Shown: in pieces, positions 1-64,000 of the stretch
How positions within the stretch are numbered: position 1 is the first letter of the stretch
Layout of the letters: each line of letters starts with the position of its first letter
Origin: Amphiscolops sp. MND2022
Taxonomy: Eukaryota
NCBI GenBank assembly: GCA_964187785.1
Contig: OZ076416.1
Coordinates: forward strand, 41,478,001-41,542,000
Reading direction: 5' to 3'
Length of the DNA: 64,000 nt
Made by a program: the position numbers and the translations under genes
Notes under the pieces: model-generated
What the model was told of the DNA's origin: nothing
Seen by the model: only the letters and a program-made list of their open reading frames with translations
Database searches by the model: none

Positions 1-48
1 TATATGAGCCACAAACATTTATTTTCTCTAGGGGGGAGGATATAGTGT

Positions 49-250
49 TAAAGTAAACTGAGAAGAAGGTTAATAGGTTAAATTAAAACTGATACAATAA
101 AGTAAGATGCTTGTTCAATGCAATCGTATCAAACTGTATTCCAACGTATTCACTTGTATCTATGCACTAGAGTTACATGACTTCAACAATAACATGGCAG
201 GTACTTTAATGTCTTCTTTTGTATTGGCATACTATCCTTTTTATGCCACA
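49..250 (-). repeat. 3' LTR of Gypsy element (TG...TA termini)
   Basis: Aligns to 5442-5653 with about 7 substitutions and 2 indels (9 nt and 1 nt). Preceded on the - strand by PPT CGAAGGAGGGAA (251-262). Confidence 0.92.
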
Positions 251-382
251 TTCCCTCCTTCGCAGGTTTTTAGGGAAACCATTCTCGAGCTGGCTCGTTC
301 TTCTTTATTCGTGGGAAGGGAGTCATCAGGTACCTCTTTGGCTTGGTGAAAGTGTATGCATTTTCTAAATGAACAACCGTTA

Positions 383-3300
383 TTAAAAATATTCAACTCC
401 ACCTAACTTCACTTCCCTTTGTACCGTTCTTATCCTTTCGGATCTACGTGGTTCTAATTCAATTTTTGTTTGATGGTTTCCAACCTTGGTTTTTGGTTTT
501 AGCCTTGGTTTACCTGTAGTTTCGTGTTCCACTATGGTAGTGGTGGCTCTGCTCTGGCCACGTATCGGGGTGCCCGATTGGTCTGGCTGTGTTGCGTCGG
601 TGGCTATCTCGGTGCTACAGCCGATCGGGGGTGTAAGCATCGGGGTTTCTTTCCGCAAATTCTCTACTTCCCGTCCGATTTCGGCTCTCAGGCCGGTCTC
701 TTCGGGGTTGACTTCTTCTTCTGAGCTGTCTTTGTCCGCATCGTTATTGACGGAATCGTAGTCTTTTTCTTTTTCTTCATCGGCATTGTTGGCAAGGTGT
801 AGCTAGTGCTAGGTCCATTGTCTTCGGTAGTGTTGTTTGGGTTGTTTGGAGACGTAGATGGGTTTCACAGAGCTCTCCGCTGCTGAATTTTCCGCATCTG
901 CGGCATCGATTATTGGCCTTCTTCTGCTCATCGGTCTTTCTTGATGTCTGAATTTTCAAAGGCTTAGAGGCTAGTTTTTTATGTATTACCATCCCTTCAG
1001 AAGTGGTAATTGTGTGATCGGTTTCTTTTACCGCTGTTAAAATTTTGTTTGTTTTAAAATTACATTTCATTGAGTCTGGTTTGTTTTCCTTTTCATAAAA
1101 TTGGTACTTTTTAAAATCCCGGCTAACCGTTCGGCCCCTTTTCCGTGTTTCGTTCAAGACCAGATAGTCCGCCATCACACCGTCTGAGTAGTTAATGGTG
1201 ACAACTTGAAGCTCTGTCGGTTGTGCTGAAATACAATTGGTTAATGTTCTCTTCCAATTGGATAGTAGACATTCTGGTTTACCAATTAGGTTAGTGAGCG
1301 CGTTGCGTGGTTTTCTGCCTAAATGCATTTGAAAAAGTGACATATTTAATCTACTGTGTGGCGTTTGTCTAATTGTTTTTATTGCTAAATGTACGCTTTC
1401 TTCAAATATTAGACCATCCGCCATGTTTGCTCTGGTAGGTGATTTAATCGACCGTATAGTTCGTTCGACTAAGCCAGTACCGGTGTGTAAGTTAGGGGTG
1501 CATCTGATACGTTTAATGTTTTCGCTGTTGCAGAATTGTTTATATTCGTTGCTTTTAAAACAACTGCCGTTATCGGTTCTAATACACTGTGGTGTTCCGT
1601 TATCCGCGAAATATTTTGTTAGAAATTTTAAAACGGTCCGTGTGTCTGTACTTTTACAAATTTGTGCGGTCGGCCATTTACTAAAACGGTCAATGGCTAC
1701 TAAATTATATACATCGCCGCGTGACTTCAATTTAGTTGGACCGGCAAAGTCCAATTGAATTTCCTGATTCGGTTCAGTTAAAATTTCTAGACTATTTTTT
1801 CCGTTGACGGGATTTGCGTAGTAACGTTCTTACCTGCGGCTCTGCAGCTAGGTGTAACGCCAAGTCCCTCTCTGCCCTCTGGATGGCTTCTGCTGTTTTC
1901 TCATTCTGGTCGGGATTGAGTAGATTCATCTTAGCCGTTTGTTTCAGTCTTACCAGGTTTACTGTTTCATGTTTTTTGAATCTTTTTAGGGCTTTGGTCG
2001 GGCATTTGTCCTGTTTCGTTTTGCTGGTTTCACTTTCTCCGTCTGATTGGTTGTTGGTCAGCCATGAATCGTCGTTATTTTGTTGGAACTCTTGTAATGG
2101 TGTTGTTCCGAGCGTCTCACAGTAATAAAAAAAACGGTTGTAGATTTCGGTGTTTAGTTCGACGATCCGTTTTCTGCCGGTTTGATTCGGTCTATACTTT
2201 TGTATTTGCTCATTCTCCTTTCCTTTTCCCACGATTCGGGTTTTATGGGGCTTTAGTATATGATTTCGCTCGATCCAGAAGCGTTTTGTTTCGGGAGAGT
2301 AGCCTCTCTTTTTATAAATGAAATTCATGCCAATACCGTTGACTTTGTCCATTTTATTGTTCGAGGACGGCGAGATTTTGTTCGAAGAGTTACCACTGTT
2401 TGGTAGCGATGAAGTTTTAAGCAAGGGAGAGTTTGAATTTTGTTCGCGTATGTTTTTGTCGCGTTGTGATTGGTCAGACGTTTCTCTCGCGGTCGCTTGT
2501 TCGGTAAATCATTTTATGCTTCTTCCTGCTTGGTTGAATTCGAATAGGCCGTATATTTGGTTAACGACGAACTCTTCGTCGGCTTCCGCGTAGCTTTGTC
2601 TGTCCGCTTTATTCTCTAACTCGGCAATTTCGGTCGGTACGATCGGATGACGGCTCAAGTAATCCGTTAGCGGAATGCTTTTACCGGCCGTGTATTGAAT
2701 ATTAACATCAAAATGGCTCAGCCTATCCAACCAACGAGTAAGTCTTGCGCTGTATTGTTTATGTGCTCGGTTTTTTTTCAACAATGGCTGTACCGCTTGG
2801 TGGTCTGTTAGTAAATTCACCCTTTTACCGCACACGTAATACCTGAAGAATTCTAATCCCCACAATGCTCCTAGTAGTTCTAATTCGTTTATTGTGTTTT
2901 TTTTCACAATCAGTTAAGAATCTACTTGCAAAAGCTACAAGTCTGAATACTTCACCTTCTTTTTGCCACAGTGTTGCGCCCAATCCGGTGTTACATTCAT
3001 CGGTGGTGATGTAATTGTCTCTCCTCTGGTCGAAATGGGCTAAGCATGGGGCTTCCGTAACCTCCTTCTTCAGCTTCTCGAAGTCCTCGTCTAATTCTGG
3101 TGTCCAGTCCCATTTAACGTCTTTCTTTAATAATTTTCTCCTTCTGTCGGTTTTTTTCGACAGGTTGTTGATGAACTTCGACAAGTGTTGTATGGAGCCC
3201 AGGAAGGATTTTAATTCTTTCACGTTTTTGGGTGCAGCTAAGTTGGATATTGCTTCTGTTTTGTCTTTAATTGGGTTGACGCCGTTCTGATTGATGAGAT

Positions 3301-4493
3301 AGCCCAGCCAGGTTAGTTCCTTTTTGAATAATTCCGTCTTTTTCTCACTAGCCCGGTATCCGGCGTTTTGTAGTTTTGTAAGGAACTCTCGCACTTCTTT
3401 CTCGTGGTCTTCAATACTACCGTTGGTCACGCAGATATCGTCGTCAAGCCAGACTGGTGTTTTGAACTCTAGTACGGTGTCTATGTGTGCTTGGAACACC
3501 GTGGGAATATCTTATAGGCCGTAGAAACACTTCTTGAAACGGTAATGTCCAGTAAAGTCACCCCCAATTATCGAAAACACACAATGTTTGGCTGCTTCCT
3601 TGGATAATTTCGCCTGGCCGTAGGCGTAGTCTAAGTCGATCTTTGACATCCAGATCTCGCCTTCGCCTTTTGTAATGTTGGCTGAAATTTTGCTGATTAG
3701 CCCTTCCATATTCGGCATTGCTGCCTTTTTTTTACACTCGCCTCATTGAGTTTTCTGGAGTCCAGCGCTATTTTGACGGATTTGTCTTTTTTGATAGTAA
3801 TGACAAGGAAGGCGGGAGAAATACAGCAATTTTCCGTAGTTTTGTCGGCTTTCTCGAGATGTCCCGATTCGATAAGTTTTTCTAGTTCTTCGTGTACACT
3901 TTTTTGAAAGTGTATGGGGACTGGCCGTACTTTTTGTTGTATCGGCTTGACATCTTTCTTTAGCTGAATATCGATTTTGAGATCTTTGATAGTGTGATTG
4001 TTTTTGAATAGATCTTCGTGTTCGTCGATAATCTTCTTTCGTCTTTCGTCTTCTTCCACGTGACGTATGACATTGGTCTTCTTGCTGCCCTGTAATCCGA
4101 TTTCCAGTTTATTTAACCAGTCTAGTCCCAGTAGTGGCTGATTGTTTTTGTCTTCTGTAATGGGAATAGGCAGTGTCTCTTTGCTTTCTTCCGTTTTCAC
4201 TTCGACCATCGCCTCGCCTTTGAATTTTATTGGGTTTTTATATACATCCGCAAAAGTTTTTGTGTCTTCTTTATCTCGGTTGAGGTAATTATTGGCGGTA
4301 TTATCGTCACCGGTGAGCCGGTATCAATGATAAATTCTGTTGGCTGGCCTTGGACCAATAGGATTGCTTTGTAGAAATCAACTCGGTTAACGCCGCTGAC
4401 GGATTGAGTATGGTCGATTTCCGGCCATGGTTCGTTGTTGTTGTCCGATGATGTTGCTTCCTTTACCCGGTGCTGACGGTGTTGGATTTGCAC
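383..4493 (-). pseudogene. pol: Gypsy pol, fragmented: protease (IIDTGS), RT (KIDLDYAYGQ, WLDD), RNase H (ELELLGALWG), integrase (AIDRFSK...TDNG...GLVER) and C-terminal RRSERIR tail
   Basis: Successive - strand ORFs 4227-4493, 3697-4209, 3512-3718, 2825-3499, 2509-2907, 1792-2424, 777-1754 and 383-658 carry the motifs in Gypsy order. Confidence 0.9.
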
Positions 4494-5411
4494 ACGTTTG
4501 CAAAATGTCCCATCTTTTTACAGTTGTTGCATTGTGCTTTCCGTGCTGGACAAATATGTTCTAATGACCAGTTCGGTTTTCCGCAAAAGCGGCAATTTTG
4601 GTTTGAAAATTTTATTCTTCTCGTTGAAGTTGGTTTTGTGTTTCCGTGATTGGTTTGTGTGGCCAATTAATTCGGTGGATGTCGAACTGCTTGATGCTTC
4701 TTTTCTAGCTTTTTTGTATTTTGGTTTCATGTCTCCGTATTTCCGGTTGTAGTTGTCAAGTTCTATGGTGTCTAATAACAATTGTATTTTCAGTGGACCT
4801 TTTATGAATTTATCACGGGCTCTTTTGTCTTTAATGGTAGCCACGAATTTGTATGTAATAATTTCTTCCGGTGTGATGTTGCCAAAATCACATTTTCTCT
4901 CAATGTCCACCAGTCTTTTCCAATATTCGTCCAATGATTCGTTGTCTTCCTGTCTCATATTGAAAAATTGCGCTCTACTGTGGAATACATTTCTTACTGG
5001 AAGAAAAGTTTTCTTGAACAGTGTCAATAATTCGGGTAGGTTGACATCTTTTAGTTCGCGACCCCACTGACCTCTCATGATCTCGTGTTTGGCTTCCGGT
5101 GCGAGCGCCCAAATGACATCGCCTTTTTTGTGGTAGGCTCTGTGTTGGTCCATAGGTTCGGTCCCATCATTAATAATTTCGTCTAGATTGCGGTTGTACG
5201 TCAGATGAATATATTCCGATATTTGCTCCCACCATATTTTGGGATTGATTTTTGTGCGGTCTGTTTCTCTATCTGATAAAATCGGAATCTTGTATTTACT
5301 TCTTTCCATTCGTTCTGATGATGTTGTTTGATTGTTGTTCGTTCTGGTTGATTGTTCCGATTTGTTCGGTCCACCCTCCGTTGAGTTGAGGTCAGTATTG
5401 TGGTTTTCCAT
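4463..5411 (-). pseudogene. gag: Gypsy gag (frameshifted; CCHC knuckles CRFCGKPNWSLEHIC and CNNCKKMGHFANVC)
   Basis: ORFs 4518-5411 and 4463-4666 lie just after the PBS and carry zinc-knuckle motifs. Confidence 0.85.
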
Positions 5412-5426
5412 GGTAATTTGTTCAAA

Positions 5427-5441
5427 TTGCTGACTGCGCCA
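5427..5441 (-). promoter_or_regulatory. Primer-binding site, tRNA-Ser-like (TGGCGCAGTCAGCAA)
   Basis: Abuts the 5' LTR and begins TGG. Resembles the tRNA-Ser PBS (TGGCGCAGTC...) of 17.6/297-type gypsy elements. Confidence 0.75.
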
Positions 5442-5653
5442 TAAAGTAAACTGAGAAGAGGGTTAGTAGGTTAAATTAAAACTGATACAATAAAGTAAGA
5501 TGCTTGTTCAAGAAGATCAATGCAATCGTATCAAACTGTATTCCAACGTATTCACTCGTATCTATGCACTAGAAATTACATGAGTTCAACAATAACATGG
5601 CAGGAACTTTAATGTCCTCTTTTGTATTGGCATACTATCCTTTTTATGCCACA
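5442..5653 (-). repeat. 5' LTR of Gypsy element (TG...TA termini)
   Basis: Copy of 49-250, immediately followed on the - strand by a TGG-starting PBS. Confidence 0.92.
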
Positions 5654-5658
5654 AGTGT

Positions 5659-5849
5659 AACGAGTGATATAGGGGGGGACATAGTGAAAGAGATCCGAAA
5701 AGTAGAATCCGATTGAAAAAGATGTTGTAATATTCGGATTTCCTGATTCACGCCCCTGCAAATTGGCTTTATAGATCATATCATCCGCTAGACCGGCAAC
5801 GGCACGTCGCTCCGCCTCACTTGGCTTCGCCCCTGCGGTTAGGGTACTA
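5659..5849 (+). repeat. Possible Helitron-like non-autonomous repeat, interrupted by the Gypsy insertion
   Basis: G-run + ATAGTG units occur on both sides of the TSD. A GC-rich tract ends in TACTAG at 5849, but it is followed by A rather than the T expected for a Helitron. Confidence 0.25.
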
Positions 5850-6551
5850 GAGGGCACTGTACATGTTCATATGACATAAAATTGTTCTTAAAATTGGAGA
5901 AAGTCTTTTGAAAAGACTCATCTGAACTATGTAGGATAGTTATCCGAACACTAAAGACTTTCACAATGGCATCGAGGAAGCACGAGTTTCAAGTTGAAGC
6001 TGTTTGCATGAAAAGGTAAATTGTGTGTACCACTACCTTTCACTACATAGTTGAAAGGAAACAAGAAGATTTTTTGCTGCCGTTTTTCGCTGTTTCTATT
6101 GAATAATTTTTACTCTTACTTCATCATTTGTGAAATGTTACTTCTTATAAAGAATTTCTTATCACTAGTCGATTCATTATCATGATTTCCGTTTCATATT
6201 CGGTGCTTCCTGGTGGATTTAAAGCCACTGAAGTGATCCAGGTTTTTCACAATTTAGTTGTCTTTGCGAACAACAAATTTCAACAGTTGGAAAAATGGTT
6301 TGATTTCTGGCTCCATGTGTTTGTAAGCACCGACCGCTAGCCCCTATATAGTTGATTTTGGAACATAAAGTGACCTTCGGAATTTTCGCCAGGTACCGGT
6401 ACCGGTACCGCCGTGGTAGTTTAAATTTGTTTTGATTTGAATTTAATTGTCATATGAAATTGGATTGCAACATTACTTTAGAGTAATTCAATTACAAATT
6501 AAAATTTAAATATATGTATTAAAATTTAAATATGTATTTAAAACAAAATAC

Positions 6552-6632
6552 AATTTAAAAAAGTATTCAAATTAAATGCCTTTGTTGGCAAGTTGCCAAC
6601 AAAGGCATTTAATTTGAATACTTTTTTAAATT
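6552..6632. repeat. Perfect palindrome, 40-bp arms with a 1-nt loop
   Basis: 6552-6591 is the exact reverse complement of 6593-6632, checked base by base. Confidence 0.95.
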
Positions 6633-7567
6633 TAAATTAATGCAGTTGGCCCCGTGTTTTCGTGTACAATCATTTTTGTTTTGATTATAAACAAACATAT
6701 TTTTAGTGGAATGGTTTCACGTTATGTAGTCGTGTTCTATTAATATCATTCTTTAACATTGCTGATAATAAGTATTTCGTTCTAACTTATTAGCACAATC
6801 TCAACTGATTCCTTTCATACCATCATCGATTTAACACCTATTCAAGATGATTCATGTATTTCCATTGCAAATACAGTTGAATTTTTCCAATGTTCACGTC
6901 CGCGTAACTTCAGCATTTTCGTCTCTGTGGGATTAAGATCCAGTGAACCCAGTACGATGAAAAGATGGGAAACACTTTCGGATGATCGATGCAAAGTATG
7001 AACCACTTACTGTCTCAGGAAAGTAACGCGGGGCTGAAATGATTTCATAATACTTCATGGGCAAATGTTGAATCTCTGATTCACTCAACTTAAGAAGTGT
7101 CGAAAACATAGACGCGGTTTTGAAATGATTGAGATTTATCTCGAATGATTTCCGGAATTGACGAATATCTTAAGATTTTGAGGCTACGCTGACATGAACA
7201 AATGATGCTGAGAGGGTATAAATATGTTGTACAGTTGTTCTTAGAGTCAGTCACTTATGCTACGCTGTTCGAAACAGATGAAAATCAAACAAATAGTTTA
7301 ATCCCTCTCTAAAACCCTTTTCCATCAAAGACGTGAACGAAGAACCAGAAAAAGAAAACAGCGCAATAAGGAAACGATGGAAGAGTAAGTTCTGTTAAAG
7401 ATTCTCAAGTTAAAGTGGAAATTGTAGATCGATGTAAACAGTACGAAGTGCTTTCTAAGCTCTCAAATCCGAACACTTTCCGGGTTGAAGATATATATCT
7501 GAAAAAGATCAGGGCCTCGTGAAAAGAAAGATCACGTCTGAATTACAAAATCTAACAGTACCATCAC

Positions 7568-8216
7568 TGTCGTAACCGTTTACCTCATCACCATGATCAG
7601 AATTCACTGAATTCTCTCTACAGTGATTTGGGAAGTTACTATTCATTGCTATTAACCTGGGGAAGTCATTTTGGGCATCCTGAGCCGTTTGGCCAACATT
7701 TTCTGAATGCGGTCCACATGACCTTAAGTCCCTCTGAGGACGTACTTGGCTAAAATTATTCGGATGCGGTCCGTCTGACCGAAGGTCCAAATGTTGTATT
7801 TTTAGCTGGATTCTTGATTTCCAAGGCATTTTTGATGCTTCGAAGCACAGTCTTCTCTAGTGCAGAATTAAATAACCTAATATGTGTGAATTGAGGTCAG
7901 ATTTTAATTCCTCTAGTTTCTTTGACATTTGGGACGAAGTTTCTGAGTTAATCAACCTATTAGTTTCTGCAGTGATTTCACTGTTCTCACTTATGTTGGT
8001 ATTTAAAAGGGATCTGAAGTTAGTTTCAGTATGACTAGTACTTTGTTGTCGTCTACCTGACTCTAGGTCCAGATCTGCTTCACTATCAATTCTTTCTTCA
8101 ACTAATTCATTTCTCGAATAAGTTCCTGAGACAACATCAAGATTCACCATATCTGACATCACGTCAGATTGCCTTGATTGAGTTTCTTTAGCTTTCTCTT
8201 TTCTAGTTGAAGGCAT
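7568..8216 (-). pseudogene. ORF stub in an orphan LTR-like segment (MPSTRKEKAK...coiled coil...NGYD|), one frameshift
   Basis: ORFs 7857-8216 and 7509-7829. The segment ends ...GGTTACGACA at 7568 with the terminal A as codon position 1, and unrelated sequence follows. Confidence 0.55.
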
Positions 8217-10016
8217 ATCAGAAAGAAGTAGAGAGAGAGAGTTTTTGTTTCAAAAAGGAATTATCAGAGATAACAAACTGAACCGTATTTTGTATCGTAT
8301 GAACTCAGTATCAACAATGATTAATCTAACAACGGACTTTGAGTATGTATATTCCAAATGCCATGACACCCACAAATTTGCGTGTCAAGAGGCTAATTTT
8401 AGGGTGAGGGCTTTCGAAATTTAGCTCCAATTTTGGTGTTACATCATCAGTTCCAAAAATAGATTGGGGCACTAGACATTACGTCATGTTGAGAGAGAGA
8501 ATATAAATAGTATCAAACTAACAATATATCAGTTTACATGTAACTAATTCTACTTCAAAAGCAACTTTTCTTGTGACGGCAACATCAAAATCTAACTAAA
8601 CATCGAATCTGACCAAGCGTCAGCATGACTGCAGTGAACGGCTCACACTGCAATCTGATTGGCTGAAGTCGTAGTTTGACCAAACGCTGGTTAAATGCGT
8701 TTTCACACCTCCATGCTTGTATTATAAGGCCTAATGCACCTTCTAAATTGTTCTATAGCATAACTGTGGAATAGCTGTACTAAATACATTTGACGCAACG
8801 TGTGAAAAAGGAAATGATTGAGGCCCATTGAATGAAATGGTTTTAAAATTAGCATTTGAGAGAATTAATGTATGAAGTTGTTGTCTAATTGACCTGTGGT
8901 CAACTTGTTAAGGAATGCATGTTGTTTAAAATACTTATTGCACCAGTTTTAGAGTTATAAGCGCGCGTTAGTTTATCGTTTCAAGACTTCTAGTTGATCA
9001 GGGTATTCTTCTATATGGGCAAGACCCCCGGTCCTGGGTTGCTTTGGTCGCTTTCTGGCGTAATCTGGTAGAACATGCCGTCACAAATCTGTTCGCGTCA
9101 AAAACGCTCTAAAATGCGGATCGAACGAGGGAACGCTACCCATAACAACACTACCAAGCTGGGAACGGCCACAGAGAACAAAATTTTTTCAATATGCAAA
9201 TAGGCACTAATGTGAGAATATTAGCAAATTCACAGTGCTGGAAAGTTTCCGAGAGGACACCCATGAGAGTAAAGAACTATTTTTCCCAAACGGAAATGTC
9301 AAACCAATTTTTTCCAATAACAATTTAAGATTTTCGAAATTACCGGAAACATTTCATATTGCCGGTAAAAGAGCGTTTAGCGCGCCAAACGCTTTTATCA
9401 GGCCAAAAACATTTATGAAAGTGAAGTGGGTAACCTTTGACCAAATAAGTAAAAACCTTGGTGAAGCATAAATTGTGTCAAAGAAGTCCTCGATAATGTT
9501 TTTAATTTGGATTTTTTCCAGATGTTTTGAAGTTCTGCAACTCACATTGTCCCGCAAAAACCCAATGTGGGCCTTGATGCTGGCAGAACACTTTGCTTCT
9601 GCTAAACATTAAAAAAGGGCACTGCGATTGCGAAAATTTTGGGAAGAGGTCTCATAGTGCAGAATAAAACAAAATGGTCCACCCTTCGGTCTCCGCGATA
9701 ACCTCTATGCCAAATGGCAATTAGAAGTTGCAAGCTACTAAAATTAAGGTTTTAAAATGTGATCAAAGAAATGTGTCAGTTCACTGGTCTTCAACAAAGC
9801 GCCGAATAAAAAGACGAGGAAAACAACAGAATATCAATCAAACAATACATTGATACCGTTTTACTTTTATTGAACGAAGTTTGGTACGAATTGACATATC
9901 GTCTTTTCAGATTTGGAACTACTTATTTTAATTCATTTTATCAATTAGCTAGTTTAGTGGTCTTGAAAAAAATCACTTTTACCAAAATAGAAGAAAGTCA
10001 GGCGCGCTCAGATATG

Positions 10017-10145
10017 ACCATCCCTTGCATCATGGCTTTTCATTTGTGATATACCATGGCATTACGGCTTTCCATTCATGGGATCATGGCTTCTTATACA
10101 TGATCATCCACGAATCATGGATGCTTTTCCATCATCATGGCATAC
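10017..10145. repeat. Degenerate CATG/CATGG-rich minisatellite-like repeat
   Basis: Recurrent CATCATGG / CCATGG / GATCATGG motifs; resembles 21336-21850. Confidence 0.45.
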
Positions 10146-10329
10146 TTTATTTATTGACAAATATAAAATTACATTGCGAAATGTCACAGGACGAAAAAAG
10201 AGGTTTTCAGCTCGACATAGAAGTTTTTGCACTGAGAACCAACTTTACTTCCCAAAAAATATTTCACGTGGAAAATCAGAAAGACTTCAGAATTGTTTCA
10301 GATAAAATTGTTAGCAATGTTTGTAATGG

Positions 10330-12060
10330 CACTTTTAATTGACGATTTTGACATAGTTTCCGAGTTACTGGGTATTAGGTCGAGAGTACGTAGCCAATTG
10401 TATGTTCTAACGATAGTGTACTTCAAGGAACGCCGTTGGAGGATAGTTCGAGAGTAAGCTACTGCTAAAAGACCTTTTGGTTTTCTCCGAGTGTTCCCAC
10501 CGGCCGGATTGTTATTACCGGATACAAAATCGAACGAGGACTCGCCTCTGAACTGCATAAAAAAATCCCTCCAAAAGCTCGACATTTATTTTATGAACAG
10601 TGAGGATATTGAAATCTTTCGTTCAATATTTTGTAAAGAGTTGCATCGCTTTTTGAAGAAAGTGACACTTAGTATTCTTCTCTGAGCTCTTTCAACTTTT
10701 TCAAGATTATTCCTGGCAGGATCGACGTAAACCATCAACCATATCGTAAAAATGGATTTGTCTTTGCTTTATAAAACCTAACTAAGCATCTGGTGGTTTT
10801 TGGTATATTATACATCAGGTCGCAAAACTTAGTCAGTTTTTTTTGTTACGTAGTTGATATGGTCTTTGGAATTGAGTTTTGCATCGATTTGTGCACCAAG
10901 GTAATTGCAGTGTCTTTTCAAAAGTACTTGCGTATCGAAGGCATCGTTAAAGAGAGGTTGTACACGGTTTTGCACTTTCTGCACCAACGGTTCGTTTGTA
11001 AGTGACAAGCCACTTTCTAACCGTTGGAGTTTGCTAGTAAATTCATGTGATGAATTTCAACCAAGATTCTTTACAGTTGGATCATCAGCGAAAACTTTAC
11101 TCCATCAGCGAAATTGTTTACTCTAAGAACAAGTCTTGAGAAGGTCATTAAAGAAGATGAGAATGAAAAATGGGCCTAGAACGGAGCCCTGTAGAACTCC
11201 ACACGTAATTGACTCATGATAAGTTAGCTTTTAGTTCAACGAATTGCAATCTATCTATTAAAAACATCAAACTTATCCCTGTACAGCTTCTTCGAGGGAA
11301 TTGAGACTGTAGCGTATCGAAAACTTTTCAAATCAATGAAGCATGCAATTCCCGAGCCCCGCTCGTCAATTTCGTTGCTGAGGTAATCAATGACTTCAAC
11401 TATACCTTGAGAACAATTTCGTTTGCTACGAAAATCAAACTGATTAGACGAGGATATTTTTGTTTAAAAAACGTTTCGGATATTTCAGTAGAACTTTTCA
11501 AATACTTTTCCTATTGGACGCAATATGCTGATTAATCGGTAACTTTCGGGCTGATTTTTGTCTCCTTTTTGAATTTTGAGACAACTTTAGCAATTTTGAA
11601 TTTGCTGCGAAAACATTATGCCCTAATGCTTTCTTTCACAATTTTGCAGATGTATTTATCGAATAGCGGAGAGCAGCATTTCAGATTTTCGCTGCTGATA
11701 CCGTCAGAATCAGTACTTCGTTTCTTTTTGAGCTAGGATTTTCACCTAACTTGATATTAGTTTTTTTAATCAACGTTCGTCTCTGATTGTGGGCTTTTTT
11801 GATTGCTAAAAGATTCTCATTCGTACGATTTTTTATCCAGTTTTGATAAAGATTGTCCCGTTTCTTGGTGCAATTTTTAATTTGGTTGCGTATCCACGAA
11901 CCCTGTTGTTTCCTCTTCATCGTTCTTCGGGGGCAAATCGGTCAACACATTCAAGAATGCAGTTTGTGATGTTCTTTATATAAAATGCATTTTCCATATC
12001 GTCGTCAACTTTCCGAAGTTTTTCATCTAGCAAGAAAAAAATTTAGACTTTTGTTTCTAA
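10330..12060 (-). mobile_element. Decayed non-LTR retrotransposon (CR1/L2-type LINE ORF2 remnant)
   Basis: - strand reads CGVLQGSVLGP near 11170-11205 and KVFADD near 11080-11098. A C-terminal TR...RT...RS..Y...YN.L motif is in ORF 10298-10585. Boundaries are approximate. Confidence 0.8.
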
Positions 12061-23962: not shown

Positions 23963-26900
23963 CTAGTGGTTTTTGGGTTTGTCATCTTTTGTCAAAGCTC
24001 TCGAAGATCTAACTCTACCATCACTTCCTTCTTGCTCCTCCAATACTCTCGCCACCTTGTAGTTGGGTCGCTTGATAAATTCATCCACCACCCAAACCAA
24101 ACCTTTTACTTTCAACTGTCTTAGATCATCTTTGTTCCATTTGTTACGCATATTCCTTTCCGGCAGGTATTCATCAGTCCAGCTGGTCCAAATCATATCC
24201 GAATAAGCTTGAGACACTCAGAATACTCGTCTCTTGTCTGTGTACCTTTGAGCGTCTGGTAGGAATGATGTCGCTAAGTTGCTCTTCACAATAAAAAATG
24301 ATTTCGTGTCAAAGGTTCCAAGTCATCTGGATCGACTCTGACACTTGTGAGTGGTCTACCATTCAACGTCTGCTCTAATAAACACATAGTTGTTATGAGG
24401 ACATCGTCAGTCAAAGATCGTCCATCTAGTACAGCTATCATTGCTTTTCGCAGCTCCGCGCCAGACGTTCCCCGATTTCTCCAAAAAGTGGATCTCCAGG
24501 AGGGTTGAATTTCCACTTGATGTCCTTTAGAGCTTAAGATTTCTCAATATCTGACTAATTCCATGCATTTATACAAGCTCTTATTCCATTAGCTGCACCT
24601 ACGAAGTTTGTCCCATTATCACTCCAATGCCCACTTCCAGGCAATAAAACGTGTGATAGCAGTTGAGCAGGTCACTGTTTTCAAATATGGAACAACTTCA
24701 ATATGAACTGCTCTAGTTGTCAAACAGGTGAAAGTACAGCACCATCTCTTCATTGTCTTTCGCATAAATTTCACTTCAAACAGACCAAAATCTTCAACTT
24801 TAGTGTTGGTGAAGAGAAACTCGTTCCTGCAATGTTTCTCGGGGAAAATTAGCCAGAAATGGTTGACGCGCTCCTGCCCGTGGCTCCCTATATTTGACAC
24901 ATTTCGTTTCGACGGTCCTCAGAGCGTTTCACAATCCGAAACTCCAATATTCTAGTCGCAGAATACTTCTTACGTGTTTTAATCCCTCGTGAAAAGTCGC
25001 TTGATGAGCTTCTGCAATCAACTTGTAGTGCTTTGCTGACAATAATATTGAATGTTTAACTCCATAACTAGAACTTGCATTTTGTAGCCGGACTTGTAAT
25101 CGTAGCAGTCCATTTTCATCCAAGAATGGTGATAACTTGTTCCATTGATCTGGAGCCGACATTTGTTGTTCCTTAGACAATCTATCATAGGCATCTGGAA
25201 AAATTTCGTTCCGTTGTATCAAAATCGCTAGCTTTGTCACCTTTAATTCTTCTAAGATCAGATCGTTTTTGTGTTTTTTCCTCTTCCACCTGAGGCAATA
25301 ATGAACACACGCGAGTTTTGTAAATAAACTAAACTTTTTCCCAATCAAATGGGGGTTCTCTCACAATAACTTCCATGACTGGTTCAGGTTTATCTTGAAA
25401 GCTAAATCGCAAATTTCAGGTGCCCTAGGCCAAGCGTACTCTGTCTCGTTAAGTCACCACAGCCCTGTGAGCCACTTGTTTTCCTTTAGGGCTTCGACTG
25501 TCTTTCCATGAGTGCCAATGTCAGCGGGGGTCCAGTTTTCCTTCAACATGCCGCCACTGATCGATACTTGAGTTTTCGAGAATTTCAGTAACTCGGTTTG
25601 CCACAAGGACCCGTTGCTTGTTATTACTTGCATGAAGCTATTGTAAAACCGTTGTTGAATTTGTTCAATGTACAATTCGTTTTACTTCAACATCATGTTC
25701 TTTTGAAATGAGTTCTCGCAGTCTTACTTCAAAAAATGCTGCCTGCAACTCCAATTTTGCCACTGTCATGTTTCTAGTTGGAGCTACTTTACATTTTCCG
25801 ATCACAAAGGTCACCTCGCTATTTTCTTGCTTTCTCAGGTAGGCAACCATACACATAGCTTCCAACGAAGCATCTGATAAGATATGTAGATCATTTTTGT
25901 TAACTCTTGACTGGAAGTTTGTTCTTTCAAGGATCATTTGGCTTACATGAGTCTTTTCTGATGCCCATTTCTTGAACTCGTGTCGATCGTCTTCAATCAG
26001 TTCTTTATTCCACGACTGTCCGTTCTTCCTCAATATTGATTTCAATAGTAGGGGCATTCTTATGGTGAAAGAGGACAATAATCCTAGAGGGTCGAAAACA
26101 GCTGAAACATGGGATAGCACCGCTTTCTGCGTTATTTTCACCGGTATTGCCTTCTGCAGGCCTCTGCAGACTTTTCATTTGTCTGCGTCAACGTTCCATT
26201 GCATCCTCAAGATGAATAGAGAAGTCGGCTCTGCTTCAAAGGTTTTACTTGAGGACGGTGATTTGTCTGCTGAGTGATAGTCATCATAGTCTTCTCGCAG
26301 TTGCAAATCCATTTTGTCAACTGAAAGCCTCCCTTTGACATCATCGCTCGCAACAATTTGTAGATTTCAATAGCCTGCTCAGCGCTGGGAACCGACTTGA
26401 CAAAGTCCCTTGTAGAAGTTTGGCGTTATCAGTTTGACGATTTGTGGGGACTCCTGTGATCATAGGAATCATAGGATAAGCAACACTTTACAATCTTCCC
26501 GTGGTACTTCCACTTGTAGGAAATTCGTCTCAATGTCAGCATTAGTGGTGATTTTTTGATAACTAAACCTGGTGATTATTCCAACTAGATTCTTCAGTAA
26601 GTCCGGTCCTGTCAAGAGGTTGTCATTCAATGAAATTCCGCAGATTTTGGAAGCTGCGTTGCAGACTCGACTCGCTTTCCCAGGTTTGTTCAGATTTTCA
26701 ACTGGGCGAAGTGGTAAATACTATTCTTTCCAATTTTGTCGCTTCTAACTCTTCCTGTTTGTCATCTTCAAGGCTTCTTGCTGTGGAAGTGGTCCACAGA
26801 GGGTCCATCCAAGTTTCGTTTTCATTGCCAAAGCTCATCATTCCTGCAGGCCAACCATTTTTTCCGGCCAATGTATATGGTAATAGCCCTGTCTCAATAT

Positions 26901-29436
26901 CATTTTTACTTACACCTTTGAATTTCAAAAAGTCTTCGCTTAGAACCGACAAGTTATGATTGGCATGTTTGAACTCCCGATAGTTGTAGATCTTTGTTCC
27001 GGTGTCAATGTTTGGATGAATGTACACTGTAACGTAGTGTTCATCGGTCTTTGTCTTGGCACCAATTCCTACGGTGAATCGTTCGCATTTCACGTCATTT
27101 GTCCCATGGATTCCAGCTACACTCAATTTTCAGGTCAATTTTTCCCCGTGAGCATTTAAATTGTCAACCAATTTCTTGTCTACGAACAATAAGCTTGCTC
27201 CAGAGTCGCACAATGCCAATGTTGATTCTTGTTTTTGTTTCAATTTGGATGATTACCGGTATAACATGCAAAATTCCACTACTCTTCAGTGAGCAAAATG
27301 CAGAGTTCGCATCCGCTTTCTGTTGTGGGTCTTACCGTCAATTTTTTTTCTGCTATTCTTTCGCTTCGCGATTTAGCAATTGATGGTGCCGTCTGTTACA
27401 ATATTTGTCTCCACACGCTTTGTATGTGCAATCTTTCACCATATGTTTCCCAGAAAAGCAACAAAAGCAAAATTTAAACTCTCTGGCTTTCTCATATACC
27501 GCTTGATAAGTCATCTTCAGCAACATCGCGCATTTCCGCAAAGGATGTTACCATCTTTCATAAAACAATCTTGACCAGTTTTCTTGTCTTTGTTGTCGTC
27601 AGCTAAAAATGAGAAGGTAGAGTTCTTTGGTGTCTTTTCTTCGGTTTGTCAACACCGCTGCTATCTCTTGAAACCATACGCTGAACGCTGCCAGCCCCAT
27701 ATTGTAATTGGCTTTTTGTTTCGCGTGCGTGAAGCATTTGGTTTTCATATTCAATGGCAGCTTTCTGGTACCAGTACTCAAGACGCCTTCTGACTGCAAA
27801 CCCCAACATTGTTAATCTGCGTCAGAACTTGTAGACAATTGGGAATTATTCTCAAGTATTGGATCAATAGTACAGAATTATACGTTTTCATGGGTGGAAA
27901 AGTTAATATGCGTCTTAGTTGTGCGTTAACTACCAGTTGCGGTCTCTCGAAGTGCGCAACCAACGTATTCCAGGCAACATCATACATGTCTCCATTATAG
28001 CCTAGTCCAGCTATGACTTCTTTAGCTATCCCAGTGACTAACGTTTTGAGGTGATGATTCATCGTCAGCCTGGTGTCAATGTTCGCATCGTGTACAGTCG
28101 CGAGGAACAAACTTGACCACTCAGGCCATTTCAATGTGTTACCTGAGAAGTCTGCCAGCTTCAGATTTGGTGGCTGGTAGGCTCACCGCTTCATTTTTTG
28201 TTGGCGCGAACTGATTCTGAACGGGTGCTGAGGGTGCCACTGGTGGCGGCAAAGTACCACTTCTCGTCTGGTTACTTAACAATGGTTGGTTTGGAGGTAT
28301 GAGGCTCCCAAACTGCTCCTGTTGTTGCACTGTCTTGTTCACTTGCATCTTCTCTGATTCAGCTTTCGGCACAAATCGACTGGCCGACGTACCATCTTTT
28401 GCAATTGTCGGCTGCGTTGTTCTAGCAGCCAGGTGGGGTATTTGTGTTGTGTGTGGCGATGAGTCAGCTTGTGGTTGGGTCTGTTGTCCAGTGCGTTCCT
28501 GGCTAACACACTGTCTTTCTTCGTTGCTTTGCTGTCAATGTTGCTGTGATCCAACCACGACGGAACTTTCTCAAACGGATCGCTCTGAACGGGTATCGGT
28601 GAGACACTCCAAAAGCTTGTGCTTGCCTGAATACTCCATGCTCGAGCTATTTCCCTTTCCTTTTCTGAGATTCGGTTGCCGCTCGCAATTTCTTCTTCGA
28701 GTTTAGCAATTTCGAGTCCTTCTGCAAGTATCCCCATGTTCACCGCTTGTTTCTTTCGGATCTCAGCCTAATTGGTAATCGGTTTCTTCGTGTTTGTTTG
28801 ATGCTTCTTGTTCTAAGCGCAGCACTCGCTTCGTATCATGATTTTGCACTAACTGATGTTCTGTTGCTTTTAGTTCGACCCTGTTGTGGATGTATGTCAA
28901 ATCCCTCTGTTGGCAGCCGCTTCTTGGCTTTTTCTTGTCGTCCAATTTCTGATCCTTCTGTTTCTTTTATCTGTTATCAAGTGGTGACTTCTCTTCGAGT
29001 GAGGTGCCATCTTTAAAGGATTTATCTACTGCACACTTTACACGCACGTCTGCTCGTCTCTGCTTAGCGTCTCCGAAACTCCACAAATTGCTCCCGCGTC
29101 TTATGACTTCAGCAGAGCTTCAAATTTTGTTTCGATGTTTGACCTTTTCCACAGCAGTTCTTGACATGCCACAGCATAATCTTCTTCGTCGATGCCTTCG
29201 CTGTTTGCGATTGCATCATCCCGCGACTTTTCCTTTCAAACCATTCTTTCATCATCAGCACGTTTCTTTTCATCAAGATCCAAATGGCTTTGTATCTCAC
29301 TTTCAACTTGCATTGCTGACATCAGTATTATTGCGAAACTTCCAATGCGCGAGTTTTGTTGCTGTAACTCCTCAAATCGGCACTGCATTTCTTTGTTCAT
29401 GTATGCGAACGCTTCGAGTATCTGAGATTGATACAT
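23963..29436 (-). pseudogene. BEL/Pao gag-pol, heavily fragmented
   Basis: ORF fragments 27778-28134, 27353-27541, 25665-26141, 24929-25348, 24619-24900, 24286-24516 and 23963-24217 carry BEL-type motifs. Confidence 0.85.
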
Positions 29437-29622
29437 GAGCTTTACTGAATTTTGAACAGCCTAGAAAAGGCGCTCTTAATTCCGAGTCGTGTCCTTTATT
29501 TATAGCAGTAGTTTAGATATTTTCTTGTCTTCTTGAGCGCAAGCTAAACTCTCATCATTTTTTTGATCGACTTGCTGTGCTCGGCAGCTACGGCATGTAG
29601 CTCACAATAATCCCACTCATAA

Positions 29623-29740
29623 TAGCTCAATCTCCCAGAGGCATAGTAGCCCAATGTCCTAGAGACACATTAGACCAGTCGCCCAGAGACACAATAGCCC
29701 AATTTCCCAGAGGCACAATAGCCCAATAACCCAGGGTACA
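29623..29740. repeat. 24-bp minisatellite, 5 units (TAGCCCAATxxCCCAGAGxCACAA)
   Basis: Units start at 29623, 29647, 29671, 29695 and 29719, in the BEL leader region. Confidence 0.9.
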
Positions 29741-30959
29741 TGTATACACAAGAGCTCCTGTAATACGACTTCGAACCTCCAAGAGTCTGCAGATGTAGCT
29801 CAACCACCAGAGTATACTAAACAATCAAGAGAATCCATATGAGACCACTTTGCAGCACACACAGTTATGTAAAAGTCACCAACAGTCGTCGTTCACAGTA
29901 CACGTCCACCTGTTCCAACAGTGCTTTTCTGGCTGTCTAGCAGTTGGATGATCATCCAGTTGTCCGCCCAATTGATGATGTGCGCCCAATGGATGTTGTC
30001 CGGGTCGAGAAATCAAATGTAACGGCTGCTTGATTCCTTCACTTGACCAAATTTTACGCCGCCATGAATTCGGTGTTCGGTGCTGCGGGTCGTTACCAAA
30101 CACTTCTTGCTTATTCTCGAATTGCACTTCTTCCTTGTCTCTTAATACGACCAACTATCCACAGGTTGATAGTCACCAATTCAGTCGCCCTAAGATTTTG
30201 ACGAAAAGTCAAAAAAAAATGTGAAGAATTGAATTGGGAATGAAGGTGGTCCTGAGACCCAACTTTAACACAGCTTTTCGATCAATTTGTGTCTAACTAG
30301 TTATGGTATACATCTCTATGTTATGGTTTACATCTCTATTCACAACTATTTGATAAAACTAAAACAAAATTTGAAGTATAAAAAAGACATTAAAAGCATA
30401 TAACGAAGTTATTGCCTATGTAATCATACCAAGTGGTTGTTTTTGCATGAATATTAGGCGAGCTAGAAAGTATGGTTATACAAAGTAAATATGAACAATT
30501 ACGTTAGCGTTTTTTACCTTCAAGGTCATATGAAAAAGTCACATAATACTTTCTGTATCAAATCTGGGTTTTCATGAGGTCCGATCTAGGTCAATTTCGG
30601 TGTTAAGTTCTCGGGACCCAGAGCAGATAGTGAAAAGCTAGGTTAGCACCACCAGTATATGTGTGCCAAGTATTGAGATGATCAAAAGATCAGTTCACCC
30701 GGACTGGGGGTGTCTTTTTTTGGCCATCACTATTTTCTTATTGCAGAAACTTGTAGTTTTCAACTAAAATCTTGGCAAAGTTTCTAAGTGTTTTGAGTTG
30801 TAAGTTTCATCAGTCAAGTTCGAATTTGAGTCTGTCGTCTTCCAATTGACTGGCGCCGCCAACAAACAGCATCAATCAGTTTTTGGTCTGCCAAACAGTT
30901 CATTGCTCTGTTGCACCTCCCTTCAAAGCTTTGGGGATGTCCTCATATCTGCGAAGTTT

Positions 30960-32160
30960 TCGGACTGGGCGTTCTTGAAAAGTCAGCTCAACAATGGGTA
31001 TTCTGCGGGTATTCTCTGAATAGTTTCGCGCTCTGTCAGCTTATTAGTGCGGTCCACGCCACGCGCGATCGCGAATAAGTTTGTGGGTACAATCTTTCGG
31101 TATTATATTACAGAAAAAACACAATGCGTCGCCTACGTCGTGAGATTTTGTCTTCAAGTGTTTGCCAATTTTCTGTTCTTGTCTTAGTTGCGCTTGGTGC
31201 GTTTTCCTACAGACACGTTCATGAATTTCTTGTTTCCTGGCTAACAGGTGCTCTAAAAGAATGCCTTTTGACTCGAACCCTCGCGCCTCTGCAGAGCCGC
31301 CCATGCGTAGGTACTGTTGCCGTGTGGACCTCAATGCATCCACCGTTGGTTGTTCCTCAAAGTATTGTTCTTGCGCGTACATTGAAGTCGAGTTCCGTTG
31401 CACACTACTTCAATGATCTTCTGCATTGTACCGTATTGTCACGACGCTACTTCTTCAATCAGGAAGTCCTGGCTGCGTAAGCTTTCAGCGCGTCCACATT
31501 CTGCATTTAGTCTTCGTTACTAGTATGGTTGTGTGTACAAAACTGTTTTTGTATATAGATCTTGTTAGAGCCCGTTCCGAATCGGCGTGCCATAAGAGCG
31601 AGTAAATTTTAATCCGTGAATCGCACGGCTTTCGAGTTGTTCGTGATGTAATTTCGGGCCTCATTCCCTGAAACCTCAACTCTAAGTCCGAGTTACCTGT
31701 GAAGATACCACTGGAGTAGTTGTCTCCAGTTGTTTAAGCGCCTTTGGCAAAGAGATTGAAAGATGACGTGTCGGTCATGGGTCTGTCCCTGTATCACATT
31801 GCAACAGATTGGCTTGAACCATCTCTGTACACTGAAGATGATTGTAGATTTGCTTAATTGGTCTACTTGATTCGTGTTCTGCTGTTAGATTGAGGAGCGA
31901 AATTTCTATATGCCTGTTGCTGCGCGGAAAACGCACTCTTGGAGGGCGCATTAGACTGAGTTTATGCCCCAAACTTAGGTGGATGGCTGTTGTGCGTCGT
32001 TTGCTGATTGTGCGACAACTAGAACCAAGTCCTTCATTGTTGCTGTGAAGTTCATCATGCGGTTGTGCTGACGACAGTGTCTCGGCGTTGCATTAGGTGT
32101 GACATCGACTTTAGCCGCTCGTCTGGTTCTGTATGTGTCTCAGTTCGTTCTTTGACGTTT
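30960..32160 (-). pseudogene. Gypsy integrase remnant
   Basis: - strand fragments include RFGTG..IY...QF and HKL...AWRGPH, the latter typical of Gypsy integrase C-termini. Boundaries are approximate. Confidence 0.5.
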
Positions 32161-32175
32161 TGAATGTTTTTTCTC

Positions 32176-33090
32176 GGACACTTGGAGGTCACGTGCCGGC
32201 TGTGGGTCCTGTCAAGTGTGGTTTTTCAGGATCACACGAGCTGAGTGCCTTTAAAAATCGTCATAAGGACACATATGGTTGCCACTAGCAGACTTTGTCT
32301 GTCAGAACTATTATGTTCGACATTTTCCAATTGTGGAATTGTAATTTTTGATCATGTTCTTTATGCATCGGAAGTTTGTACATGTTTCAGTTTTTTCTTT
32401 GATGTTTTAAAGGATTTTTCAGGGACCCTTGGAGGTCATGTTCCCGTCGTGGGTCCTGTCAAGTGTGGCTTCTCAGTATCACTCGACCTGAGTGCCTCCA
32501 AAATTTCATCATAAGGACCCATATGGTTGCCACTAGCAGACTTTGTCTGTCAGAACTATTACGTCCGACATTCTCTAATTTTGGTTCATCTTATTCAATG
32601 ATGTTTCGAATATATTTCCGGGACCCTCGGAGGTCACGTTCCCGTCTTGGGTCCTGTCAAGTGTGGTTTTTCAGAACCACACGAGCTGAGCGCTCCAAAA
32701 ATTCATCAGAGGACACTATGGTTGCCACTGGCTCACTTTGTTGGTCAAAACCAATATGTCCGACAATTTCTATTTTTGGAATTGCGTTTCGAAGGATGTG
32801 CTTGTTTTCATCGGAGAGTTGTACTTGTGTCAATTTATTCTATGATCTTTTGCATGTTTTTTCTGGGACCCTTGGAGGTCACGGTCACGTTCCCGTCGTG
32901 GGTCCTGTCAAGTGTGGTTTTTCGGAACCACACGAGCTGAGAGCCTCCGAAACTTCATCATAAAGAGACATTTGGTTGCCACTGGCAGACTTTGTCTGTC
33001 AAAACTATTATGTCCGACAATTTCTAATTGTAGAATTGTGTTGTGAATCATGCTCTTTTGGCATCAGAAGGTTGTACGTGTGTCAGTTTA
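32176..33090. repeat. Tandem array of about 245-bp units (4 copies; unit 2 internally deleted)
   Basis: GGACCCTTGGAGGTCA...GGGTCCTGTCAAGTGTGG...GGTTGCCACT recurs at 32176, 32423, 32621 and 32866. Confidence 0.9.
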
Positions 33091-33091
33091 T

Positions 33092-33592
33092 CCCAAAAAC
33101 TAGTTTTCATGGTCATGTTGTTCTCCCTATTCCTTGATTTCAGTGTTTCCAATTGTATACCTGAATTGTATTCACAAATAGGTTTAAATCCCCTAATTTT
33201 TGCTCAATTTGCACTTGTTTTAGACTTTTTTGTTTTCTTTAAGTGATATTTCGTTATGTTTTCTACCCAAAAACTAGATTTTGTAGTCATATTATTGTCA
33301 TAATTCATTGATTTTAGTGTTTTCAAATTTAGTGATCTGAATTGTATTCACGAATAGATTTGAATCCCATGGTTTCAGAGAAATTTGCGCCTTTTCAGCA
33401 TTTTTGTTGCCATTTATAGGTGATAATACGTTAATTGTACCACCCAAAAACTAGATTTCATAGTCAAGTTAATTTCATACTTTATTGATTTTGGTGTAGC
33501 CACTTACATATCTCAATTGTATTCACTACTAGATTTGAATCCCATGGATTTAGCAAAATTTGCGCTTTTTCAGGCTTTTTTTGCCATTTTTG
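33092..33592. repeat. Tandem array of about 175-bp degenerate units (3 copies)
   Basis: CCCAAAAACTAG...AATTGTATTCAC...TTT(G/A)AATCCC recurs at 33092, 33266 and 33443. Confidence 0.8.
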
Positions 33593-36500
33593 GCCGACAC
33601 AACGCTCAGCCCAGAAGAACAGAAACAAATTGAAGAAATCCTCATTGAGTTTCAAGATATTTTTGCCAGACACCGATTCGACATTGGCACCAATCGTGAA
33701 TTCAAGGTTAAACTCACACCAAATGATGATCGACCAGCCTACAGTCAAAGTTTGCCAACACCAATCAACCTCAAAGATGACATTACGGTAGAACTAGCAC
33801 TTCTACACAAATATGGAATCATAACAACTATACCTTTTTCAAAATACGCTAGTCCAATCTTTGCACAACGCAAGCCAAACGGACGCCTCAGACTACTCGT
33901 GGATCTCAGAAAAATCAACAGTTTAATCACTGAAGACTACATCAACAATAACCACCCGGTAAGCACATTGTCGGATGCAGCACAACATATGGCGGGCAAG
34001 AAACTTTTCTGCAAATTAGACTGCTCCCAAGCTTACCACTGCCTTCAAATGGCAGACTACCAATCTATTCAGATGCTTGCCTTCAACTTTGCAAGCCGAA
34101 CCGTTGCTTATCGCCGACTCACTCAAGGCCTTAGCAGATCTCTCTCGGCCTTTTCTAGCTTCATGAGGGAGTACCTTTACAAGGCGATCAAGGCTGACCA
34201 ATGTGCACAGTATGTCGATGACATTGGTCTAGCAGCAAACGACTTAAAACAGTTATGCGCCAATATCAGGACGGTCTTTGAATGTATCCGAAATGCTGGT
34301 TTAAAACTCACAATGTCCAAATGTCATAGTCAACTCATAGTCATGTCTGATGCAAGCTTTACAGCAGCAGGATATGCTATCATGATAGAAGACGATCCCA
34401 GCCAAAAACTCCAGTCCAAACGCAAAACATATGCACCTATAGCATCTGGTTCGAAAACCTTCAACCCAACACAAACAAAATTGTCGATCTATGCGAAAGA
34501 ATTCCTTTCCATATACTTTGCTTTTGTTGAATTCGGACACCTCATGGGGGAAGCACTTTTCCAGTCGTAGTGTTCACCGACAACACATCTGTAACCCGCT
34601 TTTTTCAAGCAAAACTCATTCCTCCAGCACTTTGGAACGCATGCGATTTTGTCCTGCAATACAATTTTTTCACCGCCCATGTTGCTGGTTCAATGAATAC
34701 TGCGGCGGATTTTGTATCCAGAACGGAAGTCAACCCAGTTGAAAAACTTGAAATGAGCATAAGAAACGATATCCAAACCAAAGCGATAGAAGTCAATATA
34801 CAATCTTCAAGTATTATGGAAGAAGAACAAATCTACATCCTCCCCGACGATGAATGTGATGAAAACAAACTTTGGGAAGAAAAGCAAAACGTGAGAAATC
34901 AAGCTCAAACTGAAACTCACAATGACCCAGAAAACAATGTTACTGAACTTCAACAATTTCACAAACCGACATCAGGCTTAAACACATGCTCTGAAGGACA
35001 TTTCCGAGATAATGCCAGAATCAGACTCGAACAAAACAATAATGACATTGTTCTTAGGAACCTCAGAGCTAAAATAGAAAGAAACCCCTTTGATGAAAAC
35101 GACTTAGCATCTGATTACAGATATCAGCATTACCTCCAAAACACAACCAGAATCGAAATCAAGCAAGAGGTTCTAACGAGAAGGTACCACACAGACACAG
35201 GAACCACTTCGCATTGTCAGATTTTGTTACCAACACAACTCCTAGAAGAACTACTTCAAGCCTTACACGGTCACAATTCAAACCATCCGGGTATCACAAA
35301 GATGATACAAGAAGTAAGGCAGAAATACTACTACCCTTGTTTTGCAAAATACATTAAAAAAAGGGTGAGTAATTGTCAAACCTGCATACAAACCAAAAGG
35401 ATCAATAATGACCTCCTCAGAACCGAACTACTTAATTGCCCAGAATGGGATCTCGGCCCTGAAGACATTCTTCAAATGGACATTCTGCCAAATCTACCAA
35501 CCAGCGGTGGATATGACCATATAATAACAGCGATCGACGTTTTCTCTCGATACCTGTTTGCATATCCAGTAACCCGCATCACTGCAACATCAGTAGCCAG
35601 AGTGATAATGGACATATTATGTAAACATACATACCTTCTAACAACAATCATCACAGATCTTGGCACACAATTCAATGCCCAAGTAACCCATGAAGTTACA
35701 GCTGTTCTAGGTGTTGAGCTAAAGCATGCAACAATGAAACACGCTCAAACAATAGGACTTCTGAAAAGAACACATGCTTCAGTCAAAACCCAACTCAAAG
35801 CAGCAACTGGAGAATTCCGACATAACTGGCATAAATTTCTCCCGTTAGCAGTACTAAACCACAACACAACCTATCATGCATCGCTTGGTTGCGAGCCTTC
35901 ACGAGTCTTTCATGGCCGCATCCCGCACAACATACTGGATTATAAGTTAGGATACAATCCTAATCCGAAATATCAACCCCAAACTGACGTTGCAGAAGAA
36001 ATACAACGACGAGTGAGAATACTTTCAGACCAAACCAAAAAGAACACAATGCAATCCTATCTCAAATACAAAGCCTATTATGATAGGAAAGCAAAAGCAT
36101 CACCGTTAGAAATAACGGACTAGTGCTACATTTTAAACACGAAAGCTGACACACAAGCAACAAAAATACCATTTCGGGAATTCAGATGGCAGGGTCCTTA
36201 CAAAGTCGAAAAAGTCCTTCCTAATAACATTTTTTTAGTTAGGAGACTGGGAACAAATAAAACACAACTTTTACATAGAATCAGGTTGAGAAAATTTACA
36301 CCGCAAGCACCTTTAGCCGACATTTTTGTACGAGATCTGATTGGCAAAAAGATGATCAAATGCCAATGGCACATGATGACTTATATGCCTAATCATGGAA
36401 CACAAATTTTGGGCCTAACCCATTTGACGATAGCCCTCCAAATTATACACAAACTACTGATGATATTGAATATGTACCTGTTGAAGTACCTGAAAATAAC

Positions 36501-36787
36501 CACCCTCCCTCCCCCAAATTTCCAAAAAATAGTGGGGGAGCCCAGTGGAACAGACCACTGAACGCGAAGAAAAAAATCGTGATGAAAATCTACAAAAAAT
36601 TCAAGATGAAGAATCAGAAATCTCCCAAAAAAACCCAAGAGAAAATACACCAGAAACGCAAACCCAAAAAACCCCAGAAAACTCCGAAAATACCCCATTG
36701 CAAGAAGAACCCATAAATACTCGTGGTGAAAAATACAACTTACGTCCTAACCCTAACCCAAACTATTCTGACTCCTACAGATACTAA
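33593..36787 (+). pseudogene. pol: Truncated Gypsy pol: RT (YVDD), RNase H and integrase, with an internal deletion
   Basis: KLDCSQAYH and AQYVDDIG; KLTMSKCH joins directly to VMSDASF, so the RT-RH connection is missing. Integrase H-H-C-C and AIDVFSR...TDLGTQF are present, and the tail reads YNLRPNPNP. No LTRs flank it. Confidence 0.9.
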
Positions 36788-36980
36788 AAACGCAGAGACT
36801 GACAACAATTTCTTTCCTTCCAGTCTATCTTTTTCTCTGTTTGAAACTGTCTTCATTCTGCACTATATCCATCACAAACAATAATACCGATGGATTAATA
36901 AATACAATAACACAGAAATTTAAAGAAACACATAAAAACGAAAACCGAAGTTCACAATCAGAAGTTTACACAATAGTGAA

Positions 36981-39900
36981 TCAATTCTTCTTGTTCCTTG
37001 TCGCCTTATCTTTTGCTTTTGGAGCATCAGACCCAACATTAGTACAGCGCGGCAAAGAAATTGTATCCTTTCCCAAGGCCGAACGAGGGGATGGTGAGCT
37101 GTTGCTGGTGCCAGTGTCACTCCCGCAAGTAACATCACCGTCGTCAGGAAGACATAGATTAGGAGGGGCGATAACAACCTTCTTGTATGAGGTCTCGAAC
37201 GAATTCTGCAATGTTACTCTTCTAGCATTGCTTCTTTTTAGAAAATTCCAGACCGAAAACTTACGGTCGTGAAGCAAATCTTTTTCACTGCCCAACAATC
37301 GGAAAACACGGGAAATTGATTGTGGGTCGCGATACAAACTCGACACGTTTGGTACATTTGTAAATGATATCTGTACACCTGCCACACATGAACGAAAAAC
37401 ATCTGCATCAGCCCCTAATTCTGAAATAGGAATCACGAAAGGGACAGGAACTTTAACCAACGGGGGTAAACACAAACTAGCATATTTGAATACCTGATAC
37501 AATTCGGGACGACACTGCATTTCGTAGTGCGAAACTAAAAACTGGAACCAGTCTTCAGGCTGAAGGACCTCGCAAGCTCTAAGCTTCGTGACAAATGAGC
37601 GATACTGACTGATGGTCTTAGTTTTCTCACTTGAAGTTAACCAACCAACACTCACAAAGTGACTAGTAAGGCTTTCCACTGCAGCGACATATTGATCCTC
37701 AGTTCCGTGCAAAATAACAGCCGAATCAAATCATGCTAGACCATGAATCAAACTGGATTTGTTGATCTCATGCGACAGAAGAATTGCACAGAATGATTTA
37801 CAGAAGGATATGGTCTGCTCAACGAACTTGCCGGGGCGCGGAAGCTTACTGGTGGTAACAGGCCGATGATAATCTTCGCTGAGATCGAATTGGTCAGCAG
37901 TTTTGAAGGGCAAATCAGTCCGGCTGTATACAAAGACAGCATACTGGTTGTATAACCTAAATCAAAGCACCGAATTGATTGCGAGTCTCTGAGAATGCGG
38001 AATCATCTGAAACATGAAAAATATTAATTGAGATAACACCAAATGATGGGCATTAGACTTGCAAAGCGTCAACATACAGCTTTGAAATGACGTCTATGCA
38101 CTACAATACAGCTTTTAATAGATAATTATACATCACTGTGCGGTTTTGAAAAACGCATATGCATCATTATGCGGTTTTCAGCGTGTCACTATACGTTACT
38201 ATACGTTTTTTAATGGACGAATATACGGTATCATGCGGTTTTCAACCGGTGACTATGCGTCACTATACGGATTTCAGTCAGTGTTTATATGTCATTGCAC
38301 ACAAGACAACTGGCGTAAGAACAAGCTACAATGATCTAGCTGGTGAATATGCATTACTATGCGGAATGTTATAAAAGAGCATTCACCACCAAGCGAATGG
38401 TGAACTTTGATTATGCGGTACCATACGGAAATTGTAATATCGTATATACGGCATCCTACAGAATTTGAAGATCAGCCACAAAGCAATGAAAGAAAAGGAA
38501 TGAACATGCTCATGATCTTATGCAAAGTGCATAAATGATTACGACAACGAAAAAGGTGTACGAAATGCAGCATGACTCAAAAGAAATCCTTCGTTGATTA
38601 GAACTAGCAAATAAACGGCGAATGAAGTTACGGAAAATGATTAAACAACTTTTGGACAAAATACCATATGAAAAGTCGAGAAATTGTGTGAAATTTATAC
38701 TAACAGTGATCAAGAACACAGCGGATAATGAATAACCTAGCCAAGTACGCCGTATCAAGGCGGAAGCACTCGTCAAGGGTGTTGGGCTATAATGACAAAA
38801 GAGAACTCAGAACGAGGAAAAAATCGAAATAATACCTCGGAAAGAAACAATGCAAACCTCTCGCATGTGGAACCTGTAAGAAGGAAGCCGAGACACTCGG
38901 TTTAGATGGTCAAGGACTTTATCCCAATGGATAGACAGGGTCTCAATCAAAACGGATGCTTCCTTCGGAGAATATGAGATGTCTATCACACACTGTAAAA
39001 CAAATGGTTTTAACACAGGAATTACTATGGCTATATTCATCGTGTGAACGAAACCTTACTTTGTGAAGGGTCGGAAGTGATTGGAGCCAATCTCTGTCTA
39101 GAGCTGTCCGCAGTTTCAATAAAAGAAAATCCAAGATAGTGCGGTAATCATGTCTCTCAAGGATTCGAGACGTAGGCAGGGAAAAGCAGCGTTCTAATTC
39201 ACTATGGCCAAATCCATTGACAGAGGTGGGTCGTAGGCGACCGGGCAATGAAGCCTTGAAACAGGAATTAGGAGTTTCCGGACAATCAATAAGGCAGATG
39301 CAAGATGAGTGGACATCAAATAAACTCAAGAAGGATGCAACAACACCCATCATCTTCTTCGGAACCAAAGTTCCACGTGGGCCAGTTCCAAGACAGACTT
39401 GGTAGAAGACATTGCCTGCCCAGAAATTCAGAAAGATGTGCGTCTCAAATTGGTTGTTTTGGAAAGATAAAGAATATGTCTCGTTGCCAGAAATGGAAGT
39501 GACACAATGTTGTTGCAGTTCGCGAAACATGAAAACAATGATACCCTGCAAAGAAGAATATGTTGTATCAGAGAATGGAATTAGCTGAACTATGAAAGGA
39601 TAAAAGTATAAGTATACTCACATATAAGCGCTCTCGGTTTCAACTGAAAGTGGACTCCTGGCTGTTCCCTGGGACGAGTCGAACCATTTCATTCCACATC
39701 CCCGAGAGAGTGTCCACGTCACCACCATGGCGGAGTCCGTACTCGAGGATAGCAATTTGTGAAATGACATCTTCGCTGGGATTGGAAGCGGTGGAGAAAT
39801 CAAGGAGTCGATCCTGTCCCACTAGAAGGCGGCATGCATCTAACTGACGCGCGATCGGGTAGGTCTCTTTGGCTACCCTCTTGGCTTCTTGTAACGCACT

Positions 39901-41120
39901 TCCGGTGAGGGCCTTCTCTGAGCAGTCATATATAGAAACCCCTGGTATTTCTAATCTAATGCGGTGTTCTTTGATTAAATGCGAATCAGTTTTGAAATGT
40001 GAGAGAAATTCAAGGACTCCTCTACTCATGAGCGATAACTCCACCCTGCATACCCGACACCACCACTTATAAGGCGTCTTCTGGCGGTCTATCGGTCCGG
40101 TGGCAAAGAATTTCAGAACTGGGTGTTTACGCATCATGTGGGGTTTTAAGGAGTATTTAGGGCTACGCCGTTTGCCACTTGGGACTGGCACATCTTCGCA
40201 ACTTGATTGAGTCATGGGCTCGTCCGGATCTCGAACCGTTGTTTCTCTTACGGGTCCTTTGTCTGGAGAGACCGGCGAGTCTTCAATCACACTGAATGTG
40301 AAATTGTTGGTGGAAGCCGGATCGGGGTCGTTCAACACTGTCTGAGGGATTATCCCCAAAATACTGGTAATAGCTAGAACTTCTCGTCTGGTAATAACCA
40401 TTTTCGGAGGATCATCAGAGCTCAATCCTTAGATTTCATCAGGAACTGGTATATCTCTAAGCGGATTTTCTGGAGTTGACTCACTAAGCGGAACTCCGCA
40501 CCTGATCATCTGAGAGGTTTCTGTTGCATGATCTGTCTCCTCCGCACGTTTAAGAAAGGAAGAAAATCTGGGTGAAGTGGTTTGGTAACTGTTCAGAGCT
40601 TCAGCAGCTTCAGTGACATCTTGCAAAAAGACAACAGCGGACTTACGTCACAAGCAGGATTTTGCGGGGAATCTCTCTTGTCTGTCTCAGTCGTTTCTTG
40701 AATGACGAGTACCTTTGGAGATAAGCATGCGTCTAAATTATCTACAATCACTTGCTCTATCCCGTCGTCATTTCGAGTTGTGGATTGTTCAAGTGGTTGG
40801 GCAAATCCAGGAGGATCTGCAGTAGATTGGGAGGTCAAAACAGGAGTATTTTCCGAAGTAGATTGAACCGGTTGTGGAGGATTCTCTGATTCAATTGCAG
40901 CGACTTCAAGCGGAATATATACTTTAGTAGGGTACCTAGCCGGCGACTTCTGTGTAGATCCGAATTCAACTGAAACAAATTGATTTAATGTCGATTTGAA
41001 TAAATATCTTTGATGAGCGAAAGTGATCCTGCGGAACAACTGAAACCGGACGCGGTGTAAGGAAGTTTCAAAATTGGGCGGAAGTAGCTCAAGATCAAAC
41101 CGGATGTAGAAATACTCCAA
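36981..41120 (-). mobile_element. Decayed large DNA-transposon-like ORF (hAT-like transposase candidate)
   Basis: Consecutive - strand ORFs. One has a BED-like C2H2 finger (WWCRVC...SHFKTDSH, 39640-40425). The last has WFQFL...PELYQVFKYASLCLP, reminiscent of a hAT dimerisation domain (36981-37712). No DDE triad or terminal inverted repeats (TIRs) identified. Confidence 0.45.
38136..38456 (+). repeat. ATGCGG/ATACGG motif cluster 1
   Basis: Several ATGCGG/ATACGG hexamers in an AT-rich island that interrupts the hAT-like ORF. Confidence 0.6.
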
Positions 41121-41773
41121 AAGAAATTCGAAAATTGGTTTTCATCACGAATAAATCAGTTTTCACTGATTAGCCTGGCCAGCTATTCAAATTGAAATTC
41201 GTTTCTGATCAGAAAACTCTCAAATCTTGAATCACAAACCAAGCAATAATTGGAACCTTTCAGGAGAAGTTGAAGTTGGCAATTTGTAGCCCCAATTTGC
41301 AAGATCCTTCCGAGGGGTCTGTTGTCCTCTGGAGTTTCTGCGATTAGGGGAATCCATTTGCAGCGGAAATGAGGAGTAAAGTGAGCGGATAACAAGTTGA
41401 ATTGAATTTGCGAAGCAGTTTTGACAGATGGGAATAAAGATTGGATCAGAATTGGAAATGGAAATGACAAAATTACTTTGACTGAAACTGATACGAAATA
41501 CAAAGAGGACTATAATCAACACTAGGTAATTCAAACAAACTTCATTAACAATTGAAGGCGTGACGTAAAAACGAAAGGCAAAAGAGCAAATGAATGCTGA
41601 AATTTGCGCACTAATGCAGAAAATACTTTAATCTGATTGGTCGAATAATTGCCGTTCATTGCTGCCAGAATGGACGATTACGCAATTATCACAATCAGAA
41701 AGCACCAGCAATGACATTCTCATTAGTGGCCATCATGCGACAAAAGAAGGAATTTACCACTTCTTATCCGGTA

Positions 41774-41895
41774 GTATGCGGAAATTTACGACCGCATATG
41801 CGGCAGGGTACGGAAATTTGCCACTACACATGCGGCAGTATGCGGAAATTTAGAACCGCGTATGCGGCATGAGGCGGAAAATTAACAATACGCGG
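41774..41895 (+). repeat. ATGCGG motif cluster 2
   Basis: ATGCGGAAAT / ATGCGGCA repeated several times in about 120 bp. Confidence 0.65.
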
Positions 41896-42283
41896 AAAGT
41901 TGTTATCTCATATTCTGAAGAGCGTAATGGACAAAACTTCAGTTTCTTGAGACACTGTGATGTTCAGCAGTTGGAACTACATTATTGGACATGCAAACAA
42001 TGATGATCTACTATCAAAGCACATTTTCACACGTCATCAAACTGATATGGACGGAACGAATGATGAAAACATACAAGAAACATGATATAATGTTCGTTTA
42101 TTTTCCTAGATGTAGCGCACTTTTCAAGTGCGGGACTTAAAACGAAACGTTGATGAACTATATGTGAATATATCCTTTTCATAAGAATAAATCAAAACTT
42201 TTAGTTCCGAAAACCTTCTTTCATGAATGTGAATTTTCCTAGTCATGCAAGTTTGGATATATACTTCATCCTCACTTCGTTTT

Positions 42284-42510
42284 TGTTTTAAAATATAAGA
42301 AGTCATAGCATGTTTCGAAGCTAGAAACAAGATTTTTGTTATGTATGAACAACTTCTCCAGTTAAAACAAAACACGCTTTTTGTATTTCAGCGGGAGATA
42401 ATCATTAACTTCTGATGTTTGTTTTGTAAATCACTTTTCTGTTAACTTCTCTGAATACAGTTGAATTGAAACTAACAACTCTTCGTCTCACTCAGCCTCA
42501 AAAGTCAAGA
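42284..42510 (+). repeat. Copia 5' LTR (TG...GA)
   Basis: Direct repeat of 47312-47538, followed by the PBS. Confidence 0.93.
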
Positions 42511-42522
42511 GGTTATGCGGCC
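42511..42522 (+). promoter_or_regulatory. Copia-type PBS GGTTATGCGGCC (half-tRNA-iMet priming type)
   Basis: Resembles GGTTATGGGCCC of Drosophila copia, which primes from an internal fragment of initiator tRNA-Met. Confidence 0.7.
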
Positions 42523-43223
42523 TTAATCAATCATCTGAAACAAAGGTTGCTGTCACTTTCCGATGAGAAGTCACTTTTCGATGAGAAGTCACTTGAACAC
42601 TGCAGCGAATGATGGCAAGTAGCAGCGAGAAGTAAGAAGTCAAGCAGAAAGAAGCAATCTTTTTTCCAGTGAACCACTACGCTATGCAGTCAGAAGTCAA
42701 CTTTCAGAGATGAGAAGCGAGTAAACTTTTCAAAACTCAGACTCAAACTTTGTTGATGCTTTTGTAAATTTTCTTGCTGTTTTTCCTAGGCTGAGTAGAG
42801 TTTAGTTTGAAGTTGAGTGAGAGTACACATAGGTAAAAATTTGTTTTTGAGAAAATTTTCCGGAAGACTCAAAAAAAAGACTTCAGTGAAATTTAACTAG
42901 GCTTGACAAAAAAAACTTAGTGACAATTTTTCTGACAGACGTTTCGATAGCATTTCTTTGTTTTGGTTGATTTCCAAAGTGCACGTCGCTATGCACTGCA
43001 TAGCATGACGGGAAGTAAGAAATTTTCTGAGCTTCGTTTTTGCTTCAAAACGCCTGTCATTCGCGTTTTTTGTTTGTAAGTTGTTTTTTTGCGACCCAGA
43101 CGATCGCCCTTATATGTAAAACAATCGAAGCAACATTCTCACAAGGTCAAGGTGCACAAAGACATGTTCAAAAGGCCTTAGCGTTTTGAGTGTCTTTGTT
43201 AATTTACACAACTGAGATATAAG

Positions 43224-44378
43224 ATGACTAACCGTACGGTACAGTCTAAGTTGGAAACGTTGTTGTTTTCGGGAAAAGACGAGGATTTTGAATATTTTGC
43301 TGAACGTTTTGAAGCTCGGCTTCATTTATTGAAATTGAGAACTGTCCTTCTTGATCAGGAGAATTTGCCTGAGGAAACAGATGCGAATTTTGCTAGTGAG
43401 CAGAACAAGTTGAAAGAAAAACAGTTCGAAATTTGGTGTGAACTGGTTCAATGTCTAGATAGAAAGTCATTGAGTTTAGTTAAAACAGCGAAACCTTCCG
43501 GTACTCAGGCTTGGAAACTTTTGCAAGACTGTTTCAAAAGTCGTCAACGTCCTCGTATCCATCAACTTTTGAATAAGTTAACGAACCTAAAAATGTACTC
43601 ACAAGAAAGTATGCGCGATTATTTGATGAGAGCTGAAGAACTCCAGCTTAATCTAACCGACGTTGGAGAAAACGTTAGCGATCAAATGCTATGTTCGGTA
43701 GTTCTAAAAGGTTTGCCGAACAGCTTTGCAAGTTTCGTAACTGTTTTCAAGTTTTCGCATGAAGCTAAAACCTTTGCAGATCTAAAACGAGATCTTTTGA
43801 ATTTCGATAGTGATAGTTGCCGAGGTCAACCCGAACAGGGAACAAATTTCATGTGTGGTAAATTAGGCCACCGACAAAGTGAATGCAGAGCAAAAGTGTC
43901 TGTCATAGTGTGTTACGAACGTGGTGCAAAAGGCCACAAGGCAAATGAGTGCCCCAAAACGAAAAATAAGTCGAAAACACGAGCTCCGCGTGAGACGACT
44001 CAAAACAAACGTTTTTACACTAAGCGAAATGAGAGTAATCTAACTGCTGAAAAACAAGGTTTCTCGTTTCATACTAGTCAAGTACTTTCGACGTGTAAGA
44101 ACATAGATCTTTTAATAGACAGTGGCTGCACAAGTCACATGATAAAGGACGCTGAATTGTTCAGAGATTTGGACATTTCGAAAATGGGTAATGTTGAATG
44201 TGCGAACGGCACCGAATCTAGCATTGAAGGTCGAGGATCCGTTAGTTTCTTGGCAAAAGACAATCAAGGCCAAGATCAAATCTTGGAACTTGAACAATCG
44301 TTGTACGTTCCCCAATGCACAAAAAACTTAGTTTCGATAAAAAAAGCTGAACAAGCAAAATGCGAGCGTTCATTTTGA
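43224..44378 (+). pseudogene. gag: Copia gag-protease (UBN2-like gag, CCHC knuckles, LIDSGCTSHM)
   Basis: 384-aa ORF that frameshifts before the GAG-pre-integrase segment. Confidence 0.9.
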
Positions 44379-47292
44379 TGCGAACCCTCGTATAGTTCAG
44401 GATGAAAGATGTTTTCCGTTAAAGTGCGAAAATAACTTGTTTTATCTACAAGTTGATTGTTTGCATGAGCAAAGCAATGCCGCAACTGCAAGTCTTCAAC
44501 TATGGCATGAACGACTTGCTCACAATAACAAAATTGATGTTCGAAACTTGGCAAAGGCTGTAGTCGATATGAACATAGTTGATGAAAGAAACGAACCTTG
44601 CGATGTGTGTAACACCGAAAAGGCTAAGCGGTTACCGATAAGCCGAAAAGTTGCAAATAGAGCTAAAAAAACCTTTAGACATAGTCCACGTAGATATATC
44701 GCCAGTAAACACAATGTCGATAGATGAATTCGAGTACGCTCTAGGATTCGTTGATAGCTTCAGCAGACTCGGTGCTCTTTATCTATTAAGAACAAAAACC
44801 GAAGTCGAACGAAGCTTTTGAAGTTTATAGCTGAGCTTGGCAAACCTCGCAAGATTGTCACTGATAATGCTAAAGAGTTCAAGTTTGGAAATTTCGCTGA
44901 CATTTGTTTACAGTAAGGAATTCATCAGGAGTTTACTTGCGAATACACTCCAGAACAAAACGGTAAAATAGAACGAGTTTGGGGAACCATCGGCGCGATG
45001 GCGAGGTGTCTGTTGAAAACAGCAGGCTTACCTGAAACTTTTTGGTCGTTTGCATACTGAGCAGCTTTCCACATAAAAAACCGGTGCCTTCACTCTGCTC
45101 ATGGCATGACACCGTTCGAGAAGTTTTTTGACAAGACACCTGATTTGTCCCATTTTCGAGTTTTTGGATGTCAAGCATTCATGTACTTAGAGAAACCAAA
45201 GCGAAAAAAACTTGAAAGTAGAGCTTTGGATGGTTTTTTACTGGGCTATAGCAACAATTCTAAGTCATATCTGATCGGATTTTTCGAGGGCGCAGAGCTT
45301 ATCACGAAAAGTAGCCGAAATGTAAAATTCAACGAGACTAGTTTTCCAGGAAAAACACTTTTCGCAAACAATGAAAATGGCAGTGAACTTTTCTTCGAAC
45401 TCAACAAAAGGGGGAGTGAAGTAGAGTTGCAAAACACGGAATCAGTCGCCGATACACACAACTTGATAAAAGATGTGAATGAGTTGCCAAACGGTGTTTT
45501 AGGCGGTAATCCAGAAACTTTGGTTAACGAAATTTCCGACCAGAGTATAACACAAAATCAACCGCATAGTTGGACTGTGCATACTACGACTAGATACGGA
45601 CGTAAAGTCAAGCCGCCCAAAAGATACGCCCCAAGTACAAGCAGCAACTTGTCTTACAATTTAGGTTCGTCTGAGTTCGATGAAATTGAAACGTTTGCAT
45701 ACCATTGCGATTATGTTGATCAAGAGTTACCTAAAAGCATTGAAGAAGCACTTTCTTCTCCAGAGTGGTATCGTGCGATGAAAGCGGAATACGACTCTTT
45801 ACAGAAAAATGAAGTTTGGGACATTGTTGAAATGCCAGAAGGAAAAAACCTCGTTACAGATAAATGGCATTTTGCACTTAAGCGAAACAGTAAAGGAGAA
45901 ATTATTAGGCACAAAGCAAGATACGTGGCTAGAGGATTTAAACAAAAACGAAGTGTTGACTACGATCAAACATATAGTACGACTGTCAAAATGGTAACAC
46001 TTCGAGTTTTACTGAGTTCGGCAGTTCAAAACGAAATGAAGTTGAAACAGTTAGACATAAAAACCGCTTACTTGAACGCAGGTATAGAAGAAGAAATTTT
46101 TGTTGATCAACCACCAGGATTTGTTAAGAAAAATGCCAACGGCAAAAGCTATGTTTGTAGATTGAAAAAATCACTTTATGGATTGAAGCAGTCCGGTCGC
46201 AACTCGTTCAATACACTTAGAGATTTTTTGCTCAGCATTCAGTTCAAGCCGAGCAAAAGTGATCCTTGTTTGTTTTTGAGGGAACGAAACGGTCATAAGG
46301 ATTTTGTAGCAAGTTGGGTAGACGATTTACTCTACTGTAGCGATGATAATAATATTTACGAAAAATTTGAGAAAGCACTGAGCACAAAGTTCTTGATCAG
46401 TGAAGTTGATGACTTGAACTGGTTCTTGGGAATGCAAATCAGACATGGAAAAGGTAGACTAGAAATTTCCCAAGAAAACTACATCGAAAAATTACTTGAA
46501 AACTTTGGAATGAAAGATGTCAAAGGACTTTTTACGCCTGTTGCTGAAAAGCAACAAATCAGTAGGTCGGACTGTCCTAACGAAGGCAGCCAAGAACAAA
46601 AGGAGATGAAAAATTGTAATTTTCGTGGAATGATTGGTTGTCTGAATTACTTAGCGAACACAACAAGACCTGATATTACTTTCGCCGTCAGAGCTTTAAG
46701 TCGATACGTTCAAAATCCAGGCCGTAAACATTGGTTACAAGGAAAACACATTTTGAGGTACTTAAAGGCAACAAAGTGTAGGAAACTGACGTATAGAAAA
46801 TCCAAAACACTCGCGCTCACAGGTTTCAGTGATGCCGACTGGGCAGGAAAGTTAGATGATAGGAGGTCCACCAGTGGTTTTTGCTTCTTTTTGAACTCAG
46901 AATCAGGAGCTATTAGTTGGAGTTCTAAGTTACAGACAATGGTGGCGACCTCGACAGCTGAGGCAGAAACAATGTCGTTATTCGCAGCATCTCAAGAACT
47001 TGAGTTTCTGCGGGGCCTAGCGAACGAGATCGGAATTGACAATGAAAAGCCTACTAAGGTACATGTAGACAATCAGGCTTGTATCGCCATAACTAAAATT
47101 ACAGTGAATTCTCAGAAAGTGAAGCATTTTGCAATTAATTTGAGCTTCATACAAGAAAAAATAGAAATGCGACATTTGGATGTTGAGTTTTGTCCAACCA
47201 GTGAATTGATTGCCGACTTGCTAACTAAACCGTTGGCAAAAGTTAAGGTTGAAAAGTTCAGCAAAAGACTCTCCGGAGAATGTAACTTGTAA
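44379..47292 (+). pseudogene. pol: Copia pol: integrase (with stops and frameshifts), then intact RT and RNase H (ORF 45106-47292)
   Basis: Motifs LWHERLAH...CDVC, TPEQNGKIER, KARYVARGF, QLDIKTAYLN, LYGLKQSGR, WVDD and FSDADWAG. Confidence 0.92.
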
Positions 47293-47311
47293 TCGAGCTC
47301 CGAAAAGGGGG

Positions 47312-47538
47312 AGTTTTAAAATATAAGAAGTCATAGCATGTTTCGAAGCTAGAAACAAGATTTTTGTTATGTATGAACAACTTCTCCAGTTAAAACAAGT
47401 CACGCTTTTTGTATTTCAGCGGGAGATAATCATTAACTTCTGATGTTTGTTTTGTAAATCACTTTTCTGTTAACTTCTCTGAATACAGTTGAATTGAAAC
47501 TAACAACTCTTCGTCTCACTCAGCCTCAAAAGTCAAGA
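47312..47538 (+). repeat. Copia 3' LTR, preceded by PPT AAAAGGGGG
   Basis: Direct repeat of 42284-42510; its first base is A rather than T. Confidence 0.93.
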
Positions 47539-48114
47539 GTTTTATTATCAATGAGAATTATGAGTCATGTAACTCTTTGAGGTTTAGTCGATATTTTGTT
47601 TATATCTCATTAAAATGGTTCAACACTGTCAGGCGTGTTGGGTGAAGATGAGATTCTCCCTGAAAACTGGAGAAACACCTAAAATGGAAGATGTTTATAT
47701 CGAATTAAAAGGAAATTTGATAATTTTCGCGGATTCAACAATTTCTATCACAGAAAAGACCCAATAAAGAAAACGAAAAACCCCGAAATCATGACTCTCA
47801 GTTTTTCCGCGGGGTTTTGTTATAAGCGAAAGAAACGGAAAAGACAATCACCATATGGTCTTTTGACTCGCCCAAAAGCAGTAACTCCAACTGAAACAAA
47901 AACTACCTTTAAACCTTACCTGAGAAAATCATCCTACAACATAAGAAGAGAACATGAATAACCTGCAATTTACCCTTGAAGATAGCCCTTTGCTCTCAAT
48001 TCAATCTCCTGGGATTGTCGATATATCAAGCGATTCAGGAGAAGTATTTATTGTTCACCCAAAGATCTGTCCGACGTAGAGGAAAGATTCAGGGTTGGTG
48101 GACCAAGATCGGAT

Positions 48115-48780
48115 ATGTTGACGGCGTTCGTGGGTACAACTTCGGCAACACTTTTTGCATCTGGACAAGAAGACCCCTCAATTGTTGAGACAATTGACGC
48201 TGCTGGGACACAAATTGAGCGACAGATGATGGAAATCATCGAGGAGCATCGATTCAGTAGAGAGTCTTCATCAACTTCATTCGTTGATACGGAACTGGAA
48301 GACTCACCCATGTCGCCATGGGAGCCGGCTGAACCTTCGACACAACCTGTAAACAGCTACGGGAGGCCAGCTGTGGCAATCCTCCCTACACCAAGAAGCA
48401 ACAACCGCGAGACGACAGTGGTCAAAAGACCCATTCCTACTTACCCGCCTAATTTTGCAAACACTTACCCAATTTATCAACCCCAACAAATCACTGACCC
48501 TAGACATCAGCAAGCAGATCACCCTGTTAACGATATTCAACCAAAGATATTGGGCAACAATGGGGCCTTCTCCGCTACTCCCAAGGGTTTGCCTATATAT
48601 AGTAATGCACCAATAATGATCCAGATGCCGCCCCATGAAGGAAGCGCCCACGTTCCACAATTGATTACTGGATCCAACGCTAGACCCTCTCCTCACTTCC
48701 CGTTCCAATCGGGACATAGCACAAATCTACTGCTCTTGCCCTTTCAAAAAAACTGCAATATCAACATCTGCCCCCAGTAA
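48115..48780 (+). CDS. Orphan acidic/Pro-rich ORF (221 aa), function unknown
   Basis: Intact ATG-TAA ORF in a GC-richer island; its stop overlaps the next start (TAATG). Confidence 0.45.
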   Translation: MLTAFVGTTSATLFASGQEDPSIVETIDAAGTQIERQMMEIIEEHRFSRESSSTSFVDTELEDSPMSPWEPAEPSTQPVNSYGRPAVAILPTPRSNNRETTVVKRPIPTYPPNFANTYPIYQPQQITDPRHQQADHPVNDIQPKILGNNGAFSATPKGLPIYSNAPIMIQMPPHEGSAHVPQLITGSNARPSPHFPFQSGHSTNLLLLPFQKNCNINICPQ

Positions 48781-49010
48781 TGCCAAACGTCGCTGGATTT
48801 TGCGATTGGTGTGGTAAATGCTACGATTTGATAGCATTGGAGACGCTGGGAGAGTACCTTATTGCAACCGCTTATGACGGGGAGACGGTCAGGGACAGAG
48901 GTGTCAGGTCCCGTGCCTTTATAGATGGGTTCGAGGCTGCACTGTTCTGCTTTAATGGTGCGGGACTGTCGCAGCCTCATGGGTGCTCTGGGTCTGTTCT
49001 GCAAGAGTAA
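48780..49010 (+). CDS. Orphan small ORF (76 aa) with a CDWCGKC motif
   Basis: ATG overlaps the upstream TAA. AATAAA follows at about 49062. Confidence 0.45.
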   Translation: MPNVAGFCDWCGKCYDLIALETLGEYLIATAYDGETVRDRGVRSRAFIDGFEAALFCFNGAGLSQPHGCSGSVLQE

Positions 49011-49431
49011 AAAGGAAAACGAAGAAGCAGCTTGAAAGACAAACTCAATTTGATGAAACTCAATAAACTGTCTCCCCCCTTTTATTTCTTTGCTTTTATT
49101 GTCTCGTTGTTTATCCTAACCAACAAGTTAAGTCATGTAAATATTTATTTTATAGTTTCTTTGGTTGAATTGTTGAAGCCAGATGCGAATTAAGACATGT
49201 TGACCAGGTTTTCTTAACTTTTCACCCTAATTATTGCTTGAAGTTTTGAGTTGTTCAGTTGAATTTAGGCCATAATCTCTGAATGGAAGCAATGATTAAT
49301 CTAAACGTGACTTTTCAAATCAGTGAGTTAGCGTCACAGTACGAAAATTTGAAAATGAATACACTTCATCATGCAGTTTGTGATTAATAATTATGCACCA
49401 TCATACGGAGAGTTTCTGACGCATATACTGC

Positions 49432-49660
49432 AATATGCGGATTTTAACCACCGCTTATGCGGCACCATGCGGAAAACCGTAATTTCCTTGATGCGTTGTC
49501 ACGGTGATATTTGCACGTCACTATGCGGAAAATCGCCGGCGCTTATGCGTCAATATGCGGTTTTCCGCGTTTTTCATCATACGGTGCTAAACCATTATTG
49601 CATTGTGATTATTCGTTGATATGCTGAAATTTGAGACCGTATATACGTCATTATGCAGTT
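49432..49660 (+). repeat. ATGCGG motif cluster 3
   Basis: Multiple ATGCGG/ATGCGT/ATACGG motifs in the same orientation as clusters 1 and 2. Confidence 0.65.
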
Positions 49661-50022
49661 TTCCAGAGTTTTTGTCGTAGTTGTACAATACTTGTTTCTG
49701 CTTGTCATGCAATGTATATTTAGAGTTATAAATAGAATTACGACACATGATGTAATTCTTTTTATAGAATATGAAGACCATGACACCCAAAAAAACGGGT
49801 GTAATCGACACCATTTTTTCCTTGTGCTCAGGACCTTAGAACCCAATCATTCTTTGAAATAACTCCCGTTCAAAACAGTTGATAAAACCCACACTCCAAA
49901 CCACTGCAAAAGCAGTTCCTCAAAATCAACAGTTGTCCCAGTTTCCAATTTGTTTTGGTGAAATTTTCAGCTGAATTCAAATTCTTCCCCAACAAACCCA
50001 ACACATTTTTCACTTGAGAACA

Positions 50023-50593
50023 ATGGGAAATAAGAGAAACAGAAGGTCTAGAAGACATGAAACACCATCGCCTGACCGAGAATTGATTGAAGCACAAGTA
50101 GAAACACCAATGCAAGGTAATGAAACTTTAACTAATGTTAGTACTGTTATTCAGGAACCTTTAGGTGAAAACGAAAACAGATCTAGTCTGATAGAACCTA
50201 GTCAGATTAGTAACGAAATCCAAGTCTGGACAGAAAACTTCGAACAAAAGGACAATGACAGGATAATGAAAATGAGAGAAGAAATGGAGAACAAGTTTGA
50301 TGCAATTTTGAAAGAAATAAGAACAAGTAAAACAGCATCCACAATGACAAACCCTAGGTCTGAACCAAATGGAATCCACAATTTACAACCTTCGGGATCC
50401 AAAAATGATAAGTCTAGTGGAGTACGCGCATCTAATATAGAAAACTCAGGTACCGAAAATGAGGATAATCATCCCCTCAGAGCCTCTGATATGAGAGAAT
50501 TAAGGAATCCTGCTAGACCACTTTGTCGAAATGTACCGAATCTAGACGAAACAATAATATCAGAAGGGGACTCCGAGGAGGAGGATTATCACA
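50023..50593 (+). CDS. Intact 190-codon ORF stub in an orphan LTR-like segment (MGNKRNRRSRR...coiled coil...EEEDYH|)
   Basis: Stop-free from ATG 50023 to ...GATTATCACA at 50593, with the terminal A as codon position 1. Flanking DNA adds NM and a stop. Confidence 0.6.
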
Positions 50594-50850
50594 ATATGTA
50601 AAGCTTTTCCAAAGTTTCAAGCAGCTTCTCAAAATCGCAAAATTCGCAATTCATCGAGGTAGAAGTGCAAAAAGAAACCTTTTATCCAAGAACAAACGTT
50701 TTGATTTCATTGAACCATTTTCTGAAGTTTCCAAAGATGATAAAAACTTGAAATTTTCCTGATAAAAGTGGAACGTGTCTTTGATAAATGTACACAAGTT
50801 TTGCTTTCATCTAGTATGATTATTGAGTTGGTGGAAACTTGTTGAGAAAT

Positions 50851-51245
50851 ATTCAAGAAGTGCTTAAGTTGAACAGATTTCCGATGAACGCTGAAACTAA
50901 TTATTTGTATACGTGACAAATTTCGGCAAACACGAAATAAACGAGTGTGTTCATTCTGTCACAACGAATATTCATGCACTGAACACAAAATCACTTGTTC
51001 AAGCTCGAGATTTTGGAATATTTTATTTTGTGTTCAAAAGTTGATTTCATCTCGCGTGAGTTTCAAGCTGTTGAAAACTTGATATTCAAGAGGTGCTTAA
51101 GTTGAACAGATTTCCGATGGACGCTGAATCTAATCAATCTATATACGTGGCACATTTGTGCAAATTCAAAATAAACGGGTGCGGTCATTCCATCAAAATG
51201 AATATTTATGCATTAAACATAAAATCATGTCTTCAAGCTTGAGAT
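50851..51245. repeat. Degenerate tandem duplication with a 233-bp period
   Basis: ATTCAAGA(A/G)GTGCTTAAGTTGAACAGATTTCCGATG at 50851 and 51084. Confidence 0.8.
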
Positions 51246-52336
51246 TTCAGTTTAAAAATCCCGTTTTCTAAAATGCAGGACAAAGTTCGTGTAACTTCGT
51301 ACCTAACAGACAAGAACCGTGCTGTTTTTTTCAAGGCTACGACCTCTTATACCACTTGAAACATTGCGATGTTTCAGGTTTGAAAAGTAAAGTAACTTGG
51401 GAAAGCTTAGCAAATCACAGAACTTAAAAACACCACAGCAACGCTATATTTTACAAGCAAATCAATAAAAAAGAACTTCGGAGCGACATTCCAAACATAC
51501 ATGTTTGACACAAGTGACTCATCATCGAAGGAACTAGCAGGAAGCAGCCATACTTCATTAAATTGGAATTAGCTTCGCGATATCCTCTCATTTTAAGTCG
51601 GCGCTTTATGAAATAAGCCGGGAAAGGCCCCATTCGACTCCCCGCTCAATTTTTGACGAAACCAAGTTTTTTAAATATGCACAGCGACACATTTGCGAAA
51701 CATTTATCAAACTTACAACACTAAAAAATACGCGAAGGGCTACCCATAAGACTCGAAATGACTCGAAAACCGCTTTTTCTCAATTGGAAACATCGAAAAC
51801 TCTCCTTTGTGATGATAAACATTTTTTTCCTTCGGAAAAAGTCCTAGTACCAGAAAGCAGCTTTAATTCCGAAAACCGCCTGTTTCAAGGGGGTACAGTA
51901 TCATCAAATGAAAGTTTTTTCAAAAAAGTTGCACAGAACCGAGAAAAACTGTAGGTCCTTTCCACATTTTTTCCAGAAAACTTTTATCAGTTCCACAGGA
52001 TCAAAATAGAATCAAAAAGGGTCTCTTAGGACTTGGAAAAGGGATTTCCTTAACAAAAACCACACACAAAAAAAACAAAAGTTCTAACGAAAACTTTTGA
52101 ATTTGAAACAGTTTTTCAGTTTGTCACACTATGCCAAATAAACCTCAAACGGCACTCTATGCTCGCAAAGCGCTTCGTTTTTGCCTAAAGTCAAGATCGC
52201 TCTTCGGTGAAACAACGTCCCCAAAGAAGTCCCATAGTGCTGTTTGATCTAGTTTGGACCCCTCTACTGTTGCAGGCTTAAAGAATTTTGGTTTAGAGAG
52301 ACTCGAACATACATATTCCTGTTGCTCAGATCCCGT

Positions 52337-53487
52337 TTTTACGTCTGCAAGGTAAACTAATAAAAACACTTACAAAGCTTTACGACGGCCTGGTTGACAA
52401 CTTGCGGACAACTTTAAAACTTATTTGTCCAGGAAAGGCACTTGCAAAAATCACTTCTCAGAACCTTCAATGGGTGGTATTGCAACTATTTTCAATGGAA
52501 AATCTAGCTTGCGTTACTTTCAATAAGTTTCCGAAGTCGGTGAAGCAATTACTGCATCTTTGACTTTGCACTTATTCTGTTTCAAAATCATAAAGTAGCT
52601 TTGGAGCTCTAAATTGTGACTATGGGAATCAACTTAGCTGTCTCGATGAGTGGTAGCATCGTTGATCTGCTAAACCAACGATAAGTCCAAATCCTTGCGT
52701 CCTCGATAACTTTCTCAAGCAAAAATATCGCAACCATATGCAAAATAATAAATTGACGTTCGAATTTCGAAACAATATAATATCACTTGTTCAACTCCAA
52801 AATGATCTTCAATAGCCAGACTTAACTGAATTAATTGAACGAGAAACTTCCAAGCTTTCACTTTCTTCAATACTTGAGTAGCAAAGTCGACTGATTTTGA
52901 CCTCTACTTGGTTGCTGGTCTCTTAAGAGTTAACTCTGGTTACTTTTTAAATACAGAAAATACCTAATGGCGGATGTTTGTGGTTAAATTTATCATCACC
53001 GTACAAGCGCCTTGATATATAGAATAAGCAGAAACAAACTATTCAGCTGAGTTGAAGATATACACCGAAATATGTAAAAATATATATAAAAAGCATACAT
53101 TTACACGATTTTATGGTCCATGATTATATATGGTTATTTGAACTCAAAGCTTCTATCAGGTTACAAACACTCTATCGGCTTCCGCCTGGACAAGATATAG
53201 CCAAATATGACCTACTTGAAATGTGTATTACACAAACAGAATGATAAAGCACCAAATTTGTACTACATCAGAGGGAAGTCTGATTTTGATCCAGAAAAAC
53301 TTTTTTTTGAAATTTTTGTCTCCGATTCTCAATTTTCTTGCCCAAATCGGTCGAAAGCCATAAAAATCTGCTGTTTGCTACTTTTGACTTCGAAATCCAA
53401 AAAATAACGTCTTTGTAGCAGTTCGAAAACCAGGATTTTCGACCCTTTCTGGTCACAATTTCTCAAGTCAATTTTGAGGCACCAACA
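52337..53487 (-). repeat. BEL 3' LTR (TG...AA)
   Basis: Aligns throughout with 59953-61102, roughly 95% identical by eye. PPT AAAAAGGGGCCGGCGT precedes it. Confidence 0.92.
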
Positions 53488-53552
53488 ACGCCGGCCCCTT
53501 TTTCAGATTGAAAACGCTCTTTAAAAACTGGCACCAATTTTATCACAGGTCG

Positions 53553-56500
53553 TTACAGTGTACCGTTATGAGTTTTGATGAGAACAGATCTCACAACGCC
53601 ATCTTTTACTGGGTAAGTCTGAAGAACTCTTGCCATCTTGTAATGAGATCGCTTCACATTGTCTTCTATCAACCAAACAAGATCTCCAACTTGAAGATTT
53701 GGTTCTGACTTGTTCCATTGTGATCTCGCATTGTTCTGAGGTAGGTAATCTTTGACCCATCGTTTCCATATCATGTCTGCATAAGCTCGACAAGATCGAA
53801 CCATTTTCCGATGATTAGCATATAACTCCGCATTCGGGATAAAGGGTATACAAATGTTTGCTCGACCCAGAAGAAAATGATAGGGCGTAAGTGCTTCCAA
53901 ATCATTGGGATCATCACTTGCTGGAGTAATTGGTCGGGCATTCAAAGTTTGTTCAACCAAACACATAGTCGTAGTCAATGATTCGTCATTTAGTGCTCGA
54001 TTACCAAGAATGGCTATTATTGCCTTCTTGCAACTTCTGACTAATCGTTCCCAAACACCCCCAAATTGAGGTGCTCCGGGAGGGTTGAATTTCCATACAA
54101 CGTGTTTTTGAGCCAGCTCTGAAGTAATTTGGTGATGATTCCACGAGTTGATGTACTCTTTCAACTCTCTTGCAGATCCAACGAAGTTCGTACCATTATC
54201 GCTAACGATGGTTGCTGGTTTGCCACGTCTAGCAATAAATCTGTTGGTAGCTACCAAACAAAAATCTGTGTCAAGGCTTCGCACAACTTCGATGTGTACA
54301 GCTCTGGTAGTCAAACATGTAAATAAACAGCACCAACGTTTCATAGATCTTCGTTACAAATTTACTTCAAACGGACCAAAATAATCCACCCCAACGTTGG
54401 TAAAGGGATATGATTGATACTCAAGTCTTTCTGGGGGTAGGTCGGCCATAAGCGGGGTTTTACTCTGTGCACGTAATTTGCGACAGAATACGCAGCTACT
54501 TTTGATACTCCTCAAAGCATTCCGTAACCCGAATATCCAAAATTTTCGTTGAATAACACCTCTCACATACTCTACACCTTCCTGATTGTGTTCAAAGTGT
54601 AGATCTCGCAACATGGTTGTTACCATATCGTGTTTCGTAGATAACAATACTGGGTGACGTTGTTCAAAGCTCAAGTTAGCATGCTTGATGCGTCCCCTAA
54701 TTCTGATAACTCCTTTTTCATCAAAAAAGGGTTCAAATTTTGACAGGTTTCCGCACTTTTTAGTTTAACCGAAACTTCCCTTTTCATTAAAAAGTTCGGC
54801 GAAAGATTCTCTTTGAATCATTTTCAAAACTCGTTCTTCTGCTCGATTCAATCCTTCAACGAGTAAAATTTTCGAATGACTTCTATACCTCAAACGCAAA
54901 CAAAACGCCATAACACGGACGCATTTCGAAAAACTACTAAATGTTTTCCAATTAACCGCTTACTCCTGAGTCATTCTTGTGTTCGCTACTACCGCAACTT
55001 CAGCATGATCCTCACGAATCACGTTCACTGGCTGCGAAGATAAAGGCCAATCATCAGGATGGTCTCTCAACCAAGAGGGTCCAGTTAACCATTCACTGTC
55101 TGATAACTTCTCTATGGTTATTCCACGAGTTCCAATGTCAGATGGATTCAACTCGCCTCGGATATGTTTCCATTCATCAATAGTCGAATTTTCCAGAATC
55201 TCAGCAGCTGCTCTGTTGGCAACAAAGACGTTCTGCCTTTTGTCCGCTGAGTTTAACCATTGTAATACAGTAACGGAATCTGTCCAATGAGTAACACTAT
55301 TAATAGGTAGATCATGTTCTTGAATAATCAATTTTCTCAACCTCACGGAATATAAGACTGCTTGTAGCTCAAGACGTGGAATAGACAACTGTTTGATAGG
55401 AGCTATTCTACATTTGCCCACTACAAAGGACACTTCGATGCCCTCTTCGGTTTCTCCTCGAAAACAGGCAACAATGCACATTGCTTCCAATGAGGCATCA
55501 CTGAAAATATGTAACTGCACGTTTTTGGGATTTTGGAAAAATTCTTCCGGGGTAGGGATGTCTGCTTTATTGTCTGCATTTCTTTTACCCACTCGAGAAA
55601 GATTCGCTTATCTTCTTCGTTGATATTTTCGTCCCATGACTGACCTAAACAGATCCATATACTTTTCAAAAGCATCCTCATTCGTATGGTAAACGGTACA
55701 ACAATTCCCATGGGATCAAATACCGATGAAACAAAAGATAATACCACTCGCTGTGTCACTTCGTTCGGCCATCCTTTGTTTGGTCCTCGGCAGACTTGAA
55801 GACTGTTCGCATCTATTATACATTCTAGACCTAGGATGGGTGATGACTCTGCGTGTAATGTAAAGTCATTAGTATCCAAATGATCTTCCGCGGGGACAAT
55901 TTCAAGCACTTCAGGGCAATTGCTCGCCCACTTCTTCAAAGTGAAGCCACTGCGCTTCAGTGTTTCCACCAACTGCTGACAACATTCAATGGCCTCTTGT
56001 GGTGTATGAACACTCTTGACGAGGTCGTCCATATAGAAGTTTCTGTCTATTGTAGTTGCTGCACCGGAAACTCCTTTTTGTTATCTCTCTTTGTTATCTC
56101 TACTTGTTGGAAACCATAATTGGCACACGTTGGGGAACTCTTTGCTCCAAACACATGCCGGTTGTACTCAAAAATTCCAATGTTATCATCTGGTCTAACT
56201 CGCCAGAGAAAACGAAAATCTCTAAATTCTTCCTTTGGAACTGCTACTTGTAAAAACATTGACTCTATATCGGCAGTGATTGCTATCTGATGTTCTCTGA
56301 ACCTGAAAATTATTCCAACCAGATTCCGCAGTAGGTCAGGTTCACTAAGTAGCTTGTCATTCAACGGAACTCCCTTGAACTTTGAGGCTGCATTGCAAAC
56401 TCTTCTGACTTTGCCTGGATTGTGCGGATGTTTCACTGGATGATGAGGTAAAAAACATTGCGTATCATTTTCAAACTTGTCAATCTCCTCTTGATTGAGT

Positions 56501-57627
56501 TTTCTATCAAAACTACTTTGTATATCCTTTTCAATTGTAGCTTGATATGCATGTTTCATTTCTGAGTCCTTCTCTAGTCTCATTTCCATCGATAAGAACT
56601 GTTGATAAGCTGAGTAAAAATTGTTAGGCAGATCGTGATTGTCATCGGCCCACATTAAACTAACTTCATAACGCTCGCCGTTGTGTTTTGTTGTTCTTTC
56701 TAAAAGTGACAGTGCTCTCTTTTGTTCTTTGGATCGACCAGAGACATCACACACTGAAGCGTATGTATCCATGTCCCACCATTTTTTCATCTGATTTGCC
56801 AATTGGTTGGATGCAACTGAAAGATTACAGGACACTGATAGGTTACTCGTTTCCTTTTTTGGCAAGGCTCCGCTAATGGTCCAACCCAGTGCCGTTTTAA
56901 CTGCCCACGGTTGATTTCGTTCGCCTGATTTGTATTCCAGCGGCCTGATCAAATGATAAGCATCCTGACCGAGAATGACTTTAACATCAGTCATAGAGAC
57001 TCTTTTGTTAGGCAGATCAGATAAATAGTTGTACTCTTCTTTTAGGTTTCTGAAGTCATAGTCTTTTTCACCAACAATTAAGTTAGGATGACTACAGAAC
57101 GTTACAGTCTCTCCAGCAGTTTCTGCCTCGCTGGAACCCACTTTGGCTGTTACTATTTGCGTTTTCAAATCAGACAAACCGTGAATGCCAGCAACGGACA
57201 TTACTGATTCTTTACCTTTCAACCTGAGAAGATCAACCAAAGTTTGATCCATAAACGAAACAGTGGATCCGGTTTCACAGAGCGCAATGGTTTCAACACA
57301 TCTTTTTTCATTACCTATCGAAATAGGAATCAGCTGTAAGAAACCGCTGCTTCCCGTTGAAAGCAATGAAGAACTGCCGGCCCTGTTTTGAGACAGAGGA
57401 TCTTCCGTTTTCTTTTCCTTGGTGTCTCTAACAATTTTCTGCGAATCCGAATGTAGGAACCTGTTGTGGTTCTTAGTGCAACAATTCACACCACAAACAC
57501 GTTCTGATTTACAGTCTTTAATTGAATGTGCGATTAAGCAACAAAAGCAAAGTTTCAGTTTCTTCATTGTCTCGTATCTTTCATTACCACTTTGTTTTTT
57601 AAACTTGGCAAAGTTCATGATCGCCAT
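53553..57627 (-). pseudogene. pol: BEL/Pao pol: Cys-His knuckle, protease, RT (FYMDD), RNase H (HIFSDAS), integrase (GVDYFGPF, SDNGTNF) and DUF5641-like tail
   Basis: ORFs 56047-57627, 55421-56032, 54960-55592, 54354-54674 and 53553-54344. Confidence 0.92.
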
Positions 57628-59868
57628 CCTTTACCGGACATTGTTTGTTAGGCGCTGAAGTGGTTTTATTTTGATCATTCGACACAAATGTTGACGTCTT
57701 TACCTTTTTGGAAGAGCTTTTTTTATCTGACGGCGATCGGAATTGCACCGTCAGCTCATCGTGAACATAAGCAACTTCGTTGAGCCATTCGCTGAACTTA
57801 CAAAGATCAGCATGGTAGTATCCTTTGCTCTTGGCAAGGAAAAACCACTTGGTTTTCAGTTCAGGGGAAAACTTTCTCAAGGCTGAATTCAGAACGGACT
57901 CTGAATACAAGTCTCCTGTGAAACCAGACTGTTTCAAAACATTTACACAAGTAGTGATCAACTAAGCATACTTAATGATAGCCGCCGAGTCATGCGATTT
58001 GATGAATGGACTCCAACGGATTTGTTGCATCTGAGCATTGACAATTGTTTGTGGACGTCCGAAATTAGTAACCAAAGCATTCTAAGCTGCACTGTACATG
58101 ACTCCTGAGTGTCCGAGACCCACAACTGCCGCCTTGGCTTTGCCTTTAACGAGTGTTTTCAAATGACTCATTTTAGCATTGTCGTCAATTGGCGCATTAT
58201 GGATCGTAGCTGTAAATAAGCTAGACCACTCTGGCCACTCTAATGGGTCTCCGTAGAATTCAGATAGTTTGAGTTTCGGTAAACTTGTTTGCACAAAGTG
58301 TACAGGTGGTTGAATTTGCAATTCATGTTTGAAAGATGGAAACCGATTTTCAACTTCGATTGACGGTTTCCCAAATTCATATTTAGGCTTCGGTTCGTCA
58401 TTACCTCGCTGAAGTGAGGTGATTGTTTTTGGAAGAGTAATCACAGGGTTTTTCCTCTGAGGTGACTTACTCGTAGCCCTGTTTTGAGGTTGCGATGGCA
58501 TTGGTTGATTCTTCTGATGAGAATATTCTGGAAGTCTCTGAGGCAATGCACTCGACCCCCCTTGTTTTCTACTTCTCTCCTAGATTCGTTAGGTTGGGAG
58601 AAACACTTGTCAAAATTCTGATCACTTTGCTCTAACCAACTTTTGATGTCGCTGTTTTTGTCTTCTTCAAGTACGAGAGACATCAGGCTTGGAAAAATTG
58701 ACGGAGCACGAGAACACCCTTCAGCCTCTTCTATCTGCAGTCGCATTTCGTGTTGCTCAAGCGCTTTCCTGCTCTCCATTTCAGCAATTTCAACTTCAGC
58801 TTGTAAATCAAAGAGCTTCTGGTTCATCTCCAATTCCATTTGTTTCTTTGTTTTCTCCAATCTTAACTCTCGCAGTCTCTTCTCAATTTCCATTTGAGAC
58901 TTTTGCTCTGATACTTTAGCATGCATCTCTAAGCGCTGTCGTTCACTTACTTTTGACAAGTCGGAACCCACCTTCGATCCCCGAGGTTTGTAGATATCGC
59001 TTTTCGGCAAAGTTCTTGAAGGTGAAAGATCCACTAGCGAACGTCTCTTCGCTGTACTCAAAGTCAATGATCCTGTTTGTCGAGGAGCAACTTCCGCACG
59101 ATTCTCACCTTTATCGAACACTGTCGATTGGTTAACTTCTCTCAGCAGTTTCAATCCTCTTAGCAGAGTCTCATTCGCCTTTTGTTTCGTTGAGGCGCCG
59201 GAAACATTTACGTTGTCTTTCGAAAACTGTGAACGTACAACATCTGACTTAATAGATTCTTCAGGAAAAATTGTAACCCTTTCCATTTCATCAAGTCTTT
59301 CCTCAGGATTTGAAAAGATTGTTTTATTATCTAAGTTTTGGGAAGTGACATCAAATTCTGCACTCATTTCTTCTACATAGGGATTTGAAGTCTCAACATA
59401 TGACAAACATTTTTGTGTTACCTCTTGTAACAGCAGCTTAGCCTTTTCAAGCTCCTCTTCTTTTGGCTTCAAGAAATTTTGATGAAATGGTTGTAAAAAA
59501 CTTCTTTGTTGGTTCAAGATCTCTTCTAGTTTTTCCTCCAGGTCTTGAACTTCAGGTAAAACTGATTTAATTCTAGTAGCTCTCGCCCCTTTAATCATTA
59601 ATTGCTGGAGGTTTTCTGCCTTCGCTTGAAAATCATCCATTATTCGATACCAGTGGTCAGCTGCTCGACAATATTTCAAAACATCCTCATTACTTCTTGC
59701 ATACTTTGCAAGTAATTTTATACCGTCAAATTGTGGGAACACTTCTGTCCAATTAGAGAGACATTGATCGATTTTTTTTAAAAGATCTGTCTTTACTTCT
59801 CTGCGGGCGCTATGGTATCTGTCTTTGAGCATAGGCAGACCAAACTCAATTGTTTTCCCACTGGCCAT
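57599..59868 (-). pseudogene. gag: BEL/Pao gag: long coiled-coil N-terminus plus DUF1759-like segment (EFYGDPLEWPEWSSLF)
   Basis: ORFs 58441-59985, 58082-58546 and 57599-57961. Confidence 0.85.
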
Positions 59869-59933
59869 TGTTTTGCAAATAAATAAATTGGAAGTACTAA
59901 TTGCTTGAAAAAAAGTTTGCAAAATGTGCCTTC

Positions 59934-59950
59934 CCGGGTCGCGGCACCAA
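59934..59950 (-). promoter_or_regulatory. PBS, tRNA-His-like (TGGTGCCGCGACCCGG)
   Basis: Close to the complement of the animal tRNA-His 3' end (TGGTGCCGTGACTCGG). Confidence 0.7.
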
Positions 59951-59952
59951 AA

Positions 59953-61102
59953 TTTTACGTCTGCAAGGTAAACTAATAAAAACACTTACCAAGCTTTACG
60001 ACGGCCTGGTTGACAACTTGCGGACAACTTTAAAACTTATTTGTCCAGGAAAGGCACTTGCAAAAATCACTTCTCAGAACCTTCAATGGGTGGTATTGCA
60101 ACTATTTTCAAAGGAAAATCTAGCTTGCGTGACTTTCAATAAGTTTCCGAAGTCGGTGAAACAATTACTGCATCTTTGACTTTGCACTTATTCTGTTTCA
60201 AAATCATAAAGTAGCGTTGGAGCTCTAAATTGTGACTATGGGAATCAACTTAGCTGTCTCGTTGAGTGGTAGCGTCGTTGATCTGCTAAACCAAACGATA
60301 AGTCCAAATCCTTGCGTCCACGATAACTTTCTGAAGCAAAAATATCGCAACCATATGCAATATAAAAAATTGACGTTGGAATTTCGAAACAATATAATAT
60401 CACTTGTTCAACTCCAAAAAGCTCTTCAATAGCCAGACTTAACTGAATTAATTGAACAGGAAACTTCAAAGCTTTCACTTTCTTCAATACTTGAGTAGAA
60501 AGTCGACTGATTTTGATCTCTACTTGGTTACTTGTCTCTTAGGAGTTAACTCTGGTTACTTTTCAAATACAGGAAATACCTAATGGCGGATGTTTGTGGT
60601 TAAATTTACCATCACCGTACAAGCGCTTTGATATATAGAATAAGCAGAAACAAACTATTTAGCTGAGTTGAAGATATACACCAAAATATGTAAAAGTATA
60701 TATAAAAAGCATACATTTACACGATTTTATGGTTCATGATAATATTTGTTATTTGCACTCAAAGCTTCTATCAGGTTACAACACTCTATCGGCTTCCGCC
60801 TGGACAAGATATAACCAAATATGACCTACTTGAAAGGTGTATTACACAAACAGAACGATAAAGCACCAAATTTGTACTATATCAGAGGGAAGTCTGATTT
60901 TGATCCAGAAAAACTTTTTTTTGAACTTCTTGTCTCCGATTCTCAATTTTCTTGCCCAAATCGGTCGAATGCCTCAAAAAAATCGGCTGCTTGCTACTTT
61001 TGTCTTCGAAATCCAAAAATAACGTCTTTGTAGCAGTTCGAAAACCAGGATTTCCGACCCTTTCTGGTCACAATTTCTCAAGTCAATTTTGAGGCGCCAA
61101 CA
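59953..61102 (-). repeat. BEL 5' LTR (TG...AA)
   Basis: Followed on the - strand by TTT and then the PBS. Confidence 0.92.
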
Positions 61103-61107
61103 CTCGT

Positions 61108-61269
61108 TGTCGCGACCCCAGAGGCGTCACGGGACACATACAACGGGAGGAACGCCTGAAGAAGAGAGTGAGGAAATCAATCAGAACTGACCAGAATTAC
61201 CATAAACAAATCTAAAATAAAAAGGACAACAAACAGCTTGATATTATTTGAATAACACACAATCGTACA
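61108..61269 (-). repeat. Short 3' LTR (TGTACG...CGCGACA) of a separate minus-strand element, with PPT AGAGGAGGGGAA at 61270-61281
   Basis: TG...CA ends. The PPT resembles that of the 49-5653 Gypsy element. No coding body is visible in the window. Confidence 0.6.
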
Positions 61270-62172
61270 TTCCCCTCCTCTGTGCTGTAGCTAAAATACA
61301 TACATATGTAAATAATTAGATAATAATAGTAAATGCAGTATTTGTTTAGTCAACCTAGCCAGTGCGCTGACTGAAATTAATTCAATCAACGCGTTGACTG
61401 GGGATTCGCCTCAGCTGAAGTAGCAAATTTCATTAAGCCAATTCATATTGACCAATCAGATTCGAGCGCAGTTGTTACAAATTGAATAACTGAGTCAACA
61501 TCCCAGGCAACTTACCAGTCGACTGAAGCTGGGACGCTCGCTCAGTCGCACTACCTGAGTACTCAAATTATAATTAATCGATGCAATTTTCAAATGAGTT
61601 TGTCACAGCTTAAAAGAAGCTAAGTACCAAAAGAACACCTAATAAACGCCAATCAACGACATTTTGAGGTATCATAATATGTTTAATCCACTTTCCATCT
61701 GAGTCAATCTCCCAGGCAAGGCGCTATTTTTCCTTAATGAAACTACGGCCTGGACAGATGATTGAAAATAGTTAATTGAAATGCAACTTCCAACCACCTA
61801 AATTGCAAAGCCGTCCTTGTTGATTATAATATATAATAATATTGTGATAAAATAACCCCCCCGTGCTAACATTCACCTTCACATGTATTGTTCTGTTCAT
61901 GTATAATTGAGTCAACCGCCTGGTCAACCGGCTAGGCTACTCGAAATGAAACATGTTACCTGGCGTTCATCCAGGATTTTATTGTTCGGTTCAACTTAAA
62001 ATGCCATTTGACAGCCATAATTATCTGATTTAATGTAAATCAGTGCTGTTGAATTATTCATTTGAAGCTTTTCCCTTAATTTATTGGCAGTAAAATTTGG
62101 GATTATTCGATGACAATTTCACTTTCCTTTCCCGCTTTAGTAGCTAGGTTCATGAATTTCAGTGCCAACTTT

Positions 62173-62340
62173 GGTTCGGCGTCTTGAATTGGCGGGAAGC
62201 TGAGAAGAAAGCGAAGCGGAATTGGGACTTCGGCAGGAAGTTGATTCCCACTTTTCCTTAAAAGTGAGATGACGCCGAGAGCCGAGTCCCGAGGATGTGG
62301 ACCTGATTCAAAGTTTCCCGCCTCGGAAGGACGCCGAGCT
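62173..62340 (+). other. Multi-helix RNA secondary structure upstream of the gag ORF
   Basis: Four nested complementary helices containing several G-U pairs (see findings). Confidence 0.6.
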
Positions 62341-62661
62341 GAACAAGGTGTGAATTCACGCGCGGGATTTATTCCGCGTGTCTAGCGTAAAGTATAAATA
62401 CCTGAAGCGGGATAAGGAAAGGACCAGAATTAATTTCATGATTGTACTAACTACTTTGATCGCCTTTTCAAGTATTGTTTTGTAATTCTTTACCTTTGAT
62501 AATAGTTGATTTCACCCGTTTGTTGAAACCATTCGTCCGTAAATTTTGAACTTTTGGATATTATTTTGTGATCAACAAGCGTTGCTTGGGAATAGTTTAC
62601 CTGTAACTATTATCAGGGAAATACTCAATTCAATTTTCCAAGCAGGAATACTTTCTTGAAA

Positions 62662-64000
62662 ATGCCCGAAAAGTCACAGAAAAGAAAGTTAAGGAGTGAC
62701 CAAGGGACTAGCCAAGAGGAAGTTGAGAATTGTAATGTCTCAAATGACGAAAATGTTAGCCTCTCTGAACAAGATTTCGAAGATATCTCCAATAAAATAG
62801 AGAATCGTCTGTCCAAACGTTTAAGAGACACTGAATTCGGACAGAGAGAAATTCTGAGGTTGATCGAGAACTTAGCATCAAAAGTGGACAACCTGTCCAA
62901 TTCTGTCTCAGAACAGTGTAGTTCTGCTGTACATTTCGAACTGGAAACGGACCCGATAGAAAATACAGGAAACGAAAGTATTAATAGGAACGCGAGTTCC
63001 AACATGGTGACAGGAGTTTCAGCGAACCAGCAAGAAAGCGCCCACCAGAGATCATCAAGCCTGCCGCCTCCAAACCAGAGGTACCCTGATGACTTCATTG
63101 ACAAACTCTTACACTCGCTGCAAACGGCAACGACGCACAACACCGGAATACCCAGGCTGCCCAAAGCCATGTCCACCACGATGCCCACATTTGATGGAAA
63201 AACGGACAAGTTTGAACACTTTGAGGATCTATTTCAAACAAGTCTGAAAGTGTACCCGAATATCACAGAAGAGGAGAAAATTCATTATTTCCACTCTCTC
63301 CTGAGAGGCGAAGCACTACAAACGTTCAGGAACATGACCGACGCAACTCGAGAACACCTGAACGACATCCTCGCAGGCTTCCGCCGACGGTATGTCAGAC
63401 AACAGTCAGTAGCAACAGCACGCTGCAAATGGGAAAATCTGGCGTTCAACCCAAGCCAACAAACATTCCCAGACTTCCTAGAACAGTATCAAAAGTTAGC
63501 ACAAGAAGCTTACGGGGAGGACGCCCCTCGTTTCATAGAAACCTCCTTTTATGCTAAAATGCCCCCCCATCTCAAGAAGGTCCTAAACCAGGCCAGACTC
63601 GAGACAGAATCATACGAAACAATGGTCCAGCACTTGGAACGAGAAATCGAACTCAATGGACTCGCCACTACTGACAGCACATCAATAACCGGGATACACA
63701 ACATTGAACCCTCCCTACAACAACAACCACAACAGAATAAACCCCCCAAAACAACGGGAACATGCTTTGGGTGCGGCAATCCGGGACACCTACTACGAAA
63801 TTGCCGCAAAACCAATAGGGACAAACGATCCCAAAGAAACAATACCACAGCACAAGCCTCACCGTGCGAGACATGCGGCAAAATGAGCCACGAGACAAAG
63901 GACTGTTATTCAGGTGCGAATTGGGAAAACCGTCCCACGTGGTGGAAAACGCCCAAAACAACGCCACCCAACAACATCCCCATCGCCCAACATCCACAAA
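62662..64000 (+). CDS. gag: Intact Gypsy Gag with an LTR-encoded N-terminal extension, open to the window edge (at least 446 codons); absent from the ORF track
   Basis: Hand translation has no stop: MPEKSQKRKLRS...ASSN|MVTGV...PTFDGKTDKFEHFEDLF...CFGCGNPGHLLRNC...CETCGKMSHETKDC. Confidence 0.9.
   Translation, partial: MPEKSQKRKLRSDQGTSQEEVENCNVSNDENVSLSEQDFEDISNKIENRLSKRLRDTEFGQREILRLIENLASKVDNLSNSVSEQCSSAVHFELETDPIENTGNESINRNASSNMVTGVSANQQESAHQRSSSLPPPNQRYPDDFIDKLLHSLQTATTHNTGIPRLPKAMSTTMPTFDGKTDKFEHFEDLFQTSLKVYPNITEEEKIHYFHSLLRGEALQTFRNMTDATREHLNDILAGFRRRYVRQQSVATARCKWENLAFNPSQQTFPDFLEQYQKLAQEAYGEDAPRFIETSFYAKMPPHLKKVLNQARLETESYETMVQHLEREIELNGLATTDSTSITGIHNIEPSLQQQPQQNKPPKTTGTCFGCGNPGHLLRNCRKTNRDKRSQRNNTTAQASPCETCGKMSHETKDCYSGANWENRPTWWKTPKTTPPNNIPIAQHPQ
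63005..63017 (+). promoter_or_regulatory. PBS, tRNA-Leu-like (TGGTGACAGGAGT), lying inside the gag ORF
   Basis: Follows ...TTCCAACA directly. One mismatch to TGGTGTCAGGAGT, the complement of a tRNA-Leu 3' end. Confidence 0.7.

Follow-up and report, generated by a model that had tools for sequence, protein, structure and literature searches.

In Ty3, gag starts after the primer-binding site (PBS). The GAG gene of Ty1 has a 53-nt 5′ untranslated region, starts before the PBS (nucleotides 95–104) and, in the published description, reads through it (PMC5454406). Ty1 p22 is described as a capsid-derived truncated Gag that is expressed and inhibitory (PMC4599808, PMC7175516), and RTL8 as a capsid-derived truncated-Gag inhibitor (PMC11684626). 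The Gag-derived N-terminal coil of mammalian Arc is reported to act in oligomerization and membrane association, and retroviral matrix to combine a basic patch with myristoylation (PMC9787330). Overlap with the long terminal repeat (LTR) has been described for pol (PMC11117352); for an LTR that holds 100–200 Gag codons, we found no description in the open-access literature searched.

We analysed a 64,000-nt stretch of the genome of Amphiscolops sp. MND2022 (the window), in which an open reading frame (ORF) at 50,023 lies in an LTR of the MGNKR family, a high-copy Ty3/gypsy-type LTR retrotransposon. As in Ty1, gag of this family begins ahead of the PBS and crosses it. The layout thus works like that of Ty1, yet the family is not a Ty1/copia element. 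Ty1 belongs to the Pseudoviridae and has approximately 14 codons before the PBS, whereas the MGNKR family is Ty3/gypsy-type, uses a tRNA-Leu primer site, carries a whole predicted helix in the LTR and has 190 codons before the PBS (114–217 in sister families), a stretch more than 10-fold longer. With Ty3 (Metaviridae-type) it shares the order protease, reverse transcriptase (RT), RNase H and integrase, TG...CA LTRs, a 5-bp target-site duplication (TSD) and a tRNA PBS, but it differs from Ty3 in a gag that begins inside a 1.6-kb LTR, an element length of approximately 16 kb, a long 3′ accessory region and an atypical purine tract. We put a probability of about 0.87 on the reading that the ORF at 50,023 is the first 190 codons of a gag gene begun inside the LTR, and that this copy, likely functionless, is the duplicate carried by the 3′ LTR of a truncated element.

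The reading frame at 50,023 and its relatives

The frame is stop-free from an ATG at 50,023 to a TAA at 50,599–50,601 and encodes 192 amino acids in the ORF listing of the window. The first-pass annotation had described it as open to 50,593 and cut there at ACA, at codon position 1 as at 63,004, with flanking DNA supplying two residues and a stop; all of this was confirmed, the flank appending N, M and a stop after the LTR end. The 5′ boundary, which that annotation had given as not found, lies at 48,967.

50,023–50,601, plus strand: ORF of 190 LTR-encoded codons of the Gag N terminus, two flank-derived residues and a stop; contained in the 563-aa Gag of L013 and L019, with 119 longer homologues
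48,967–50,593, plus strand: 3′ LTR of the MGNKR family, 1,627 bp, TGT...ACA, both ends common to relatives
50,594–50,601, plus strand: host flank, with the right target-site half ATATG and then the stop TAA; nearly unique

A genome search with positions 49,700–50,900 returned 2,370 candidates, and scores were computed for the best 40. In the 39 best copies other than this one (91–97% identical), the match stops at query positions 894–899, which corresponds to 50,593 in the window, and many of the scored copies are same-strand pairs approximately 14.6–15.3 kb apart. All 29 relatives that we fetched end at this same base, so the boundary that had been proposed for checking is common to both sets. 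The flank after 50,593 has only two genome matches, itself included.

Directly after the LTR end, 15 of the 29 relatives carry TGGTGACAGG (one has TGGTGGCAGG); their frame continues into gag as YH-MVTG or with one residue changed, as had been predicted for an LTR followed by a TGG primer site. Because these relatives continue into a PBS and an in-frame gag, the 190 codons are the N terminus of Gag. The remaining relatives are 12 3′ LTRs and two copies with a TSD on both sides. In 5′ LTRs the end is crossed as A/TG GTG ACA GG (MVTG; slash at the LTR end), followed by a capsid-like region and a pair of zinc knuckles, and the open copies L013 and L019 encode a Gag of 563 aa that begins with the 190 codons. 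The same phase, and the MVTG and gag after 5′ LTRs, bear out the earlier suggestion that this second family and that of the gag at 62,662 belong to one lineage. The two N termini have no similarity by tblastn. Longer homologues number 119 (from 354 candidates, with identity down to 31%), and 111 of them contain MVTG, mostly at residue 183–196.

The near invariance of MVTG, its in-frame ATG and the strong differences in N termini between families could also be read as two proteins: a separate, LTR-encoded accessory protein of 190 codons, and a capsid Gag that starts at the ATG of CA/TGG. We regard this as very unlikely. Open 5′ LTRs of four groups have no stop between the two parts, and the length before MVTG varies (mostly 183–196 aa) with the frame kept. 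Of the three phases in which the primer site could be read, a TGA in it closes one; the phase in use necessarily yields the M of MVTG, given the invariant CA end and TGG primer site. Two findings do count against a Gag start at the 190 codons: two ATGs lie upstream of that of gag, and the ATG at the junction of LTR and PBS could start a 373-aa Gag without these codons. A short Gag isoform beside the long one is possible.

Some loci depart from the simple arrangement. L008, L017 and L072 are preceded by internal sequence and followed by a PBS, as tandem elements that share one LTR. An identical 24-nt right flank follows the LTRs L020 and L018, which lie 15 kb apart, and a TSD brackets L020, a pattern that reflects either rearrangement or an assembly artefact. 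L028–L030 combine the same ORF with a different upstream LTR segment. Tandem repeats of 32 bp occur in the upstream part of the LTR (49,345–49,680) and in the internal region (38,127–38,295 and 41,751–41,891). An open frame of 221 aa (48,115–48,780, plus strand) lies just before and into the 3′ LTR and has a 357-aa counterpart at L034:2279–3349 (minus strand); neither has a Pfam match. The only Pfam match of the ORF at 50,023 itself, to a hAT-like RNase H (E 0.07), was below the cut-off and was rejected.

A Ty3/gypsy-type element, truncated in the window

TSDs of the MGNKR family are 5 bp in all nine checkable 5′/3′ LTR pairs. Its PBS, TGGTGACAGGAG, complements the 3′ end of the host tRNA-Leu(CAG), CTCCTGTCA (plus CCA), over 12 nt, and the PBS of sister family 2 has tRNA-Leu complementarity over 13 nt. 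The tRNA-end pattern has 840 genome matches, compared with none for a reversed control, and ARAGORN called a tRNA at one of five loci tested. Most of the 840 matches are on the forward strand, and a long array of tRNA-Leu-type 3′ ends, with a spacing of approximately 296 bp, occupies G000:C8:35587798–35641273.

All pol domains (protease, RT, RNase H and integrase) were detected in family 2, the pol of which has Ty3 Gag-Pol as its best PDB match (E 2.6e-39); in the MGNKR family, protease and integrase were detected and the RT region is collinear. A Pfam scan of pol gave no match to the Pao peptidase. In Gag, Pfam places a zf-CCHC above the cut-off (E 6.5e-5) and a weak Ty3_capsid (E 0.008). The top matches in a fold search with Gag were capsids (HIV CA, PNMA2 and HERV-K), all weak at E 0.03 or worse, and none reached E 0.001. 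The tract before the 3′ LTR is conserved and only partly purine, ending in AAAGGTGCGGGAC.

Back as far as RT, where it is cut, the window copy is collinear with full-length relatives, and a second element is inserted in it.

33,596–48,966, plus strand: internal remnant with pol from within RT through integrase, the 3′ accessory region and the atypical purine tract; 5′-truncated at 33,596 (blastn against L031–L034)
42,284–47,538, plus strand: nested element, putatively copia-type, with 227-bp LTRs that differ at 3 of 227 bases and TSD GTTTT

The first-pass annotation had called the segment an orphan and a solo or 3′ LTR. Internal sequence of the same element continues upstream of 48,967, to pol at 33,596, so this is a 3′ LTR and neither an orphan nor a solo copy; a solo LTR would be bordered on each side by host DNA and a TSD. 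Neither the window nor the 10 kb preceding it yielded a 5′ LTR of this copy, and with no 5′ end in that sequence its TSD is unpairable. The left junction (ATATG plus the LTR start) has no match in the genome.

Identity of the remnant to L031–L034 is 94%, 85%, 66–76% and 95% in different blastn blocks. The divergent block, 38,691–42,282 (66–76%, next to blocks of 85–95%), may be a recombinant between subfamilies in which the 3′ accessory region was swapped. Antisense ORFs lie between pol and the 3′ LTR (38,943–40,401, minus strand), one with a CxxC...H...H motif, and family 2 has an antisense ORF of 880 aa (L035:5804–8443, minus strand) that has no Pfam match. The copia-type assignment of the nested element comes from reading its ORFs at 43,224 and 45,106. 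Reading the ORFs of a minus-strand LTR element at 52,337–61,102 (LTRs of approximately 1.15 kb, 95% identical) suggests a BEL/Pao-like element; the family 2 LTR starts five bases past its end. At 6,552–6,632 lies an inverted repeat with perfectly matching 40-bp arms and a 1-nt spacer.

Two sister families in the window have LTR-encoded Gag N termini.

61,108–63,004, plus strand: 5′ LTR of family 2, 1,897 bp, with 114 gag codons (ATG at 62,662); 10 of 40 matches end at 63,004
7,857–8,216, minus strand: decayed LTR-encoded Gag N terminus of a third family (MPSTRK), open in relatives

Family 2 has its PBS, TGGTGACAGGAGT, at 63,005–63,017, a partner LTR that is 99.8% identical and the TSD CTCGT. 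Relatives of family 3 have 217 codons up to the LTR end and then run through MVTG (L094, 599 aa), with a PBS in matching phase at 4 of 14 loci. The P0112 subfamily, which is 35% identical, has 188 codons; a PBS follows at 7 of 19 usable loci, a count that leaves out the mis-oriented L071. As read from these loci, layout and phase are common to the P0112 subfamily, family 2 and family 3 (188, 114 and 217 codons). More distant Gags, known from proteins alone, have 114–223 residues ahead of MVTG.

Selection on the frame and on single copies

All 190 codons are open in 22 of the 29 fetched relatives, which are best matches and are biased towards intact copies: 11 of the 15 followed by a PBS and 11 of the 14 other (3′ or solo) LTRs. 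An open frame in a 3′ LTR is thus ordinary. The expected survival of the frame after seven random substitutions is approximately 75%, indels not counted. Tails past the LTR end range from 1 to 43 residues and are two residues or fewer in 5 of the 14 other 3′ or solo LTRs, and the two-residue tail of the window copy is like these.

Between elements, pN/pS is 0.31, compared with 0.72 within 10 5′/3′ pairs, a pooled ratio that leaves out L020/L018. Variants shared by several of 19 elements (one LTR per element, 19 of 30) are 31.5 synonymous to 28.5 non-synonymous, and variants private to one of the 30 LTRs approximately 30 to 96; the two ratios differ (Fisher p 1e-4), and the private variants fit the site ratio (p 0.40). 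By part, pN/pS is 0.12 for the basic tip, 0.15 for the helix (aa 60–104) and 0.48 and 0.37 for the linkers. Four indels fall in the ORF, each in one copy, compared with 41 upstream. Between elements, the substitution pattern indicates purifying selection on the frame. Those changes that occur in one copy only look neutral, a reading against which it counts that the within-pair ratio (0.72) lies below 1.

The window copy has seven private changes, two synonymous and five non-synonymous. Domestication of this copy as a host gene or proto-gene could draw on its open frame with a near-immediate stop, its conserved TATA box and start context, its near-unique flank and private changes that are slightly fewer in the ORF (1.2%) than upstream (1.9%). 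That difference is not significant (p 0.42), the split matches that of other copies (p 0.83), five of the seven changes alter the protein and short tails are found elsewhere, and we consider domestication extremely improbable. The seven changes are also indistinguishable from the selected class (p 0.26), in a comparison with almost no power. The duplicate at 50,023 gives no sign of selection keeping it and is likely a by-product rather than a gene of its own; what had been proposed as a self-contained peptide with a possible function is an automatic 3′-LTR duplicate of the Gag N terminus, with private changes like those of other copies.

A proposed N-terminal arm and its LTR-borne duplicates

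The basic and coiled-coil character noted at first inspection was recovered as a basic tip and one long predicted helix.

50,023–50,073, plus strand: basic tip MGNKRNRRSRR, aa 1–17, the most constrained part (pN/pS 0.12 among 19 elements)
50,215–50,334, plus strand: predicted single amphipathic helix, aa 65–104, candidate coiled coil (AlphaFold2 model of the L019 Gag)

The helix has a pLDDT of approximately 71–77, compared with less than 50 for the rest of aa 1–190, in a model of low overall confidence (pTM 0.23); five of its eight a/d positions are hydrophobic. Column conservation across 55 Gags is 0.85 for aa 1–20. Of the 119 homologues, 100 start with MG; among the 99 MGN starts, the sixth residue is N in 57 cases and S in 39, features that bear on a myristoylation motif. 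The N-terminal glycine is limited to the MGNKR family. The tip could be either a nuclear localization signal or a myristoyl-plus-basic membrane signal.

In its basic tip and predicted helix, the MGNKR Gag N terminus resembles Arc and matrix by analogy; it differs from them in being one predicted helix in a disordered chain, with no sequence similarity found, and a PDB profile search returned zinc knuckles only, with no similarity to the Arc N-terminal domain or retroviral matrix. By this analogy, tip and helix would likely form a matrix-like arm for targeting and oligomerization, which a disordered acidic linker would join to the capsid. The conserved capsid-like block begins near aa 250, approximately 60 aa beyond the end of the peptide at aa 190.

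The LTR also contains a candidate promoter and a short upstream ORF.

49,727–49,734, plus strand: TATAAATA, likely the LTR promoter (TATA box), identical in 29 of 29 relatives
49,771–49,839, plus strand: short upstream ORF of 22 aa, second ATG at 49,780, between the TATA box and the gag ATG

The same 8-mer lies 269 nt before the ATG of family 2, and both upstream-ORF ATGs are identical in 28 of 29 relatives. From the conserved TATA box, RNA would start approximately 30 nt downstream, near 49,760, which would make R plus U5 approximately 830 nt long and place the ORF in it. No AATAAA occurs downstream of the TATA box within the LTR; AATAAA/ATTAAA is present in the flank from 50,936. Priming by tRNA-Leu would copy R and U5, with the ORF, first. 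LTR regeneration during reverse transcription is established retroelement biology, and here it would put the ORF at both element ends: with the front third of gag inside the terminal repeat, the far-end repeat carries a cut-off duplicate. On integration, the 3′ copy would be cut at CA, after the first base of a codon, and gain a random tail from the flank.

With promoter, start codon and helix all in the LTR, each 3′ or solo LTR could be a ready-made Gag-N gene. Such LTRs, driven by their own TATA boxes, might collectively make random-tailed Gag-N peptides, the helices of which would bind Gag and impair particle assembly; no single copy need then be selected. Promoter, ATG and helix are present in every LTR, polyadenylation-type signals follow the window copy, and short open versions are many: among the best 150 matches to P0112, 118 are stop-free, 71 of these in frames of less than 300 aa (hand tally). 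Truncated Gags are described as inhibiting their own elements in Ty1 (p22; PMC4599808) and for RTL8 (PMC11684626), and the peptide at 50,023 resembles these in being a part of Gag with a coding sequence separate from that of the full protein. The precedents are, however, capsid-derived (Gag's C-terminal half and the N-terminal capsid domain), expressed and inhibitory, whereas this peptide, known from sequence alone, ends before the capsid-like block and has no capsid domain, the part from which p22 and RTL8 are built. The family has, moreover, reached high copy number (2,370 candidates), and private changes look neutral in all copies. We think it unlikely that this collective inhibition operates, and similarly doubtful that LTR-borne Gag-N cassettes are both a capsid-independent, built-in brake on copy number and a mass source of proto-genes. 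If they were, the peptide pool would grow with copy number, outlast solo-LTR formation and poison Gag assembly.

On our preferred reading, a Gag N terminus encoded in the LTR and duplicated at the 3′ end, the window locus is a passenger copy, and 'orphan genes' of 190–230 aa predicted from such LTRs are repeats; several LTR-encoded Gag N termini form separate clusters in the protein collection. A third of Gag is duplicated in each LTR, far beyond the case of Ty1, and the layout implies a first reverse-transcription product of approximately 830 nt and a primer site that also codes. The genome is thereby seeded with many promoter-plus-ORF cassettes that fuse to downstream DNA, so that RNA and ribosome data could test for gene birth from LTRs and for any feedback on the element.

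What the first reader, a model, noticed from the sequence alone, without database searches (positions are those of the whole stretch)
62662..63017. Gag ORF starts deep inside the LTR and reads through the LTR end and PBS; the LTR/PBS junction itself forms an in-frame ATG
Seen: a stop-free ORF from ATG 62662 crosses ...TTCCAACA|TGGTGACAGGAGT at 63004/63005, which looks like an LTR end plus a tRNA-Leu-like PBS, and continues into a normal Gag with two CCHC knuckles. The 114 codons before the junction encode a basic patch (SQKRKLRS), an acidic stretch and a predicted coiled coil (EQDFEDISNKIENRLSKRL...LIENLASKVDNLSNS). The terminal A of the LTR plus the TG of the PBS form an in-frame ATG (AAC A|TG G, giving MVTG). 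Known: yeast Ty1 GAG also starts within U5 and contains its PBS, but only a short stretch lies in the LTR. Inference: this lineage encodes a whole domain (possible nuclear localisation signal (NLS) plus coiled coil) in R/U5. It could make two Gag isoforms, with or without the extension, and every 3' or solo LTR would carry the domain alone.
Basis: partly seen in the sequence, partly recalled or inferred. Interest (0 to 1): 0.88.

Follow-up and report, generated by a model that had tools for sequence, protein, structure and literature searches.

The report
Gag start encoded inside the LTR
A young 15.4-kb gypsy-type retrotransposon starts its capsid (Gag) gene 343 bases inside its long terminal repeat and translates straight across its tRNA primer site; related elements in two other assemblies do the same, so each repeat carries a selected piece of protein-coding sequence.

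Summary

- **Repeat boundaries.** Window 61108-63004 is a 1897-bp 5' LTR (TGT...ACA). Its 3' partner lies 13.5 kb downstream, is 99.8% identical, and ends at the same base. The element has a CTCGT target-site duplication.
- **Primer site.** The next 13 bases (63005-63017) pair perfectly with the 3' end plus CCA of the host tRNA-Leu(CAG).
- **Reading frame.** Gag (474 aa) starts at ATG 62662, so 114 codons lie inside the LTR. The primer site is read as M-V-T-G.
- **Evidence the 114 codons are translated.**
  - All 47 loci examined (30 copies, 17 diverged subfamily loci) have no indel between the ATG and the LTR end.
  - Differences sit mostly at third codon positions (omega about 0.1; about 1 in the other frames).
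  - The variable leader is almost free of ATG (3 seen, 63 expected).
- **Conservation.** Relatives at 59% and 40% Gag identity from two other assemblies have 118 and 129 Gag codons inside proven LTRs.
- **Fold.** The extension models as a disordered KRK-bearing head, one 47-residue helix, and a linker.

A short isoform from the junction ATG is unlikely. The transcript ends are not mapped. The scan noted a similar layout elsewhere in this genome (s1-151860).

The parts
61103..61107 (+). Target-site duplication CTCGT, 5' copy. The 3' copy follows the 3' LTR outside the window.
   Evidence...acaCTCGT|TGT at the 5' end and ACA|CTCGT at the 3' end.
61108..63004 (+). 5' LTR, 1897 bp, TGT...ACA.
   Evidence: a 99.79% identical direct repeat lies 13,549 bp downstream; 3' LTR matches of other copies stop at the base equal to window 63004.
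62092..62427 (+). Conserved U3-proximal promoter block. It contains the TATA box TATAAATA at 62393-62400.
   Evidence: this is the best-conserved non-coding stretch among subfamilies. Conservation ends abruptly about 33 nt after the TATA box.
62424..62430 (+). Inferred transcription start (U3/R boundary). Not measured.
   Evidence: it lies 31-37 nt downstream of the first T of the TATA box and coincides with the switch from conserved to hypervariable sequence. This is inference only.
62431..62661 (+). Hypervariable 5' leader, almost free of ATG.
   Evidence: 13-59% divergence, with indels. Over -215..-1 in 18 loci, 3 ATG triplets are seen against 63 expected from shuffles. The single ATG in this copy (62438) lies at the predicted start.
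62662..63003 (+). Gag codons 1-114, encoded inside the LTR.
   Evidence: the frame is open in 30 of 30 family copies. No indel occurs in 47 loci. Omega is 0.08-0.11 in frame and 0.6-1.7 in the two other frames.
62680..62688 (+). Conserved basic patch K7-R8-K9.
   Evidence: nearly invariant in homologues down to 40% identity. The function (NLS-like, or RNA or membrane binding) is not tested.
62767..62907 (+). Coding region for the predicted long alpha-helix, residues 36-82.
   Evidence: AlphaFold2 models helix H36-82 with pLDDT 67-87; a heptad-like a/d pattern is present, strongest in the C-terminal half.
63004..63006 (+). In-frame ATG (Met115), made from the last A of the LTR and the TG of the PBS.
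   Evidence: M115 is invariant in 13 homologues and nearly invariant in 37. It is forced by ...CA|TGG in this frame.
63005..63017 (+). Primer-binding site TGGTGACAGGAGT, translated as (M)VTG(V).
   Evidence: it pairs 13 of 13 with the 3' end plus CCA of host tRNA-Leu(CAG); the same 13 bases occur in two distant relatives.
63007..64000 (+). Rest of Gag: disordered linker, CA-like helical core, two CCHC knuckles. It runs off the window and ends at L031:3083.
   Evidence: DUF1759 and zf-CCHC matches; helical core at residues 143-332; the weak best fold matches are nearly all retroviral or retroelement capsid (Gag) proteins.

Best explanation
**What it is.** This is the 5' end of a recently inserted 15,446-bp Ty3/gypsy-type LTR retrotransposon.

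**How it most likely works.**
- Transcription most likely starts about 33 nt after the TATA box in the 5' LTR, near window 62426.
- The mRNA carries an ATG-free leader of about 235 nt.
- Scanning ribosomes then start at the first AUG (62662), which still lies 343 nt inside the LTR.
- Translation runs through the rest of the LTR, across the integrase-recognised LTR tip (...AACA), and across the tRNA-Leu(CAG) primer-binding site. The primer site is read as Met-Val-Thr-Gly.
- Translation continues into the capsid-like core and the two zinc knuckles of Gag.
- Pol follows by a -1 frameshift at A AAA AAC.

**What the LTR encodes.** It specifies a real, selected N-terminal Gag module:
- an acidic, disordered head carrying a conserved KRK patch;
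- one amphipathic helix of about 47 residues, probably used for self-association or for binding a partner;
- the first part of a flexible linker.

The cis-acting DNA and RNA signals (LTR tip, PBS) sit in the linker, where the protein tolerates a dictated sequence.

**Shown versus inferred.**
- Shown: the LTR borders, the PBS-tRNA match, the coding-type constraint, and conservation of the layout in two other assemblies.
- Inferred: the transcription start, initiation at 62662, and the function of the helix.
For: - **Borders.** Two 1897-bp repeats are 99.79% identical, TGT...ACA, with the duplication CTCGT and a purine tract. 3' LTR hits of other copies end at the same base.
- **PBS.** It pairs 13 of 13 with a host tRNA-Leu(CAG) gene.
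- **Element type.** Pol carries protease, RT, RNase H and integrase domains of the gypsy type. The slippery A AAA AAC lies 3 nt before the gag stop.
- **Coding constraint.**
  - The ATG-to-PBS spacing is exactly 343 nt, without any indel, in the 16 of 17 diverged subfamily loci that keep the exact PBS (61-89% aa identity) and in 29 of 30 family copies; none of the 47 loci has an indel.
  - Differences are concentrated at third positions, for example 18/14/65 (binomial p = 1e-11).
  - NG86 omega is 0.08-0.11 in frame and 0.6-1.7 in the other two frames of the same bases.
- **First AUG.** The leader holds 3 ATG triplets against 63 expected over 18 loci, although it is hypervariable.
- **Conservation elsewhere.**
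  - Protein homologues down to 40% identity keep the N-terminal extension. MVTG is invariant in the 13-sequence alignment and nearly invariant in the 37-sequence one.
  - In two other assemblies, full elements show LTRs ending exactly before TGGTGACAGGAGT. These are 1767/1770 bp at 98.9% identity and about 1915/1919 bp at 97.9%, each with a 5-bp duplication.
  - The Gag ATG lies 388 and 355 nt inside those LTRs.
- **Fold.** Residues 1-35 are disordered, 36-82 form a helix, 83-141 are disordered, and the helical core follows.
Against: - No RNA or protein data exist. The four public runs that hold the sequence behave as DNA contigs and show no transcript ends.
- The transcription start is inferred from the TATA box and the conservation break only.
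- The polyadenylation site, and so the R/U5 border, is unknown. The only canonical AATAAA after the TATA box lies inside the ORF and is not conserved.
- Subfamily loci are related, so the ATG-depletion and indel counts are not independent samples.
- The self-association test of the helix gave no answer.
- This particular copy has an in-frame stop in pol, so it is not itself autonomous.
Confidence: 0.85

Rival explanations
1. Two Gag isoforms are made. The long form starts at 62662. A short form starts at the junction ATG (63004) by leaky scanning or internal entry.
For: - Met115 is invariant and in frame.
- In this copy it has A at -3 and G at +4.
Against: - The junction ATG is forced by LTR-end CA plus PBS TGG, so its invariance says nothing about use as a start codon.
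- Every subfamily locus in this genome has 2-6 out-of-frame ATGs between the two starts.
- The 59% relative has three in-frame and two out-of-frame ATGs there, and the 40% relative has one out-of-frame ATG.
- The -3 base is C in the relatives' ...CACA|TGG.
Confidence: 0.08
2. The frame upstream of the junction is open but not translated. It is kept only by cis-acting RNA or DNA functions of R-U5, and Gag starts at Met115.
For: - R-U5 regions of retroelements do carry packaging and reverse-transcription signals.
- Transitions dominate the changes in this block, as they would in structured RNA.
Against: - A structure-only constraint does not predict the third-codon-position excess or omega of 0.1 in one frame only.
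- It does not predict total absence of indels and stops over 342 nt beside an indel-rich leader.
- It does not predict an ATG-free leader that ends at a conserved ATG.
- It does not predict amino-acid motifs such as KRK and the helix kept at 40% identity.
Confidence: 0.04
3. The LTR-borne 114-codon unit also works on its own. 3' LTRs and solo LTRs, each with promoter, leader and ATG, would express the N-terminal helix peptide. This peptide could interfere with or regulate Gag assembly, as a form of copy-number control.
For: - 3' LTR copies, and hits with no scored partner that may be solo LTRs, keep the ORF open with tails of a few to about 100 codons.
- In this element's 3' LTR the frame ends 3 codons after the LTR.
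- Truncated Gag products that restrict their own element are known from Ty1 p22 (general knowledge).
Against: - There is no expression evidence.
- Both LTRs are copied from one template, so an open frame in 3' LTRs needs no selection of its own.
- Old solo LTRs were not separated from 3' LTRs here.
Confidence: 0.1
4. The segment 62662-63004 is an internal leader rather than part of the LTR, so gag starts in the usual place.
For: None was found.
Against: - The 3' repeat includes the whole segment and ends at the same base, followed by the target-site duplication.
- The same is true in other copies and in two distant relatives.
Confidence: 0.01

Closest known systems
Yeast Ty1/Ty2 (Ty1/copia group, Pseudoviridae)
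   Same: - GAG starts inside the 5' LTR and the tRNA primer-binding site lies within the GAG coding region.
- Ty1 RNA has a 53-nt 5' UTR, and cis signals for translation, packaging and priming overlap GAG (PMC5454406).
   Different: - In Ty1 only about 40 nt of GAG lie in the LTR (general knowledge). Here it is 343-388 nt, encoding a folded helix plus a conserved patch.
- Ty1 has the copia gene order and uses initiator tRNA-Met. This element has the gypsy order and uses tRNA-Leu(CAG).
- The two are not homologous lineages.
Ty3/gypsy elements (Metaviridae) in general, including the Gag-derived Arc/dArc and PNMA proteins
   Same: - Pol order is PR-RT-RNase H-IN, with gypsy-type RNase H and integrase zinc-binding domains.
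- There is a -1 frameshift, a 5-bp duplication, and a CA-like core whose weak best fold matches are nearly all retroviral capsids, dArc1 and PNMA2.
- Mammalian Arc also has a helical N-terminal domain before its capsid lobes (general knowledge).
   Different: - In described gypsy elements gag begins downstream of the PBS. I found no report of a gypsy-type element with gag starting in the LTR. The literature search covered open-access text only.
- The Gag here matches DUF1759, a family more usual in Bel/Pao elements.
Murine leukaemia virus glyco-Gag
   Same: An N-terminally extended Gag is made from an upstream start in the 5' leader.
   Different: Glyco-Gag starts at a CUG downstream of the PBS and outside the LTR, and exists beside normal Gag (general knowledge). 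Here the extension starts at an AUG inside the LTR and is probably the only form.
LTR-embedded genes of retroviruses (MMTV sag, HIV nef, foamy virus bel/bet overlaps)
   Same: Protein-coding sequence lies inside an LTR, so it is duplicated at both ends.
   Different: Those genes lie in U3 and are read from the 3' LTR side as accessory genes (general knowledge). Here the coding part lies after the promoter (R-U5) and is the beginning of the structural gene.

Membership tests
LTR retrotransposon, Ty3/gypsy type | Two direct long terminal repeats with TG...CA ends, flanked by a short target-site duplication. | tested here: met
   LTRs are 1897 bp, 99.79% identical, TGT...ACA, with the duplication CTCGT.
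LTR retrotransposon, Ty3/gypsy type | PBS complementary to the 3' end of a host tRNA, directly after the 5' LTR, and a polypurine tract directly before the 3' LTR. | tested here: met
   13 of 13 pairing with tRNA-Leu(CAG) plus CCA. AAGAAAGCCGGGGAC lies directly before the 3' LTR.
LTR retrotransposon, Ty3/gypsy type | Pol domain order is protease, RT, RNase H, integrase. | tested here: met
   gag-asp_proteas at 55-142, RVT_1 at 454-618, RT_RNaseH at 711-818, Integrase_H2C2 at 1026-1081, rve at 1102-1194.
LTR retrotransposon, Ty3/gypsy type | Gag with a capsid-like core and CCHC zinc knuckle(s). | tested here: met
   DUF1759 and zf-CCHC; a helical core whose best, individually weak, fold matches are nearly all retroviral capsids, dArc1 and PNMA2.
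Bel/Pao LTR retrotransposons | Pol with Peptidase_A17 protease and a Bel/Pao-type integrase tail (DUF5641). | tested here: not met
   neither family is matched. Only the Gag DUF1759 match is shared with Bel/Pao.
Ty1-like layout (gag start in the LTR, PBS inside gag) | The start codon of gag lies inside the 5' LTR and the PBS is read in frame. | tested here: met
   the ATG lies 343 nt before the LTR end and the PBS is read as MVTG; the same holds in two relatives.
Ty1/copia group (Pseudoviridae) | Integrase lies upstream of RT in Pol. | tested here: not met
   integrase follows RT and RNase H. The likeness to Ty1 is in layout, not in descent.
Functional coding sequence (versus a chance open frame) | Purifying selection at replacement sites, no frame-breaking indels, and conservation in distant relatives. 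| tested here: met
   (omega about 0.1, no indels, third-position excess). (motifs kept at 40% identity).
Coiled-coil oligomerisation domain | Self-association of the helix. | tested here: inconclusive
   a long helix is predicted; a partial heptad pattern is present; the complex prediction gave no answer.
Expressed Gag extension | A transcript start upstream of 62662, and peptides from residues 1-114. | not testable with these tools
   the only runs holding the sequence are DNA-like contigs.

The most novel reading that the evidence does not exclude
The LTR of this clade may be a self-contained mini-gene: promoter, ATG-free leader, start codon, and a 114-129-codon helix module.

- 3' and solo LTRs scattered through the genome would then express a stand-alone Gag N-terminal peptide.
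- That peptide could regulate or restrict the family's own capsid assembly.
- The unusually fast, transition-rich evolution of the whole R-U5 block would reflect a conflict over this region, either nucleic-acid-based or protein-based, between subfamilies or with the host.
Probability: 0.1. Interest if true: 0.8.

Novelty: new variant of a known kind. Interest (0 to 1): 0.55.

Why it matters
- **Breaks a usual assumption.** The LTR and PBS of retroelements are usually treated as non-coding. Here a whole clade of gypsy-type elements, found in at least three assemblies, encodes a selected protein module of 114-129 residues in the transcribed part of the LTR. The primer-binding site is translated into an invariant MVTG.
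- **Multi-layer constraint.** The LTR tip (integrase site), the PBS (tRNA pairing) and the protein sequence overlap in a short stretch, so these layers constrain one another there.
- **Annotation.** Pipelines that mask LTRs before calling gag will truncate these Gag proteins.
- **Genome content.** Every 3' LTR, and any solo LTR, would carry a promoter-equipped open reading frame.
- **A possible handle on transcript structure.** The sharp switch from conserved U3 to a fast-evolving R-U5 block may allow transcript structure to be predicted from sequence comparison alone, if RNA mapping confirms it.

Tried and rejected
- **RNA evidence.** The look-up of sequencing runs found four runs of unknown kind. 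Read laying showed even coverage of U3 and very long contigs, so they are DNA, with no transcript starts or ends.
- **Poly(A) signal.** AATAAA at 62790, inside the ORF, is present only in the closest subfamilies. The most diverged subfamilies have no canonical signal from -420 to the LTR end. The R/U5 border is left open.
- **Function of the extension.**
  - Pfam gave only a sub-threshold Pesticin hit (E = 0.057), taken as chance.
  - The Atlas feature search gave scores of 0.86 or less, to unnamed clusters. One is mostly from Cnidaria, which is a weak hint at the host group. Similarity to the L1 ORF1 trimer coil scored 0.75-0.77, too low to use.
- **Helix self-association.** Complex prediction with two copies of residues 30-90 gave no answer (score 0.05), which counts neither for nor against.
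- **Fold search of the Gag model against the PDB.** No match reached E <= 0.001. The weak top hits were nearly all retroviral capsid (Gag) chains, plus dArc1 and PNMA2.
- **Extra tRNA-leader pairing besides the PBS.** Only chance-level matches of 7-8 nt were found.
- **First tRNA pattern.** It had one N too many and found nothing. The corrected pattern found the tRNA.
- **N-terminus of the 40% relative.** It is not found in this genome with that query, so that family probably lives in another host.
- **Fetching 3' LTRs of the subfamilies.** One search shows their partner hits about 13.5 kb away instead.
- **Literature.** Five full-text searches found no gypsy-type element described with gag starting in the LTR. 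This is not proof of absence.
- **Host species.** The sources gave no names.
Full report

The frame that opens at ATG 62662 is stop-free to the window end. In the genome it closes after 474 codons.

The window maps to G000:C8:41478001-41542000. I fetched 17.5 kb around the site and compared it with itself.
- Two direct repeats of 1897 bp differ at only 4 positions.
- One repeat equals window 61108-63004. The other starts 13,549 bp downstream.
- Both read TGT...ACA.
- CTCGT flanks the element on both sides, and AAGAAAGCCGGGGAC lies directly before the 3' repeat.

In other copies of the family, matches that cover only the part up to window 63004 lie about 13.55 kb downstream of each full match.

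**2. The primer-binding site**

After a mis-specified first pattern, a search for the T-loop plus acceptor 3' strand found many copies of ...TTCGAATCCCACTCCTGTCA.
- One of them is a complete tRNA-Leu(CAG) gene followed by a T-run.
- With CCA added, it pairs with all 13 bases of TGGTGACAGGAGT at 63005-63017.
- No other pairing between this tRNA and the leader or ORF exceeds chance.
- In the Gag frame the last A of the LTR plus the PBS reads A|TG GTG ACA GGA GT, which is Met-Val-Thr-Gly-Val.

**3. The element**

It is 15,446 bp long.
- Gag has a DUF1759 match and two CCHC knuckles.
- Pol lies in the -1 frame and has protease, RT, RNase H, a zinc-binding integrase N-domain and the integrase core, in the gypsy order.
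- The classical slippery heptamer A AAA AAC lies 3 nt before the gag stop.
- This copy has one in-frame stop inside pol, so it is not autonomous.
- An 880-codon open frame lies on the opposite strand between pol and the 3' LTR.

**4. Are the 114 codons in the LTR translated?**

Four lines of sequence evidence say yes.

*(a) No indels.* A protein search of the genome found at least 150 scored matches, from 2222 candidates. Identity ranged from 100% down to 61%. Many came in pairs about 13.5 kb apart, with the 5' member open for about 470-510 codons and the 3' member for about 125-215.
- I fetched 17 diverged 5' loci.
- In the 16 that keep the exact PBS, it starts exactly 343 nt after the ATG, and none of the 17 has an indel in the segment.
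- The same spacing holds in 29 of the 30 copies of the family, and no copy has an indel.
- The leader just upstream is full of indels.

*(b) Third-position excess.* Differences fall mostly on third codon positions.

| Pair | Differences at codon positions 1/2/3 | Binomial p |
|---|---|---|
| WIN-L062 | 6/10/19 | 0.0085 |
| WIN-L058 | 10/9/34 | 4.4e-06 |
| WIN-L057 | 18/14/65 | 1.3e-11 |
| L046-L047 | 21/11/41 | 5.1e-05 |

*(c) Omega.* Nei-Gojobori omega is 0.08-0.11 for pairs whose silent sites are not saturated. The same bases read in the other two frames give 0.6-1.7.

*(d) ATG-free leader.* The roughly 215-nt leader holds 3 ATG triplets over 18 loci, where shuffles predict 63. This fits a scanning ribosome that must reach 62662 as the first AUG.

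The loci are related, so these counts are not independent. Even so, the leader has diverged to 40-59% between subfamilies and still stayed ATG-free.

**5. Conservation outside this genome**

A database search with the whole Gag found more than 1100 relatives.
- In an alignment of 13 relatives reaching down to 40% identity, all keep an N-terminal extension.
- They share KRK at residues 7-9, a similar helix region, and an invariant M-V-T-G (nearly invariant in 37 sequences).

I retrieved the contigs of two of them and walked along each contig to reach the 3' LTR.

| Relative | Gag identity | ENA sample | Element length | LTRs | Duplication | Gag ATG inside LTR |
|---|---|---|---|---|---|---|
| REL40 | 40% | ERZ26859043 | 15,543 bp | 1767/1770 bp, 98.9% identical | AAAAT | 388 nt (129 codons) |
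| REL59 | 59% | ERZ25074608 | about 15.2 kb | about 1915/1919 bp, 97.9% identical | GCGCC | 355 nt (118 codons) |

In both, the 5' LTR ends at ...CACA, directly before TGGTGACAGGAGT.

The N-terminus of the 40% relative is not found in the window's genome with that query. That family therefore probably belongs to another host. The layout is a clade character, not a quirk of one family. A first-stage note on another piece of this genome describes a similar element with about 195 gag codons in the LTR. I did not examine it.

**6. What the extension looks like**

AlphaFold2, run with 37 aligned sequences, gives the following.
- Residues 1-35 are disordered. This head is acidic and carries the KRK patch.
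- Residues 36-82 form one long helix (pLDDT 67-87).
- Residues 83-141 are disordered. This stretch includes the LTR tip and the PBS-coded MVTG.
- A helical core follows at residues 143-332, then the knuckles.

The helix has a partial heptad pattern. The cis-acting nucleic-acid signals thus sit in a flexible linker, which seems the least costly place for a dictated sequence. The residue before Met115 is Asn or His in every aligned homologue. This fits the need for a codon ending in C, followed by the A of the LTR tip. Pfam and Atlas searches do not identify the extension. The dimer prediction gave no answer.

**7. Transcript structure (inferred)**

Among subfamilies, the stretch 62092-62427 is the best-conserved non-coding part of the LTR. 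It contains TATAAATA at 62393. Conservation stops abruptly about 33 nt after the TATA box, where the hypervariable leader starts. I take this as the U3/R border, with the transcription start near 62426.

The poly(A) site could not be placed. The only canonical signal after the TATA box is inside the ORF and is not conserved. Whether the ORF starts in R or in U5 is therefore open.

**8. The isoform idea**

The junction ATG exists in any element whose frame reads ...C A|TG G.., so its invariance is not evidence of use. In this genome, 2-6 out-of-frame ATGs lie between the two starts in every subfamily locus. The 59% relative has three in-frame and two out-of-frame ATGs there, and the 40% relative has one out-of-frame ATG. 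Leaky scanning to Met115 is therefore unlikely.

**9. An unexplained feature**

The whole block from the inferred start to the LTR end evolves faster than its surroundings.
- Third-position divergence in the LTR-coded codons is 2-8 times that of the Gag core, in every distance class below saturation.
- First- and second-position divergence is 3.5-6 times higher there.
- Omega stays low in both regions.

| Region (closest family, 25 loci) | Variable columns | Transitions : transversions |
|---|---|---|
| Leader | 36% | 64 : 11 |
| LTR-coded codons | 23% | 68 : 9 |
| U3-proximal block | 12% | 32 : 11 |
| Gag core | 8% | 39 : 20 |

Possible causes are recombination through inter-molecular first-strand transfer, tolerance of wobble pairs in structured RNA, or a conflict over this region. 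None of these was tested.

**10. Comparison with known systems**

The nearest precedent for the layout is yeast Ty1/Ty2. There GAG starts in the LTR and contains the PBS (a 53-nt 5' UTR, with cis signals inside GAG; PMC5454406). Only about 40 nt of GAG lie in the Ty1 LTR (general knowledge), and Ty1 belongs to the copia group.

By gene order and domains, this element is a Ty3/gypsy member. Five literature searches found no gypsy-type element described with this layout. I therefore class it as a new variant of a known kind.

**Verdict**

Interest is moderate to good.

Noticed in passing
L033:804-3443, minus strand (G000:C8:41547804-41550443, downstream of the window): - An 880-codon open frame, 824 codons from the first Met, lies antisense between pol and the 3' LTR.
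- It has no Pfam match, but it contains a CxxC...H......H zinc-finger-like motif.
- By Atlas features it resembles hAT-transposase-derived proteins such as FAM200, ZBED5 and GTF2IRD2 (scores 0.90-0.93).
- Both distant relatives also carry antisense genes in the same place. The 40% relative also has a similar motif.
   Followed up: partly
window 62426-63004, compared with L001-L030 and L046-L062: - The R-U5 block (leader plus LTR-coded codons) evolves 2-8 times faster than U3 and the Gag core.
- Its borders are sharp at the inferred transcription start and at the PBS.
- It shows a strong transition bias.
- The cause is unknown.
   Followed up: partly
window 62001-62400 (L031:1001-1400): - This U3 stretch has about 10 times the contig depth of the rest of the element in four DNA runs, with many internal joints. 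It is therefore shared with many more repeats.
- It holds several TTTCCCGC/GGCGGGAA motifs, which resemble E2F sites.
- It overlaps the first-stage note on a 168-nt RNA structure (s1-152442).
- It lies upstream of the TATA box, so it would be transcribed only from the 3' LTR.
   Followed up: no
G000:C8:35587100-35631059 and L034:1440-1620: - The 3' half of tRNA-Leu(CAG) occurs 1120 times on one strand of the genome.
- It forms a long tandem array on C8 with spacings of about 180-830 bp.
- Elsewhere there are copies that end in CCA followed by a common tail, which looks like a tRNA-derived repeat family.
   Followed up: no
L031:3074-3080 (74-80 bases beyond the window end): The classical -1 frameshift heptamer A AAA AAC lies 3 nt before the gag stop. 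The C-terminal ...KN of Gag is kept in most homologues.
   Followed up: partly
L031:3929-3931: This copy has one in-frame stop that splits pol into 286 and 1524 codons. Contigs of the public DNA runs read another letter at the first base of that codon, so the break appears private to this copy or to a few copies.
   Followed up: partly
P0083 (protein homologue, alignment A1 columns 140-160): One relative has the PBS-coded motif twice (PHMVTGV...PHMVTGV). This suggests a tandem duplication of the LTR-end/PBS junction inside gag.
   Followed up: no
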